NCBI GenBank assembly: GCA_963777315.1
Contig: CAVZQC010000002.1
Location: 320,001-384,000, forward strand
Length of the DNA: 64,000 bases
Direction of reading: 5' to 3'
DNA from: Vulcanimicrobiota bacterium
GTDB taxonomy: Bacteria > Vulcanimicrobiota > Vulcanimicrobiia > Vulcanimicrobiales > Vulcanimicrobiaceae
Below are positions 1 to 64,000 of the stretch, piece after piece. Within the stretch, counting starts at the first letter, position 1; each line of letters begins with the position of its first letter. The translations under genes were made by a program, and so were the position numbers. The notes under the pieces were generated by a model that was not told where the DNA came from, did not search any database, and was given only the letters and a program-made list of their open reading frames with translations.

Positions 1-2
1 TC

Positions 3-725
3 TTCATCGGAACGTGCATCGCACTGACCGTCTTATGGGCCTGCATCGCATACGCCATCGTTTCGCACAACCCATCGGACGCAAACGCGCTTTTGCCGCA
101 GTGGCTGGTTCCGGCGCACATCACCAAGAGTCTGCACGATTCCAACTTTGCTTTCGGACCCGAGCAATCGGCCGAAATGTCGTCGCTGATCATCACCAAT
201 AACATTCGGGTGGCGATTCTGACTTTTGCCTTCGGAATCGTTACGCTGGGAACGGCGACGATCTATCTGATCGTTTTCAACGCGCTCATGCTCGGAGCGC
301 TCGGAGCGCTGTACGCGCAAGCGGGCTTCGGCACGGACTTCTGGGCTACGGTCGCGCCGCACGGTTTCATCGAACTCATGGCCATTCAAATCGCCGGGGG
401 CGCCGGGCTGCTGCTGGCCTCGAGCGTTCTGCTTCCCGGACGGCTTCGGCGCCGGGACGCGCTCGCGCGCAACGGCCGGCGAGCCGGCGTGCTGCTGGGC
501 GGCGTCGTGGCGATGCTGTGCGTTGCCGGTACGATCGAGGGCTTTTTTTCCCCGCTGCGGTTTTCGGCCGACGTTCGCGCCGGCGTGGGCGCGTTCACGG
601 CTCTGGCGATGATTGCGTACTTTGGTTTCGCCGGCCGGGAACGCGCCGCAACGAGTCCCATTTTGGCGCTGCGGCGTCGAGCACGGCCCAAAGCGAGCAA
701 GTCCCGTCGCTCAAGGCCCACGTGA
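3..725 (+). CDS. Stage II sporulation protein M (SpoIIM/DUF95)-like membrane protein, 5'-partial
   Basis: Frame open from position 3; several TM segments; family-typical NNIRVAILTF...FNALMLG...PHGFIEL...IEGFFSP; adjacent to the DUF58/MoxR cluster. Confidence 0.85.
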   Translation, partial: FIGTCIALTVLWACIAYAIVSHNPSDANALLPQWLVPAHITKSLHDSNFAFGPEQSAEMSSLIITNNIRVAILTFAFGIVTLGTATIYLIVFNALMLGALGALYAQAGFGTDFWATVAPHGFIELMAIQIAGGAGLLLASSVLLPGRLRRRDALARNGRRAGVLLGGVVAMLCVAGTIEGFFSPLRFSADVRAGVGAFTALAMIAYFGFAGRERAATSPILALRRRARPKASKSRRSRPT

Positions 726-767
726 AGCGCAAGCGGGTTTTCGGGATGCCGCCGTTCGTATGTCCCG

Positions 768-2108
768 TTACAGCTCGCCGCGTTGTTTGATCCGCAGGTA
801 CTGATCCAGCAGCGCTACCGTGAGATCGTGCGCCGGAACGTCGATGACGTGCACGCCGAGCCGCGTCAACGTTGCCGCCGCTGCACGGCGTTCGTCGCGC
901 AATTCCAGCGCCACGCCCGCGGCGTAAACTTGCGCCGCCGTCTCGGCCCGCGTCTCGAGCGCCGTGTCGATCGCGGCGTCGTTCATGAACGCGCACACGA
1001 CCAGGTGCTGCCGGCAGAGCGTTGCAATTTGCGAAAGCACCGAGCTTTGCGAAACGGGGTCGACCATGTCGGTGAAAAACACGATGAGGCTGCGTTTGCG
1101 CACGTGCGTGCGCACGTACGCGAAAGCGCGATCGTAGTCGGACTGCTCGAAGCGCGGCTCGAGATCGTGAATCGCCTGAGCGACACGTTCCGGAGAGCGT
1201 CCGCTCGCCCGGGGCGCGAACGCGCGAAAAATCTCGGCCGCGAATGCGACCACGCCGACCTTGTCGTTCGCCAGTGAGGCCACGGATGCAACGGACAACG
1301 CAGCCGTAACCGCGTAATCGAATTTGCGGCGATCGTTCACGCGCGGCGTCATCAGCCGGCCGGCATCCAGGACGATCATGATGTTTTGGCTGCGTTCGAC
1401 TTCATATTGAGCGACCATGATCTTGCCGCGGCGCGCGGTGGCTTTCCAGTCGATCGATCGGAACGGATCTCCCGCGTTCCACTCACGCGCGCTTTCCGGC
1501 TGCGTGCCGCCGCCGCGCAGACGCATTCGCCTCAGGCCCGCCTCGATGAACCGGTTGCGCGCGTGCAGCGAACCATACCGGGCGACGGCCGACAAGTCGG
1601 GATAGACGCGAATGGGCGCGATAGCGCGACGCTTTTGCCGGCGCCGCACCAGACCGATTGAACCGGTGATTGAAATGAAGATCGCCGTCAACCCATCGGA
1701 ACCGCGTGCGACCGGAGTCACCGGGCGCTCGATGAGCGTTTCGTCGTGCGGGGCTGCTATGCCGCTGCATTCGTCGACGTCGAAGCGCAGCAACGGCGTC
1801 GGCGCTTCGATGAGCGCGACGGCGACGCGCCCGGACGCGCGATTGCGCACGCGGTATGCGATTCGCTCGGCGCGCAGCAGCGAAAACAGCTCCAACGGCA
1901 AACGTTCGACGTCGACGTCGCTCAGTCGCGGACCCGAAAGCAGATCGATTGCCAGCGCCGCGGCAAACCCGGCCGCGACGGCGATCCCGGCCCACCACAA
2001 CGGCGCAACCGCGGAGCCTGCGGCGCACAGCACCGCGGCGATTGCCAAGGTGGAATATGCACGCGGCGCGAGCCAGACCGATGCACGCAGCGAATCACGC
2101 CGGTTCAC
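768..2108 (-). CDS. DUF58 / vWA-like domain protein (MoxR partner)
   Basis: REWNAGDPFRSIDWKATARRG and MIVLDAGRLM motifs; N-terminal TM pair; GTG start at 2108 overlaps the MoxR 3' end. Confidence 0.9.
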   Translation of the reverse strand: MNRRDSLRASVWLAPRAYSTLAIAAVLCAAGSAVAPLWWAGIAVAAGFAAALAIDLLSGPRLSDVDVERLPLELFSLLRAERIAYRVRNRASGRVAVALIEAPTPLLRFDVDECSGIAAPHDETLIERPVTPVARGSDGLTAIFISITGSIGLVRRRQKRRAIAPIRVYPDLSAVARYGSLHARNRFIEAGLRRMRLRGGGTQPESAREWNAGDPFRSIDWKATARRGKIMVAQYEVERSQNIMIVLDAGRLMTPRVNDRRKFDYAVTAALSVASVASLANDKVGVVAFAAEIFRAFAPRASGRSPERVAQAIHDLEPRFEQSDYDRAFAYVRTHVRKRSLIVFFTDMVDPVSQSSVLSQIATLCRQHLVVCAFMNDAAIDTALETRAETAAQVYAAGVALELRDERRAAAATLTRLGVHVIDVPAHDLTVALLDQYLRIKQRGEL

Positions 2109-3060
2109 GCGGCACCGCGACGGCGCGGAGCACGTCATCGACGACGGCGACGGCGCGCACGCCGTCGATTTCAGCTTGCGGAGCGACGATCAGCCGATGC
2201 GCCAGCACCAGCGGCGCAACTCGTTTCACGTCGTCGGGCGTGGCGTAATCGCGCGCATCGATCGCGGCCGCAGCTTGTGCGGCGGCAAGCAGCGAAACGC
2301 CGGCGCGCGGACTGGCGCCCAACGACAAGCGCCGGTGAGCGCGCGTGGCTTCCACCAGATCGAGCACGTAGCGCTGCACCGCCGTCGACACGTGGACGCG
2401 GCGCACTTCGGCCTGCACGGCAAGCGTTTCGGCCGGGTCGCTGACCGCCGTAACGGCGTTCGGCTCTACGGCCCGAGCATCAAAACCGCCCGCGACGCGC
2501 GCGAGCAATTCCAATTCGGCTTCGCGCGCCGGATACGTCGAGTCGATCTTGACGAGAAATCGATCGAGCTGCGCTTCGGGCAAGGGATACGTTCCTTCAT
2601 ATTCGATCGGATTCTGCGTCGCGCACACGAAGAACGGCGCCGGCAAGGACAGCGGCGTACCGTCGATCGTCACGCGAGCTTCTTCCATCGCTTCCAGCAG
2701 CGCAGCCTGGGTTTTGGGCGGCGTGCGGTTGATTTCGTCGGCAAGCAGCACGTTGGTGACGATGGGGCCGGGCCGCAACGAAAATTGCGCGTTTTGCGGA
2801 TTGAACACCATCGTTCCGACCAGATCGGATGGAAGCAAATCGGGCGTGAACTGCACGCGGCGGTATTGCGAACCGAGCAGCGACGCCAGGGCGCGCACGG
2901 CGAGCGTCTTGCCCGTTCCCGGCACGCCCTCGATCAGCGCGTGGCCGCGCGCGAATAGTGCAACCAGCAATCCGAACGTCGTCGCTTGACCGCCGACGAT
3001 AATCTCCGCCATGGCGGCGTCGATGCGCTTTGCGACCTCGGCGGCGCCCGCGGTTACCAT
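2095..3060 (-). CDS. MoxR family AAA+ ATPase
   Basis: Walker A GVPGTGKT, RVQFTPDLLPSD, LLADEINRTPPKTQAALLEAMEE, ATQNPIEYEGTYPLPEAQLDRF. Confidence 0.95.
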   Translation of the reverse strand: MVTAGAAEVAKRIDAAMAEIIVGGQATTFGLLVALFARGHALIEGVPGTGKTLAVRALASLLGSQYRRVQFTPDLLPSDLVGTMVFNPQNAQFSLRPGPIVTNVLLADEINRTPPKTQAALLEAMEEARVTIDGTPLSLPAPFFVCATQNPIEYEGTYPLPEAQLDRFLVKIDSTYPAREAELELLARVAGGFDARAVEPNAVTAVSDPAETLAVQAEVRRVHVSTAVQRYVLDLVEATRAHRRLSLGASPRAGVSLLAAAQAAAAIDARDYATPDDVKRVAPLVLAHRLIVAPQAEIDGVRAVAVVDDVLRAVAVPREPA

Positions 3061-4130
3061 TCGTACTCCTTGCGCGTGCGAACGAAAAGCCGGCCCGCCG
3101 CAAGCAAATCCGGCGTGCCCGGATGCGGGAGCGCGCGCAGTTTCGCGGCTTGCTCGAGCAGGTCGCGCGCGTGCGCGTCTTCTTTTGCGCGCGGTGCGGC
3201 CGCGTGCACGACCCAGCCGCACAGCCGATCGATCACGCCGCGCCGGGCGCGTGCGCGTTCGAGCATCCGCGCCAGCGATGCGACGTACTCGCTCGAATCG
3301 CGCTCCTGGGCACCCGCGGGAATATGCGCCGGCGCGAACGGCACATTTTCACCGGCGATGGCCAGTAACGCCGCAACGCAGGCGATAATCACGCCCACGC
3401 GCATGGGAAGCGGCAATACCTGCCAGAAGCTGCGTCCGGATGCGTGCCCGTATATCCGTTCTTCGAATGCGACGATGCCGTGATTCGACAGTGCGGCGTA
3501 GGCGAAAGCCGCGTTGCCCTGCAGCGCCAAATGGGCGTTGTCCAGCAGCGCCGGCGTGGTTGCGAAAACGACCGTGCCCCGCCCGCGGCGGTACGCCAGC
3601 GCGACGGCGCGCGTTCCGGCCCGCAGCAGGGTGCTCCGAGTGTGGGTGCACGCGACCGCGGCGCCTTGCGTAAAGCGCGCGGCGGCCGTTATACCGCGCG
3701 CAGTCAGACCGCAGCCGGCCCGCGCCCGCACGGCATTCAGCGGCGCCAGACGCGGCAGAGCGAGCGCCGCTGCGGCGGCACGCGGTACGCGCCCGAATAT
3801 TGCCAACGTTCCTCCGCGGCGCACCCACGCGTCGAGCGCGCTGCGCTGTTCTCGTGAAACGGCCATGCGCGCAAGCGCATCGTCGCCGGCGACCAGGAGC
3901 GTTCCGCGCGCGGCAAAGAGCTGAGAAAAAGGCTGCTCGAAACGGTCGACCGCCACGCCTTCGCGGGCCAGCAGCGCGTAGACCGCGGCGTAGCCGTTCG
4001 CGCCCGTATCGTACGTCGACGGCGAGGATTGCGGCGCTTGCGACAAGGACGCGCGAAGCGAAAGCACGGCAAGCACCGCAATCGCCAGCGCCAAAAGCGC
4101 GACGTCCGCGATGCGGTTACGCGGCATCAT
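3054..4130 (-). CDS. DUF4350 domain membrane-anchored protein
   Basis: N-terminal TM, STYDTGANGYAA motif, WVRRGGTL, C-terminal TM followed by SEYVASLARML; usual position in MoxR/DUF58 clusters. Confidence 0.8.
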   Translation of the reverse strand: MMPRNRIADVALLALAIAVLAVLSLRASLSQAPQSSPSTYDTGANGYAAVYALLAREGVAVDRFEQPFSQLFAARGTLLVAGDDALARMAVSREQRSALDAWVRRGGTLAIFGRVPRAAAAALALPRLAPLNAVRARAGCGLTARGITAAARFTQGAAVACTHTRSTLLRAGTRAVALAYRRGRGTVVFATTPALLDNAHLALQGNAAFAYAALSNHGIVAFEERIYGHASGRSFWQVLPLPMRVGVIIACVAALLAIAGENVPFAPAHIPAGAQERDSSEYVASLARMLERARARRGVIDRLCGWVVHAAAPRAKEDAHARDLLEQAAKLRALPHPGTPDLLAAGRLFVRTRKEYEW

Positions 4131-4785
4131 CGGCTGCGCGCGCGAGCTGAGCGTACGCGCGGTGCGCCGCGTCCCACTGCCCGGCCGTCACGCGAGCGTC
4201 GGCATACACTACCGCGGTAAAGACCCACGCCAGCGCTTCGAACGGCGCGGCCGCGCGCGGAGCGTGTGCGCGCACCTGCATTCGGCACTCGTTTACCGTC
4301 CGGCTGGGCTCGTCGTGCACGATGCCGCGGACGTCGAGTGCACCCAACCCGGCGCGAAACAGCAGCGCGATTGCAGCGGCATATTCACCGAGCTCGGCGC
4401 AGCGCACGCTTTGCGCGTACAGAGCCTCGGCCGTACGAGGCGGCAAATTTTCTCGCGGGACACGCACGTTGTGGTTAGCGTCTCGAACGGCGCCGGACAG
4501 CAGCCGGACGGTGACGATCAGCACGACGCACGCCGCCAGCGCAAGGACCACGTCGCCGGCTGCAACGCTGGTTTTTGCGCCGACGTGCACGTGCGCGGCG
4601 AACGCGTCGATCAACTGTTTCCACCGATCGGCCAGCCACGCGGTAACGGCGTCCCACCACGTTTTGCGCGCGGGGGCCGCAAGGTGCATGCGAAAGCGCG
4701 CTTGCGAAAGAATGGAGCGCGCCAGCCACTGCGGATCGATGGGCGGCCGCTGCGCGCCGAACTGCGGCAGGCCGCCGGCCGTCAT
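4117..4785 (-). CDS. DUF4129 domain protein
   Basis: Single TM, then GEYAAAIALLF...SRTVNE...FTAVVYAD motif typical of DUF4129. Confidence 0.8.
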   Translation of the reverse strand: MTAGGLPQFGAQRPPIDPQWLARSILSQARFRMHLAAPARKTWWDAVTAWLADRWKQLIDAFAAHVHVGAKTSVAAGDVVLALAACVVLIVTVRLLSGAVRDANHNVRVPRENLPPRTAEALYAQSVRCAELGEYAAAIALLFRAGLGALDVRGIVHDEPSRTVNECRMQVRAHAPRAAAPFEALAWVFTAVVYADARVTAGQWDAAHRAYAQLARAADDAA

Positions 4786-5714
4786 GCTTGAGGCTCGGCA
4801 AGCCGATCGATTTCAGCCTGCATGTCCAATCCCTCGCGACGAACGCGCACGTCGAAATAGTACACCGCGATCAGCACGCCGATGAATCCCGTTGCGGCGA
4901 TCGAGATCGCCGCTTGCACCACCGTCACGACGACCGGCTGGCGCACGAACGTCTGGATCAGCATTTCGACCACCCCTGCGACGATCGCCAAGCCGATTTC
5001 GACGGCAACGAATGCAAGACAGATCAGCACCGCCTTGCCGAGCTCGCTGCGGTTGAACACTCGTGCGAATCCTTGCGGCACGGCTTTACCGAACGGCGCC
5101 TGTTCGATGCCGATTGCGACGAACGCCAGCGCGAGCGCCAGATAGCAGAGCATCATGCACAGGATAAAGGCCACGAACAGGGCGATCGCCACGATGAACG
5201 CCACGACTCCCAGCGGAGCGGAAAGACGCACGAGCAAATACGCGGCTACGAATGCCAGGCTCATGACGAAGGCACCCACGAACGCGATCGTCAGGACGAT
5301 TGCAAGCTGACAAAACAGGGTGGCCAAAATGCCGCCGGCATGGCGAAGCGCCACGCCGTACGCCTGCCGCCAGTCCGTCGCCTCACCATCGTAGATGCGA
5401 CCCACAGCCGACGCCATGGCGACGTACATGAACGGCGTCATCAGCACCGAGACGGCGATGAACGCAACGAACCACGGCCCGAACGGCGTCGCCGGCGCGG
5501 CCCCCGTCGGATGCTGCACCTGCTGCAGTATCTGCGCCCAGGTACCCGTGCTCTGCACGGAAACGAAGTATTCCGCCACGCTCATCGGGACGACGACGAA
5601 CGCGGCGACGATCGCGAACAGCACGAAGTTGCGCACGTAAAGCGTGACTGCGCGGTCGAAGATCTCCCCGATTCCGAGCGGCCGGAGTTGCACGGGTTCG
5701 AACGCAGCGCCCAT
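4782..5714 (-). CDS. Integral membrane protein of the MoxR/DUF58 cluster
   Basis: LRPLGIGEIFDRAVTLY N-terminus and YFDVRVRREGLD C-terminus, several TM helices; overlaps the DUF4129 start by 4 nt. Confidence 0.75.
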   Translation of the reverse strand: MGAAFEPVQLRPLGIGEIFDRAVTLYVRNFVLFAIVAAFVVVPMSVAEYFVSVQSTGTWAQILQQVQHPTGAAPATPFGPWFVAFIAVSVLMTPFMYVAMASAVGRIYDGEATDWRQAYGVALRHAGGILATLFCQLAIVLTIAFVGAFVMSLAFVAAYLLVRLSAPLGVVAFIVAIALFVAFILCMMLCYLALALAFVAIGIEQAPFGKAVPQGFARVFNRSELGKAVLICLAFVAVEIGLAIVAGVVEMLIQTFVRQPVVVTVVQAAISIAATGFIGVLIAVYYFDVRVRREGLDMQAEIDRLAEPQA

Positions 5715-5753
5715 GCGCGCGGGTTCTTGAGGATTCTGCGCGGCTCCTATAGT

Positions 5754-6407
5754 ATGTCGGAGTTTGTGACCGTATTAGGCGAGCTGGCCGGAATCTGGCG
5801 CTATCCGGTCAAGAGTTTGGCGGCGCAGGCGCTCACGTCCACTATCTTGCAAGCCGACGGTCTTCCGGGCGACCGAACCGGCGCGCTGACGGTGCGTTCC
5901 GGCCACGCGCGCGTGGGCAAACCGTATCGCGGTAAAGAGCACAATCTGCTGCACACCACGAACGACGTGCGCGAGGCCATGCGAATGGGGGCACAGCGCG
6001 GCGTGGAGCTCGCCCCGGTATCGGAACGCGGATCGCGGTATTTTGACGATGCGCCGGTTTCGCTGATTTTTGATCGCTGGATCGCGCAGGTCGAGCGCGC
6101 CCTAGAGATGCCGCTGGATCCGCTACGATGGCGCCCCAATTTCTACGCCCGAGCGGCAAGCAGTTTCGACTTTACCGAATCGCAATTGGTAGGCTGCATC
6201 ATCGAGATCGGTCAAGCGGTGCTGCGCGTGCGCGATACGATCAAACGCTGCGTCACGACGACGTACGACATCGCAACGGGGGAGCAGAACGATGACGTGC
6301 TGCTATACGTTGCGCAATGCCGGGACGGCGTCATGGGGATTTACTGCGACGTGGAATTGGCCGGCAGCGTGCGCGACGGCGACGTTCTGCGTTTGCGCGC
6401 GCGCTGA
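5754..6407 (+). CDS. MOSC domain-containing protein
   Basis: IWRYPVKS, GLPGDR, RWRPNF, RCVTTTYD, GIYCDVELAGSVRDGD motifs; ATG at 5754. Confidence 0.9.
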   Translation: MSEFVTVLGELAGIWRYPVKSLAAQALTSTILQADGLPGDRTGALTVRSGHARVGKPYRGKEHNLLHTTNDVREAMRMGAQRGVELAPVSERGSRYFDDAPVSLIFDRWIAQVERALEMPLDPLRWRPNFYARAASSFDFTESQLVGCIIEIGQAVLRVRDTIKRCVTTTYDIATGEQNDDVLLYVAQCRDGVMGIYCDVELAGSVRDGDVLRLRAR

Positions 6408-6730
6408 ACGTCGCGGACCACTTCCTCGAGCGCGTCGATGTAGGCCAGGAACCGGTCGCGGCCCTCACGAGTTATCTGCACGATCGTCTGCGGACGGCCC
6501 TTGCCGGTGATGCGGCGCGTCTGCACGATGCCCAGCTCGGACAGTGCATGCAGATGGCGGTTCAGATTCCCATCGGTGAGATCGCACACTTCCTGCAGCT
6601 GAGTGAACGCGCACCCGTCGGGACTCGCGACGAGCGCGCTGCAGATCGCCAAGCGGCCGCGTTCGTGAAAGACGCGATCGAGCGATCCGTACGCATACGG
6701 CTTGTCGTTTTGCGCCTGCCGCGAGCTCAC
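6341..6730 (-). CDS. Winged-helix transcriptional regulator (ArsR/MarR-like, HTH_34 type)
   Basis: LDRVFHERGRLAI...FTQLQEVCDLTDGNLNRHL...ITREGRDRF; GTG start overlaps the upstream stop (GTGA). Confidence 0.85.
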   Translation of the reverse strand: MSSRQAQNDKPYAYGSLDRVFHERGRLAICSALVASPDGCAFTQLQEVCDLTDGNLNRHLHALSELGIVQTRRITGKGRPQTIVQITREGRDRFLAYIDALEEVVRDVQRARKRRTSPSRTLPANSTSQ

Positions 6731-7332
6731 GGCGAAACCGCCCGTTCGCGCATGACGCGCACGCCTATTGCCACTTGCCCCAAGCCGAATCCGAGGGGCA
6801 GCACCCACCAGCCGAGCGCGATCGAGGCCGGAACGAACAGCAGCCCGATGCCCGCGATCAAGAACGCCGCGGCGATCGGCGCGACGGCGCGCGGGACCAT
6901 GGTGCGCGACGCGAACAGACCCACGCCGTAACAGCCGTACCAAACCGCCGGCAAAAAAGCAAACGATCCCGCGCGCAGCAATGCAACCGACAGCGCCGCG
7001 CCCAAAATCAGCGCAGGCAAAATCGAGAACCCGACGGTCGCGGTCTGCCAGCGATCGCGCGCGGTCGCATCGTTGACGTACCAGTGCGCGATGGCTCCGT
7101 AATTGACCAGCAGCGAGCCCGCGCAGCACGCAAACCAGAGCGCGAAGTACAGATGGCCCGCATGTGCGCTCGTGACGGCGGGAACGAGCACCGCCTGCAG
7201 CACGCCGGCGGCCAGCGCGAAGGCTCCGGACACGATTGCCGCCATTCCCGAATAGCCTTTGAAACGTTGCGCGTGGCCAAGCCGCTCGCGCACTTCGGCA
7301 ATGTCGGCAAGCGCTCGTTCGAGATCCGTCAT
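6727..7332 (-). CDS. Hypothetical multi-pass membrane protein
   Basis: 201 aa, about 6 hydrophobic segments, translationally coupled to the HTH regulator. Confidence 0.7.
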   Translation of the reverse strand: MTDLERALADIAEVRERLGHAQRFKGYSGMAAIVSGAFALAAGVLQAVLVPAVTSAHAGHLYFALWFACCAGSLLVNYGAIAHWYVNDATARDRWQTATVGFSILPALILGAALSVALLRAGSFAFLPAVWYGCYGVGLFASRTMVPRAVAPIAAAFLIAGIGLLFVPASIALGWWVLPLGFGLGQVAIGVRVMRERAVSP

Positions 7333-7378
7333 ACCGTCCTAACTTTGTACCACAAAGCGCACGCCGCGTGCAACGCCG

Positions 7379-7987
7379 TCAGAGCGCACGGCGTCCCTCG
7401 ATCGCGCGCGCGAGCGTAACTTCGTCCGCATAATCCAGATCGCCGCCGATGGGCAATCCGTAAGCCAGCCGGGTGACGCTAACGCCCAGCGGTGAGAGCA
7501 AACGCGAAAGATAGTGCGCGGTTGCTTCACCTTCGGCGTTGGGATTCGTCGCAATGATGATCTCGCTCGGACGTTCGGCGCCGATTCGTTCGACGAGTTC
7601 TTTGACGCGCAGCTGCGCGGGGCCGATGCCGTCCATGGGCGAGATCACGCCGCCCAACACGTGATAGCGGCCCTTGAACGCCAGCGTGCGTTCGAGCGCG
7701 AAGATGTCCTTGGCTTCGGCCACCACGCAGATCATGCTCGCGTCGCGCCGCTCGTCGGCGCAGATATCGCAGCGATCTTCCTGCGCGATGGAAAAGCACA
7801 CCGAGCACAAACGCACGCGATCCTTGACGGCCAAGATCGCTTCGGCGAGCGACTGGGCTTCGTGCCTGGGCCGGTTGAGCAAATAAAAAACCAGCCGCGC
7901 GGCGGTTTTGGGACCCACCGTCGGCAGTTTGCTGAATTCGTTTATCAGGCTTTGAACCGGACCTGCCGGCGCACCGGAATCGGCCAA
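7379..7987 (-). CDS. recR: Recombination mediator RecR
   Basis: LPTVGPKTAARL HhH, CSVC...CDIC Zn finger, Toprim ATNPNAEGEATA, GGDLDYADEVTL; start approximate (TTG 7987). Confidence 0.95.
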   Translation of the reverse strand: MADSGAPAGPVQSLINEFSKLPTVGPKTAARLVFYLLNRPRHEAQSLAEAILAVKDRVRLCSVCFSIAQEDRCDICADERRDASMICVVAEAKDIFALERTLAFKGRYHVLGGVISPMDGIGPAQLRVKELVERIGAERPSEIIIATNPNAEGEATAHYLSRLLSPLGVSVTRLAYGLPIGGDLDYADEVTLARAIEGRRAL

Positions 7988-7995
7988 TGGGAAGG

Positions 7996-8304
7996 CTACG
8001 TCAGGCCGGGAATCTTCATCCCGCCGGTCAGCCGTCCCATCCGGCTCTGCGTGGTCTCCTCGACCTTCTTGAGCGCATCGTTGATCGCAACCACGAGCAG
8101 ATCTTCGAGCGTCTCGATGTCGTCCGGATCGACGGCATCTTGGGCGAGTTTGATCGACTTGACGCGATGATCGCAAGTCATCTCCACCTTCACGCTCTCG
8201 CCGGCGGCAGCGCCGGTAACGGCGGTACCGGCCAGTTCGTCCTGCGCCTTTGCCATCTCTTGCTGCATCTTGCGCATCTGCGCCATGAGCTGCGCTTGAT
8301 TCAT
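7996..8304 (-). CDS. ybaB: YbaB/EbfC nucleoid-associated protein
   Basis: 102 aa, DPDDIETLEDLLVVAINDAL, located between dnaX and recR. Confidence 0.95.
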   Translation of the reverse strand: MNQAQLMAQMRKMQQEMAKAQDELAGTAVTGAAAGESVKVEMTCDHRVKSIKLAQDAVDPDDIETLEDLLVVAINDALKKVEETTQSRMGRLTGGMKIPGLT

Positions 8305-8319
8305 GCCGGTCGCGTCATC

Positions 8320-9957
8320 TCACTTGATCCGTTCGTTCAGATACGAGAGCAATTCGCCGGGGTCGTCATTCGACGTTCGGCGCGTCACTTCTCCCCCGTC
8401 GTGCAAGCTCGCCGGCGAGCGCGCTGCACTGCCGCCTTTGGCGCGCGGCGAGGACATGCCGGGCGCAAATTTCACTTGCAGCTCTACGCCGAGCGCCTCG
8501 TGGATTGCCGCCCGGACGAGCTGCGCGTTGTCTTTGAGTACCGACGCGGAAAGCTCGCCCGGCACCTTGACGATCAGTGTGCCGCCCTCCAGCGCGTCGG
8601 GCATCGCCCGGCGTAGTTCGCCGCGCAGCGACTGTTTGGAACTCTCGACCTTCATGAGGATCGATTCCCATGCCGCCTTCACGCGCTGAATCGTAACCGC
8701 GCCGCCGGCGACGGCATCCTGAGCGGGGGCGACTTCCGGCTGCGCCGGTTCGCGTGCGATCGGAGCGCGCTCGCCAGGTTCGGGTGCAGGTCGCGGCGCG
8801 GCCGCGCGCGGACGACCGGATCCGGACAGGCCCTCCTCGAGCGAACTCACTCGCGCGCTCAATGCGTCGAGCGTGGGATCCTCGTCGGCGAGTACGTAGC
8901 GCAGCATCGCGGTTTCCAGTTCGAGCCTGGGGTGTCCGGAGGAACGCGCAGTTGCGAGGGCCTCGACGAGCAAGCGCAATGCGCGCACGATCTGCGCCTG
9001 CCCAAGCTGCTTGCCCAGCTCGCCGGCACGCTGCGCGTCCGCCGGCGCAAGATCGCGTGCGAGAAGGTTGCCGTCGATTCGCCCAACCAGCAGATTGCGG
9101 AAGTCGCCGATCAAACTGCGTAAGAGCACCGTCATGTCGGTACCGGCGTCGCTGGCATCCTCGATCGTCGCCAAAACGCCCGCGGCGTCGCGCGCGATCA
9201 GGCGCTCCATCAGCACGCCCGAATAGTTGCGACCCGTTGCACCGAACGCCAGATCGATCGTCTGCGTGGTTATCGTGCCGTCGGCGAATGCGGCGGCTTG
9301 CTCGAGCATCGTCAAGGCATCCCGCAGCCCTCCGTCCGCGCGGTACGCAATCGCCGAAAGCGCGGCATCGTCGATGCCGATGTTTTCGGCCGCGGCGATC
9401 TCGCGCATTCGTTCGATCATCACCGGAATGGCGATGCGGCGGAAAGCGTACCGCTGGCAGCGCGAGAGAATCGTGACGGGCAGCTTCTCGGGCTCGGTCG
9501 TAGCCAGAATGAAGACCGCATGCGGGGGAGGCTCCTCGAGCGTTTTGAGAAACGCGTTGGCGGCCGGCCCGGTGATCATGTGCGCCTCGTCGATGATGTA
9601 CACTTTCATGCGCATCGTCGCCGGCGTGAACTTGACCGCGTCGCGCAGCGCGCGAATTTCGTCGATGCCGCGGTAGCTGGCCGCATCGATCTCGAGCACG
9701 TCCAATGCCGTGCCGTCGAGAATGGCGCGGCAATGCTCGCACGTGTTGTCGGGCGAGGCGGTCGGACCGTTGACGCAGTCGATGCAGCGCGCCATGATTT
9801 TTGCGGCGGACGTTTTGCCCGAGCCGCGCGGTCCGGAAAAGAGGTACGCGTGCGCGAGTTTACCGGATTCCAGGGCACTCGTAAGCGTTCGCACGACCAC
9901 GTCCTGGCCCACCAGTTCGGCAAAGGTCTTGGGGCGCCAGGTTCGATAGAGAGACAC
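8320..9957 (-). CDS. dnaX: DNA polymerase III subunit gamma/tau
   Basis: LYRTWRP, GPRGSGKT, EIDAAS, IIDEAHM, LKTLEEPP, TILSRCQR; GTG start at 9957. Confidence 0.97.
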   Translation of the reverse strand: MSLYRTWRPKTFAELVGQDVVVRTLTSALESGKLAHAYLFSGPRGSGKTSAAKIMARCIDCVNGPTASPDNTCEHCRAILDGTALDVLEIDAASYRGIDEIRALRDAVKFTPATMRMKVYIIDEAHMITGPAANAFLKTLEEPPPHAVFILATTEPEKLPVTILSRCQRYAFRRIAIPVMIERMREIAAAENIGIDDAALSAIAYRADGGLRDALTMLEQAAAFADGTITTQTIDLAFGATGRNYSGVLMERLIARDAAGVLATIEDASDAGTDMTVLLRSLIGDFRNLLVGRIDGNLLARDLAPADAQRAGELGKQLGQAQIVRALRLLVEALATARSSGHPRLELETAMLRYVLADEDPTLDALSARVSSLEEGLSGSGRPRAAAPRPAPEPGERAPIAREPAQPEVAPAQDAVAGGAVTIQRVKAAWESILMKVESSKQSLRGELRRAMPDALEGGTLIVKVPGELSASVLKDNAQLVRAAIHEALGVELQVKFAPGMSSPRAKGGSAARSPASLHDGGEVTRRTSNDDPGELLSYLNERIK

Positions 9958-10089
9958 TCCCGGTAGTACTTTTCGGTGTTTCGGCGCGCCTGCCGAAGGG
10001 TATAGTGATTGCATCGCCGCGCTTTGATTTTGTTAAACAAAGGGCCGACCGTGTACGTCCCCCGGGGACGACTGTACGAGGATAACGCC

Positions 10090-11736
10090 GTGAATCTGCG
10101 GACTGCGCTTCGAGAGAAGTTCGGTTTCGAATCATTCCAACCAGGCCAGGAAGAAGTCGTCACGCGCGTCGTCAACGGACAGGACACCCTGGCAATCCTG
10201 GCCACCGGCGCAGGGAAGAGCCTGACCTATCAGCTGCCCGCCTTGCTGCTGGCCGGAACCACGCTCGTTGTCAGCCCGCTCATAGCGCTGATGAAAGATC
10301 AAATCGACATGCTCAGCGAGCTGGGCATCATGGACGTGGTTGCGCTCAACTCCACGCTGTCGGAAGATCAGGAAGCCGCCGCGCTCGAGCGAATCCGCAC
10401 GCGCAGCATCAAAATCGTCTTCGTGACCCCCGAAAAACTCGAGGACGAAACGTTCATGTCGCTGCTGCAGTCGATCGACGTACCGCTGTTCGTGGTCGAC
10501 GAAGCGCACTGCATCAGTCAATGGGGACACGACTTTCGCCCCGCGTACTTGGCGCTCGGGCACGTGATTGCGCGGCTGGGCCATCCCACGGTGCTCGCGC
10601 TGACGGCAACCGCGACGCCCGCGGTGCGTGAAGACATCCTGCATCAGCTCGGCATCCCCAACGTCAAGCCCATCGTCAAAGGCTTCGACCGGCCGAATCT
10701 CATCTACGACGTGCGCCGCGCCGAAAAAGAAGCCGACAAGTTCAAGATCCTGCGCAACCTGTTTTTCGGCAACGAGCTCGAAGGAACCGGGATCATCTAC
10801 ACGGCGACGATCAAGAACGCGCTCGAAGTGCAGAAGTACTTGCAGGACCAGCTCGACATTCCCGCCGCCGTATACCACTCGAAGCTGCAAAAACAAGATC
10901 GCACCGCGGTGCACGAACTGTTCATGGACGAGCACATTCGCGCAGTCGTTGCGACCAACGCCTTCGGCCTCGGCATCGACAAGCCGAACATCCGGTTCAT
11001 CGTGCATTACGATTTGCCGGGCTCGGTCGAAGCGTATACGCAGGAAGCTGGCCGGTCGGGGCGCGACGGTTTGCCCTCGCGCTGCACGCTGATCTACCGC
11101 ATGAGCGATACGCGCGTGCAAAACTATTTTCTCACCGGCAAATATCCCGACATCGAGGAGGTGCAAAAAGTCTTCGGCACGCTCGAGATCTTCGGCGCGC
11201 AAGAGGGCGGCGTCTCGATGACCGACCTGCGCAAGATTCTGCAGCTGCCCCTGACCAAGCTCAAAGTGATTCTCGCCCTGCTCAAAAAGGGCGGGTTCAT
11301 CGAAATGCCGGCCCGCTCGAAGTACTGTTTGACCGATGCAGCGCGCAAGAACCGAGACTTGGTACTCAATCTGGCGAGCTACGAAACCAAGAAGTCGTAC
11401 GATCAAAGCAAACTCGCGATGATGCTGCAGTACGCCGAGAACACGTCGTGCCGCAGGCGCTTCATCCTCAATTACTTCGGCGAGGACTACGAGGCCGCCA
11501 GTTGCGGCGCATGCGACAACTGCGTGCGCGCCGACAACGCGCCGCCGTCGCTGGTGCCTGCGGAAGCCGCCGCAGTTTCGGGCTACCGCATCTCGGACGT
11601 CGTCTTTCATCCCAAGTTCGGACAGGGCACCGTGGAGCGCGCCGAAAAAGACTTGGTTACCGTGCTGTTTCCGAGTGTCGGCTATAAAACGCTGCTCGCC
11701 TCCGCCGTGAGCCGCAACGAAGCCAAAATCGCCTAG
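10090..11736 (+). CDS. recQ: RecQ family ATP-dependent DNA helicase with C-terminal Tudor-like domain
   Basis: TGAGKS, VDEAHCISQWGHDFRP, ALTATA, QEAGRSGRDG, CRR...CGACDNC; GAGGA RBS before GTG 10090. Confidence 0.92.
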   Translation: MNLRTALREKFGFESFQPGQEEVVTRVVNGQDTLAILATGAGKSLTYQLPALLLAGTTLVVSPLIALMKDQIDMLSELGIMDVVALNSTLSEDQEAAALERIRTRSIKIVFVTPEKLEDETFMSLLQSIDVPLFVVDEAHCISQWGHDFRPAYLALGHVIARLGHPTVLALTATATPAVREDILHQLGIPNVKPIVKGFDRPNLIYDVRRAEKEADKFKILRNLFFGNELEGTGIIYTATIKNALEVQKYLQDQLDIPAAVYHSKLQKQDRTAVHELFMDEHIRAVVATNAFGLGIDKPNIRFIVHYDLPGSVEAYTQEAGRSGRDGLPSRCTLIYRMSDTRVQNYFLTGKYPDIEEVQKVFGTLEIFGAQEGGVSMTDLRKILQLPLTKLKVILALLKKGGFIEMPARSKYCLTDAARKNRDLVLNLASYETKKSYDQSKLAMMLQYAENTSCRRRFILNYFGEDYEAASCGACDNCVRADNAPPSLVPAEAAAVSGYRISDVVFHPKFGQGTVERAEKDLVTVLFPSVGYKTLLASAVSRNEAKIA

Positions 11737-11739
11737 CGG

Positions 11740-13416
11740 GTGAAGTTTTCGCCCTTCGGGACCGCCGCTTTCACGGCGGGTTGCCTGCTCGTTTCGTTTG
11801 CAAGCTCGCGCGCGCAATCGAATCCGCCTGCGCCGATCTTCACCAATCCGCCGGTTACGCCGACGCCGGCAGCATCGCAGCCGCCGGGCGCGCTTCCCAC
11901 GCCGATCGTCGTGCCTACCCCGGCTGCCTCGAGTTCCCCCACGCCGTCACCGACGCCGACTCAGCCGCCGATCGTCGTGCAGCCGCAAGCCGCGCAAGTG
12001 CCGGTGGGCGACACGCAAACGCTTCGCGTGAGTTCGGTGCTGGGTACCATAGGCGTGAGCGTCGGCAACCCGGCTCTGCTCGCCGCAAGCGTGGACCAAA
12101 GCGCCCAGACCGTGACGCTGACGGGAAAGGCGCCCGGCGCAACGGGGATCGTCATTTCGGATTCGCGCGGCATGACGGTAAGCGTACCGGTGCGCGTGGC
12201 ATATTACGCCGGAAGCATCGCGACGGCGGCGTCGGTGCGGATCACCGGCGATCCCGCAAGCGCGACGTTCGTCAAGCGCGCCGCTCTGGATGCCGCGCTC
12301 GCGCTGGTGCAAAAGCGCTCGGGGACGCAGGTAGCGGCGAGCACCGACGATATCGCCTATACCGCTGCGCTGGCGCAGGATGACGTCGCTACGATCGCCG
12401 TTCCCATGCTCATCCAAGGCGAACAGTACTTTACCGTCCAGGGCAGCACGCGCGTGCGCGTGGAAAACATGGCGGCCCCGAAGATCGTTCCCGATTCCCT
12501 CATGGTAAGCGACTATCCGGAAACGTTGACCGAAAACGGCGTACTCTTCACCGCCGATCTCAAGCGCGCGCAGCCGTCTCGCTTTCTGTATTTCCACTAC
12601 AACCCGCCCGGCCAGCCCGATCGCCGCGTCGTCCTGCGCGCGCACAATCTTTCGCCCGAACCGGCGATCGTGCAATTCATCAGCGGCTCGAATGCCAGCC
12701 CGAACGAGATGGCCGCAGGACACGAGGCGACGTACCGATTCCTCAAGCACCTTGTGCAAAACGAAGGGCAAGTCATCGTCATTCCGGGCAGCGGCACGCT
12801 CAACGTCGTGGAGCAGCTTCTGCCGGCAAAGACGATCGTCTGCAATCTGCTGCAGCTGCGCGTGCTCAACGGCAGCACGGTGCACCTCACGCTGTTCGCC
12901 CAGGATGCGAGCAGCTCGCCGGACGAGTCCCTGGCCAGCACCGAGCTGCTTTCCGGAGCCCATCCCCACGCTCGAGGGATCTACAGCATTCCCGAATTCC
13001 ATTACAGCGTGCTCTGGAACGTCGACGACGCCTATTTGGAGCTGCCGATCGGTCAGATCCCCTTGCCCAATTCCATCAAAGGGGAGGCACTTTCGGGCGA
13101 TTACGGCGTACTGCAATCGTTCGTGATCAAAGTGCAGAATCCAACCGCGCAGCCGCAGCCTATTGCCGTCTACGAGAACCCGCGAGGCGGCCGCGCAACC
13201 GGCACGTACCTTATCGACGGCGTGCTCATTCAATCCCATCAGGTGCCGCCGTTCTCGCGGTACAAGGTGCGGCAATACGTCGTTCCGGCGCGCGGTTTCG
13301 TTCGCGTAACGATCGAAACGATTCCCGACAGCGGTTCGAGCTATCCGCTGCGGTTGATTTTCGCGCCCGACGACGGCAGCGTTCCGCCGGGAGCGCCCGG
13401 TTCACCGGTGTACTAA
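11740..13416 (+). CDS. Secreted hypothetical protein (signal peptide, Pro/Thr linker, Ig-like pilus-assembly-N-type domain, beta-rich C-domain)
   Basis: 558 aa ORF 3 nt after the recQ stop; signal peptide ending SRA-Q; PTP repeats; VTLTGKAPGATGIVI segment. Confidence 0.7.
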   Translation: MKFSPFGTAAFTAGCLLVSFASSRAQSNPPAPIFTNPPVTPTPAASQPPGALPTPIVVPTPAASSSPTPSPTPTQPPIVVQPQAAQVPVGDTQTLRVSSVLGTIGVSVGNPALLAASVDQSAQTVTLTGKAPGATGIVISDSRGMTVSVPVRVAYYAGSIATAASVRITGDPASATFVKRAALDAALALVQKRSGTQVAASTDDIAYTAALAQDDVATIAVPMLIQGEQYFTVQGSTRVRVENMAAPKIVPDSLMVSDYPETLTENGVLFTADLKRAQPSRFLYFHYNPPGQPDRRVVLRAHNLSPEPAIVQFISGSNASPNEMAAGHEATYRFLKHLVQNEGQVIVIPGSGTLNVVEQLLPAKTIVCNLLQLRVLNGSTVHLTLFAQDASSSPDESLASTELLSGAHPHARGIYSIPEFHYSVLWNVDDAYLELPIGQIPLPNSIKGEALSGDYGVLQSFVIKVQNPTAQPQPIAVYENPRGGRATGTYLIDGVLIQSHQVPPFSRYKVRQYVVPARGFVRVTIETIPDSGSSYPLRLIFAPDDGSVPPGAPGSPVY

Positions 13417-14432
13417 GCGCGCACGGCCAGTTCGTACAGGTCCATTGCGGCACGCGCGCTTGCGTCCCACGAAAACCGCGCGACGGCGCGTTCGCGGCGC
13501 TCTGCCGCATGCGCGTTTGCGCTCTCCGGATCATTAAGGATCGCACGGACGCGCTCGATCCAATCGTCGTGGGCGTCGACGCGCGCAATGAACGCATCCG
13601 CGCCGGCCACTTCCGGAAGACTGGAGGCATCCGACACCACCAGCGGCACTCCCGCGCACAGTGCCTGCGCAGCTGCATAGCCGAATCCTTCGTATCGCGA
13701 CGGCACTGCCACCAGCGCGCAGCCGGCGTACAACTCCAGCAGCTGCGCGCGCTCGACGTATCCGCGCAGCTGCACGCGGTCGGCCACGCGCAGCTGCTCT
13801 GCAAGCCGTTCGCAGTGCCCGCGATACGGCGTGAAGGGACCTACGGCGATCAAACGCGCTTCCGGCAGCGCGGGCAGCGCGCGAATCAGCACTTCGAGGT
13901 TTTTTCGCCGCTCGACCGTGCCCGGCACCAAAATCGTGCAGCCGTCGCCGGCGCGCCGTATTCGGGCGAAGTCCGCCGCGACGCCCGGATACACCACGCG
14001 CACGCGCTCGGCCGGCACGTCGAGCACGTCCAGCAGCTCCCCGCGCGAAAACTCGGAGTCGACCGCGATGGCGGCCGCGCGTTTGTAGCGTCCCAGAGCG
14101 AAGCTGCCAAAATAATAGCGGGCATACGCGCGCGCGTGATGCTGCACTTTCAGCCAGGCAACGTCGTGCACCGTAACCACGGCGGGCAGCGGCAAGTACA
14201 GCGGCATCGTGCCGGACGCGCAATGCAGCAGATCCGCGCCGCGCGCGCGTGCCGGCAGAACGACTTGATCCCACAGCACGCGCCGGTCGAATCGCCATGG
14301 GTCGAGCCGGGGTTCCAGCAAATCCACAACGCTCACGCCGCAGCCGCGCAACGCGCCGGACAAACCGCGAACGTACTCACCGATGCCGGTCGCCGTCCCC
14401 AGCGACAGCTGCGCGTCGAGCGCGACTATCAT
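13413..14432 (-). CDS. Glycosyltransferase family 4 (GT-B)
   Basis: TGIGEY, VVTVHD, RRKN, PSRYEGFG...ASSLPEV, RFSW motifs. Confidence 0.92.
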   Translation of the reverse strand: MIVALDAQLSLGTATGIGEYVRGLSGALRGCGVSVVDLLEPRLDPWRFDRRVLWDQVVLPARARGADLLHCASGTMPLYLPLPAVVTVHDVAWLKVQHHARAYARYYFGSFALGRYKRAAAIAVDSEFSRGELLDVLDVPAERVRVVYPGVAADFARIRRAGDGCTILVPGTVERRKNLEVLIRALPALPEARLIAVGPFTPYRGHCERLAEQLRVADRVQLRGYVERAQLLELYAGCALVAVPSRYEGFGYAAAQALCAGVPLVVSDASSLPEVAGADAFIARVDAHDDWIERVRAILNDPESANAHAAERRERAVARFSWDASARAAMDLYELAVRA

Positions 14433-15232
14433 TGCAGCTGCGCTTGCAGCGTTTTCAACGGGCTGGAGTTTGGGTCGAGCGCGCGGCTGCGCGCTGCATA
14501 CGCGGCGGCGGAAGCGCGATCGCCAAGCGCGAGCGCCACCATTCCGGCGCCCGCATACGCGTCGGCGTTTGCGGGATCGACGCCGATCGCGCGGGCAAAA
14601 AAGCCGCGGGCCTCGAGCAGAGCGTTGATATCGTAAGCTTGAAATCCCGCGGCGATCAGATATTTTCCGGAGATCGGCGAGAGCGCAACGGCCTGCCGAT
14701 AATTCTCCAACGCGACGCGCAAACGGTTTTGGCGCGCGGCCAGAACGCCCAGGCGCCAGTATGCCTCGGCGACCGCATCGGGATGCGTGCCGCTGCGTTC
14801 GAGCCGCAACTTGAGCTGCTCTTCCAATGCGTACCCTGCGCCGGGGTTACGCCGTGCAAGGCGTTCGACCTCGCCTTCGATGGCAAACACGTCGCCCGCT
14901 CGGAGAAAGTACGCCTGCGCTTTGCCGTGATCTCCGCGCGCGAGCGCAATGCGCCCCAGCAGTTCGTTTCTATTCGCCGACTCCGGCAATCGCGCCGCAT
15001 ACCGCCGCGCGGCTCCCAGATTGTGGGCCGCCAGCGCGGCACGGGCGAGCATATCGTCGACGTACGGCGCGGGCGCGACGCGCGCAACGCCTCGGTAAAT
15101 CGCAGCGCCCAGGTTCGGCGCAACGTGTGCGGGCAATGCATAGGGACTGCCGGCGCCGGCAAAAATCGCGTCGGATGCCAGCTGCACGGCGCCAAGCGCA
15201 ACCGCCAGCGCAAATGCAACGCCCGCGAGCAC
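14429..15232 (-). CDS. TPR-containing exported protein
   Basis: Hydrophobic N-terminus and several TPR-like repeats (AEAYWRLG, ADAYAGAG); start may extend to CTG 15268. Confidence 0.75.
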   Translation of the reverse strand: MLAGVAFALAVALGAVQLASDAIFAGAGSPYALPAHVAPNLGAAIYRGVARVAPAPYVDDMLARAALAAHNLGAARRYAARLPESANRNELLGRIALARGDHGKAQAYFLRAGDVFAIEGEVERLARRNPGAGYALEEQLKLRLERSGTHPDAVAEAYWRLGVLAARQNRLRVALENYRQAVALSPISGKYLIAAGFQAYDINALLEARGFFARAIGVDPANADAYAGAGMVALALGDRASAAAYAARSRALDPNSSPLKTLQAQLQ

Positions 15233-15264
15233 GCCGATAACGCCGGCGCGCCGGGGCGCTTGGA

Positions 15265-16383
15265 TCAGAATTTCACCGTGAAGTTGAGGTCGGCGCGGGT
15301 CTGCGTGAGGTTGAAGTTGGGTGCGAAGGCATCCTGATAGCGATACTGGCGCGCCGAGAACGTGATGGCGCTCGACGTATTCGGAAGCTGGTAGGTCACG
15401 TTGCCCAGGTACGTGTCCTTGCGCGCGTCAAAGCCCGGAAGCAGCGCGTTGGTGTTGCCGTAGTCGCCTTGATAGTGCGCGCGATCGTACTGCAGGCCAA
15501 CCGTAACGCGGCGCGCCACCGGAACGGCGAGTTTGGCGCCTACGCCGTGCGATACGACGTCGGTCAGACCGAAGTACGAAAGGCCGGCTTGCGCGTCCGG
15601 ATCGAGCGGAACGTACGGAAAGACGCCGGCGGCCGCATTGTTAATATGCTCGATGCTGCTCGAAAGGCCGACGTTGACGGCGCTGTTGCCGGTGCGCACG
15701 TCGAAATCGGTGCCTGCGCTAAAGCTCTGCGCATTGGTGTCGAGCGCGGACGAGGCGCACGCCGCACCGGCGTCGGCGGTACCGCAGACCTGCATAGCAT
15801 GGAACGCAGTCTGGAAGTGCACGCCGCCCACACGCACCGGTACCGAAACGCCGGCGCTCGAGCCTTGAAGTGAAGGCGTATAGGGAGCGTATCGTCCGAA
15901 GTGCACGCGACCGGGCTGTTCGAGCGCCGGAGCCGGAGCAGCGGTTCGCACGGCGACCGCTTCATAGCCCGTTTGCGGCGAAGGAACGATCACCGGCGCC
16001 GTGGCGACCAAACGGGGCGCGCCCTGAGCAATGCCCGCAGCGCCGGTGTACGCAGTATGCAGCGCAGGAATCGCGAGATTGATCCTGGCCGTACCTGCGC
16101 CCGTAGGCGCCGTGAACGCCGGCGCGTCCTCGCGCAACGCGATGGCCGGTGACGCCGCGATGTTGAACAACGACACGTCGACGGGCGACATATTGCGCGG
16201 CCGCAGCGTCAGCGCTCCGAGCATGGAATCCGAACCCGGACTGAACACTCGCACGACGTCGAGGCGCACGGGACCGCTGCCGAAAGCGATTGGGAATGCG
16301 GAGCTCGCCTGCGCGAAAACGGACAGCGCCAATAGCACTGCGCACGTTACGACGCCGGCAAAGCGAGTCATCCGTTCCTCCAT
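15265..16383 (-). CDS. Putative outer-membrane beta-barrel protein
   Basis: Signal peptide, alternating beta-strand pattern in the C-terminal half, terminal beta-signal ADLNFTVKF. Confidence 0.65.
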   Translation of the reverse strand: MEERMTRFAGVVTCAVLLALSVFAQASSAFPIAFGSGPVRLDVVRVFSPGSDSMLGALTLRPRNMSPVDVSLFNIAASPAIALREDAPAFTAPTGAGTARINLAIPALHTAYTGAAGIAQGAPRLVATAPVIVPSPQTGYEAVAVRTAAPAPALEQPGRVHFGRYAPYTPSLQGSSAGVSVPVRVGGVHFQTAFHAMQVCGTADAGAACASSALDTNAQSFSAGTDFDVRTGNSAVNVGLSSSIEHINNAAAGVFPYVPLDPDAQAGLSYFGLTDVVSHGVGAKLAVPVARRVTVGLQYDRAHYQGDYGNTNALLPGFDARKDTYLGNVTYQLPNTSSAITFSARQYRYQDAFAPNFNLTQTRADLNFTVKF

Positions 16384-16431
16384 ACCCCGTCCCGGGGCCT
16401 ATACATACTATCGGTTAAATACCGGGCCGTT

Positions 16432-16869
16432 TCAATACACCGGCGCGCGGCGCGCTCCCTCGGCCAAATACCGCCGGGCAATGAGCAAAGCGGCGTAGTC
16501 GTCTATGGGCCGAGGGGGCAACTGCAGCCCCAGCGGTATCAACCGGCGCCACCCGCGCGGAGGGTTCTCCGAGAAGTATAAGGCGCGCGCCCCGTAGGTG
16601 GTATTGGTTTCGTCGATGACGTGCACCGGTATGCCCAGTTCGCCGAAGAGCTTGCCGAGCGCGGCCGAGTTCGTGCCAGCGCCGAGCGCCACGGCGTCGA
16701 TTGGATGCGCGGCCAGCAGCGGCGAAAGCCGGTCCATGAGCGCGGAAAGGGGCTCGATGCCCAGTGCGATAGGCGCCAGCGTGGGAGCCGACACCAAGGC
16801 ATAGCCGGCCTTCCGCGTGCCCGGATCGATGCCCAAGACGGCCGGTTCGGGCGTTCCCGAAACGCTCAC
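16432..16869 (-). CDS. yqgF: YqgF/RuvX-family RNase H-fold nuclease
   Basis: VLGIDPG, VIDETNTT, IDDYAALLIARRYL; PPRGWRRLIP insert resembles cyanobacterial-type YqgF. Confidence 0.8.
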   Translation of the reverse strand: MSVSGTPEPAVLGIDPGTRKAGYALVSAPTLAPIALGIEPLSALMDRLSPLLAAHPIDAVALGAGTNSAALGKLFGELGIPVHVIDETNTTYGARALYFSENPPRGWRRLIPLGLQLPPRPIDDYAALLIARRYLAEGARRAPVY

Positions 16870-17822
16870 TGCGCCGGCACCTTTTGGAGCGTGATGACTA
16901 CCGGCACGCGGAAGGTGTGCGGGTAGATGTCCTGCGCGGCGAACGCCGTCATCACGTAGTTGCCGCTGCCGGCCAGCATCTTCTGCATGTCCGCGACCGA
17001 CGGGAAGGTCCGCTGCGGCACGACGTTGCCCGCGAAATCGAACGGCATGCCGCGCGAAACCATCTCGTGCGGCACGCCGCCTTCGAGCAGCTCGGCGACG
17101 GCCAAATCGGCGCTGGCGTTTTTGCCCGCAGGAATCGGGCCCAGGGTCGCGATCGCCTCGCCGCCGGGCACGAGCAGCCTATCGGGGACGGGAGTGATGC
17201 CGAAGTGGATGGCGTCGTTGGGGTACAGGTTCTGGTCCGCCGTTACGATGAGCAGCACGTCGCTTTGGGAAGTCCACGCTTCCATCTGCGGACTGCCGGA
17301 CAGCGTGCCGAGCATGCGATCGACGTTGGACGGCGGGGAAAATTTTTTGAGCCGGTAAGGCGGCCGGGTGTAGACGCGGTTGACGTACGCGACGGTCTGC
17401 TGGTAGAAGTTCTGCACGATGTCTTTGCGCAAACCCGCCGGAGCGTTTTGCGGAATGCGCCCGACCGACGTGCTCATCAGCGCGCCCAGGCCGACGAGCA
17501 CCGGCGAGTTCGTCACCTTCTGTTCGAGTTCGTTCGCGCGCGCCTGCGCCTTTTCGATTTCGGCGTTGATTTCGTTCAAGCGAAAGAACGCCGTCTGGAC
17601 CTGATTGGAAGCGAATATCGCAACCAGCGTGATGACCAGCGCGATGACCATGCCCGTGGCGACGGCGACGATCGTCGACGTGTACCGCGGTCTGATGTTG
17701 AATAGCGTGAGACGTTTGCGTCCCACTTGATGACCGACCCGGTCGCCGATGTACGCGATAACGCCGGCGATGATGACGATGAACACGACGATTCCCACGC
17801 CGCGCAAAATGCCCAGGTGCAT
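16866..17822 (-). CDS. DUF3084-like membrane protein
   Basis: IAYIGDRVGHQVGRKRLTLFNIRPRYTS N-terminal signature, 2 TMs, short coiled coil. Confidence 0.8.
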   Translation of the reverse strand: MHLGILRGVGIVVFIVIIAGVIAYIGDRVGHQVGRKRLTLFNIRPRYTSTIVAVATGMVIALVITLVAIFASNQVQTAFFRLNEINAEIEKAQARANELEQKVTNSPVLVGLGALMSTSVGRIPQNAPAGLRKDIVQNFYQQTVAYVNRVYTRPPYRLKKFSPPSNVDRMLGTLSGSPQMEAWTSQSDVLLIVTADQNLYPNDAIHFGITPVPDRLLVPGGEAIATLGPIPAGKNASADLAVAELLEGGVPHEMVSRGMPFDFAGNVVPQRTFPSVADMQKMLAGSGNYVMTAFAAQDIYPHTFRVPVVITLQKVPAQ

Positions 17823-17831
17823 CGCCGCCCC

Positions 17832-18944
17832 TTACGCCACCGCGGCGCGGTACAGGCGGCGCGCGCCGATGAGGGTGAAGATGACGTTCGGCATCCAGGC
17901 GGCCAGTGCGGCCAGTGGCAAGAACGCTTCGCCGATGTACGAGAAAATCGTGGAAACGACGTAGTATACGAAAACGATCAGCACGGCCAAGCCGAATCCC
18001 AAACTCGTGCTGGCGCCGCTGCGGATCGAGCGGATGCCGTACGGCACGGCGATGAGCGTGAAGACGAAGCATGCAAACGGCGTGGCGAGTTTCTCTTGAA
18101 AAACCATGGTGTATTTACGCACTTCGGCGGCGGACAGCTGGCCGCTGCGAATGATTTGGGCAATCTGCGCGCGGTTCAAATCGTCCGGATTGTTGTTCGC
18201 CGCGCGTTTGACGATATCGGTTGGCTTCTGTCCCAGCTCGACCTGCAGCGTAGGCGTGTCCGCGGCCGTAACGGTCTGGCCCGCAGCACCGAACCGGTAT
18301 ACTTTCGCATTGTCCAAGGTCCATCGGTCCGCGTCGAACACCGCGCGGTCCGCGAACACGATCTGCGTCGGAACGCCCGCGCGGTCGTACTGGACGAGCG
18401 TTACGCCCAGCAGTGCTCGGCAATTCTGAGCGCACGCGCGGGCGAACGTCATCTGACTGCCGCCGCCGGGAAGCGGCGCGGAAACGTTCAAACTGGTCGC
18501 AAACGCGCCGGCCTTTTCGATGATCGTGTTTTGAATGATGTTGAACTGCTCGCGCGCGTAGGGAACCACGCGTTCCTGCAGCAGCAAGGTGACGAAGGAC
18601 AGCAGAAATCCTGCAACGAGAATGGGCGCGACGATGCGCAGGAAGGTGATGCCGCCCGCTTTCATCGCCGTGATCTCGCTTTCGCCGCTCAATCGCTGCA
18701 CCGCAAGCAGCGTTCCCAGCAGCAGCGCCATCGGTATCGCAAGCACGACGATTGGCGGAAGCTGCCACAAAAACGCTTCGATCGCGGCCCATAACGGCGC
18801 ATGCGTTTCGGAAACGACCCTGCCGATGTTGATGATCTGCGTGGCAGCGAAGATCAGGGTAAACGCGGACAGTCCGAAGAGAAACGGACCGACCAGCTCG
18901 GAGAGCATGTAGCGGTCTAGGATCGCCATTCGCGGCAAGGTCAA
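17832..18944 (-). CDS. LptF/LptG (YjgP/YjgQ) family LPS export permease
   Basis: ILDRYM, LSGESEITAMKAGG, periplasmic jellyroll, AWMPN; alternative ATG at 18929. Confidence 0.92.
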   Translation of the reverse strand: MTLPRMAILDRYMLSELVGPFLFGLSAFTLIFAATQIINIGRVVSETHAPLWAAIEAFLWQLPPIVVLAIPMALLLGTLLAVQRLSGESEITAMKAGGITFLRIVAPILVAGFLLSFVTLLLQERVVPYAREQFNIIQNTIIEKAGAFATSLNVSAPLPGGGSQMTFARACAQNCRALLGVTLVQYDRAGVPTQIVFADRAVFDADRWTLDNAKVYRFGAAGQTVTAADTPTLQVELGQKPTDIVKRAANNNPDDLNRAQIAQIIRSGQLSAAEVRKYTMVFQEKLATPFACFVFTLIAVPYGIRSIRSGASTSLGFGLAVLIVFVYYVVSTIFSYIGEAFLPLAALAAWMPNVIFTLIGARRLYRAAVA

Positions 18945-19693
18945 AGGCGAAACCCTTCACCCAAATAAAAGCGCCGCGCGATCGGGCTTTCCAGCACGTC
19001 GTGCGCCGTGCCCGAAACTTCGATCTTGCCGTTGTTGAGGATGTACGCGCGATCGACGATCGCCAGCGTCTCGCGCACCTGGTGGTCCGTGATCAGAATG
19101 CCCAAGCCGCGATCGCGCAGTTGGCGAATCATCGCCTGAATGTCCGCGACCGCAATCGGATCGATTCCGGTGAAGGGTTCATCGAGCAGCAGAAACGCGG
19201 GCTCGGTTGCGATGGCGCGCGCGATTTCCACGCGGCGGCGCTCGCCGCCCGACAAGCTGTCGCCGCGCGCGTTGATGAATTGAAGCAATCCGAACTCGTC
19301 GAGCAGCGGCGGCAGCCGCTTTTCCTGTTCGTCCCGCGCCACGCCGTGCATTTCCCAGATGAGCCGCACGTTATCGCCGACGGAGAGCTTGCGGAAAATC
19401 GAGTTTTCCTGCGATAAATACCCGATGCCGCGGCGCGACCGCACGTACATCGGAGCCCCCGTCAAATCGATCCGCTCCCCGTCCACGGAAAGCAGTACGG
19501 ATCCGCCGTCGGGTTTGACCAAGCCGATGACCATGTAGAACGTCGTGGTTTTGCCCGCGCCGTTCGGACCGAGAAGGCCCACGATTTCACCGGTGCGCAC
19601 TTCCGCATCGACTCCGTTGACGACCGCGCGCTCGCCGTAGCGCTTGAGCAGGCCGCGCATAGTGATTTCGTTTTGGATGGCGTTACGCTCCAT
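18941..19693 (-). CDS. lptB: LPS export ABC transporter ATP-binding protein
   Basis: GPNGAGKTTTFYM, LSGGERRRVEIARA, LLDEPFTGIDP, LITDH, YLGEGFRL. Confidence 0.96.
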   Translation of the reverse strand: MERNAIQNEITMRGLLKRYGERAVVNGVDAEVRTGEIVGLLGPNGAGKTTTFYMVIGLVKPDGGSVLLSVDGERIDLTGAPMYVRSRRGIGYLSQENSIFRKLSVGDNVRLIWEMHGVARDEQEKRLPPLLDEFGLLQFINARGDSLSGGERRRVEIARAIATEPAFLLLDEPFTGIDPIAVADIQAMIRQLRDRGLGILITDHQVRETLAIVDRAYILNNGKIEVSGTAHDVLESPIARRFYLGEGFRL

Positions 19694-20236
19694 TTATTTC
19701 ATGACCATTCGCGTGAGCTTCACGTCCGAAGTGAAGGTGTTGCCGGTGAGCATCTGCCGGGCTCCGCCCTGCATGCCCGCGATCCGCACGTGACCGCTTC
19801 CGTGCAGCAGCCCGGCGCTCTGATCGTAGGCGAGCCGATCGCACGTCAGCGTCAGCCCCGTGCTGGTCTTGGCATGAACGCCGCCCGAGAGCACGACCTG
19901 CTTGCCGCCGCCCTCGAGCGACGCCGTCGGCGCCTGGGCCGTCATCCTCGTACCGTCCTTGTCGTAAAAGGTTACCGTCGGCTCCTGAAACGTTCCTTGG
20001 GCGGCGTTCTGCGCCGACCGGCTGGTGTACGAACGCGTCACCAGCTGGTAAACCTTGCGGTTACCCGATTGCTGAACGATGGTAACGGGATGTTTGGACG
20101 TTCCCTTTCCGGTTATCGTTAGGGCCGGCATGCTGCTGGGCTGGGGGGACGGGGTGGAATTTTGCGCGGGCTGCTGCGGTTGCGGATTGCAGGCCGCAAG
20201 CGCCAGCGCCAGACCGATCCAACCGGTTTTCATCAC
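19694..20236 (-). CDS. lptC: LptC-like LPS export periplasmic protein (lipoprotein signal)
   Basis: Directly upstream of lptB; beta-jellyroll pattern; LALAAC lipobox; start GTG 20236 or ATG 20233. Confidence 0.75.
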   Translation of the reverse strand: MMKTGWIGLALALAACNPQPQQPAQNSTPSPQPSSMPALTITGKGTSKHPVTIVQQSGNRKVYQLVTRSYTSRSAQNAAQGTFQEPTVTFYDKDGTRMTAQAPTASLEGGGKQVVLSGGVHAKTSTGLTLTCDRLAYDQSAGLLHGSGHVRIAGMQGGARQMLTGNTFTSDVKLTRMVMK

Positions 20237-21435
20237 ACTTCTCCCAGTCCGTGCGCTGCCGCCGCCAGCGCAAGCGCCATCGACGGCAGCCATAGCCCGA
20301 AGATGACGACGCTCACGGTATCGATGAGGCCTTGCACCCACGTCCCCACCAGTCCCGCCGCAACGGCGAGCGCTATGGCCGCATGGGCCGGAGGAGCCGC
20401 ACGCAGCCGGTCGTTCAACGCCACGCCGAACCGCCACCAGGCCGCCAGCACCGCAACTAGCCCTACCAGTCCCGTTTCGGCAAATATCGTCAGCAAAAAG
20501 CTGTGGGCGTGAAACGCCTGCACGTCGCCGTCGGGCAAACGCACCAGCGGATAGATTCGGGCAAAATCAAACGGACCCACGCCGGTGAGCGGAAAGCGGC
20601 GCGCGATCTCGACGCCGGCTTGCCAAATCGACAGACGCGTGTAGTTTTCAGCCGGATTGTGATGCGCGTTGAAGACGACCAGCACCGCCGCCAGACCCGC
20701 CAGCAAAATCAGCGGCGCGTATCGCCGGCGTACGCTTCCGCTGAAGAACGCATAAAACGCTATTGCGGCCGCCAATCCCATCCAGCCCGCGCGCGAAAAC
20801 GTCAGCACGAAGGCGGCGGATCCCAGTACGAGCGCGCACCAGCCGGCAACGCGCAGGCGAGCATCGTTCGTGATTCGCGCAACCGCAAACGCTATCGGCA
20901 GAAAGATGATGAGATATCCGGCCAGCTCCCCAGGGAGAATAAACGTTCCGATCGCGCGTCCGTGACCGATCGCGTACTGATCTGCCGGCCGCCGCGCGAG
21001 CACCATGAGGATCGCGGTCAGCGACGCAAGCGCGCCGGAAAGCAGATAACTCCAATAGATCGCGCGGCTCACGCCGGGTTGGGCATAAAAGCGCAGCAAG
21101 CTCAAATGCCACAACAGCCCTAAACCGAAGATGCCGATGAACAGCATCCCCGCTGCAGGATCGAATCCCAGAACGGCCGATACGAAGGCGGCGCACAGCC
21201 ACGCACACAACGCCGGCAGGGTGGCGGCCCGGTGCAGCGGCGGCTGCAGCAGCATCCCGGCTGCGTACACCGACAGCACTGCCATGGCCGCCAGCAGCCC
21301 AACGGCGAACGCGCGCGGCACGAGCGAAACGCCCGGAATGGTGACTGCCGTCAGCGTGATGAACGGCGGAAAGAGCGGCAGCACGAAGTACGGCAGCGCC
21401 AGTGCCGCCGGCATGAACGTCCTCAACCGCACCAT
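20233..21435 (-). CDS. O-antigen ligase (WaaL/Wzy_C)-like membrane protein
   Basis: Many TMs; RAIGTF, TFSRAGW, RLSIW, PLTGVG, HAHS...ETGLVG motifs. Confidence 0.88.
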   Translation of the reverse strand: MVRLRTFMPAALALPYFVLPLFPPFITLTAVTIPGVSLVPRAFAVGLLAAMAVLSVYAAGMLLQPPLHRAATLPALCAWLCAAFVSAVLGFDPAAGMLFIGIFGLGLLWHLSLLRFYAQPGVSRAIYWSYLLSGALASLTAILMVLARRPADQYAIGHGRAIGTFILPGELAGYLIIFLPIAFAVARITNDARLRVAGWCALVLGSAAFVLTFSRAGWMGLAAAIAFYAFFSGSVRRRYAPLILLAGLAAVLVVFNAHHNPAENYTRLSIWQAGVEIARRFPLTGVGPFDFARIYPLVRLPDGDVQAFHAHSFLLTIFAETGLVGLVAVLAAWWRFGVALNDRLRAAPPAHAAIALAVAAGLVGTWVQGLIDTVSVVIFGLWLPSMALALAAAAHGLGEV

Positions 21436-22562
21436 CGCGCCACCTCCCGTGCGATCGTTTTGGCTGCACCGGGCGGTCCCATCCGGCTGCGGCCTGCCTG
21501 GCTCATGCGTGCGCGCAGCGATTCATCGCCGAGCACGCGATCGACGCACTGAGCCGGATCGGGATCGTTCGGGCCCAATACCAGCAGCGCTTCACCCAGC
21601 AATGCGATCTGGCGATTGCGATACCACGCGCGCCGCCCGGAAGGCTCCAGCGCGACGACCGGAATTCCGGCCGCTGCCGCAGCTTCGTTCGCCGTTCCGG
21701 CTTGACCCAGCACCAGCGCGCAAGCGCGCAGCATTGCACCGGGGGATCCGCGCCACGCGCGCACGATTTCGCGTTCGTTCTCGTACAACGCAAAGGGCGC
21801 ATCCCGCGCGCCGCTGCGCCGCACGTCCCAGCCGGCGGCGGCAAGTCCGTTCGCCATCGAATCCGGATCGAGTCCCGGCGCAACCGAAAGCAGGGCGCCC
21901 AGCCGCTCGTGCCGGCCGGCAAGGTCGCGCACCACCGCGCACAAGACGATTGCATCGCCGTACGCGGCTTGCCGGCTGCCCGGAAAGAGCGCGAGGCATG
22001 GATCGAACGGCACATCGACGGTTTCGCTCGCGGGACCGGCATAGAGATCGACGATGACGTTTGCGCTGCGCGCGTCGATGCCGCGCTCGCGCAGATCCAG
22101 CGCCGTCGCCTCGTCCCGTACGTAGACTGCCTGCGCTTTGCGAAGGACGAGCTGTTCCAATGCGCCGTACCGAGCGACGTACACGCTCTTGGCCGTGCCC
22201 ACGAAAATGGTCGCGCGCGCACGTGCGCCCAGCGCCATCAGCAGCGCGTAGACGTCGCCCACGGCGATTGCCGCACAATACGTCTGCGCCACGCCGTGCA
22301 GAAAACGCAGCTGCGCCAACGTGTGGGCCGGCAGCCCCGCGCGCACGTCTTGCAGGATGTTGCGTACGTTCCCCATAGCGATCAGACCGCCGCTGGGCAT
22401 CGCGCGGCGGGGGCCGACGTCGCGCATCGCGGACTGGTGCGGAAAATCGCCGACCAGAGCCAGATGATCGCACGCGAGAGCAGACGGCAGTTCGCGCGCG
22501 ATCCGCGCGGCGATAGCCACCTCGCCATGTCCGTTCGTCACCACGAGCGCGGTGTTCGTCAC
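21423..22562 (-). CDS. Lipid-A-disaccharide synthase-related GT-B protein (TIGR03492-like)
   Basis: TNGHGE, MPSGG, AVGD, FVGTAKS, PGSR, AGTANE, RMGPPGA motifs; GTGA overlap with the upstream stop. Confidence 0.85.
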   Translation of the reverse strand: MTNTALVVTNGHGEVAIAARIARELPSALACDHLALVGDFPHQSAMRDVGPRRAMPSGGLIAMGNVRNILQDVRAGLPAHTLAQLRFLHGVAQTYCAAIAVGDVYALLMALGARARATIFVGTAKSVYVARYGALEQLVLRKAQAVYVRDEATALDLRERGIDARSANVIVDLYAGPASETVDVPFDPCLALFPGSRQAAYGDAIVLCAVVRDLAGRHERLGALLSVAPGLDPDSMANGLAAAGWDVRRSGARDAPFALYENEREIVRAWRGSPGAMLRACALVLGQAGTANEAAAAAGIPVVALEPSGRRAWYRNRQIALLGEALLVLGPNDPDPAQCVDRVLGDESLRARMSQAGRSRMGPPGAAKTIAREVARWCG

Positions 22563-23290
22563 GGCCGCAGCGGCAGCAGCGCGAAGTCGGCCAGGCGCCA
22601 GCGCGAACCATCGTACTGTAAGTCGCTGCGCGACACGTACTTTCCGTACGGACCGGCGTGCACGATTGGAACGCCGCGCACCATTGCGGGCTCGGCCAGC
22701 GTATCGTGACTGTGGCCGCCGAGCAGCAGATCGATGCGCGGCACCGCCGCCGCCAGCCGCTTGTCGAGCGACAAGCCCAAGTGCGAGAGGACGATCAGCG
22801 GTTCGTTCGGCGCGAGATGCGCCGCAATATCGCAAACGACCGTCGCCGGATCCAAAAACCGCCAGCCGAAGAGGCGCTCCCACGCACTGCCGATCGGATA
22901 TTGCATGATAAGCAATCCGAGCACGTGCACCGGTACCGGCGTCGACGAAACCCCGGGTCGAAACTCCAGCGTCAGCTTGCGGGAGAACGGCAGCGCGCGA
23001 TTTCGCGTGTCGACCAAATTGCTGCACACCAGCGGATGCCGCATTTGCGCCGCGCGCGCCCGAACGCATCCGAACAGGTAATGAAACTCGCGGTTGCCGA
23101 TCGCTTGCGCATCGTACGCGGCCGCATCGATTTCCGCGATAATGGGTTCCCGGCGGTGAAAAACCGTTTGGCTGCCGCGCAGCGAATCGCCGCAGTCGAA
23201 CAGCAGCCCCGCATCGCTAGCGCGCAGCTCGCGCAGCCGCGGCGCGATGCCGCGGCGATCGTGCAGATCCGAAGTATGGTACACGAGCAT
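22559..23290 (-). CDS. Calcineurin-like metallophosphoesterase (UshA/5'-nucleotidase N-domain only)
   Basis: HTSDLH, DCGD, GNRE, LSHLG, GGHSH motifs; 243 aa; ATG 2 nt after the lpxB stop. Confidence 0.9.
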   Translation of the reverse strand: MLVYHTSDLHDRRGIAPRLRELRASDAGLLFDCGDSLRGSQTVFHRREPIIAEIDAAAYDAQAIGNREFHYLFGCVRARAAQMRHPLVCSNLVDTRNRALPFSRKLTLEFRPGVSSTPVPVHVLGLLIMQYPIGSAWERLFGWRFLDPATVVCDIAAHLAPNEPLIVLSHLGLSLDKRLAAAVPRIDLLLGGHSHDTLAEPAMVRGVPIVHAGPYGKYVSRSDLQYDGSRWRLADFALLPLRP

Positions 23291-23292
23291 CG

Positions 23293-24408
23293 CTATGCGT
23301 TCCGGGCCAGCGCGACTGCGAATGCGGCGCACTTTTCGAGCGCATCCGGCGACCCCAGCGCTTCGCGCAGATCGCTCAGCTGCCGATACTGCCGCTGCGG
23401 ATAGTGCAGCAAGTCGTCCATTGCGGCCGCAAGCGCTGCGGGCGTGGCATCGTGCTGCAGCAGTTCGGGAACCGCTTCCCGCTGTAAAACCAAATTCGGG
23501 AGCGTCACGAAACGGCCCGGATAGACCCGGCGCGCGTGGCGAACCAGCGCGGGTGCCAGAATGTACAGCGCGACCGCCGGCACGCCCGAAAGTGCGCACT
23601 CCAGAACGGCGGTCCCCGAGGCTACCCACGCCGCATCGGCATCGGCGATCGCCTCACGGGTTCCGCGCACGAATCGTACGCTTTCGACGCCGAAACGCGC
23701 GGCGTGCGCGCGCAGCGTTCGCTCCGCTCGTGCGTCGGCCGCACCCACGACGGCGCGCAGCTGCGGACGGCGCACGCGCAGTTCGTTGAACGCGGCGAAC
23801 AATGCGGGCGCGTGGTAACGCAACTCGGTGTCGCGGCTGCCCGGCAAAATCGCGACGCAGCCGCCGGCTGCGCTCGGCGCCTGGCGCGCAGGGCGCAGCG
23901 CGTACTGCGGTGCAAGCGGATGACCGAAGTACTCGACGCGCAAACCGAGCCTACGGTAAAACTCGTACTGGTGCCGGAATGCCGTAAGCGGCACGGCCAG
24001 CGCTGCAACTTCCCGGGCCGTACGCTCGCGGTCCAGCCACGTCGCGGGCGGAAATACGTCGAGGATCGGCCCGGCGTATCCGATCGAACGCAGGCGTTTC
24101 GCCAAACGCAGATTGAACGCGCCGAAGTCGACGAGCACGACGAGCTGCGGCCCCGAGCGCGCGATGTGACGCGCCGTAGCCAGCATTGCGAGCAGCAGCT
24201 TCGGAACGCGCGGAACGGCGGCCAACGGTCCGATGCTGGCCCACCCGGAATGATCGCGCCAGAGCGCAAAGCCGGCCCGGCGCATGCGCGCGGCGCCGAT
24301 GCCTTCGAATTGCGCCTGTGTGTCGATGCGCGCGATTGCGCCGGCAAGAATCGTGGCGGCCAGCTCCCCCGAAGCCTCACCGGTCGAAAAGAAATAGCGC
24401 ATAATCAC
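23293..24408 (-). CDS. lpxB: Lipid-A-disaccharide synthase
   Basis: GEASGE, VDFGAFN, GHPL, LPGSR, SGTAVLE, LPN, PELLQ motifs. Confidence 0.93.
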   Translation of the reverse strand: MIMRYFFSTGEASGELAATILAGAIARIDTQAQFEGIGAARMRRAGFALWRDHSGWASIGPLAAVPRVPKLLLAMLATARHIARSGPQLVVLVDFGAFNLRLAKRLRSIGYAGPILDVFPPATWLDRERTAREVAALAVPLTAFRHQYEFYRRLGLRVEYFGHPLAPQYALRPARQAPSAAGGCVAILPGSRDTELRYHAPALFAAFNELRVRRPQLRAVVGAADARAERTLRAHAARFGVESVRFVRGTREAIADADAAWVASGTAVLECALSGVPAVALYILAPALVRHARRVYPGRFVTLPNLVLQREAVPELLQHDATPAALAAAMDDLLHYPQRQYRQLSDLREALGSPDALEKCAAFAVALARNA

Positions 24409-24448
24409 AACGCGCTGCGCGCATGGCCGACCGCGGCGCGCAGCGGGT

Positions 24449-25219
24449 TCACTTCAGTAGTATGCCGCGCTGTGATTCGCCTTCCAAAAACTCGAGCATG
24501 TGGCGCCCGGAATCGGTATTGACCTCGGTGCGCATGGCTTCAATGGTTTGCGACAGCTTGCGCTTGGAGCCGTTGAGCAGTTTGTAGAGTTTTTTGATTT
24601 CGGCTCGTTCGCGCTCGCTGAAGTTGGCTCGGCGCAGGCCGATGCTGTTGAGCCCATAGGGCGTGGCCGGATTGCCTTCGACCAAAAAAAACGGCGGTAC
24701 GTCGCGGGTCACCTTCGAATCGCCGCCGACGAAAGCATAGCGCCCCACGCGAACGAACTGATGCAGCCCGGCCATGCCCGCGATCGAAGCGTTGTCTTCG
24801 ATGATGCAGTGACCGGCCAGCTGCGCAAGGTTGCTCATCGTGATGCCGTTGCCCAAGGTGCAATTGTGCGCGACGTGCACGTACGCGAGCAGCAGGCAGT
24901 CATCGCCCACGCACGTGGCCTGGTCTTCGCCGGTCGCGCGTTGAATGCTCACGTATTCGCGCACGGTCGTGCGGGAGCCGATGCGCGTGTACGCCCGTTC
25001 GCCCATGTATTTTTTGTCCTGCGAGGCGGCGCCGACCGTTGCGAACGGGTAGATGAGGCAGTCTTCGCCGATGGTCGTCCACCCGTTGACCACGACATGC
25101 GCCTGCAGTACCGTGCCGCGCCCGATCGAAACGTTTTCCCCGACGACGCAGTACGGCCCGATCTCGACGCCCCGGTCCAGCTTCGCGCTGGGATGTACGA
25201 TGGCGGTAGGATGGATCAC
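24449..25219 (-). CDS. lpxA: UDP-N-acetylglucosamine O-acyltransferase
   Basis: IHPTAIVH hexapeptide repeats, HVAHNC, LAGH, HQF, DVPPF, GLNSIGLRR; GTG start overlaps the fabZ stop. Confidence 0.97.
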   Translation of the reverse strand: MIHPTAIVHPSAKLDRGVEIGPYCVVGENVSIGRGTVLQAHVVVNGWTTIGEDCLIYPFATVGAASQDKKYMGERAYTRIGSRTTVREYVSIQRATGEDQATCVGDDCLLLAYVHVAHNCTLGNGITMSNLAQLAGHCIIEDNASIAGMAGLHQFVRVGRYAFVGGDSKVTRDVPPFFLVEGNPATPYGLNSIGLRRANFSERERAEIKKLYKLLNGSKRKLSQTIEAMRTEVNTDSGRHMLEFLEGESQRGILLK

Positions 25220-25689
25220 TGATGCAGAACCGCCGCGTCGAACCCGAACAGACGCGGATCGGACGCGATCGAAAACATCAACTCGGCGGAAACGACGAAC
25301 TGATCCTCGACGCGGCCTTCGGCATGCACCCAGCCGATGTTTCGCTTGTGTTTGGTCAGCGTTACTTCCATCGTAAAGCGGTCTCCGGGCACGACCGGAC
25401 GGCGAAACTTGGCCGAATCGATGCCCGCCAGATACGGCGTCTTGCGCGAGAACTCGCCCGGTTCGAGCACGACGCATCCGCCCAGCTGCGCGAGCGCTTC
25501 TATCATGTAGACGCCGGGAAGCAGCGGGTTGCCGGGAAAGTGCCCGGTGAAGACCGGTTCGGTTGCGGTGACGTTTTTGTATCCGACGGCCCGCACGCCC
25601 GGCTCCAAATACGTTATGCGATCGACCAGCAAAATCGGATAGCGGTGCGGCAGAATTTCCATAATCTGCCGGATGTCCAGCTCGGCCAC
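25216..25689 (-). CDS. fabZ: 3-hydroxyacyl-ACP dehydratase
   Basis: LPHRYPILLVDR, FTGHFPGNPLLPGV, EALAQ, FRRPVVPGD. Confidence 0.97.
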   Translation of the reverse strand: MAELDIRQIMEILPHRYPILLVDRITYLEPGVRAVGYKNVTATEPVFTGHFPGNPLLPGVYMIEALAQLGGCVVLEPGEFSRKTPYLAGIDSAKFRRPVVPGDRFTMEVTLTKHKRNIGWVHAEGRVEDQFVVSAELMFSIASDPRLFGFDAAVLHQ

Positions 25690-25691
25690 CG

Positions 25692-26534
25692 CTATTGAAC
25701 GCCCGCGGAGGGCAGTTTGGTCTGCATGCCGCGGCGCAGCTGGGCGGTTGCGATGCAGTGCAGCTTGTGACCGCTCTTGACGGCGACGATCTCGCATTGC
25801 GGCCACGCGCCCAGCAGCGCGACGTCGCCGAGCAGATCGAGCACCTTGTGGCGCACGGGCTCGTTGTCCCAGCGCATCGGCTGCATGGGGCCGTCAGGCG
25901 CGAACACCAAAGCGTTTTCCAGCGTGCCGCCGCGCGCGAGGCCGCGTTCGCGCAGCGCTTCGACTTCGTGCAGATAGCCGAAGGTGCGCGCCGGCGCGAT
26001 CTCCTTGCAGAAGAATTCCGGCGTGATTTCGCCGTCGAAATACTGCGTGCCGATCGGCGGGGCGAAATCCGCCACGAAGCGTACGCCCAGCTGCGACGCC
26101 GGCAGAACGATGACGACCCGATCCCCGTCGCGCACGAATTCCGGCGTCATCGGCACGAAGCGCGGGCGCACTTCGCGCTGCGCGACCGCGCCGACCTCGG
26201 CGAAGGCTTGCGCGAACAGTCTGGCGCTCCCATCGGCAACCGGAATCTCGGGTCCGTCGACATGGATCCGCGCGTTGGCGATCCCCATCGCAAAAATCGC
26301 GGCCAGCAAATGCTCGATCGTCGAGATCGTCGTGCCGTTCTTGCCGATCACCGTTGCGCGCGCGGTTTCCACGACGTTTTCGGCCAGCGCGGGAATCTCG
26401 ACGCCGCGCGTGACGAAGCACAGACCCGTATCCGCCGGTGCCGGCCGCACTTGCACGCGGCACGCCGCGCCCGTGTGCAGTCCGACGCCTTCGAACCGCA
26501 CGCAATCGCGCAGCGTCGTTTGGAATTCCATCAT
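25692..26534 (-). CDS. lpxC: UDP-3-O-acyl-GlcNAc deacetylase
   Basis: GVGLHTG, TIEHLL, IAPARTFG, RHKVLDLLGD, GH motifs. Confidence 0.97.
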   Translation of the reverse strand: MMEFQTTLRDCVRFEGVGLHTGAACRVQVRPAPADTGLCFVTRGVEIPALAENVVETARATVIGKNGTTISTIEHLLAAIFAMGIANARIHVDGPEIPVADGSARLFAQAFAEVGAVAQREVRPRFVPMTPEFVRDGDRVVIVLPASQLGVRFVADFAPPIGTQYFDGEITPEFFCKEIAPARTFGYLHEVEALRERGLARGGTLENALVFAPDGPMQPMRWDNEPVRHKVLDLLGDVALLGAWPQCEIVAVKSGHKLHCIATAQLRRGMQTKLPSAGVQ

Positions 26535-26546
26535 TCGCGCGCCGCT

Positions 26547-27596
26547 TTACGGTTCGGAATCGCCGCCGTGCTCTGCATCGTGCGGCCGCTGCTTCTCCAG
26601 GGCGTCGACACGGGCAACCAGCTTAGGCAGGCTTGCAAGCATGACCTCTCGACGCAGTTCCTGCCCGTGCGGACGCGCCGGGCGGCCGCTCACGAACGCA
26701 TCGTCGGGAACGTCTCCCCACACCGCGCTGCCCGCGCCGATTTTTGCGCGAGATCCGATTGTGATGTGTCCTTTGAATCCCGCTTGTCCGCCGACTTGAA
26801 CGTAATCGCCGATCACCGTGCTGCCCGCGAGCCCGACTTGCGCGGCCATGCCGGTGCTTCGCCCGATGCGGCAGTTGTGTCCGATTTGGCACAGGTTGTC
26901 GATCTTGGTGCCCGCGCCGATCTGCGTGCTTCCGGTTTGGGCGCGATCGATGCACGTATTGGCGCCGACTTCCACGTCGTCGCCCAGCACGACGTTGCCG
27001 ACCTGCGGGATGCGTTCGAACCGCCCCTCTACAAAAACGTAGCCGAAGCCTTCGCTGCCTACGGTCGCGCCCGGATGAAGAATGACGCGCTTGCCGATCG
27101 CGCAGCCGTCCATGACGCGCGCTTGCGGATACAGCAGCGCATCTTCTCCTAGGTCGACGCCTTCGCCGACGAACGCCCCTGCCCCAACGACGCAGCCGTC
27201 GCCGACGCGCGAACCCGCGCCGATCACCGCGTTTGCGCCGATGTACACGCCCGCGCCGATGGCCGCAGTGGGATGGACGCTGGCGGCCGGATCTTGCGAA
27301 GGAGCGGGTTTGCGAACGCGATCGAACGCGCGCAACAACCGCATGAGCGCGACGCGCGCATCGGGCACCGCGATCAGCGGCTTGCGTTCCTCGCCGTGAA
27401 TAAGGGACTGGTCCACCAGAACCGCGGCGGCGTGCGAATCCAGCGCAGCCTTCAGGTAGGCCGAACTCGTGGCGAACGTCAGCGCATCGTCGCCGGCTTG
27501 CTCGATGGCCGCAATGCGCGATATGGAAAGATCCGGCGGCCCGTGCGCGACTCCACCGGCCAGCTGCGCGAGTTCCGAGAGAGTTCCCAGGCTCAC
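26547..27596 (-). CDS. lpxD: UDP-3-O-(3-hydroxyacyl)glucosamine N-acyltransferase
   Basis: Hexapeptide repeats, GSEGFGY, IPQVG, GANTCIDR, KIDNLCQIGHN. Confidence 0.97.
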   Translation of the reverse strand: MSLGTLSELAQLAGGVAHGPPDLSISRIAAIEQAGDDALTFATSSAYLKAALDSHAAAVLVDQSLIHGEERKPLIAVPDARVALMRLLRAFDRVRKPAPSQDPAASVHPTAAIGAGVYIGANAVIGAGSRVGDGCVVGAGAFVGEGVDLGEDALLYPQARVMDGCAIGKRVILHPGATVGSEGFGYVFVEGRFERIPQVGNVVLGDDVEVGANTCIDRAQTGSTQIGAGTKIDNLCQIGHNCRIGRSTGMAAQVGLAGSTVIGDYVQVGGQAGFKGHITIGSRAKIGAGSAVWGDVPDDAFVSGRPARPHGQELRREVMLASLPKLVARVDALEKQRPHDAEHGGDSEP

Positions 27597-27609
27597 GAGC
27601 GCGCGGCGG

Positions 27610-28026
27610 TTACTGCGATGCCGAGGGGGCGGGCGACGGGCTCTCGGTGATCCCCATAGCCTTCTCGACGTCCGGCGTGATGTCTGTGCCGCCGTATCCC
27701 ACGAATTCTCGCGTCACGATGAGCTTGAGATTCTTCTGCTGGGCGACTTTGGCGGCGGCGCTTTTGATCTGCTGAACCAGCTGCTGCGATATCGCAGCAT
27801 ATTTGGCTTGCATCTGCGCGACGACGCGCTGTTTTTGGGCCGGAGAACCCCTTCCGGACTGCACGGCGCGCTCGTCGGCCAGCATCTGGTTGTTGGCGTT
27901 GGCGTATTGCGGCCAGTTCGACGTGATGCGCTGCACGTCGATTAGGCCCACAGGGCTCGTGCTCGCGCTGCAGCCGCCGAGGAGCGCCGCAGCCAGCGCT
28001 GCTGCGAGTATGCTGTTATTCTTCAC
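27610..28026 (-). CDS. Short OmpH/Skp-like lipoprotein
   Basis: LLGGC lipobox; VGLIDVQRI N-strand; YGGTDITPDV C-terminus. Confidence 0.8.
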   Translation of the reverse strand: MKNNSILAAALAAALLGGCSASTSPVGLIDVQRITSNWPQYANANNQMLADERAVQSGRGSPAQKQRVVAQMQAKYAAISQQLVQQIKSAAAKVAQQKNLKLIVTREFVGYGGTDITPDVEKAMGITESPSPAPSASQ

Positions 28027-29330
28027 TGATGTAAGCTCTCGATGTCCTTTTCGACGTCGCCGGTGAGGTCGATTCCGCCTCCGGCAGCCTCTATGCTCAT
28101 GAATACGACCTGTAATCCGCGCTTAGCGGCGACTTGCCCGGCATCGCGCTTGATTTGATCCACCATCTTGTTGTAGAGATCGTCCCGCTGGTGCTGCAGA
28201 TCGGCCAACTCTTTGCCGGCCGCCCCCACTGCGGCGCCGTCGGCACCATGGAGTGCGGCGTACTGTGCATCCAAATCCGCTTTGGTCTGCCGGTACTGAT
28301 CGACCGTTTTCTTCGCGTCGGCGGCGAACTGCGATTTGAACTGCTTGTCGATCTGCGCGAGTTTGTCGCGCGTGGCCGCCGGCAGGCCCGAAGGCACCGC
28401 TTGGGGCGTGAGGCCCTGCAGCTGCGAGGCGACTTGCTGCGAGACCTCGTTGCGGCGCTCGGTCAGCTTGGCTCGCGTTTGGGCGTGAATCTGCTGCGCG
28501 GCGGCGGACAGTTGGCTCTGCGTGCGGTCGCTCAAACGGCGCTGATAAGCTTGCAGCGTTTGCGCGTCGCTGCGGCGTTGCGCGGCCGCAGCGTCGGCCT
28601 CTTGCCGGTCGAGCGCTGCCAATCCGTCGCGGTACTGTTTGCGCTGCGCGTCGGAAAGCGCGAGATTATTGAGCTTCATGCGCAAGTCCAGCCGCTTGGC
28701 CGCGTCCTGCTGAGCCCGTTCCAAACTGAGTTGCGATTCGTGTTCCTGCAGTTGCGTGGCGCGCTGCCGGTAGGCTTGATCGGCGCGCGCGGCGAGCTGG
28801 CCGCGCAACTGAGATACTGCAGCGCTGTCCTGCCCGACGACGCTGCGCTGGTACGCCTGCATGTCCGCATTGGCCTGCGCGGAGACTTGCTGCGCCTGCT
28901 GCGCGGAAACTTGCTGCATCTGCGCGACGGATTGCGCTCCGTTCGTCCCGGCGCCTGCCGCAGCCAGCGCCGCACGGATTGCCGCCTGTTCGCGCTGGGA
29001 ATAGTCCTGTTGTTTTTGACGAAGGATCGCATTGGCGCGATCCTGCGCTTGCGTGAGCTCGCGGTTGAGCTCGCGCGTCTGCTGCACGATTTGGGCCTGC
29101 GTGTGCGTCACGGCCGTCGGTCCGAGCGACTTGAGCGAGAGGGCGTCGATCGCATTCTGCAGCTGCGACAGCTGTCCGTACAGCGGATGCGCTTTCACTA
29201 CCTCGTCGACGCGCACGTATCCGATGCCGCGAACGTTCGGATCGTCCGGGCGCGGCTGCTGCGCGCATCCCGCCGTCGCCAGCGCCGCAAGCACCACCGC
29301 CGCAGCCTTACTTGAGCGCATTTTGGACAT
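28023..29330 (-). CDS. Long coiled-coil OmpH/Skp-like lipoprotein
   Basis: ATAGC lipobox; IGYVRVDEVVKAHP; long Gln/Ala-rich coiled coil; GGIDLTGDV C-terminus. Confidence 0.75.
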   Translation of the reverse strand: MSKMRSSKAAAVVLAALATAGCAQQPRPDDPNVRGIGYVRVDEVVKAHPLYGQLSQLQNAIDALSLKSLGPTAVTHTQAQIVQQTRELNRELTQAQDRANAILRQKQQDYSQREQAAIRAALAAAGAGTNGAQSVAQMQQVSAQQAQQVSAQANADMQAYQRSVVGQDSAAVSQLRGQLAARADQAYRQRATQLQEHESQLSLERAQQDAAKRLDLRMKLNNLALSDAQRKQYRDGLAALDRQEADAAAAQRRSDAQTLQAYQRRLSDRTQSQLSAAAQQIHAQTRAKLTERRNEVSQQVASQLQGLTPQAVPSGLPAATRDKLAQIDKQFKSQFAADAKKTVDQYRQTKADLDAQYAALHGADGAAVGAAGKELADLQHQRDDLYNKMVDQIKRDAGQVAAKRGLQVVFMSIEAAGGGIDLTGDVEKDIESLHQ

Positions 29331-30114
29331 CCTGCGTGATGTCCGTGCCCCCGTAAATGACGTCCGACCGATCGACCACGAGGATCAAGTGCTTCTGCTG
29401 CGCCACCTTAGCCATTGCGGCTCGCGTCTGATCGACCAGCGGCTTGAGCGTCTTGTTTTGCTGCGCGGTGAGCGCTTTCTGATAATTCTGAAAGATCGCT
29501 TGCTGCTGCGTGGGGTTGTTCTTGGCCGACTGCATCTGCTTGAGCGCTTGCGATCGCTGCTGGTTTGCGTACTTGAGAAAATCGTCGTTGGCACTCTTGA
29601 TCTTCGGTACCTGATCGATTTGGCTTTGATCCACGAATCCTACGTCGGCGGGAGGAGGCGTGGCCACCGGGGCAACGACCGGGCCGGGGCCGTTGACCAA
29701 ATCGATGACGTTCTTGGTGATGTCCGTTCCTCCGTACACCACGATGCGCTTGTCGACGATTACGCCCAAATGTTGGTTGGAGCTGACTTGCGCGATTGCA
29801 GCTTGCGCGCGGCCGAACAGCGGTCCGAGCAGTTCGCGCTGCTTGTCCAAAAAGCGCTGCTGAAACTGGCCCGCAATGCGCTGGCGATCGGCATCGTTGT
29901 GCGCGCCTCTCATGGCCGAAGCGAACTGTCCGTCGAGCTGCACCTTGTACCGTGCAACCTGCGAATTGGCTCGCGCAAACTGGGGCAACGCGCCGATGGC
30001 TGCTTGATCGACGTAGCCCACGTCGGTCAGGTCCGCGGCAAGCGCGATCGGGGCCGCCATGAACGCCGCGATCGCCGCGGCCGCCAGAAACGGTGTGATC
30101 TTACGAATCTTCAT
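29308..30114 (-). CDS. skp: Tandem-domain OmpH/Skp chaperone
   Basis: Sec signal; two repeats each with DVG(Y/F)VDQ...YGGTDIT; immediately after bamA. Confidence 0.85.
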   Translation of the reverse strand: MKIRKITPFLAAAAIAAFMAAPIALAADLTDVGYVDQAAIGALPQFARANSQVARYKVQLDGQFASAMRGAHNDADRQRIAGQFQQRFLDKQRELLGPLFGRAQAAIAQVSSNQHLGVIVDKRIVVYGGTDITKNVIDLVNGPGPVVAPVATPPPADVGFVDQSQIDQVPKIKSANDDFLKYANQQRSQALKQMQSAKNNPTQQQAIFQNYQKALTAQQNKTLKPLVDQTRAAMAKVAQQKHLILVVDRSDVIYGGTDITQDVQNALK

Positions 30115-30136
30115 CGATCTTTCCAACGACTGTAGA

Positions 30137-32425
30137 TTAAAAACTCTGTCCGATGCCGAAGCTGGTGTGCGTGCCGGTGGAACCGCGCGCAAAGTCGATC
30201 CGGATCGTGTGCAGTCCGAGCTGCGGCACGTCGAAACGCAAGCCGAAGCCGTAGTCGCCGCGCCAGGCCCAATCCGCCGGGAAGCCGATGATGCGATTGG
30301 TGTAGGGGTCGAGAAGCGGCTGAGCGCCGCGCACGCGGAACCCGCCTTCGTCCACGAACAGGGCGACGCCGAACTTGCGGTCCGCGGTCAACGGCTTTCG
30401 CAGTTCGATTTGACCCAGCGCCGTATCGGTGCCGTAGAAGACCGAGTCGTATCCGCGCAGCTGCTGGTCGGAGAACGTGAACAGGTTGCTGGGCGGAATC
30501 GCGCCGGTGGACCCGCGCACCTGACCGTGGAACGCCAGCGTGGAATCTTTGAGCACCGGCAAAAACTTGGCCGCGTCGATGCTGGTTTGGGTGAAGCGGA
30601 AGTTCGATCCGAAACCGGGGGCCGAGAGCGTTTCGGATACCGATGCGGTCTGCCCGCGCCGCGGATTGAAGATGTCGTCGAGCGTTGCCGCCGGATTGGT
30701 TGAAACGCCGAACGTCACGGTGTTGAGCGTATACGGCTGACCCGTGTTGATGTTCGCAATCGAGCTCGCGACGATGCCGAAGCTGCCGGTGTTGTTGGTC
30801 AGATTGCTGAACGGTCCGGGCGAGGGTGCGATGACGATGTTCGGCTGAGTCGTTTGAAAGTAATACGGCGAAGGCACCGTGGTACTGTTGGTCACGCGCT
30901 GCGCTCCCACGCCGACCGATGCGGTTACGAAATCCGTCAAGCGGCGCCCCAGCTGCAAGCTGACGCCCTGCGATTTGGCCGTGCTGGTGGAGACGATGCC
31001 CGAAACCAGCTGCGCGTTACCGCTGGGCAGCAGGGTGACGGGAATCGGGACCGCGTTCTGACCGGGCGCGGGCGAAGGTAATGCGCTCGAGCCCAGCGCC
31101 GTCGAATACACCGGATAGAAGTACGTGTAGCCGTTGGCGAATACCGTCGCGCCGATGCTGTACTTTTGCGACTGCGGCGTGTTGCCGAAGTACGGAATGG
31201 TGATTTGCGCCTGCGTGACGTAGCTGCGCGAACCGCGCTCGAACTGCACCGATACGCCGTTGCCCGTGCCGTGCAGGTTGGTGTCCGAGTAGCCGATGGT
31301 GCCGTACAAGCCTTGCCCCGTCAGACCGCCCGAGTATCCCGCTCCGACCGAAGCCGCCGCGGTTTTCTGCTCGGTGACGATCCAGTCCAGCACCACGCAG
31401 CCCGGATCTTTCTTGGTCATCGCTTCGGGGCAAGGCTTGGGGTTCACGTCGACCTTGGAGAAAAAGCCGGTATTGTTGAGCCGCTCGATATCGCGCTGCA
31501 CGCCGTTTTTGCTCAGGATCATCCCGGGCCGTTCGTACAGCTCGCGGCGGATCACCTGATCTTTGGTCTTGGTGTTGCCGGTGATCTGCACCAATCCTAC
31601 GCGCGCGACGTAGACGTCGTACTTGACCTTGGCCGTACCGGTCTTTTCATCGATGGTCGCGGGATCGATGCCGCCTTCGAAATCGCCCACCAGCAGGTTG
31701 TATTTGTCGTACAGCTTCTGCACCGCCTGGGCGTCCTGCTGGCGCGTTTGGTCGGAATAGACTTGGCCGATTTTTGCCGTGAGCGCCGGCAGAAGCACCG
31801 TCGGCGGCAGAATCGGATCGCCGCCGATCTCGATGCCCGAGATCGTCAGACCTTCCTGGATGTCGATCGTCAGCGCGCCGGTTTTCGAATCGATTCCCAA
31901 GTTCTTGACGTGCGAAGGAATCTGACCGCCGTAGCCGATCCGGTCGTAATACGAATTGATCTTCAGAAAGTCTTGACGCAAGGTGTTGGTGTTGAGCACC
32001 TGGCCGACCGACGTGTCCATCAGTGCGAGCAGCGTGTCCGCCGGCACGTGCGCGTTGCCCGCAAACGCGATCTTCGTGATGACCGGATTCTCGATGACGC
32101 GATAGGTGATCGCCACGCCGCCGGGACGCTGGCGAATCAGCGGCGCGGCTTGATCGGCAAAGTAGCCAAGCGCAAAGATCCGCTGGAGATCGGCCTGCAC
32201 GACTTTGGGATCGTACGGTTCTCCCGGCCGCGCCTGGATGACCGCCAAGATCGTTTGCGTCGGAACGTGCACGTTGCCCGAAACGTCGACCGAAACGATT
32301 TTGGGAGCGGTTGCCGCAGCGCCGTTGACCGGCATGATCAGCATCATGACGGAAGCAAGTGCGAGCATCAGGCCCACACACCGGTGGAGCGCGCCGCGCG
32401 CACGCCAGAGGCTTGAGGTCATCAA
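30137..32425 (-). CDS. bamA: Omp85/BamA outer membrane protein assembly factor
   Basis: About 4 POTRA repeats (last: ITGNTKTKDQVIRRE), NLHGTG, LRGYD loop-6 motif, terminal FGIGQSF. Confidence 0.95.
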   Translation of the reverse strand: MMTSSLWRARGALHRCVGLMLALASVMMLIMPVNGAAATAPKIVSVDVSGNVHVPTQTILAVIQARPGEPYDPKVVQADLQRIFALGYFADQAAPLIRQRPGGVAITYRVIENPVITKIAFAGNAHVPADTLLALMDTSVGQVLNTNTLRQDFLKINSYYDRIGYGGQIPSHVKNLGIDSKTGALTIDIQEGLTISGIEIGGDPILPPTVLLPALTAKIGQVYSDQTRQQDAQAVQKLYDKYNLLVGDFEGGIDPATIDEKTGTAKVKYDVYVARVGLVQITGNTKTKDQVIRRELYERPGMILSKNGVQRDIERLNNTGFFSKVDVNPKPCPEAMTKKDPGCVVLDWIVTEQKTAAASVGAGYSGGLTGQGLYGTIGYSDTNLHGTGNGVSVQFERGSRSYVTQAQITIPYFGNTPQSQKYSIGATVFANGYTYFYPVYSTALGSSALPSPAPGQNAVPIPVTLLPSGNAQLVSGIVSTSTAKSQGVSLQLGRRLTDFVTASVGVGAQRVTNSTTVPSPYYFQTTQPNIVIAPSPGPFSNLTNNTGSFGIVASSIANINTGQPYTLNTVTFGVSTNPAATLDDIFNPRRGQTASVSETLSAPGFGSNFRFTQTSIDAAKFLPVLKDSTLAFHGQVRGSTGAIPPSNLFTFSDQQLRGYDSVFYGTDTALGQIELRKPLTADRKFGVALFVDEGGFRVRGAQPLLDPYTNRIIGFPADWAWRGDYGFGLRFDVPQLGLHTIRIDFARGSTGTHTSFGIGQSF

Positions 32426-32477
32426 AAATCTTTCCCTATGAGAGTTCGATGGTCCAACGCTCGTGGCGTTAGCTCTG

Positions 32478-32505
32478 TAACGCGCCCGGAACGCGCGCCG
32501 TTTCG
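32478..32505 (-). promoter_or_regulatory. Candidate ECF-sigma promoter upstream of bamA
   Basis: Minus strand cGAAAC-N17-CGTTA about 50 nt upstream of the bamA start; overlaps palindrome GCGTTA-N6-TAACGC. Confidence 0.3.
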
Positions 32506-32554
32506 ACCCGCACCGCCTGTTCGCGAGCGCGCTTCAAGACCCTTGCCCCGCATG

Positions 32555-32654
32555 AGGGAACCTCTGAAAAAGTCCCACGCGGCCATCGCCATATCGCTTT
32601 TCGTCCAAAAATCGCCACGACGCTGCACCACGGGGACTTCTTCAGAGATTCCCT
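32555..32654. mobile_element. 100-bp MITE-like element with 22-bp terminal inverted repeats
   Basis: AGGGAACCTCTGAAAAAGTCCC (32555-32576) vs reverse complement of 32633-32654, AGGGAATCTCTGAAGAAGTCCC (20/22 match); non-coding interior. Confidence 0.6.
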
Positions 32655-35600
32655 AGAAGAGCCGCTGAAACAGGAACGTGAACCCGTTCTGCCCCGTCGG
32701 CGCCTGCCCCGCGCTGGCCCGCGGATTGGTGGACAGCGTTTGGTTGGGCGCGAGAAACAGCGGCGTCTGACCCTGCTGCACGAACATCGCGAACTGCGCG
32801 GAGGTGAAAGGGTTGGGCTGGTAGGCGAAACCGAACGTCTGACGCACCGGCACGGTGAACGTCGTTCCATACAGCGCGTAGAAGTTGTTGCCGAGCAAGC
32901 GGCGTAGGCTCACGCCGAAGCTGCCGGTATAGTCCACGGTCAAGTTGACGTCCGAAAGCCCCAGCGTGCTGCTGAGCGCGGATTCCACGGGAGCCAGGAT
33001 GCCGCTCGTGAACTGGGCGTTCAGGATATTGAACGCTTCCTGGCCGATCGTTATCGTGCCGTTTTCCCGGCGCACCAGGATGCTGGGCAAAACGGCGCCC
33101 GTGCCCGGCGCCGGCGCACCGGCGAGGTCGCCCGCCGGCAGGATGACCCCGGTGTCGGTGAACTGGATGGGCCCCACCAAACCGCCCAGCGGCAGCAGCA
33201 GCGCGATGATCTGCTGATCGGTATAGCCCGGCGGGTTCGATTCAAAGGCGATTTTGGGGCTGGTCACCGGTCCGGAAACCGTCACGGTGATGTCCGCCGT
33301 ACCGGTGGGATTGCGGGCAGTGTTGGGATCGGGATTGGTAACGTGCGTGACGCCGACGGCGTAAACGTCGGGAATGATGCCCCCGGCGGGATTGAACGTG
33401 ACGTGTCCGGTCTGGACTTTGAACGCGTGATCGAAATACGTGAGCGTGCCGCCCTGCGAACTGAACTCCCCCGCCAGCGTGGGATGCACGAGCGTGCCCG
33501 AAAGCCGGGCGCTGCCCTGCGCCGAGATGTCCAACCCGAATATGCCCGCGCCGCCGCCGCGTACGCGCACGTTCCGGCCTGCCGTGATGCCCAGATCGAA
33601 CGCCAAATTGAACGGCGGCGCCGCAGGCGCCGCTGCCGATCCGCCGCCGAATTTCAAGAATGCGGCAAACGGAATTGCGGCGTCGGTGATCTTGGCGTTC
33701 CCCTCGAGCGTAGCGATCCTTCCGCGTGCCCGCCGGAGCTGCAGATTCGAATCGAACGTTCCCGAGCCGAACTGCGGCATGCTCAACTGCGCGCCGCGCG
33801 CGACGATCGCGACGCCATAACCCAGCGGCCCGCCGTGCAGGCCGCCGCCGAAATTGAGCGATCCCGATCCGTCCAAGGTGCCGCGCCCGAGCTGCGCGTG
33901 CACCCGATCGAGCGTCGCATGCGAACCTTCGAACGTGATTCGCGCGACGGTCTGCGTTATCGGCGTCGTTTCCAGCGCGCTCACGTAGCGAATGCCGTCG
34001 GCGGACAACTGACCGAAGATCTGCGGGTCGCCCACTGTGCCCGAAATGCCGACATGGCCGTCCAGCGAACCGGCAAGTTTTGTGCCCGGTCCCAAAAACG
34101 GCGCAAACGCCGACAGGTCGACGCGCTCGGCGGCGACGTCCATTGCAATCGCAGCAGCCGGCGGCCCGAACCCGAAAGGCTGCAGTTGCAGCGGCAGCGA
34201 TCCGGCCAGAGTCGCACGTCCGCTGGCAAAGGTGAACTCGGCGTTGCGCACGACCAAATCGCGCCGGTGCAGCTGCAACTGGCCCACGAACGAGGGAATG
34301 CGCACCCCGAACGCATCGACGTCGGACGCATCGACTCCGGCGGCGAACGTGGGAGCCTTGAACGTGCCGCCAATCGACATCGTCGACTCGATCCGGCCGC
34401 TCAGATCGAGTCGTTTTTTGGAAACCTGCGCGACCAAGCGGGGCAGATCGTCCGTCGTCGCGTGAATCTGCAGAGCCAACGGGGCCGCGGGCCGCAGGCC
34501 GAAGCTGCCGCTACCCGTTGCCTGCAGCGCCGGGAGCGCGAATACCAGCCGCGTGATGCCGATGCGATCGCCGGGTTCGGTGCGCAGCGACACCTGCGCG
34601 GTACGGATCGGTAGCGGACCGATCGTACCGTTGACGATCGCGGCGTTGCCTGCAAGGCCCAAGTGCGGATACGCACCGCGAATGCGGGCGTCGCCGTCAA
34701 CGCGTCCGGTCAGCGGAATTTGCGGAAAGCCCAATGCCGGCAGCCACGTCGTCAGATCGAAATCGTTCAGCGATGCGTTGATGTCGTAACGCGAGCGCGT
34801 GACGACTCGCGCGACGTTCGTGCTCTGCGCGAAGCCGATGCTTCCGGCCGCGCGCAGACGGCCGTGATCGCCGCCGATCGCGATCGTTCCGGTGGCGACG
34901 TTGCGCAGGCTACTCCAACGGGCATCCGTGTCGCCGATGGGAAAACGCCGGTATCGCAAGCCGGCGATGTCGACGTCGCCCGACGTGACGAGGACCGTGC
35001 CGGCATGCGAGAACGTCAGCGCCACGGATCCTTTGCCCGCCAACGTGTCACCCGTATCGAAGTAATCGTTGAAGTCCGACAAGTCGGCCCTGGGCGCGCG
35101 CATTGCGAACGTGAGCCGGTGCTTGTCGACTCCGGCCGAGAACTGCACTGCCGTGCTTCCGATCGTCACGCTCGCGTCGCGCGCCGATGCGCCGGCGCGT
35201 CCGGCGGCAACCCGAGCGTAGGCGTCGCGAAACCCCAGTCCATTGATTTGGCCGACCGGCACGTCGACCGCCGCGTTTACGCGCGGGTTGGTGCCGCTGC
35301 CCGAGATGCGCATGCTGCCCGCAAAGCTGCCGCCGGCGGCGTATGCCGGAACGTGCGCCAACGCTGCCACCGCATCGATACTGCCGACCGGAACGCGCGC
35401 GTTCACGCCATACACCGGCACGCCTCCCGTCAGATTGCCGATGCTGCCATCGACGGTTGCAAAGGTCGAGCCCAGTGAAGCAACGGCGTCGCGCACGTGC
35501 AGCGCGTCGCCGGCAATCGACACTTCCGCGCTTGCGGCGAACGGCCCGTACCCCTCAGCGCGTCCGTGCGTAAGCACGACGCCGGCATCCACGTCGGGAA

Positions 35601-37908
35601 TGGCGCCTCCCGGGGATATCGCGCCAATCGCGCGCAGCGCACCGCTGCCGATCGGCACGCCCAAACCGGCAAGCACGCCCGCGTCCAGCTGCGTGGTCGC
35701 CAGCGCCATGCGGGTGCGCGTCTTGGTCGGAGCGGTCGCAAACGTGCCGGCGGCAACGATCCGTCCGCCCGCGGCGCGCGCCTGAGCCGAGTAAACGCGT
35801 AAAATGCCGTCGTCGAACGACATGGATCCGGACATGGACGAAATCGGGATGCCGTGAATCGTGGCGTCGCTCAATTGCGCATGTTGAGCCTGCACGTAGA
35901 TTTTGCCTTGCGCGATCGCAATGGCCATCGGACCGCGTATCCCGCCGTGCGCGGGGAAATTGCCCAGGAACTGATGCAGGCCTTGCAGCGTGCCCGTATA
36001 GTTGCCGCGCGCAACGATGAGGTTGGGTGCGAACGTTCCGCCGCCGTCGAACGTGCCCCACGGACCGTCGGCATGCACGCTGCTGATTTCGGATGCGGCA
36101 AACGGCCCGGCAAAGCGCGCCGCAATCGCGTCGAACGGCACGCCGGCGATCGTCGCGGGCGCCATGTACGCCGTTCCTCCGATCACGACGTTGTGCGCAG
36201 AACCGGTTCCGGCGAGATTTGCTTCCATGACGTGCGCGTCGATCGGCGGGAGCAGCGGAATGGTAACGCCCGGCAGCCCCACAGGCACGGGCTGATGCAA
36301 GTGCATGCCGCGCACCGACGCCCAAAATGCGCTCCCGCCGGTCGGCCTGTCCAGCGAAAATCCCGCCACCAAGCTGCCGCCGCCGCGAGCCGAAATTCCG
36401 ATGGGGCCGAACGTTCCCACGCCGTACCGGTCGAGGTCGTAGAAACCGCTCACATTGCGCGCATCGATCAGCGAGACGATGTAGCCGCGCGCGTCGACCT
36501 TGAGATCGGTGCCGTGCAGGAGCGCTTCAGTGGCGATGGGCTGATCGTCGACGAGCGCGCTCAAGTACGGCAAGCGCGAGGACGATCCGACTGCGTGCAG
36601 AGTCAGTACGCTGGTCACCTGCTTGCCCAAATGCAGATTTCCATGCACGTGAAGCGCCATGCCGCTGTATGCGGCGTGAAACGGCAACACGATGAGGTCG
36701 TCCTTGTACAGCGCGACGGTTCCCCGCGGATCGTCGATGGGCACCGCACCGTAATTGAACCGCTTGCCGTCGAAGCCGATCAGCAGCACGGGCGCGGCTA
36801 TTCCGCCTTCAATCAGGGCATGAATGCGCAGGCCGCCGTGAATCGGCAAACCGGCGGCAACGCGCAGAACGTCTTTGAGATTGCGCAGATCGCCGCGGCC
36901 TTCGACGCCCAAACGGAATTGCGGCGAACGAAAATCGAAGATGCCGCCGGCGCACACGATGGGAATGTGCCCCACGACGGCGGTCAAACGTTTGGACGCA
37001 AATCCCGAATCGAAAATGGAGATGTTTCCGCGCAGGCGTTCGATCGGCGAATCCAGACTGCGCACGATGATTTGCCCACCCGAAAGATAGCCGCTGCCCG
37101 AATAGTGGTAGTCCGCCGGCGGAGAAACCGGCTGCGCGGGGCTGCTCGCGGGACTGAACGCCCACGCCCGCAGGTCCATGTTGCGCACGGTTCCGCCGAG
37201 CACGCGCGCTGCGGGCGAGTTGATGAAATAATTCGCTATCGTTGCAATTGGAATGGCGCGTACCGTCACGTGATGCAGCGCGTATCCTTGCGCGTAGTCG
37301 ATGGTTCCGGCCATGCGAAACGGCTGCGGACCAGCGCTCTCCAGGCGGCCGGTGGCCAAATATTTGGTGGCCCTGGAGGTGTCGACGGCAACGTCGGCGT
37401 TGACGGCGTCGACGGCCTGGCGGCGGCTTTCCTTGTAAAAGCGGTAGTTGTCGATCAGCGTTATGGCGGCGTCGCGTACGCGGACGGTAAAATCGAGCGG
37501 CACGGGATTGGCGCCTGCGCGCGCGCGCGTGCCGGTGCCGATCGCCTTGGGAACGGCGATGTTGTACGTGCCGTTTTGGTTGTGAACGATCGTGATCTGC
37601 GGACGGTCGATAGTGATGCCGAGCAAACCGAAACGATGCCTGCTTCCCGGCAGCAGTTCGCGCGGATCGTAATATAGGTCGATGCGCTTTGCCCGCAGCA
37701 CCGGCTGCCCAGCGCGCGTCACCCGCACGTCGACCAGCGCGCCATGGCGTTTACCCAACCGGAGATCGCCTACGCGCAGACTGTAGCCGGTGCTCGCGCG
37801 GACGATTCCCGAAAGCGCAAAGCGCGCCGCACCATTGTGATACACTGCCGCGAGCACGACCGCGATGACTATCAGCGCCGCGAGCGCCGCGCCCAGGGCC
37901 TTGCGCAA
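32653..37908 (-). CDS. tamB: Translocation/assembly module TamB (AsmA-like) protein
   Basis: 1751 aa, N-terminal TM anchor, long Gly-rich beta repeats, DUF490-like C-terminus (FESNPPGYTDQQIIALLL), upstream of bamA. Confidence 0.9.
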   Translation of the reverse strand: MRKALGAALAALIVIAVVLAAVYHNGAARFALSGIVRASTGYSLRVGDLRLGKRHGALVDVRVTRAGQPVLRAKRIDLYYDPRELLPGSRHRFGLLGITIDRPQITIVHNQNGTYNIAVPKAIGTGTRARAGANPVPLDFTVRVRDAAITLIDNYRFYKESRRQAVDAVNADVAVDTSRATKYLATGRLESAGPQPFRMAGTIDYAQGYALHHVTVRAIPIATIANYFINSPAARVLGGTVRNMDLRAWAFSPASSPAQPVSPPADYHYSGSGYLSGGQIIVRSLDSPIERLRGNISIFDSGFASKRLTAVVGHIPIVCAGGIFDFRSPQFRLGVEGRGDLRNLKDVLRVAAGLPIHGGLRIHALIEGGIAAPVLLIGFDGKRFNYGAVPIDDPRGTVALYKDDLIVLPFHAAYSGMALHVHGNLHLGKQVTSVLTLHAVGSSSRLPYLSALVDDQPIATEALLHGTDLKVDARGYIVSLIDARNVSGFYDLDRYGVGTFGPIGISARGGGSLVAGFSLDRPTGGSAFWASVRGMHLHQPVPVGLPGVTIPLLPPIDAHVMEANLAGTGSAHNVVIGGTAYMAPATIAGVPFDAIAARFAGPFAASEISSVHADGPWGTFDGGGTFAPNLIVARGNYTGTLQGLHQFLGNFPAHGGIRGPMAIAIAQGKIYVQAQHAQLSDATIHGIPISSMSGSMSFDDGILRVYSAQARAAGGRIVAAGTFATAPTKTRTRMALATTQLDAGVLAGLGVPIGSGALRAIGAISPGGAIPDVDAGVVLTHGRAEGYGPFAASAEVSIAGDALHVRDAVASLGSTFATVDGSIGNLTGGVPVYGVNARVPVGSIDAVAALAHVPAYAAGGSFAGSMRISGSGTNPRVNAAVDVPVGQINGLGFRDAYARVAAGRAGASARDASVTIGSTAVQFSAGVDKHRLTFAMRAPRADLSDFNDYFDTGDTLAGKGSVALTFSHAGTVLVTSGDVDIAGLRYRRFPIGDTDARWSSLRNVATGTIAIGGDHGRLRAAGSIGFAQSTNVARVVTRSRYDINASLNDFDLTTWLPALGFPQIPLTGRVDGDARIRGAYPHLGLAGNAAIVNGTIGPLPIRTAQVSLRTEPGDRIGITRLVFALPALQATGSGSFGLRPAAPLALQIHATTDDLPRLVAQVSKKRLDLSGRIESTMSIGGTFKAPTFAAGVDASDVDAFGVRIPSFVGQLQLHRRDLVVRNAEFTFASGRATLAGSLPLQLQPFGFGPPAAAIAMDVAAERVDLSAFAPFLGPGTKLAGSLDGHVGISGTVGDPQIFGQLSADGIRYVSALETTPITQTVARITFEGSHATLDRVHAQLGRGTLDGSGSLNFGGGLHGGPLGYGVAIVARGAQLSMPQFGSGTFDSNLQLRRARGRIATLEGNAKITDAAIPFAAFLKFGGGSAAAPAAPPFNLAFDLGITAGRNVRVRGGGAGIFGLDISAQGSARLSGTLVHPTLAGEFSSQGGTLTYFDHAFKVQTGHVTFNPAGGIIPDVYAVGVTHVTNPDPNTARNPTGTADITVTVSGPVTSPKIAFESNPPGYTDQQIIALLLPLGGLVGPIQFTDTGVILPAGDLAGAPAPGTGAVLPSILVRRENGTITIGQEAFNILNAQFTSGILAPVESALSSTLGLSDVNLTVDYTGSFGVSLRRLLGNNFYALYGTTFTVPVRQTFGFAYQPNPFTSAQFAMFVQQGQTPLFLAPNQTLSTNPRASAGQAPTGQNGFTFLFQRLF

Positions 37909-37993
37909 TCCGTCCCTCCGCCGGGGTTTATACCACCAACGCGGCGCTGAAGCCCGCCGTTCCGGCGGCTAATGCGGCTTTTTCACAGACCCG

Positions 37994-40718
<2,725 letters not shown>

Positions 40719-40722
<4 letters not shown>

Positions 40723-41816
40723 AGTGCGCTCACGACCGCATCCTGGATCGAATGCAGCTTGGCTTGCGGCAGATCGTCGGGGACATGGGTTGCGGTGATG
40801 AAGGCTTGTTCGAAGGTTCCGACTCCTTTCATGAACGCGCGTGCGCGCTCGGCGTCAAGTTCCGACAGCACGTCGTCGAGCAACAGCAGGGGTGCTTCCC
40901 CGGAGCGTTCCAGCATAACGCCGTATTCGGCAACCTTGAGCGCGAGTACCGCCGTGCGCTGCTGTCCTTGCGAACCGAACGGCGCCAGCGAAACGCCGTC
41001 GATCAGCATTTCCAGATCGTCCCGGTGCGGTCCGACAAGGGCAACCCGCCTTGCGCGTTCCTGCGCCGACGTCTCGCGCAGGCGTTCGCCGAACGCGCTT
41101 GCAATGGCGTCCTGCGAGCGCACCTTGAACGGTACCGCCGGCCGGTAGCGCAATTCGAGAGACTCAGACCCGCTCCAGCGGCGATGCTCGGCGCCGGCGC
41201 GCGCGCCGAGCGCTTCGACGTAGTGCGCGCGAGCCAGCACGATCTGCGTTCCGGCTTCGACCAGCGTATGATCGTAGACCGCCAGCAGTTCTGAATCGGG
41301 CGGCGCATCGGCGCGCAGCAGCGCGCCCTTTTGCGCCAGGGCCTTGTGATATCGCGCGAGCTCGTGATAGTACGCCGGGCGTTCCTGCGCAAGAGCGGCG
41401 TTCAAAAACGCGCGCCGCACGGCCGGGGGCCCGATGACGAGCTGCAAATCCGACGGCACGAACGTGACCACGCGCAAACTGCCCAGAAATCGCGCATACC
41501 GCACGCTGCGTCCGTTGAGCGTGTACGCTTTGCGCGTGCCGCGCGGCGTTGCGGAGATCGCGCAGCCAAGGCGGACGGTGCCGGCCCGCACGCGCGCCTC
41601 GCCGCCAACCGTTGCCAGTTCGAAGCCCTCCCGGATCAGATCGCGCTCTCGTGACGTGCGAAAAGATTTGCCGGTGCCCAGCAGTGAAATCGCTTCGAGC
41701 AGATTGCTCTTGCCTTGCGCGTTGCGGCCGACGAACACGTTGAGACCTTGCGCCGGTTCCAGTTCGAGCCGCGCGTAATTGCGCACGTTGGACAGGTGCA
41801 GGCTGGTCAATCTCAT
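40719..41816 (-). CDS. recF: DNA replication/repair protein RecF
   Basis: GRNAQGKSNLLEAI, GPHRDD, SQGQQR, LLLDDVLSELD. Confidence 0.97.
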
Positions 41817-41857
41817 CCGCTCGCGCGAACGAACTTCACGCAGCTGGACGGCACCCG

Positions 41858-42979
41858 TTATTGCCGCAGCGGCATGAGCACGTACAGCTGCTGCGCTCCC
41901 TCGGGCGGTTCGATCGGGCGAATCGCGGCGGGTGAAAGCGGTCCCAAAAACTCCATGACCGTTTGCGGCGAATCGACGTGATTGAGGATTTCCACCAGAT
42001 AGCGCGCGTTGAACGCTATCGTCATGTCTTCGCCCTGCTGTTCGACTTCCAGTTCTTCATAGGCGTTGCCCGAAACGTCGGAGCTCGCCGTCACGATCAG
42101 GGTTTGGTTGCCCACGCCCAATTTCACCATGCTGGCGCGGTCTCCGGCCACCAGTTCCGCGCGCCGCAGCGCACCGATCAGCGCCGACGTGTTCGCCGTG
42201 ATCGAGCGATCGAATTTCGCCGGAATGACTTGTCCGTAGTTGGGATACTGCCCGTCCACCAACCGCACCACGATCGAAACGTCGCCCGAACCGAACATCA
42301 ACTGGTTGCCTTGCGCTCCCAGCGCCGTCACTTGCACGCTGTCGGCACTGCCCAGGTTGCGGGAGGCTTCGGCAAGTGCCCGCGAAGGCACGATGTATTT
42401 TTCCGAGCCGGAAATGCCGCTCTCGAGCGTGGTTTGATACCGCCCCAGCCGGTAGCCGTCGGTGGCGACCATCGTCAGCGAGTCGCCCTCGATTTCCAGC
42501 AGCGTTCCCATGAGCACCGCGCCGCGCGCCTCCTCGCCGGACGCGGCGAAGATCGTGGCGTTGACCCCGTCGCGAAAGCGCTTGCCGGCGATGCTGAAAC
42601 TCTGGCCGGGCTGCGCGCTGGGAAGCGGCGGGTACTCATCGGCGGGCAGGGCGTGAAAATCGTAGTTGCTGCGTTCGAACTTGATGCTCGCGCGCGTCGG
42701 CGTGCCCGTGAGTTCGAGCTGCCCAGTCTGCAGATTGCCCAGATAACTGCTGAACAGTTTGGCCGGAATCGTGACGCTGCCGCCCTCGCTGACGTCGGCT
42801 TGGAAAGCGTGCTGCAACGTGAGTTCCAGGTCGGTAGCGCGGACGGCGATCTTACCCTCCTGGGCGCTGAGCAGCACGTTGGACAGGATCGGCACGGTGG
42901 TGTGCGCGTTGACGACCTTGCTGGCCGCTCCGACCGCGCCGGCGATTTCTTTGGTGTTGCAAGTAAACTTCATTTCCAC
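41858..42979 (-). CDS. dnaN: DNA polymerase III beta sliding clamp
   Basis: ATDLE, ATDGYRL, GQYPNY, IAFNARYL, VLMPLR. Confidence 0.98.
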   Translation of the reverse strand: MEMKFTCNTKEIAGAVGAASKVVNAHTTVPILSNVLLSAQEGKIAVRATDLELTLQHAFQADVSEGGSVTIPAKLFSSYLGNLQTGQLELTGTPTRASIKFERSNYDFHALPADEYPPLPSAQPGQSFSIAGKRFRDGVNATIFAASGEEARGAVLMGTLLEIEGDSLTMVATDGYRLGRYQTTLESGISGSEKYIVPSRALAEASRNLGSADSVQVTALGAQGNQLMFGSGDVSIVVRLVDGQYPNYGQVIPAKFDRSITANTSALIGALRRAELVAGDRASMVKLGVGNQTLIVTASSDVSGNAYEELEVEQQGEDMTIAFNARYLVEILNHVDSPQTVMEFLGPLSPAAIRPIEPPEGAQQLYVLMPLRQ

Positions 42980-43211
42980 TGCCTACCTTCAGCGCGTCGT
43001 TTTCTTTCGATATAAGCTTAACCGTAGTAGTAATAAGGCGGTGCATTAGGCGAACAACCTGCGATTCTCTCGCTTTCACGCGGATCCGCGCCAAGGACAA
43101 GATGTGCATGGCCCCGGGACGCTCGTGCACATTTGCCGGCTGCTGCGCCACCGACCAGTTATCCACGCGTAAGCGCGAGGCCTGTGCAGCAGAGCGTGGA
43201 TGAACGCCGAG
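42980..43211. other. oriC unwinding region (dnaA-dnaN intergenic): DnaA boxes and DnaA-trios
   Basis: TAG-TAG-TAA-TAA at 43025-43036, GC spacer, degenerate boxes 43040-43057, AT-rich flank; TTATCCACG at 43159-43167. Confidence 0.8.
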
Positions 43212-44579
43212 TCAGTCGCTCTGGCAGAGCGCAACGAGGGATCGAATCTTGTTGCGGTACGCCTCGTCGCGCTGCATTTGCTCTTTGACCTTGTCGCGGG
43301 CGTACATGACCGTCGTATGGTCCTTTTTGTTGAATTCCCGCGCGATGTGCGGCAGGGAGCATTCCGTCAATTCGGTGCACACGTACATGGCGATCTGCCG
43401 CGGCGCGGCCACGCGCTGGTCGCGGCGGTGATTGTCGAGTTCCTTGACGGTCAGTCCATGCGCCTTAGAGATTTTTTCCTTGATCGAGGCGATCGTGACG
43501 CGGCGCAGCGGAGCTTGCGCGACGGCGTTTTTGAGCACGTCGGCTGCCAAATCGACCGTTATCGAGGACTTCGTCAGGCTCGAAAACGCGACGACTCGGA
43601 TGAGCGCGCCTTCGAGTTCGCGGATGTTGGAGGGAATGACTTTCGCGATGAACGAGGTCACCTCGTCGGGGACCGGGATTTTTTCGGACTGCGCCTTTTT
43701 GCGCAGGATCGCTTCGCGCGTTTCCAAGTCGGGCGGCTGAATGTCGGTGAGCAACCCCCACTCGAAGCGCGAGCGCAACCGGTTCTCCAACGTCTGGATT
43801 TCTTTTGGCGGACGATCGCTGGAGATGACCAACTGCCGCCCCGACTCGTGGAGCGCGTTGAACGTGTGGAAAAACTCTTCTTGCGTGCCTTCTTTGCCTT
43901 CCAAAAACTGAATGTCGTCGATCAGCAGGACGTCGACTTGGCGATATTTGTTGCGAAACTCGACGGTCTTGTTGTTTTGAACGGCGATGATGAATTCGTT
44001 GGTGAATTTCTCGCTGGACACGTATACGACGTTGGCGTCGGGATTGTCCCCAAGCGCGCGATGTCCGATGGCATGCATCAAATGCGTTTTGCCCAAGCCC
44101 ACGCCGCCGTACAGGAACAGCGGGTTGTACGCGCGTGCCGGCGCGGCCGCCACTGCCTGGGCGGCGGCATGCGCGAACCGGTTGGAGTTGCCGACGACGA
44201 ACTCCTCAAACGTATAGCGCGAATTCAGATTACCGGGCCGAAAGTCGCCCGGGCGACCCGCGGATCCCGCAGCAGAGGGGGGCGCGCCCGCGGGAGCGGG
44301 TTCGGCGGCATCCGGGGCCACGGTGAACTGCAGATCGATCCCTGCGCCGAAGATCTCCGCCAGCACCTGGACGATTTGGTCCTTGAGCCGGTTTTCGACC
44401 CAATCCCGCGCGAAATTGTTCGGCACGGCCAGGGTCAGCTCGGTGCCGTTGAGCGAAACCGGCCGCAGCGGCTTTATCCACATATTGAAGATCGGCTTGG
44501 AGAACTTGAGCTCCATTGCGGTCAATGCCGATTGCCAGAGTTGGTTCGAGATGTCCGGGTTGCCGACCGCAAGAGCCAT
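43212..44579 (-). CDS. dnaA: Chromosomal replication initiator DnaA
   Basis: YNPLFLYGGVGLGKTHL, LLIDDIQF, RLRSRFEWGL, NIRELEGAL, DHTTV. Confidence 0.99.
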   Translation of the reverse strand: MALAVGNPDISNQLWQSALTAMELKFSKPIFNMWIKPLRPVSLNGTELTLAVPNNFARDWVENRLKDQIVQVLAEIFGAGIDLQFTVAPDAAEPAPAGAPPSAAGSAGRPGDFRPGNLNSRYTFEEFVVGNSNRFAHAAAQAVAAAPARAYNPLFLYGGVGLGKTHLMHAIGHRALGDNPDANVVYVSSEKFTNEFIIAVQNNKTVEFRNKYRQVDVLLIDDIQFLEGKEGTQEEFFHTFNALHESGRQLVISSDRPPKEIQTLENRLRSRFEWGLLTDIQPPDLETREAILRKKAQSEKIPVPDEVTSFIAKVIPSNIRELEGALIRVVAFSSLTKSSITVDLAADVLKNAVAQAPLRRVTIASIKEKISKAHGLTVKELDNHRRDQRVAAPRQIAMYVCTELTECSLPHIAREFNKKDHTTVMYARDKVKEQMQRDEAYRNKIRSLVALCQSD

Positions 44580-44707
44580 CGGGAGTCCTCATTGTCATCT
44601 ACAAAGACTCGGGCCCGGAAGCCGTTGACGCAGCCCCGCAGTCCGAGCGTGGGAGGCTCCGATATTGTCTTAATCGGGCGGCTATCCTGCGGCGCCGCTA
44701 CACTTTT

Positions 44708-44912
44708 TTATCCACTTATCCACAGGCGAAAAAGCCTCGATTTTACGGGAAAATCGGCCCCATCGGGCCTCCTCGCGGTGCCCCTGGGCGGCGCGTGAAA
44801 CCGCCCGCAAAACCGAGCTTTTCCACGCGCCCGGACGATGCGCCGCAGGCCTGTTTCCACAGCGTTCTCCACACATGTGGACAGTGCGTCCGGACGGTGA
44901 ATCCGTGGACGG
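44708..44912. other. DnaA-box cluster upstream of dnaA (other half of a bipartite oriC)
   Basis: TTATCCACT 44708, perfect TTATCCACA 44716-44724, TTTTCCACG 44819, GTTTCCACA 44853, TTCTCCACA 44865, TGTGGACAG 44876. Confidence 0.85.
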
Positions 44913-44935
44913 AGGCGCCGGCGCGACGCCTTTGC

Positions 44936-44965
44936 TTGACGCTCGTCGCAGGGAGGTCCTATACT
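44936..44965 (+). promoter_or_regulatory. Sigma70-type promoter of the rpmH operon
   Basis: TTGACG-N18-TATACT, about 80 nt before the rpmH ATG. Confidence 0.65.
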
Positions 44966-45044
44966 AAGTGGCTGTGCCCGCCAAGGCTCTTAACGCGGTC
45001 CCAGGCGCGCCGTCGACCCCGCCGTCCAGGAGATAACGACCACC

Positions 45045-45179
45045 ATGAAGCGGACCTATCAGCCGCATAACCGCCGCCGCAAGCGCGTTCACGGCTTTCT
45101 GGAGCGGATGGCCACCAAGAACGGGCGGCGCGTGATCAACGCCCGCCGCAAAAAAGGCCGTAAGCGCCTGACGGTCTGA
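45045..45179 (+). CDS. rpmH: 50S ribosomal protein L34
   Basis: Translated by hand: [52 protein letters not shown]; absent from the ORF track. Confidence 0.98.
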
Positions 45180-45500
45180 TGCGCCGCTTCGCCGGGCTGC
45201 GACGCCCGGGCGATTTCAACCGCCTGCGGGCGCACGGCCGGCGCACGGCCACCGGGCTGTTGACCGTTTTCCGGGCCGATGCGCGACCGGCGGACTCCCG
45301 CACGCTCGTAGGCATCGTCGTCACCAAGGCGGTCGGCGGGGCGGTCGTGCGCAACCGTGTCCGCCGGCGACTGGCCGCCTGCCTTCAAAACAGTCTCCCG
45401 CACGATCGCCGCATGCGCCTGCTGATCCAAGTGCGGCCGGAGGCGGCGCACGCCGGCTTTGCGGTTCTGTGCGCGCAGCCTGCAGGCGGCCATCCGATGA
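45179..45500 (+). CDS. rnpA: Ribonuclease P protein component (as written, reads through into yidD because of an apparent extra C at 45479/45480)
   Basis: [25 protein letters not shown] motif; removing one C gives ...AQLQAAIR* with an ATGA overlap onto yidD. Confidence 0.9.
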
Positions 45501-45736
45501 TCGGCGCGGGCGCAGTGTGGTTGCTGCGAACGTACAAGCGCCTGCTTTCACCCCTGCTGCCTCCCGCCTGCCGGTTTTATCCCAGCTGTTCGGAGTACGC
45601 GCAGCAAGCCATCGCGAAACACGGGTTCCTGCGCGGCGGTATCCTCGCGGCGAGGCGGCTGCTCAAATGCCATCCGTTGCACCCGGGCGGCTTCGACCCG
45701 GTTCCCGAGCGCGTTCACCCGTACCCCGAAAGGTAA
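45497..45736 (+). CDS. yidD: Membrane protein insertion efficiency factor
   Basis: [22 protein letters not shown]...[14 protein letters not shown]. Confidence 0.95.
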
Positions 45737-45739
45737 TTC

Positions 45740-46621
45740 TTGCACGTTCTGCTCGCCACGTCGTGGCTCGATCCGTTCACGCATCTGGTCGCGTTCATCA
45801 TCGGCGCCATCGATTCGGTCGTCCACAATCGCGGATGGAGCCTGGTGCTGTTCGCGCTCGCACTGAAGATCGCAGTATGGCCGCTCAACACCAAACAGTT
45901 TACGGCGATGATGCGCATGCAGCGCCTGGCGCCGCAACTCAAGCGGCTGCAGGAAAAGTACGGCAAGAGCGAGCCGCAGCGCTACCAGCAAGAAACGATG
46001 GAGCTGTACAAAAAGAACGGCGCCAATCCGCTCGCCGGCTGCTGGCCGATGCTCATTCAATGGCCGTTCATCGCCGCGGTGTACTACGCGGTAACGATGA
46101 AGGCTTACCGGCCGCTCTACGAAGGCCAGCATTGGCTGTGGATCGGATCGCCTTTCACGCAGCACTTGCCCGTTTTGCCGATTTGGAAAGCGCCGCTGCT
46201 GGCTTCGAGTTTGTCGATGCCGGATCTCGTGCTGCTCATCGGCTACATGATCTCGATGTATCTGTTTTCGCGTTACGCGACGATGCCGTCTACCGACCCT
46301 TCGCAGGCGCAAACGCAAAAATTGATGGCAATCTTTTCACCGGTCATGCTCGGGTACATGGGGTTTCAGTTCAAGTGGCCTTCCGCCATGGTGCTCTACT
46401 GGTTTTCGTACAACGTGTTTACGATGGGACAGCAGTTTTATCTGCTCAAGAAATTTCATCAACCGCTTTCCGTGCTCGACAACGAGCACGCGATCACCGA
46501 CATTCCCGAACAGCCCAAGCCCGTCAAGGCAATCGCCGCCAACGGCGCGGCAGGCAATGCGGCGCGGCCCGCCGGCTCGACAAAGACTAGGCCCCGCAAA
46601 AAGAAAGGCGCAAAGAGATAA
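45740..46621 (+). CDS. yidC: YidC/Oxa1 membrane protein insertase (short type)
   Basis: MQRLAPQLKRLQEKY, MELYKKNGANPLAGCWPMLIQWP, PSAMVLYW...QQ. Confidence 0.95.
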   Translation: MHVLLATSWLDPFTHLVAFIIGAIDSVVHNRGWSLVLFALALKIAVWPLNTKQFTAMMRMQRLAPQLKRLQEKYGKSEPQRYQQETMELYKKNGANPLAGCWPMLIQWPFIAAVYYAVTMKAYRPLYEGQHWLWIGSPFTQHLPVLPIWKAPLLASSLSMPDLVLLIGYMISMYLFSRYATMPSTDPSQAQTQKLMAIFSPVMLGYMGFQFKWPSAMVLYWFSYNVFTMGQQFYLLKKFHQPLSVLDNEHAITDIPEQPKPVKAIAANGAAGNAARPAGSTKTRPRKKKGAKR

Positions 46622-46624
46622 CCG

Positions 46625-47203
46625 ATGTTTGAAGACGACGTCGAACCCGAGGATCGGCCCGCCGGCAGGCGCGTACCGCGCACGCGGCGTGCACCGGACG
46701 CGGGAAAGACCAACGGGCACGCGCCGCGCGACCGTTCAAAGCACGAACTGCCCGAATCGGCGCGGCCGGCACGCGACCTGCTCGTCGAGATCCTCACGCG
46801 CATGGGCGTACCGCACGTCGAAATCGACTACGTCCCGCGTCCTGAAGGCGAGTATTTGGAAGTCAACGGGCCCGATCTGGCAATGTTGATCGGGCGCCAC
46901 GGATTCACGCTGGAAGCGCTGAACCTGATCTTCAACAACATTCTGAATGCGGGCGTTCGCAGCAATCGCAAGTACTACACGATCGACGCCGAAGGGTATC
47001 GCGCGCGCCGCGCGGACCAACTCAAAAATGTGGCATTGGTGACGTTGGAGCGCTGCCTGCGCGAGAAAAAGCCGCAGGCGCTCGAGCCGATGTTGCCCTC
47101 CGAACGCAAAATCGTGCATTTGGCGCTGGCCGACAGCCAGTTCGCGCGCACGGAATCCGAAGGCGTTGAGCCGGAACGGCGCGTGGTGGTGTTTCCGAAA
47201 TAG
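46625..47203 (+). CDS. jag: Jag/KhpB (EloR) KH + R3H RNA-binding protein
   Basis: LIGRHGFTLEAL KH motif; ERKIVH R3H motif; ESEGVEPERRVVV. Confidence 0.92.
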   Translation: MFEDDVEPEDRPAGRRVPRTRRAPDAGKTNGHAPRDRSKHELPESARPARDLLVEILTRMGVPHVEIDYVPRPEGEYLEVNGPDLAMLIGRHGFTLEALNLIFNNILNAGVRSNRKYYTIDAEGYRARRADQLKNVALVTLERCLREKKPQALEPMLPSERKIVHLALADSQFARTESEGVEPERRVVVFPK

Positions 47204-47211
47204 CGTTCGGC

Positions 47212-48561
47212 ATGCAGGCGCGCGACACGATTGCCGCGATCGCGACCCCCGCGGGAAAAGGCGCAATCGCGATCGTGCGCGTGTGCGGTCCGCAGTCGCG
47301 AGCACTGGCAACGCGCCTGTTCCTGTCACGCCGGCCGCTGCAGCCCCGCGCGGTCACGTACGGTACGATCGTCGACGAACGCGGCGATGCGATCGATCGG
47401 GGTCTGGCGATTCTGTGGCTTGGGCCGCGCAGTGACACCGGCGAAGACATGCTCGAACTGCACTTGCACGGCTCGCCCGCGATTGCGCGCGAAGTCGTGC
47501 GCGCGCTCATTGCCTGCGGCGCACGATATGCGACGGCCGGCGAGTTCACGCGGCGCGCGTTTTTGAACGGCAAAATCGATCTGCGCGGCGCGGGTGCCGT
47601 CGCGGACTTGATCGAGGCCGAAACCCGCTCGGCTGCGCGCGCCGCGCTGGCAAATTTAGCCGGCAGTCTCACGCAGGAAATCCGAACGCTGCGCACGCGA
47701 CTTTCCGGAGCGCTCGAACAGCTGGCTGCCGCCGTGGATTTTCCCGATGAAGTGCCCGAGCCCCAGCCCGTGCAGCTGCAAGCGCAGCTGGACGGAATCG
47801 CGAGCGAATTACGCCGCCTGGTACGCGGCGCGCAGACGGGCTTGCTGCTGCGCGAAGGCGTGAGCGCGGCGATCGTGGGACCGCCCAACGCCGGAAAATC
47901 CTCGCTGCTCAACGCGCTGCTGGGCGAAGAGCGCGCCCTGGTATCGGAGATTGCCGGCACGACGCGCGACACGATCGAAGAATCGATTGCAGTTCAAGGC
48001 GTGCAGGTGCGATTGATCGATACGGCGGGGATCCGGCAGCATGCCGATCGTTTGGAGGCCGCCGGCATCGAACGCACGCGTCGCGCGCTCGAGGGCGCCC
48101 GCGTGGCAATCATCGTGCTGGATGGATCCCAGCCGCTGGACGCGCAAACCAGAGATCTGCTCGAGCAGACGCAAGAGCGCCCCAGGGTGGTTCTGGCCAA
48201 CAAAGCCGACCTTGGCCGCGCCGGGGCGGCGCAGCTCGACGGCGTTGCCCACGTGTGCGGAAGCGTACGCGAGCGTACGACGCTGGACTGCGTGCGGGAA
48301 GCGATCGCGCGCGTGGGGTGGGGCGGCGAAGCGCCGGATTTGGAACGTCCCCATCTCGCTTCGCTGGCCGAGATCGACGCCGCCGCGCAAGCGCTCGACG
48401 CGATCGCACGCGCGCGCCAAACGCTCGAGCGCGGCGATCCCATCGATCTCATGGTCTCAGACCTTCAGCTCGCGTTCGCCGCACTCGGACATCTGACGGG
48501 CGACGCGGCGAACGAAGAGCTGCTCACGAGGATTTTCGGACGGTTTTGCATCGGGAAATGA
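47212..48561 (+). CDS. mnmE: tRNA modification GTPase MnmE
   Basis: DTIAAIAT, GEFTRRAFLNGK, GPPNAGKSS, GTTRD, DTAG, FCIGK. Confidence 0.97.
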   Translation: MQARDTIAAIATPAGKGAIAIVRVCGPQSRALATRLFLSRRPLQPRAVTYGTIVDERGDAIDRGLAILWLGPRSDTGEDMLELHLHGSPAIAREVVRALIACGARYATAGEFTRRAFLNGKIDLRGAGAVADLIEAETRSAARAALANLAGSLTQEIRTLRTRLSGALEQLAAAVDFPDEVPEPQPVQLQAQLDGIASELRRLVRGAQTGLLLREGVSAAIVGPPNAGKSSLLNALLGEERALVSEIAGTTRDTIEESIAVQGVQVRLIDTAGIRQHADRLEAAGIERTRRALEGARVAIIVLDGSQPLDAQTRDLLEQTQERPRVVLANKADLGRAGAAQLDGVAHVCGSVRERTTLDCVREAIARVGWGGEAPDLERPHLASLAEIDAAAQALDAIARARQTLERGDPIDLMVSDLQLAFAALGHLTGDAANEELLTRIFGRFCIGK

Positions 48562-48592
48562 GCGTGTGGCCCGAGCCGGAGAATGGAGCAGC

Positions 48593-50443
48593 ATGAGCCA
48601 ATCGACGCGTGCCGACGATGCCGGCGTCATCGTCGTCGGCGGCGGCCATGCAGGACTGGAAGCCGCTCTCGCATCCGCGCGCATCGGCGTTTCCACCATG
48701 CTGATCACCGGCGATCCGGAGCGGATCTGCACGCTGCCGTGCAACCCGTCGATCGGCGGCAGCGCCAAGGGTCAGCTCGTCCGTGAGATCGATGCGCTCG
48801 GCGGTGAAATGGCGCGCATCATCGATCGCTGCTCGCTGCACTCGCGTTTTTTGAATGAATCGAAGGGTCCCGCAGTGCGTGCCCTGCGCGCGCTGGCCGA
48901 CAAGCCGGCATACGCGCGCATCGCGATGGAAACGCTGCGCGCGCAGCCCAACCTGCAGATAGTTTGCGCGATGGTCGAAGCGCTCGAGGTGCAGGCAGGA
49001 CACGTGCGCGGCGTGGCATGCGCGAATGGTTCGCGCTATCGCTCCAGGCGGGTCGTACTGGCTACCGGCACGTTCTTGGGCGGAAAGACGTTTCGTGGGG
49101 ACGTCGTGCAGCCTGAGGGCCGCTTCGGCGAAGCGCCGTCGATAGGACTTTCGCGCGCATTGCAGGCATTGGGTTTTCCGACCAGACGCTTGAAAACCGG
49201 CACGCCGCCGCGGATCGATCGCACCAGCGTCGATATCGACGCAATGCAGGCGCAACTTCCCAGCGCGGTGCCGCTGCCGTTTTCGTATTGCGGCGAGGAA
49301 CGTTTTGCCGGACCGCAGCTGCCGTGTTATCTCACGCAAACCAACGAGCGCACTCATGCGCTTGTGCGCGAGAACCTGCATCTGTCGCCGCTCTACGGGC
49401 TCGATTTGATCGAAGGCATCGGGCCGCGCTATTGTCCGTCGATCGAAGATAAGGTGATCAAATTCGCGCACAATCCGACGCATCAAATCTTCATCGAACC
49501 CGAAGGCTGGGACGAGCCCACGTGGTATGTCGGCGGGTTTTCCACTTCACTTCCGGCGGAAGTGCAGGTGCAGATGCTGCGCACGCTTGCCGGCCTGGAA
49601 AACGTTGCGATGCTGCGCGCGGGATACGCAGTGGAATACGACATGGTGCCGCCGACGCAGTTGCGCGACACGCTCGAGACGCACCGGATCGCCGGCCTGT
49701 ATCATTGCGGTCAGCTCAACGGCACGTCGGGATATGAGGAAGCCGCCGCGCAAGGGCTGCTTGCCGGCATCAATGCCGCGCGCGCAGCGCAAGGGAAAGA
49801 CCCGCTGCACGTCGATCGCGGCCGCGGCTACATCGGCGTGCTCGTGGACGATCTCGTGTCCAAAGGCGTCGACGAGCCGTACCGCATGCTCACCTCCCGC
49901 GCCGAGCATCGTGTCATCCTGCGCCACGATAACGCCGATGCGCGCCTAACGCCGTTGGGACGCGAGATGGGCTTGGTGGACGACGATGCGTGGGAGACAT
50001 ATTGCCGGCGGTCGGCCGCGCTCGGTGCCGCGATCCGGCAAGCCAAGTCCACGCGCATCGGCGTATGTACAATGGCCGGCGAGCAGTTCGGCGCCGATGC
50101 CACCGTGGCCGACGCACTGCGCCGGCCGAATCTGGCTCTGCGCGACCTCGAGCCGTTGTTGACGAACGTCGCGCCCGGCATTCGAGAACGTGCGGCGATC
50201 GAGATAAAATTCGAAGGCTACATCCGCCGTGAAGAACTGGCCGTGGAGCGCGCCGCCAGGGAGCGCGACATCCGGATTCCGCAGGACTTCGGATATGCCG
50301 GCATCGCGGCGCTCTCCAAGGAGGCCCGCGAGAAGCTTTCAAGGCAAAAGCCGCGCACGCTGGGCGCGGCGGCTCGGATACCGGGCGTTACGCCTTCCGA
50401 CGTTGCGGTTTTGAGCTTGTACGTTCAGCGCCGCCCGGCATGA
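48593..50443 (+). CDS. mnmG: tRNA uridine-5-carboxymethylaminomethyl modification enzyme MnmG
   Basis: GGGHAG, CNPSIGG, KTGTPPR, GPRYCPSIEDK, GQLNGTSGYEEAAAQG, YRMLTSRAE. Confidence 0.98.
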   Translation: MSQSTRADDAGVIVVGGGHAGLEAALASARIGVSTMLITGDPERICTLPCNPSIGGSAKGQLVREIDALGGEMARIIDRCSLHSRFLNESKGPAVRALRALADKPAYARIAMETLRAQPNLQIVCAMVEALEVQAGHVRGVACANGSRYRSRRVVLATGTFLGGKTFRGDVVQPEGRFGEAPSIGLSRALQALGFPTRRLKTGTPPRIDRTSVDIDAMQAQLPSAVPLPFSYCGEERFAGPQLPCYLTQTNERTHALVRENLHLSPLYGLDLIEGIGPRYCPSIEDKVIKFAHNPTHQIFIEPEGWDEPTWYVGGFSTSLPAEVQVQMLRTLAGLENVAMLRAGYAVEYDMVPPTQLRDTLETHRIAGLYHCGQLNGTSGYEEAAAQGLLAGINAARAAQGKDPLHVDRGRGYIGVLVDDLVSKGVDEPYRMLTSRAEHRVILRHDNADARLTPLGREMGLVDDDAWETYCRRSAALGAAIRQAKSTRIGVCTMAGEQFGADATVADALRRPNLALRDLEPLLTNVAPGIRERAAIEIKFEGYIRREELAVERAARERDIRIPQDFGYAGIAALSKEAREKLSRQKPRTLGAAARIPGVTPSDVAVLSLYVQRRPA

Positions 50444-51120
50444 GCGAACGCGCCGAGCTCGCGGCGTTGCTTGCGTCCGCGGGCATTGAGGCGGATCAGG
50501 CCGCCCGGCTGGCAATCTTCGGCGAAAGGCTGCTGGAAACGAACCGACGCTTTAATCTTACCGGCGCGGCCACGGCGCAGACGTTGGCGCCGCATATTCT
50601 CGACAGTTTGTCGATTCAAGAATACATCGTTTCGCCCTTGGTCGACGTCGGATCGGGCGGCGGTCTGCCGGGCATTCCGCTCGCGGTCGTGACGGGCGCA
50701 GAGACAACCTTCGTCGAGGCGAGCACGAAGAAGGCGGCCTTTTTGGAGGCCGTCGTGGCTGTATGCGGCGTGCACGGGCGCGTGGTGCCGGAGCGCGCCG
50801 AGATAGCGGCACGGCATGCCGACTTGCGTGAGGCTTTTGCGAGCGCTACGGTACGGGCCGTGGCACCCGCGCCGGCGGCGTTGGAACTGGCCATGCCGTT
50901 CCTGCGAGTGGGCGGCACAGTCGTGCTGCAGCAAGGAACCCTGGGGGACCGGGAACGCAATGCTGCCCGGGACGCCGCGGCCATGCTCGGCGGCTCGTCC
51001 CCCGAGGAAATCCCGCTGAGCGGAGGACGCCGCGTGCTTTTGGTGCGCAAAGCAGACTCAACGCCGCAACGCTTTCCGCGGCGCAACGGCGTGCCGGCAA
51101 AGCGCCCGCTGTGCATGTAG
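50440..51120 (+). CDS. rsmG: 16S rRNA m7G527 methyltransferase
   Basis: FNLT, HILDSL, DVGSGGGLPGIPLA, FPRRNGVP. Confidence 0.95.
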   Translation: MSERAELAALLASAGIEADQAARLAIFGERLLETNRRFNLTGAATAQTLAPHILDSLSIQEYIVSPLVDVGSGGGLPGIPLAVVTGAETTFVEASTKKAAFLEAVVAVCGVHGRVVPERAEIAARHADLREAFASATVRAVAPAPAALELAMPFLRVGGTVVLQQGTLGDRERNAARDAAAMLGGSSPEEIPLSGGRRVLLVRKADSTPQRFPRRNGVPAKRPLCM

Positions 51121-51131
51121 GCGCATTCCGA

Positions 51132-51147
51132 GGTTCCACGGGGAACC
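51132..51147. promoter_or_regulatory. parS-like site
   Basis: GGTTCCACGGGGAACC, a near-palindromic variant of TGTTNCACGTGAAACA, intergenic, 1.6 kb upstream of parAB. Confidence 0.7.
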
Positions 51148-51349
51148 TTCACCCTTATGCCATCGCGCTAGTAACCACCATTCGTGCAAATGCGGTTACT
51201 TGCTCATTACCGGCTCCGGTGGAGCGGCGTTCGCTTGGCCCGGTTGGATGCCGGCGGGGCAAACCCAGTCGTACGGAGCCTTGCCGCGCGTCTGCGGCTG
51301 TCGAGCGGTTACAAGAAGGCCGTACCGCGCGCGCGAAGCGCTCGTTGCC

Positions 51350-52727
51350 GTGTACGAGCCGCTAGCCGTCGATCGCGCGCTCTGCGAAGTTCTCCCGGAG
51401 GGCTCGCTCTTTGCCGTGGGCGGCCGCGTTCGAGACGAGATCCGGGCTTCGTTCGAAGTCTGTCTCGCCGGTCGTCAAAGACCTCGATTACATCGTAACC
51501 GGCATAGCAGGCGCCGAACTCGAACGGCGTCTGGCCCGCATCGGACGCGTGGATCTGGTCGGCGCCTCGTTCGCGGTCTTCAAGGTCGGATTGGCCGGAC
51601 AAACGGTCGACGTCGCGCTGCCCAGGGCCGAGCGTTCCGTCGGCGTGGGCCATCGTGACTTTGCGGTGCAAAGTGGCCCCGACGTGCCGCTGGAGCAGGA
51701 TCTGGCGCGCCGCGACTTTCGCATGAACGCGATCGCGCGCTCGCTTCCCTCGGGTACGCTGGTCGACCCGCATCGCGGCTGCGACGACATTGCAGCGCGC
51801 CGTATCGACATTCTGCACGCGCAAACGTTCGAGGAAGATCCGCTGCGCATGCTGCGCGCAGCCCAGTTCGCAGCGCGGTTCGAATACGTGCTCTCGCCGT
51901 TTACGCGCGAGGCGATGATCGCGGCAGCTGGTCTGGTGCAAACCGTTTCGGCCGAACGCATTGCCGAGGAGCTGGGCAAGCTGCTCTCGCGTGCGGCACG
52001 CCCCTCCGTCGGGCTCGAGGTTTTGCGCCAAAGCGGCGTGCTGCAGTACGTATGGCCGGAATTGCTCGAGGGCGTCGACGTCGAGCAAAACGAATGGCAC
52101 GCCTACCCCGTCTACCGGCACAATTTGGAAACGGCCGATGCAGCCGGCCCCGGCGATCTTGTCTTGCGCCTTGCCGCGCTGCTGCACGACGTGGGCAAGC
52201 CGCGCACGAAAGAGGGCGCACACTTCTATCGCCACGAGCAAATCGGCGCCGACATGGCACGCGCCATACTTTCGCGCCTGCGCTTTTCGCACGAGATAAC
52301 GCAAACGGCCGAGCACCTGGTGCGCCAGCACATGTACGTCGCAGACCCGCAGCTCTCCGACGCTGCGATTCGCCGCTTCATCCGCCGCATCGGCGTGCAG
52401 CATCTGGATCGTCAGTTCGCTTTGAGGGCTGCGGATATCGCCGGAAGCGGCCTGCCCAAACGCGACGATTCCAACGAACGATTTCAGTCTCGCGTGTACG
52501 CCGAAGTCTCGCGCAAACCGCCGTTTTCCGTCAAAGATTTGCGCGTCGACGGCGCCGCGGTCATTGCGGTTATGGTCGAGAAAGGCATCGCGCCTGCGGG
52601 ATTCCGCGGAGACAAGCGCGTCGGCGAAGCGCTGGGGTTTTTGTTCGAGCAGGTCACGGAGCAGCCGGAGCGCAATGAGCTCGCCACGCTCATCGCGCTG
52701 CTGGAGCAGTATTTCGGGGGTTCCTAA
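51350..52727 (+). CDS. cca: CCA-adding tRNA nucleotidyltransferase with HD domain (apparent +1 frameshift near 51458)
   Basis: AVGGRVRD in one frame; KDLD, DLARRDFRMNA, EDPLRMLRA, ERI, LLHDVGK in the next frame. Confidence 0.85.
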
Positions 52728-52729
52728 CA

Positions 52730-53515
52730 CTGTCGCGGATCATCGCGCTCGTCAATCAAAAGGGCGGAGTGGGCAAGAGCACTACGACGGTGAATTTGGG
52801 CGCCGCGCTGGCGGTGCTCGGAAAGACCGTGCTGGTCGTCGATCTCGATCCGCAAGGCAACACGACCACCGGTTTGGGCGCCAATAAATCCGAGCTCAAA
52901 CGCGACGTCTACGATTTGCTCATGCATCACGCCGCGATCGACGAAGTGCTGCGTCCCACGGAAATCGACGAGCTGCACTTGATTCCGGCCACGATCAATC
53001 TTGCGGGCGCCGAAATCGAACTCGTGTCGGCACTTTCGCGCGAGAACCGCCTCAAGGGCGTGCTCGCGCCGATTGCGCGCAATTACGATTTCGTGCTCAT
53101 CGACTGCCCGCCGTCCTTGGGGCTGCTCACGATCAACGCGCTCACCGCCGCGCAGGAAGTGATCATTCCGGTGCAAGCCGAGTACTACGCGCTCGAAGGC
53201 CTGTCGCAGCTCACCAACGTCGTGCGTCGCGTTCAGGAGGCGCTCAATCCGCAGCTGCGCGTGAACGGCGTGCTGGTCACGATGTTCGACGGGCGCACGA
53301 AGCTCGCCATGGAAGTGCTCGACGAACTCAATGCCTACTTTCCGCGCCAAATGTTCAAAACGCAGATTCCGCGCAACATTCGCCTTTCGGAGGCGCCGTC
53401 GTTCGGCAAGCCGGTCATTTTGTTCGATCTGAAATCGCGCGGAGCGCAAGCGTACATGTCGCTGGCAGGCGAAATCATCAACGCGCAGCAGGACGCTCGG
53501 GCCGTGGCGCAGTGA
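52730..53515 (+). CDS. parA: ParA/Soj chromosome partitioning ATPase
   Basis: RIIALVNQKGGVGKSTT, DLDPQGN, IDCPPSLG, IPRNIRLSEAPSFG; needs a CTG start at 52730. Confidence 0.95.
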   Translation: MSRIIALVNQKGGVGKSTTTVNLGAALAVLGKTVLVVDLDPQGNTTTGLGANKSELKRDVYDLLMHHAAIDEVLRPTEIDELHLIPATINLAGAEIELVSALSRENRLKGVLAPIARNYDFVLIDCPPSLGLLTINALTAAQEVIIPVQAEYYALEGLSQLTNVVRRVQEALNPQLRVNGVLVTMFDGRTKLAMEVLDELNAYFPRQMFKTQIPRNIRLSEAPSFGKPVILFDLKSRGAQAYMSLAGEIINAQQDARAVAQ

Positions 53516-54384
53516 GCAGCGCGACAAAACGGGGATTGGGCCGAGGACTGGGAGCGCTGCTGGGGGATGCATCGCTCCCCGACGCGTCTTCGGGAGTGCC
53601 TCCCGACGCGATTCGGCACATTCCGATCGAGCTGGTGCGGCCGAATCCCCATCAGCCGCGCAAACTCTTCGATGCCGCGACCCTGGACGAGCTGCGAGCT
53701 TCGATCGCGGAGCACGGCGTGCTCGTGCCGATTCTGGTGCGCGAGCGCGGCCAGACGTACGAATTGATCGCGGGCGAGCGCCGCTGGCGCGCGTGCGCGG
53801 CTCAGGGAGAAGCGACCATCCCCGCAATCGTGCGTTCCAGCGACGACCGCGAGAGTTTGGAAATGGCGATCATCGAGAACCTGCAGCGCGAGGATCTCAA
53901 CGCGCTCGAAGAAGCCGCCGGCATCGCGCAGCTGATCGAAGCGCACGGTTTTACGCAGGAACAGGTCTCGCGCCGGCTGGGAAAGAGCCGGCCGTCAGTG
54001 ACCAATGCGCTGCGTCTGCTGGCTTTGCCCGAACCGGTCAAAGCGATGATCGCGCAGGGCAGTTTGAGCGCCGGCCACGCCAAAGCGCTGCTCGGTGCAC
54101 CCGAACGGATGCGCTTGGAACTCGCGCGCCGCACGGCAAGCCAAGGGATTTCCGTGCGCGCGCTCGAGCGCATCGTCGCAACGCTGTCCGCTCCGCCTGC
54201 ACCCAAACCTTCCGCCGCGCAGCGGGCGCCGACGGCCGAGGATCGCGAATTCGAAGCCGGCCTTCGCACGCGCATCGGGACGGCGGTCGCGCTGCGGCGC
54301 AACGGCCGCGGAGGAACGATCGAAATCAAGTTTACCAGCGAAACGGACCTGATCCGCATCGCCGATATTTTGCTGGGCGAGTAA
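53512..54384 (+). CDS. parB: ParB/Spo0J partition protein
   Basis: KRGLGRGLGALL, PNPHQPR, IAGERRWRA, IENLQREDL, HTH SRPSVTNALRLL. Confidence 0.97.
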   Translation: MSSATKRGLGRGLGALLGDASLPDASSGVPPDAIRHIPIELVRPNPHQPRKLFDAATLDELRASIAEHGVLVPILVRERGQTYELIAGERRWRACAAQGEATIPAIVRSSDDRESLEMAIIENLQREDLNALEEAAGIAQLIEAHGFTQEQVSRRLGKSRPSVTNALRLLALPEPVKAMIAQGSLSAGHAKALLGAPERMRLELARRTASQGISVRALERIVATLSAPPAPKPSAAQRAPTAEDREFEAGLRTRIGTAVALRRNGRGGTIEIKFTSETDLIRIADILLGE

Positions 54385-54388
54385 CAGC

Positions 54389-54568
54389 GTGGCGGGGCTG
54401 CAACGCATCATCGCTCTGCTGATGGCGGCGGGCATGGTTTTCGTTTTTCTCGTGCCCCTGGGCATGGCGCGGCACGCCTATACGCTCGTGGCGATCGTCG
54501 TGGCGATCTTCGTTCTGTATCTTGCGGTGAACGCGTGGATATTCGTGCGCATGCGCCGGCGCTCTTGA
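54389..54568 (+). CDS. Small two-TM membrane protein (59 aa)
   Basis: Translated by hand: MAGLQRIIALLMAAGMVFVFLVPLGMARHAYTLVAIVVAIFVLYLAVNAWIFVRMRRRS; fills the parB-thiE gap, stop overlaps the thiE TTG. Confidence 0.7.
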   Translation: MAGLQRIIALLMAAGMVFVFLVPLGMARHAYTLVAIVVAIFVLYLAVNAWIFVRMRRRS

Positions 54569-55170
54569 CCGGCATTTACGCCATCGCCGACGCGGCGCGA
54601 TCGGATCCGGTTGCGCTTGCGAGCGCGGCCGTGCGCGGCGGTGCGCGCATCGTCCAATATCGCGCCAAAGGCGGAATCGTCGCGTCGCACGCGCGTGCGC
54701 TGCGTGAACTCACGCTCCGCCACGGTGCGCTGTTCATCGTCAACGACGATTGGCGGGCGGCGCTGAAATACGAGGCCGACGGCGTTCACCTCGGACCGGA
54801 CGACGCAAGTCCGCGCGAGGTTGCCGAAATTCGCGCCGCCATGGGCGAACGGCTCGTGGGCATCTCGTGCGGAACGCAGAGCGAAGCGCGCGAGGCGCAA
54901 ACGCTGCGCGCGGATTACATCGGCGCCGGCTCGGTATACGCGACGGCGTCGAAGGCCGACGCGGGTTCGCCGATCGGCACGGCCGGATTGGAACGCATCG
55001 TGCGCGCGACGCGCTTGCCCGTGGCGGCGATCGGCGGCATCACGCTGCAAGTCATTCCACAGATTCGTTCGTCGGGGGCCGCGATGGCCGCCGTGATCTC
55101 CGCGATCGCTTCCGCACCCGACCCGCAGGCCGCGGCCGCACAGCTGGTGCGGGCTTGGAACGCCCGATGA
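54565..55170 (+). CDS. thiE: Thiamine-phosphate synthase
   Basis: VQYRAK, FIVNDD, DGVHLG, ADYIGAGSVYATASK, VAAIGGI, AVISAI. Confidence 0.95.
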   Translation: MTGIYAIADAARSDPVALASAAVRGGARIVQYRAKGGIVASHARALRELTLRHGALFIVNDDWRAALKYEADGVHLGPDDASPREVAEIRAAMGERLVGISCGTQSEAREAQTLRADYIGAGSVYATASKADAGSPIGTAGLERIVRATRLPVAAIGGITLQVIPQIRSSGAAMAAVISAIASAPDPQAAAAQLVRAWNAR

Positions 55171-55931
55171 GCGCGCCGCTGCTCGTCTCCGTCGGAACGA
55201 CTCATCCCTGGAACATCGCCGGAGTGGGATTGGACGCACGTGTCGCCTTGGGCTACGGCCTCGTGCATGCAATGGCCGTCGCAGCCGTGAGCGCGCAAGA
55301 CGAAACGGGATTGCAGGCCCTGCACGTCGTGCCGGCGGATGCGCTGGCAGCGCAACTGCGCGGCTTGCCCGCCGATCCCGCGGCATACCGCATCGGAGCG
55401 CTGGGTTCGAGCGAAAACGTGCGCATTGTGGCGGCGCACCTGCGCGATCGCGCGGCCAACGTTCCGGTGGTGGTGGATCCGGCGGCCGGCGCAACGCTCG
55501 GAGGGGCGCTTTGGGCCGACGGCGATGCGATGCCGGCGATCTGCAGCGAGCTGCTGCCGCTGGGAGTCATCGTTACGCCGAATCTGAGCGAAGCGCAGAT
55601 GTTGACCGGCATGCCGGTCGCCGACGTCGAGCAGATGCGCGCAGCGGGAAGCGCGTTGATCCGGCGTGGTGCGCGAGCGGCAATCGTGAAGGGAGGCCAC
55701 CTCGAAGGCGATCCGGTCGACGTGGTGTGCACCGCCGAAGGCTGCACGCCGTACGCAGGTGAACGCATCGGTGCGGCGATGCGGGGTTCGGGCTGCACGC
55801 TCGCGGCCGCTCTGGCCTGCGAGCTCGCGCTCGGACGGGATTTGGATTCGGCCGTGCGATCGGCGCGCGCCTACGTGCGCACGCGCATTGCATCCGGGAC
55901 GATGCGCGGCGGATTGCAGGTCGCATTTTGA
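55167..55931 (+). CDS. thiD: Hydroxymethylpyrimidine/phosphomethylpyrimidine kinase (divergent)
   Basis: VVVDP, VTPNLSEA, KGGH, GSGCTLA ribokinase-family motifs; coupled to thiE. Confidence 0.85.
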   Translation: MSAPLLVSVGTTHPWNIAGVGLDARVALGYGLVHAMAVAAVSAQDETGLQALHVVPADALAAQLRGLPADPAAYRIGALGSSENVRIVAAHLRDRAANVPVVVDPAAGATLGGALWADGDAMPAICSELLPLGVIVTPNLSEAQMLTGMPVADVEQMRAAGSALIRRGARAAIVKGGHLEGDPVDVVCTAEGCTPYAGERIGAAMRGSGCTLAAALACELALGRDLDSAVRSARAYVRTRIASGTMRGGLQVAF

Positions 55932-55956
55932 AACGCGTGCAATTCGGGCGCCTTCG

Positions 55957-56967
55957 ATGACGACGACTATCGCAGGAAAGCGCCCGCGCGTGATGTCCGG
56001 TATGCGTCCCACCGGGAGGCTGCACATCGGCCATTACTTCGGCGTGCTCACGCAGTGGACGCAGTATTGCCGCAACGCGGACGCATATTTCGAGATCGCG
56101 GATTTGCACGCGTACACCACCGAGTTCGGCAATCCGCAAGCGATTCGCGACGCGCGCAACGACATGGTGATCGATTGGCTCGCGGCGGGCGTCGATCCGA
56201 ACCAGTCGACGTTTTTTCTGCAGTCCGGCATTCCGGAAATCTCCGAGCTGCAGGTGCTGCTGGGAATGATTACGCCGCTTTCGTGGCTCGAGCGCGTGCC
56301 GACGTACAAAGGACAAATCGAGGCGCTCGGCCAGGACATCGCGACGTACGGCTTTTTGGGGTATCCGCTGCTGCAGCTGTGCGATATCGTGGCTTTTCGC
56401 GGCGAAGAAGTGCCCGTCGGACGCGATCAGGTCGCGCACTTGGAATTTGGACGCGAAGTCGTGCGGCGGTTCAACTATCTCTATGGAGATGGAGAGCAGA
56501 TTCTGATCGAGCCCAAGGCGATGCTGCTTGCGGACGCAGCCGAAGTTCCGGGCACCGACGGGCGCAAGATGAGCAAGTCGTACGGGAATTGCATTTTTCT
56601 GGGCGACGACGAGGCTGCAACGACCGACGGCGTGCGCCGCATGGTCACCGATCCGCTCAAGATTCGCCGGCACGATCCCGGGCGCCCGCAGGTGTGTTCG
56701 GTCTTCGCCCTATGGAAGCTCGTCAAGCCGCAGCACGTTCCTCTGGTCGACCGCGATTGCCGTTCGGGTGCGCTCGGCTGCGTTGCGGACAAAGGCGATC
56801 TCGCGCAAGCGCTCAACGCCTATTTGGCGCCGATCCGCGAGCGGCGCAAGCTGTACGCGAGCGACGTCGCGCAGGTGGAGCGTATCGTTCGGGACGGAAC
56901 CCAGCGCGCGCGCGCAGTAGCCATAGAAACGTTGGCCGGCGTCAAACGCGCGATGCGTCTGCAGTAA
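55957..56967 (+). CDS. trpS: Tryptophan--tRNA ligase
   Basis: SGMRPTGRLHIGHY, VPVGRDQ, KMSKS. Confidence 0.97.
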   Translation: MTTTIAGKRPRVMSGMRPTGRLHIGHYFGVLTQWTQYCRNADAYFEIADLHAYTTEFGNPQAIRDARNDMVIDWLAAGVDPNQSTFFLQSGIPEISELQVLLGMITPLSWLERVPTYKGQIEALGQDIATYGFLGYPLLQLCDIVAFRGEEVPVGRDQVAHLEFGREVVRRFNYLYGDGEQILIEPKAMLLADAAEVPGTDGRKMSKSYGNCIFLGDDEAATTDGVRRMVTDPLKIRRHDPGRPQVCSVFALWKLVKPQHVPLVDRDCRSGALGCVADKGDLAQALNAYLAPIRERRKLYASDVAQVERIVRDGTQRARAVAIETLAGVKRAMRLQ

Positions 56968-57829
56968 CGCCTTCGCGCTGCGCGTCGATCGTGTAACCCG
57001 GATCCTTTGCCGAGACGCAGCCGGCGCGATAGACGGCAAAGCGTTCGGCCAAACCGCCCGCAAGAATCATCGCTCCGGCGATTTTCGACAGGGCAGCGCT
57101 GTTTTTCGAAAATATGGCTGCCGCCGTTCCCGCGATGTTGAGCGCGCGCGCCGCTTTGGACAGCACGGCAGCTTGGCCGGTTTCATAGGCCTGTTTTTGG
57201 CGCGCTCCAAGTTCTGCGTGCACCCGTTCGAGCGCGATTATCACGCCGATGCCGCCCAGCATCGTCAACCGCCGCGCAGCTCCCGCGCGCGAAGCCGGCG
57301 CGCACAGCATGCCGAAGGCGCCGGCGCTTGCAGCCGAGCTCGCGGCGAACAGCGCCGGCATGGAAAGCCGCGCGAAATGCCAGGCGGGCACGACGGTGTC
57401 GGCAATGAGCACCGACGTGTACACCGACATCGCCGGCCCAAAGAGCGCTCCGGCGCCTTCAAAGATTCGGCCAACCCGCGGAAGCAGGCCCGTCAGCTCG
57501 CTCGCAGTTGCAGCAAACACCGACGCACCGAAGGCGCTGAAGATGTACACGCCCACGCTCATCGGCGAGGTCGGCTTGAAGACGCGCAGCATGTTCAGGA
57601 ACCGCTCGGGGCGTTTGAGATCGGCGATCAGACACACGCCGCTCACTGCCGCGCCGCCCGCCGCGCCCAGCAGCATCACGCGCGCCAGCTCGTCGTTCTT
57701 TGCAAGCCGCTGCGAAAACGCGAGCGTCGCGGCCGTGCCGGCCATTCCGCCGGTGAAAAAGTAGGTCGGAATGAGATCGGTCCACTCGGGCGGCTTGATC
57801 ACCGGCCGTCCGTAATAGCCCTCTACCAT
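56942..57829 (-). CDS. NrfD/PsrC family membrane anchor subunit
   Basis: YYGRPVIKPPEW, YFFTGG, DLKRPERF...SPMSVG, VPAW; multiple TMs. Confidence 0.9.
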   Translation of the reverse strand: MVEGYYGRPVIKPPEWTDLIPTYFFTGGMAGTAATLAFSQRLAKNDELARVMLLGAAGGAAVSGVCLIADLKRPERFLNMLRVFKPTSPMSVGVYIFSAFGASVFAATASELTGLLPRVGRIFEGAGALFGPAMSVYTSVLIADTVVPAWHFARLSMPALFAASSAASAGAFGMLCAPASRAGAARRLTMLGGIGVIIALERVHAELGARQKQAYETGQAAVLSKAARALNIAGTAAAIFSKNSAALSKIAGAMILAGGLAERFAVYRAGCVSAKDPGYTIDAQREGVTADASRV

Positions 57830-58684
57830 TTTCGCGCCGCTGCGCAAAGCGCGACCGTCCCTGCGAGCATCAGCATGGCCGCGCCGGCCGCTTTCCACAT
57901 TTGCGCCAGGTGCAGCGTCGGAACGATCGGATTGGGCGGCAAGCCGTACACTTCGGGTTTGTCGAGCAGCAGCCACATCGAACCGCCCCCGCCGATGCCG
58001 TCGTTCGGATCCGTCAGAGTAGAGCTGCGCGCCGTCAAAGCGCTGCTGCACGCTCTCCAGGCGGCGCTGCGCGCGATCGCGCAGTTCGTCGACGGCGCCG
58101 AACTGAATCGAATCGGTCGGACACGCTTTCGCGCACGCCGGTTCCTCGCCGGCTTTGAGCCGGTCGTAGCACAGCGTGCATTTGCCCATGGTGCCGTGCT
58201 GCGGCTGTTCGCTGATCACGCCGAACGGACACGCGACCACGCAGTAGCCGCAGCCGTTGCAGACGTCTTCCTGGATGACGACCGTGCCGTACTCGGTGCG
58301 CACGATCGCGCCCGTGGGACACACGTCCAAACAGCCGGCGTGCGTGCAGTGCTTGCACACGTCGGATTCCATCAGCCAGCGGCCGCTGCCGCTGGCCTGC
58401 GGTTTGGCTTGCGCAGTTTCGAACTGCTCGACGAACGCGACGTGACGCCACGTGTTGCCGCTCAGCTCGCCGGTGTTGTCGTACGACATTCCGGTGAACT
58501 CGTAGCCGTCTTGCGGCAGCTCGTTCCACTCCTTGCACGCGACCTCGCACGCCTTGCAGCCGATGCACAGCGTCGTGTCGGTAAAGAAGCCCATGCGGTC
58601 GCGCTGATCTTCGCCGTACGTTTCGGCTTGGCTTTGCGCCGACGTCAGTGAAGCCAATGCCGTGAGATCGATGAAGCTGCTCAT
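57823..58684 (-). CDS. Formate dehydrogenase iron-sulfur (beta) subunit (apparent +1 frameshift at about 58018)
   Basis: CIGCKACEVAC, CKHC...CLDVCP, CNGCGYCVVACP, KCTLC...CAKACP; C-terminus GIGG...PEVYGLP plus TM lies in the shifted frame. Confidence 0.88.
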
Positions 58685-61600
58685 GTCGAGAGATGCGCCC
58701 GCGTGCGAACGTCCTCCAAAAACCGGTGGAGCGCGCGTCCGCGCGGGCGCCGGCCGGGACGGATGTCGCACGTGAGTCCTTTCGTTTCCTGAATGTGCAC
58801 GTTCGGATCCAACGCGATGTGCAGCAAATCATTGGCCGAGTCGCCGGTCACGATTCCGCGCGCCCCCCAGTGATACGGCAGTCCGACCGAGTGAAGAAGG
58901 CCGCTTTGGCTTGCCGCGCCGGCGTTCGCATGCACGGGCTGCACGCGCCGCGTCACCATGACGCGCGCTTCGACGACGGCGCGCACGTTGTAGATGGTCG
59001 CCCAGCCGCCGTGGCGCAATCCGCGCAGTTGCGCGAGCTCCGGACTGACTTCGCAGAACAGTTCGGGCTGCAGCTCGCATAGATGGGGAACCGTGCGCGA
59101 CATTCCGCCGGCGGTGTGATGCTCGGTCAAGCGATAGGTGTACAGCACGAACGGAAACAGCCCGCCGTGCTCGCTGCTGGGTGAAGGATTGTACCGGTTG
59201 AACCGGCGTGGAAACTGCTGGCGCGCGGGATTAGCCTGCACGCCGTACAGCGGATTGCGCACCGGCGATTCGTGCGGTTCGAAATACGTGGGCAGCGGTC
59301 CGTCGACGATGCCGTTGGGAACGAAGATCCACCCTAAACCGTCGTCCTGCATGATGAACGGATGCCAGCCGGCGATTGCGTCTTCGCGCTGCGCGCGCTT
59401 GCCGGGCGTGTAGTCGGGGCGTTTGTTCTTCTCGAAGTCGGGCGTGTCGTATCCGGTCCACTGGGCTTTTTGCTCGTCCCACCACACGTAGGCTTTGCGC
59501 TCGCTCCAGGGTTTGCCGTCCGGGTCGGCGGACGCGCGATTATAGATGATGCGCCGGTTGGCCGGCCACGACCAACCCCACTCCGGAGCGACCCAGGTTT
59601 GCTGCGTGTGCGGTTTGCGGCGCGCCGTTTGGTTCTGCTCGTTTTCGTAGCAGCCGCAGTAGATCCAGCATCCGCAAGCGGTGCTGCCGTCGGCTTTGAG
59701 TTCGGTGTACGATGACGCGGCTTTGCCCGTGCCGTCCCAGCCGTTGATCTCGCGCAGCACCATGTGCGCGTCGGGTTCTTCGATTGCGCCTTTGAGCGGA
59801 TAGTTCCACGTCAGCTTTCGGATCGGCTCGGAGAAAGGTTCGTCGGCCAGCTCGACCTTCTCGCGGATGCGTCTGCCCAGGTGATAGTAAAACCAGAGTT
59901 CCGAGCGCGCGTCGTCCTGCGGTTCGACGGCTTTGTGATGCCACTGCAGCAGCCGCTGCGTATTGGTGAAGGAGCCGTCTTTCTCGGTGTGCGCCGCGGC
60001 GGGCATCCAAAATACTTCGGTTTTGATCGCTTCGGTCCGTAATTCGCCAGATTCGATTTCGGGACAGTCGTGCCAAAACGCCGCGCTCTCGATTTCGCTG
60101 AAATCCCGAACGACCAGCCAGTCCAGATTGGCCAAACCGCGCCGGTGCAGGCCCGCGTTCGCGCTGCCGACCGCCGGATTTTCGCCGATGCAGAAAAAGC
60201 CTTTCACCTTGCCGTCGACCATGCCCATGAAGCTGCGGTACGTCGAATGGTCGCCGCTGATCCTGGGCAGCAGATCGAAGCAATAGTCGTTGTCGTGGTT
60301 CGCATGCTCGCCGAACCACGCCTTGAGCAGACTGACTATGTATTTGTCCAGATTGCCCCAATATCCGGTCTTTGCGCCTTCGGACTGGATGAAGTGCTCG
60401 AGATCGTTATGCGCTTTTGCGTGCGGCATCGGTATGTAGCCGGGCAGGATGTTGAACAGCGTAGGGATGTCGGTGGAGCCTTGAATGGATGCGTGGCCGC
60501 GCAGCGCCATGATTCCGCCGCCGGGGCGCCCGATATTCCCCAGCAGCAGCTGAATGATCGCCGCGGTGCGGATCATCTGCACGCCGAACGTGTGCTGGGT
60601 CCACGCCACCGAGTACGCCATCGCCGACGTGCGCTCGCGGCCGCTGTTGCTGCACAGCGCTTGGGCGACCTGCGCGAGCTGCTCGGGCGTTACGCCGCAG
60701 ATCTGCCGGACCATGTCGGGCGTGTAGCGCGAGAAGTGCCGCTTGAGCACCTGATACACGCACCTCGGATCCTGCAGCGTCTTATCCATGCACGGCGGTT
60801 CGCCGCCCTTGAGCGCGTCCTCGCGCTGGGTGAACGCTTTTGCGCCCCCCAGCGACGACTCGTCTTCACGCTGGCCGGCCGAACCATGCAGATCCATGCC
60901 CTTGTACTGCCAGCTTTCGAACGTGTAGCCGTGCTGGTCCTCATGCCAGCCCGAAAAGAAACCGTCGAGGTCCTCGGTGTCTTGAAAATCGTCTTTGAGG
61001 ATGACCGGCGCGTTGGTGTAGTTGACGACGTACTCCTTGAACGCGCGATCGTTTTCCAAAATGTACCGCACGATGCCGCCCAGGAACGCGATATCGGTGC
61101 CGGGACGGATCGGTACGTGCAGATCGGCCATCGCGCTCGTGCGCGTGAAACGTGGATCGACGTGGATGACGGTAGCGCCGCGCTCGCGCGCTTCCATCAC
61201 CCACTGAAAGCCGACGGGATGGTTTTCGGCCATGTTGGAGCCCATGATCAGGATGCAGTCGGAGTTTTGCAGATCCTGCTGAAACGTCGTTGCTCCGCCG
61301 CGGCCGAAAGAGGTTCCCAAACTGGGAACCGTCGAGCTATGTCATATTCGGGCTTGATTCTCTACCTGCACGATGCCAAGCGCAGTGTAGAGTTTTTTGA
61401 TGACGTAGTTCTCTTCGTTGTCGAGCGTAGCGCCGCCCAAGTGCGCGATGCCCTCGCACCGGTTGAGCCGCTTGCCTTCTTCGTCGCATTCCTTCCACGT
61501 TTCTCGACGCGTCTTGAGAACGCGATCGGCGATCATGTCCATCGCGCGATCGAGGGAAAGCTCTTCCCATTGCGTGCCGTACGGCTTTCGGTATTTGACT

Positions 61601-61899
61601 TTGTACTCGCGCAGCGGGCTTTGAATCAGCGTGCGCGTCGCCGCGCCTTTGGGGCACAGGCGTCCGCGCGAAATCGGGCTGTCGGGATCGCCCTCGACCT
61701 GTACCAAGTTGCCGTCCTTGACGTACAGGTTCTGCCCGCATCCCACCGCGCAGAACGGACAGACGGACTTGACGACCGTCGCCTGCTGGGTACGCGCCGT
61801 CCAAGCCCTGGTCTTGTCCGATTGCGCGGCGGCTCCGAACGCGAGCGGATCGCCGTCGAGCTGGCGCATAACGGGCCATACCGGCCGATGGTCGTTCAT
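58681..61899 (-). CDS. Selenocysteine-containing formate dehydrogenase alpha subunit (Mo/W-bisPGD)
   Basis: CPFCAVGCG...LCPKG; NQARI-UGA-HSSTV with in-frame UGA at 61344-61342 joining two track ORFs; ALRGH, YRLTEHH. Confidence 0.93.
61312..61341 (-). other. Bacterial SECIS element
   Basis: 11-nt spacer after UGA, then hairpin GGUUCCCA-GUU-UGGGAACC. Confidence 0.85.
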
Positions 61900-62046
61900 A
61901 CGACGTACGTTCCAATTCACCGCGCGCTCTAAACCGCACGCCCGCGCGCTGCACGCGCGGCGATCGATCCGTCGATAACGAGCGTATGGCCGTCAGCATG
62001 GTGCCGTCGCGTTCGAGGTGGGGAGCGTGCGACGCCCCGGCGGCTG

Positions 62047-62256
62047 GTGCGCATCGTGCCGCCGTACCGGCCGGCAATTGCGCTTATGGTCGCCGCGATG
62101 CCGCAACTGCGCGTTTTCGTGCCGGACGTCGTACGGCAAACGCTGTTCTTGGATGACCGCGGCGCGCCGATCGATCTGGGCGTGCCCACGCAGCTCGCGA
62201 TGTTCACGAACTCCGTCGCCGTGCCAGAGACAGCGGTGTGCGCGTTAATTCGCTAA
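62047..62256 (+). CDS. Possible small hypothetical protein
   Basis: 69-aa ORF with protein-like composition between fdh and the pilins; start uncertain. Confidence 0.3.
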   Translation: MRIVPPYRPAIALMVAAMPQLRVFVPDVVRQTLFLDDRGAPIDLGVPTQLAMFTNSVAVPETAVCALIR

Positions 62257-62417
62257 CGGCAATCAACGTTCAGTCAATTTTTCCGTGACAAAACGTCGCC
62301 GGATGCTACCAGCGACGTCGATGTGATACTTATGAAAGACGCCGCGGCGGTTGTAAGCCGGGCCGCTCGCGCGTTTGAAACGGCGGGCACAACTACGACT
62401 CTTTGGAGATGACTTCA

Positions 62418-62966
62418 ATGATCAAAAGTTTCGGTACACTTGCAGCGGCATTCGGGATGGCGTCGCTGGCACTTGCGATGGCGCCGGCACTTGCCGGGCA
62501 GAATACCGCAACCCTAACGGTGAACGGCAGCGTTACCCAATCCTGCACCGCGTTCACGCCCACGTCGAATACCTTGACGTTCCCCGCATACGATTCGTTC
62601 GCCAATGCCACTGTGCCGGATGACGCCGGGCCAGTTTCGTACACGACGAAATGCACCAAGGGTGCATCGGGCGTCAATTTCCAAGTTGACGGCGGAGCGA
62701 ATTACGCCCACACGTCCGGCACGCGAGCGATGAAAAGCACCACGGCCGGTGACTATCTCAACTACAGCTTGTACTCCGACGCCGGCCGCACGACGGCTTG
62801 GGCGTTCAATTCAAGCACCGGTGCGGGTACCCCGGCTCCGAATCTGACGATAGGCAGCTCGGGCACGTCTCAGACGCTGACGGTTTACGGCCGCGTTGCC
62901 GCCGGTCAGGATCCTACGACGGCAAGCGATTATTCCGACACAGTAACGGTTGCAGTCAATTACTAG
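62418..62966 (+). CDS. Spore coat U / Csu-type fimbrial subunit 1
   Basis: Signal peptide, conserved Cys pair (QSC...CTKG), LNYSLYSD, VYGRV, YSDTVTVAVNY; GGAG RBS. Confidence 0.9.
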   Translation: MIKSFGTLAAAFGMASLALAMAPALAGQNTATLTVNGSVTQSCTAFTPTSNTLTFPAYDSFANATVPDDAGPVSYTTKCTKGASGVNFQVDGGANYAHTSGTRAMKSTTAGDYLNYSLYSDAGRTTAWAFNSSTGAGTPAPNLTIGSSGTSQTLTVYGRVAAGQDPTTASDYSDTVTVAVNY

Positions 62967-62979
62967 AATCGAGTACGAG

Positions 62980-63525
62980 ATGATAAGGCATCTTCGCGTG
63001 CTAGCCGTAGTGGGGGCCCTCGCGCTGAGCGCGGGCCCTGCTGGGGCAACCGGCACCCAAACCGCGAGCGTCAGCATTACCGCCAGTATCACGCAGACGT
63101 GCACGGCGCTCACTCCCGTGAGCGGTACGATGACTTTTCCCGGTTACGATCCGTTCACGAACAAAACGGCGGCGGACGACGATTCCACGCCCGTGACGTT
63201 CACAACGAATTGCACGAAAGGTTCGACCGGAGTGTATTACACTGTAAGCGGCGGCAACAATTGTGCGAATTCGCCGGTGAACGGCACGCGTGCATTGAAA
63301 AGCGGCAGCAACTACGTTGCATATCAGCTCTACCAAGATTCAGCATATACCGCGCCCTGGGCCATCAATGCCGGTTGCACAGGCACGACGCAGCTTTCGG
63401 CCGGGACCATAACCAGCAGCTCGCAAAATCTCACGTTCAGCCTGTACGGCCAGATTCCAGCCGGTCAGGACCCGGTAGCCGCAAGCAACTATAGCGACAC
63501 GGTTACCGTCGCAGTGAATTTTTAG
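62980..63525 (+). CDS. Spore coat U / Csu-type fimbrial subunit 2
   Basis: Signal peptide, QTC...CTKG, YQLYQD, LYGQIPAGQD, YSDTVTVAVNF. Confidence 0.9.
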   Translation: MIRHLRVLAVVGALALSAGPAGATGTQTASVSITASITQTCTALTPVSGTMTFPGYDPFTNKTAADDDSTPVTFTTNCTKGSTGVYYTVSGGNNCANSPVNGTRALKSGSNYVAYQLYQDSAYTAPWAINAGCTGTTQLSAGTITSSSQNLTFSLYGQIPAGQDPVAASNYSDTVTVAVNF

Positions 63526-63531
63526 AGCGCT

Positions 63532-64000
63532 ATGAGAACCAGCGGCAAGATCGCGCTATTGGCCGCAGTGGTGGCGGCCGGACAGACGTGGACCGCGGCG
63601 TTGGCCGGCACGGGCCAGCAAGTCTCCGTCACCGGCGACGTTACGGGGGGGTGCAACACGCTGACACTTTCTCCCGCCAACGGCACGCTGGCGCTGGGCT
63701 CCTACGATCCGTTTGGTGCAACGGACGTTACGGGCGGTCCGGTAACCCTCAGCATCAACTGCACGAAGGGCGACCCGAACTTCAATGTCGCCGTCAACGG
63801 CGGCGCAAATTTCACGCACGCGGTTCCGTCGGGCGATCGCGCCATGAAGGACAGCAACAACACCTTTTTGACCTACCAGTTGTATCAAACGACCGGTACG
63901 GCCTCGCCTTGGGCGTTTAGCGCGTCGACGGGCACGGGTACGGCGGTCAGCCAGACGGCGAACGGCCTGAATACGGCCAGTTCCTTTTCGCTGTACGGGG
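63532..64000 (+). CDS. Spore coat U / Csu-type fimbrial subunit 3, 3'-partial
   Basis: Translated by hand: MRTSGKIALLAAVVAAG...GGCNTL...INCTKG...YQLYQ...FSLYG, open to the window end. Confidence 0.88.
   Translation, partial: MRTSGKIALLAAVVAAGQTWTAALAGTGQQVSVTGDVTGGCNTLTLSPANGTLALGSYDPFGATDVTGGPVTLSINCTKGDPNFNVAVNGGANFTHAVPSGDRAMKDSNNTFLTYQLYQTTGTASPWAFSASTGTGTAVSQTANGLNTASSFSLYG

Follow-up and report, generated by a model that had tools for sequence, protein, structure and literature searches.

A cyanobacteria-type lipid A gene cluster without Kdo genes in Vulcanimicrobiota and its candidate substitute enzymes

Lipopolysaccharide (LPS) free of Kdo has been chemically documented in cyanobacteria. 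Cyanobacteria and Dictyoglomi have a lipid A pathway of four enzymes that, in the available text of its description (PMC3087551), operates without LpxH, LpxK, and WaaA; its lpxD-lpxC-fabZ-lpxA-lpxB cluster is shared by the locus presented in this study. In the literature found, mostly outside subscription papers, no enzymes replacing WaaA or LpxH in the Kdo-free cyanobacterial LPS are named, and no work on the TIGR03492, metallophosphoesterase (MPE), or GT2 families of Vulcanimicrobiota and no mention of TIGR03492 itself were encountered; DR2625 of D. radiodurans is listed in one table as "disaccharide synthase-related." The cluster may already appear in phylogenomic surveys of Terrabacteria envelopes or in their supplements. 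Seven lipid A genes are reported for Fimbriimonas, unnamed in the available main text (PMC4072686).

Gene order and missing textbook genes

The locus lies in a 64,000-nt stretch (the window) of the genome of a Vulcanimicrobiota bacterium (G000), a member of a little-studied soil phylum also named Eremiobacterota. The genes between lpxB and lptC are set within a tamB-bamA-lpx-lpt cluster, the features of which are listed below together with a paralogue encoded outside the window.

27610..37908, minus strand: tamB, bamA, and three ompH-like genes, head of the cluster
24449..27596, minus strand: lpxD-lpxC-fabZ-lpxA (NCBIfam models above cut-off)
24408-23293, minus strand: lpxB, lipid A disaccharide synthase (PF02684, 177 bits; TIGR00215, 147 bits, cut-off 190)
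23290-22559, minus strand: MPE, a stand-alone UshA/5'-nucleotidase-type metallophosphoesterase with a GNRE motif, candidate UDP-2,3-diacylglucosamine hydrolase (243 aa)
22562-21423, minus strand: TIGR03492-like, LpxB-related GT-B protein, the window GT (379 aa; TIGR03492, 187 bits, cut-off 219.2)
21435-20233, minus strand: O-antigen-ligase-like (Wzy_C, IctB-like) membrane protein (PF04932, 75.5 bits; best NCBIfam match, the IctB family)
20233-19694, minus strand: lptC (TIGR04409, 43 bits, above cut-off)
17832..19693, minus strand: lptB and a single lptF/G (TIGR04406, 322 bits; PF03739, 260 bits)
16432..17822, minus strand: DUF3084 protein and RuvX/YqgF-like protein, end of the cluster (kept in 20/20 class loci)
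G000:C2:550035-551258: GT2b, second LpxB paralogue, outside the window

The gene order from lpxB to lptC given by the sequence-only reading was borne out, as was the lack of lpxK, waaA, kds, and msbA genes between them. The genes are tightly packed on the minus strand, with a 2-base gap between lpxB and MPE, a 4-base GTGA overlap between MPE and GT, a 13-base overlap between GT and ligase, and a 1-base overlap between ligase and lptC. This order is the same in 20/20 loci of the host class and recurs in 68 of 80 additional loci (the others being 11 cut by contig ends and 1 that differs after the GT) and is therefore not due to chance. Promoter and terminator scans gave matches at chance level only.

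The absence of Kdo and 4'-kinase genes, which had been proposed from the slot, holds for the 89.9%-complete G000 and for a phylum sample of 121 genomes. LpxA, LpxC, LpxD, and LpxB of the Raetz pathway are present, and LpxH (TIGR01854) and LpxI were each found in 0/121 genomes. WaaA and KdsA exceed the cut-off in a single genome of the 121, a bin with 9% contamination in which both lie on the same contig. LpxK was not found in G000 and gave weak matches in 3/121 genomes, none of them convincing, the best being without an lpxK model match. Neither WaaA, KdsA, nor KdsB was found in G000 (the KdsB search covered G000 alone); the Kdo-gene-like matches that were inspected, among them two of the three CTP_transf_3 matches, proved to be DAHP synthase, GlmU, and MocA. 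As regards GT2b as a WaaA, the PF04413 (WaaA) matches are below the cut-off (E of about 1e-3), two of them falling inside GT2 frames. These counts therefore support well a phylum-wide, Kdo-free lipid A pathway that lacks LpxH/LpxI, LpxK, and WaaA in its gene content and, by prediction, in its chemistry. The suggested absence of msbA, on the other hand, applies to the slot but not to the genome, as two full-length MsbA-like exporters (496 and 458 bits; cut-off 602) are encoded elsewhere in G000.

Candidate enzymes and a proposed pathway

The MPE was left uninterpreted in the earlier reading, although it is the pairing of MPE and GT that is conserved. The MPE is present in 118 to 119 of the 121 genomes, precedes the GT in 18/20 loci of other classes, and is joined to it in three clean, full-length fusion proteins (P0143, P0405, and P0421; 39 to 56% identical) from at least two lineages. 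It takes the fold of the N-terminal catalytic domain of UshA/5'-nucleotidase but is without the C-terminal substrate domain, an export signal, a hydrophobic segment, and the GNH histidine. The third metallophosphoesterase block contains GNR, as in LpxH, and GNRE is kept in 119/119 close homologues and 67/67 short representatives; the long 5'-nucleotidases mostly have GNH at this site. In the available text of PMC3087551, the replacement of His by Arg in the GNH block is reported solely for LpxH. The MPE is a candidate for the hydrolase that forms lipid X, with a chance that we put at about even. Several observations run counter to this assignment: the fold is far closer to 5'-nucleotidase (2z1a; Z-score = 27.2) than to LpxH (5b49; Z-score = 10.3, RMSD = 3.2, 156 aligned), the fusion partner is the GT, not LpxB, and both the MPE-GT pairs and the distant GNRE loci away from lpx genes (see below) count against it; an LpxG-type enzyme may also exist in the phylum. 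A "split 5'-nucleotidase" reading was rejected for the host class, since the 5'-nucleotidase C domain (PF02872) is absent from G000 and occurs in 8/63 other genomes of the class.

TIGR03492 has a strong match in 120/121 genomes, 70 of which exceed the curated cut-off. The window GT, which scores below it, covers positions 1 to 393 of the 396 in the profile and belongs to a clade with cut-off-passing members (support 99/98; the out-of-frame row L173 of the tree was disregarded), and LpxB forms its own clade (100/100). No PF02684 or TIGR00215 match was found for the window GT. The NGHGE, PGSR, and AGTANE motifs pointed out earlier are all present, and PGSR and the GT motif are invariant in 26 sequences of the family. 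The model is of the GT-B type (pLDDT 93.7) and retains the PGSR loop and Thr of LpxB, the roles of which are described in the available text of PMC5785501. Because these are kept, and because a TIGR03492-family domain is fused with LpxK in protein P0434, the family is tied to lipid A. No plasmid match was found; the genome-collection scan yielded close relatives only, and other phyla were covered by 14 control genomes, Atlas cluster labels (as leads), and 12 metagenome loci.

The LpxB-like GT2 family is found in 120/121 genomes and heptose kinase in 116/121. GT2b forms a separate clade (support 99/99), is nearer to LpxB by profile than TIGR03492 is (E of 2e-15 versus 1e-3), and directly follows rfaE2/hldE, the ADP-heptose gene rfaE, in 17/20 loci, usually with GT9 genes. 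In one family (f17; 3 genomes of one lineage, which count as one event), rfaE is absent and GT2 is seen solely as the copy beside lpxB. GT2b therefore appears to be a better WaaA substitute than the window GT, although ADP-heptose could serve other glycans. The best candidate for adding the first sugar would accordingly lie elsewhere in the genome, and the cluster points to unstudied candidate substitute enzymes.

The ligase-like protein bears the marks of the O-antigen ligase family claimed for it (PF04932; invariant R160, R215, R267, and H311), but a compact module of GT and ligase is not supported as the best reading, the two being neighbours in 0/20 loci of other classes. The apparent GT-ligase fusions P0432, P0433, P0435, and P0436 are partial at both sides and are likely frameshift artefacts. 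The PF04932 family also includes polymerases and protein O-glycosylation enzymes. IctB is reported to act as an O-antigen ligase in S. elongatus. PMC9477826 goes no further than placing IctB in the superfamily and suggesting that it may export polymer.

In the pathway that we propose, LpxA, LpxC, and LpxD would yield UDP-diacylglucosamine, which the MPE would most likely cleave to lipid X, and LpxB would then form a disaccharide 1-phosphate without the 4'-phosphate. The LpxB paralogues would glycosylate this product in the cytoplasm: GT2b most likely starts the core by placing heptose on the 6'-OH instead of Kdo, a step that is roughly as apt to be right as wrong, and the TIGR03492 protein may, with somewhat less than an even chance and in a reaction linked to that of the MPE, attach another sugar to the backbone of lipid A, perhaps an acidic one that replaces a phosphate charge. 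An MsbA-like exporter would flip the product, the class-specific ligase would probably attach an undecaprenyl-linked glycan (three other Wzy_C proteins in G000 are a counterpoint), and LptC/B/FG would export the finished molecule. Taken as a whole, with an MPE hydrolase, a GT2b heptose, a further TIGR03492 sugar, and neither Kdo nor 4'-phosphate, the model has in our judgment an even prospect of being correct. That the phylum has an LPS of undescribed type, with a fourth hydrolase class derived from 5'-nucleotidase, no 4'-phosphate or Kdo, heptose set on lipid A by an LpxB paralogue, and a TIGR03492 sugar, is a tentative and rather doubtful extension. If true, the LpxB paralogues would account for the lipid A glycosyltransferases that have been missing in diderm Terrabacteria, possibly with cyanobacteria among them. 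The locus and its partner operon supply three soluble candidate enzymes, which bear on the nature of the ancestral bacterial outer membrane.

Competing readings

The sequence-only reading had the window GT adding the first core sugar. Such a WaaA substitute, transferring for example GalA onto the 6'-OH as in cyanobacteria, with the adjacent ligase completing the LPS, fits the finding that the TIGR03492 gene lies in the lpx operon of nearly all genomes. The S. elongatus control, which has TIGR03492, LpxA, and LpxC and lacks WaaA and LpxK, is consistent with it, as is cyanobacterial lipid A, in which galacturonic acid is present and Kdo and phosphate are absent according to the available text of a review (PMC4390846). 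We nevertheless consider this reading unlikely and not the best one, in view of the heptose/GT9 linkage of GT2b and its closer profile to LpxB, the LpxK fusion, the class-specific ligase, and a TIGR03492 match in the D. radiodurans control, which has no LpxA or LpxC; the last is also a counterpoint to our own model. That the TIGR03492 protein is not a lipid glycosyltransferase but an epimerase of nucleotide sugars, or a partner of LpxB without catalysis of its own, is very unlikely. UDP-GlcNAc 2-epimerases are the top matches by fold (Z-score = 23.2, RMSD = 5.7), which also counts against our own model, and by PDB profile (E of 8e-5), the LPN motif is missing, and the Asp and Glu are shifted; however, the top Z-score is just about 2 above those of many glycosyltransferases, the PGSR and GT motifs are invariant, and the protein aligns end to end with the GT2 family (probability 99.5).

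It is also improbable that MPE and GT form a two-step module acting on a single substrate, the MPE taking off a phosphate or nucleotide (e.g., the 1-phosphate of lipid A or a substituent of some other envelope glycolipid) and the GT then adding a sugar at the vacated position, with lipid X made by a different hydrolase. The fusions fit this reading, as do the match in D. radiodurans without lipid A genes and the 3/20 loci of other classes in which the pair occurs without any lpx gene in the fetched stretch. The 12 distant GNRE loci from metagenomes point the same way, none being beside lpx or TIGR03492 genes (one follows kdsD-kdsC, one precedes lptC-lptA-lptB-lptFG, and one follows a stand-alone 5'-nucleotidase C domain). 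On the other hand, an LmtA-like gene and GT2a lie between lpxB and the MPE in 10/20 loci of other classes, a hint that the 1-phosphate stays in place (LmtA-like methyltransferases occur in 120/121 genomes, all below the cut-off); G001 and G008 keep the MPE with GT2a and the LmtA-like gene, apart from the GT; and a regex motif scan of G000 found only one other metallophosphoesterase, a GNHD enzyme.

Comparison with known systems

The window GT shares the GT-B fold, the PGSR loop, and the GT motif with E. coli LpxB (PDB 5W8S and 5W8N; available text of PMC5785501), whereas it has no PF02684 match or LPN motif, its acidic residues are shifted, and it belongs to a separate clade. The MPE has the calcineurin-like metal centre of LpxH and LpxG and the GNR of LpxH (available text of PMC3087551 and PMC4807358), but it derives from the 5'-nucleotidase/UshA N-domain and is without a TIGR01854 match, the GNHD motif of LpxG, and a membrane helix. 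The ligase shares PF04932, 11 hydrophobic segments, and the invariant Arg/His with the WaaL/IctB superfamily, although it is under the IctB cut-off (72 versus 366) and syntenic in one class only. As in the outer membrane cluster of diderm Firmicutes, Omp85, lpx, and lpt genes stand in one locus with a single LptF/G; the clusters of Negativicutes and Halanaerobiales include lpxI, lpxK, waaA, kdsABCD, and msbA, whereas that of Vulcanimicrobiota includes none of these (available text of PMC5007114). With all activities predicted, the cluster is a variant of an already described pathway, the cyanobacteria-type one with four enzymes. It differs from the pathway of Cyanobacteria and Dictyoglomi, as far as the available text describes it, in that the phylum has two or three additional LpxB paralogues along with an LmtA-like gene and the GNRE phosphoesterase, and keeps ADP-heptose genes and GT9s, whereas the cyanobacterial LPS is described as heptose-free.

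Gene cluster in the window

The gene order proposed by the sequence-only reading was confirmed: the five genes from lpxB to lptC are real and tightly packed, neighboring genes being separated or overlapping by 13 bases or fewer. The features downstream of lpxB are as follows:

22559-23290 (-), metallophosphoesterase (MPE)
21423-22562 (-), TIGR03492-like, LpxB-related GT-B protein (window GT)
20233-21435 (-), O-antigen-ligase-like protein
19694-20233, LptC, with a lipobox-like signal (LAAC) at the start

The whole cluster reads tamB-bamA-3 ompH-lpxD-lpxC-fabZ-lpxA-lpxB-MPE-GT-ligase-lptC-lptB-lptF/G-DUF3084-ruvX, and no lptA gene was found between lptC and lptB. This order is kept in all 20 same-class loci and, in a second set of 80 loci, in 68 (11 end at a contig break and 1 differs). 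The ligase-like protein fits the WaaL superfamily: it matches PF04932, contains 11 hydrophobic segments, and has Arg and His residues that are invariant. Its orthologues occur in 64/64 host-class genomes and weakly in 7/57 others, and it is adjacent in 0/20 other-class loci; it is a class-level addition, outside the ancient unit.

On the 3' side of the lpt genes, a class-conserved protein without a family match (15265-16383) has a signal-peptide-like start and a C-terminal Phe and is possibly an outer-membrane barrel. For a 558-residue protein of no known family (11740-13416), many loci of other classes have a homologue flanked by lpxD and lpxC. The envelope cluster adjoins the probable replication origin, with gyrB-recF-dnaN-dnaA and yidC-mnmE-gidA-parAB (37997-54381). 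In other classes, a UDP-GlcNAc 3-dehydrogenase-like (GnnA-like) gene lies between fabZ and lpxA (e.g., L064:17807-18829 and L062:5332-6312), hinting at a diaminoglucose lipid A there; the window does not contain this gene.

Kdo and lipid A enzymes

No match to LpxK, WaaA, LpxI, or LpxH was found in the host genome (89.9% complete); the positive controls were matched (E. coli for LpxK, WaaA, KdsA, and LpxH; Caulobacter for LpxI). The KdsA match in the host is a DAHP synthase, and two of its three CTP_transf_3 matches are GlmU and MocA. The phylum sample comprised 121 genomes, 64 from the host class and 57 from other classes, which are related and not independent; one of them, G116, is unpublished, adds one to the tallies, and carries no claim. 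WaaA and KdsA exceed the cut-off in a single genome, a bin with 9% contamination in which the same contig carries both; LpxK gives 3 weak matches only, and LpxI and LpxH give none. The sequence-only reading noted that the slot has no lpxK, waaA, or kds gene; no convincing match to lpxK, waaA, or kdsA was found elsewhere in the host either, and a pathway without Kdo is well supported. The remark on msbA stands for the slot itself, but two full-length MsbA-like exporters are encoded elsewhere in the host (496 and 458 bits; cut-off, 602).

Possible roles of the phosphoesterase and the window GT

MPE is a 243-residue 5'-nucleotidase N-domain that has all metal ligands and no hydrophobic segment, and a C-domain partner was not found in most of the host class. 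It is present in 119/121 genomes at E 1e-45, including G023, which shows long frames only. The GNRE motif is invariant in its close homologues; in the portion of PMC3087551 that treats this position, the His-to-Arg change is reported solely for LpxH. Because LpxH and LpxI are absent and MPE adjoins lpxB, MPE is plausible as a predicted lipid X-forming enzyme. Counting against this role, lpx genes lie beside 0/12 distant GNRE loci, and three clean MPE fusions all have the TIGR03492 GT as partner. Envelope genes neighbor 2/12 of the distant loci. One distant GNRE phosphoesterase precedes a pair of PMT-family genes together with lptC-lptA-lptB-lptFG (L195:6995-13944), and another lies downstream of kdsD-kdsC (L190:5216-7732).

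The window GT matches TIGR03492 along its length, slightly below the cut-off, and the family is strongly matched in 120/121 genomes. Its predicted structure is GT-B (pLDDT 93.7), with a 2-epimerase as the top fold match and many glycosyltransferases close after. Compared by the LpxB residue roles described in part of PMC5785501, it shares PGSR and the GT motif with LpxB and lacks LPN. Two TIGR03492 copies lie near each other in family f11 (L064:9037-11389; G019, G024, and G028).

The sequence-only reading had the window GT adding the first core sugar directly to lipid A, which would make it a substitute for WaaA. S. elongatus has TIGR03492 without WaaA or LpxK, and cyanobacterial lipid A bears galacturonic acid, as a section of PMC4390846 states, both of which favor that idea. 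It is weakened, however, by a 727-residue protein, P0434, that fuses a full LpxK to a TIGR03492 domain, and by D. radiodurans, one of three control genomes matched by TIGR03492 (two over the cut-off), where the LpxC and LpxA models find no match; a table row in PMC4507557 enters DR2625 as "lipid A disaccharide synthase-related." We retain this role of the window GT as a minority reading.

A second LpxB paralogue and the heptose operon

A further LpxB-like family (GT2), first seen in other-class loci, was found in 120/121 genomes, and LpxB, TIGR03492, and the two GT2 types stand apart from one another in the tree. The lpxB-side type (GT2a) lies with an LmtA-like methyltransferase between lpxB and MPE in 10/20 other-class loci; the two are fused in a single ORF at L058:11289-13250. 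The LmtA-like gene, which scores below the cut-off, occupies this lpxB-MPE position in other-class loci within the range L056-L073 and lies beside gmd in the host (C6:86660-87259, L085). The host copy of GT2 is of the other type, GT2b (C2:550035-551258), within a candidate Kdo-free heptose core operon:

C2:544338-553348 (L082), gmhA-rfaE1-rfaE2-GT2b-GT-A-GT9-mscS-GT-A-GT9-GT-A

Among 20 loci with GT2 copies away from lpxB (8 host class, 12 others), rfaE2 or hldE is immediately upstream in 17, two loci having been read from the GT2 search coordinates. Heptose kinase is present in 116/121 genomes. Heptosyltransferases normally need Kdo as the acceptor. Since a heptose pathway without Kdo adjoins an LpxB paralogue, these genes suggest that heptose would be placed directly on the 6'-OH of lipid A, a position chemically like LpxB's own acceptor.

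The value of the finding is that it names testable enzymes. A pathway cut down to LpxA/C/D/B has already been described for Cyanobacteria and Dictyoglomi, as the relevant part of PMC3087551 sets out, and what is found here is a new variant of that known reduced kind.
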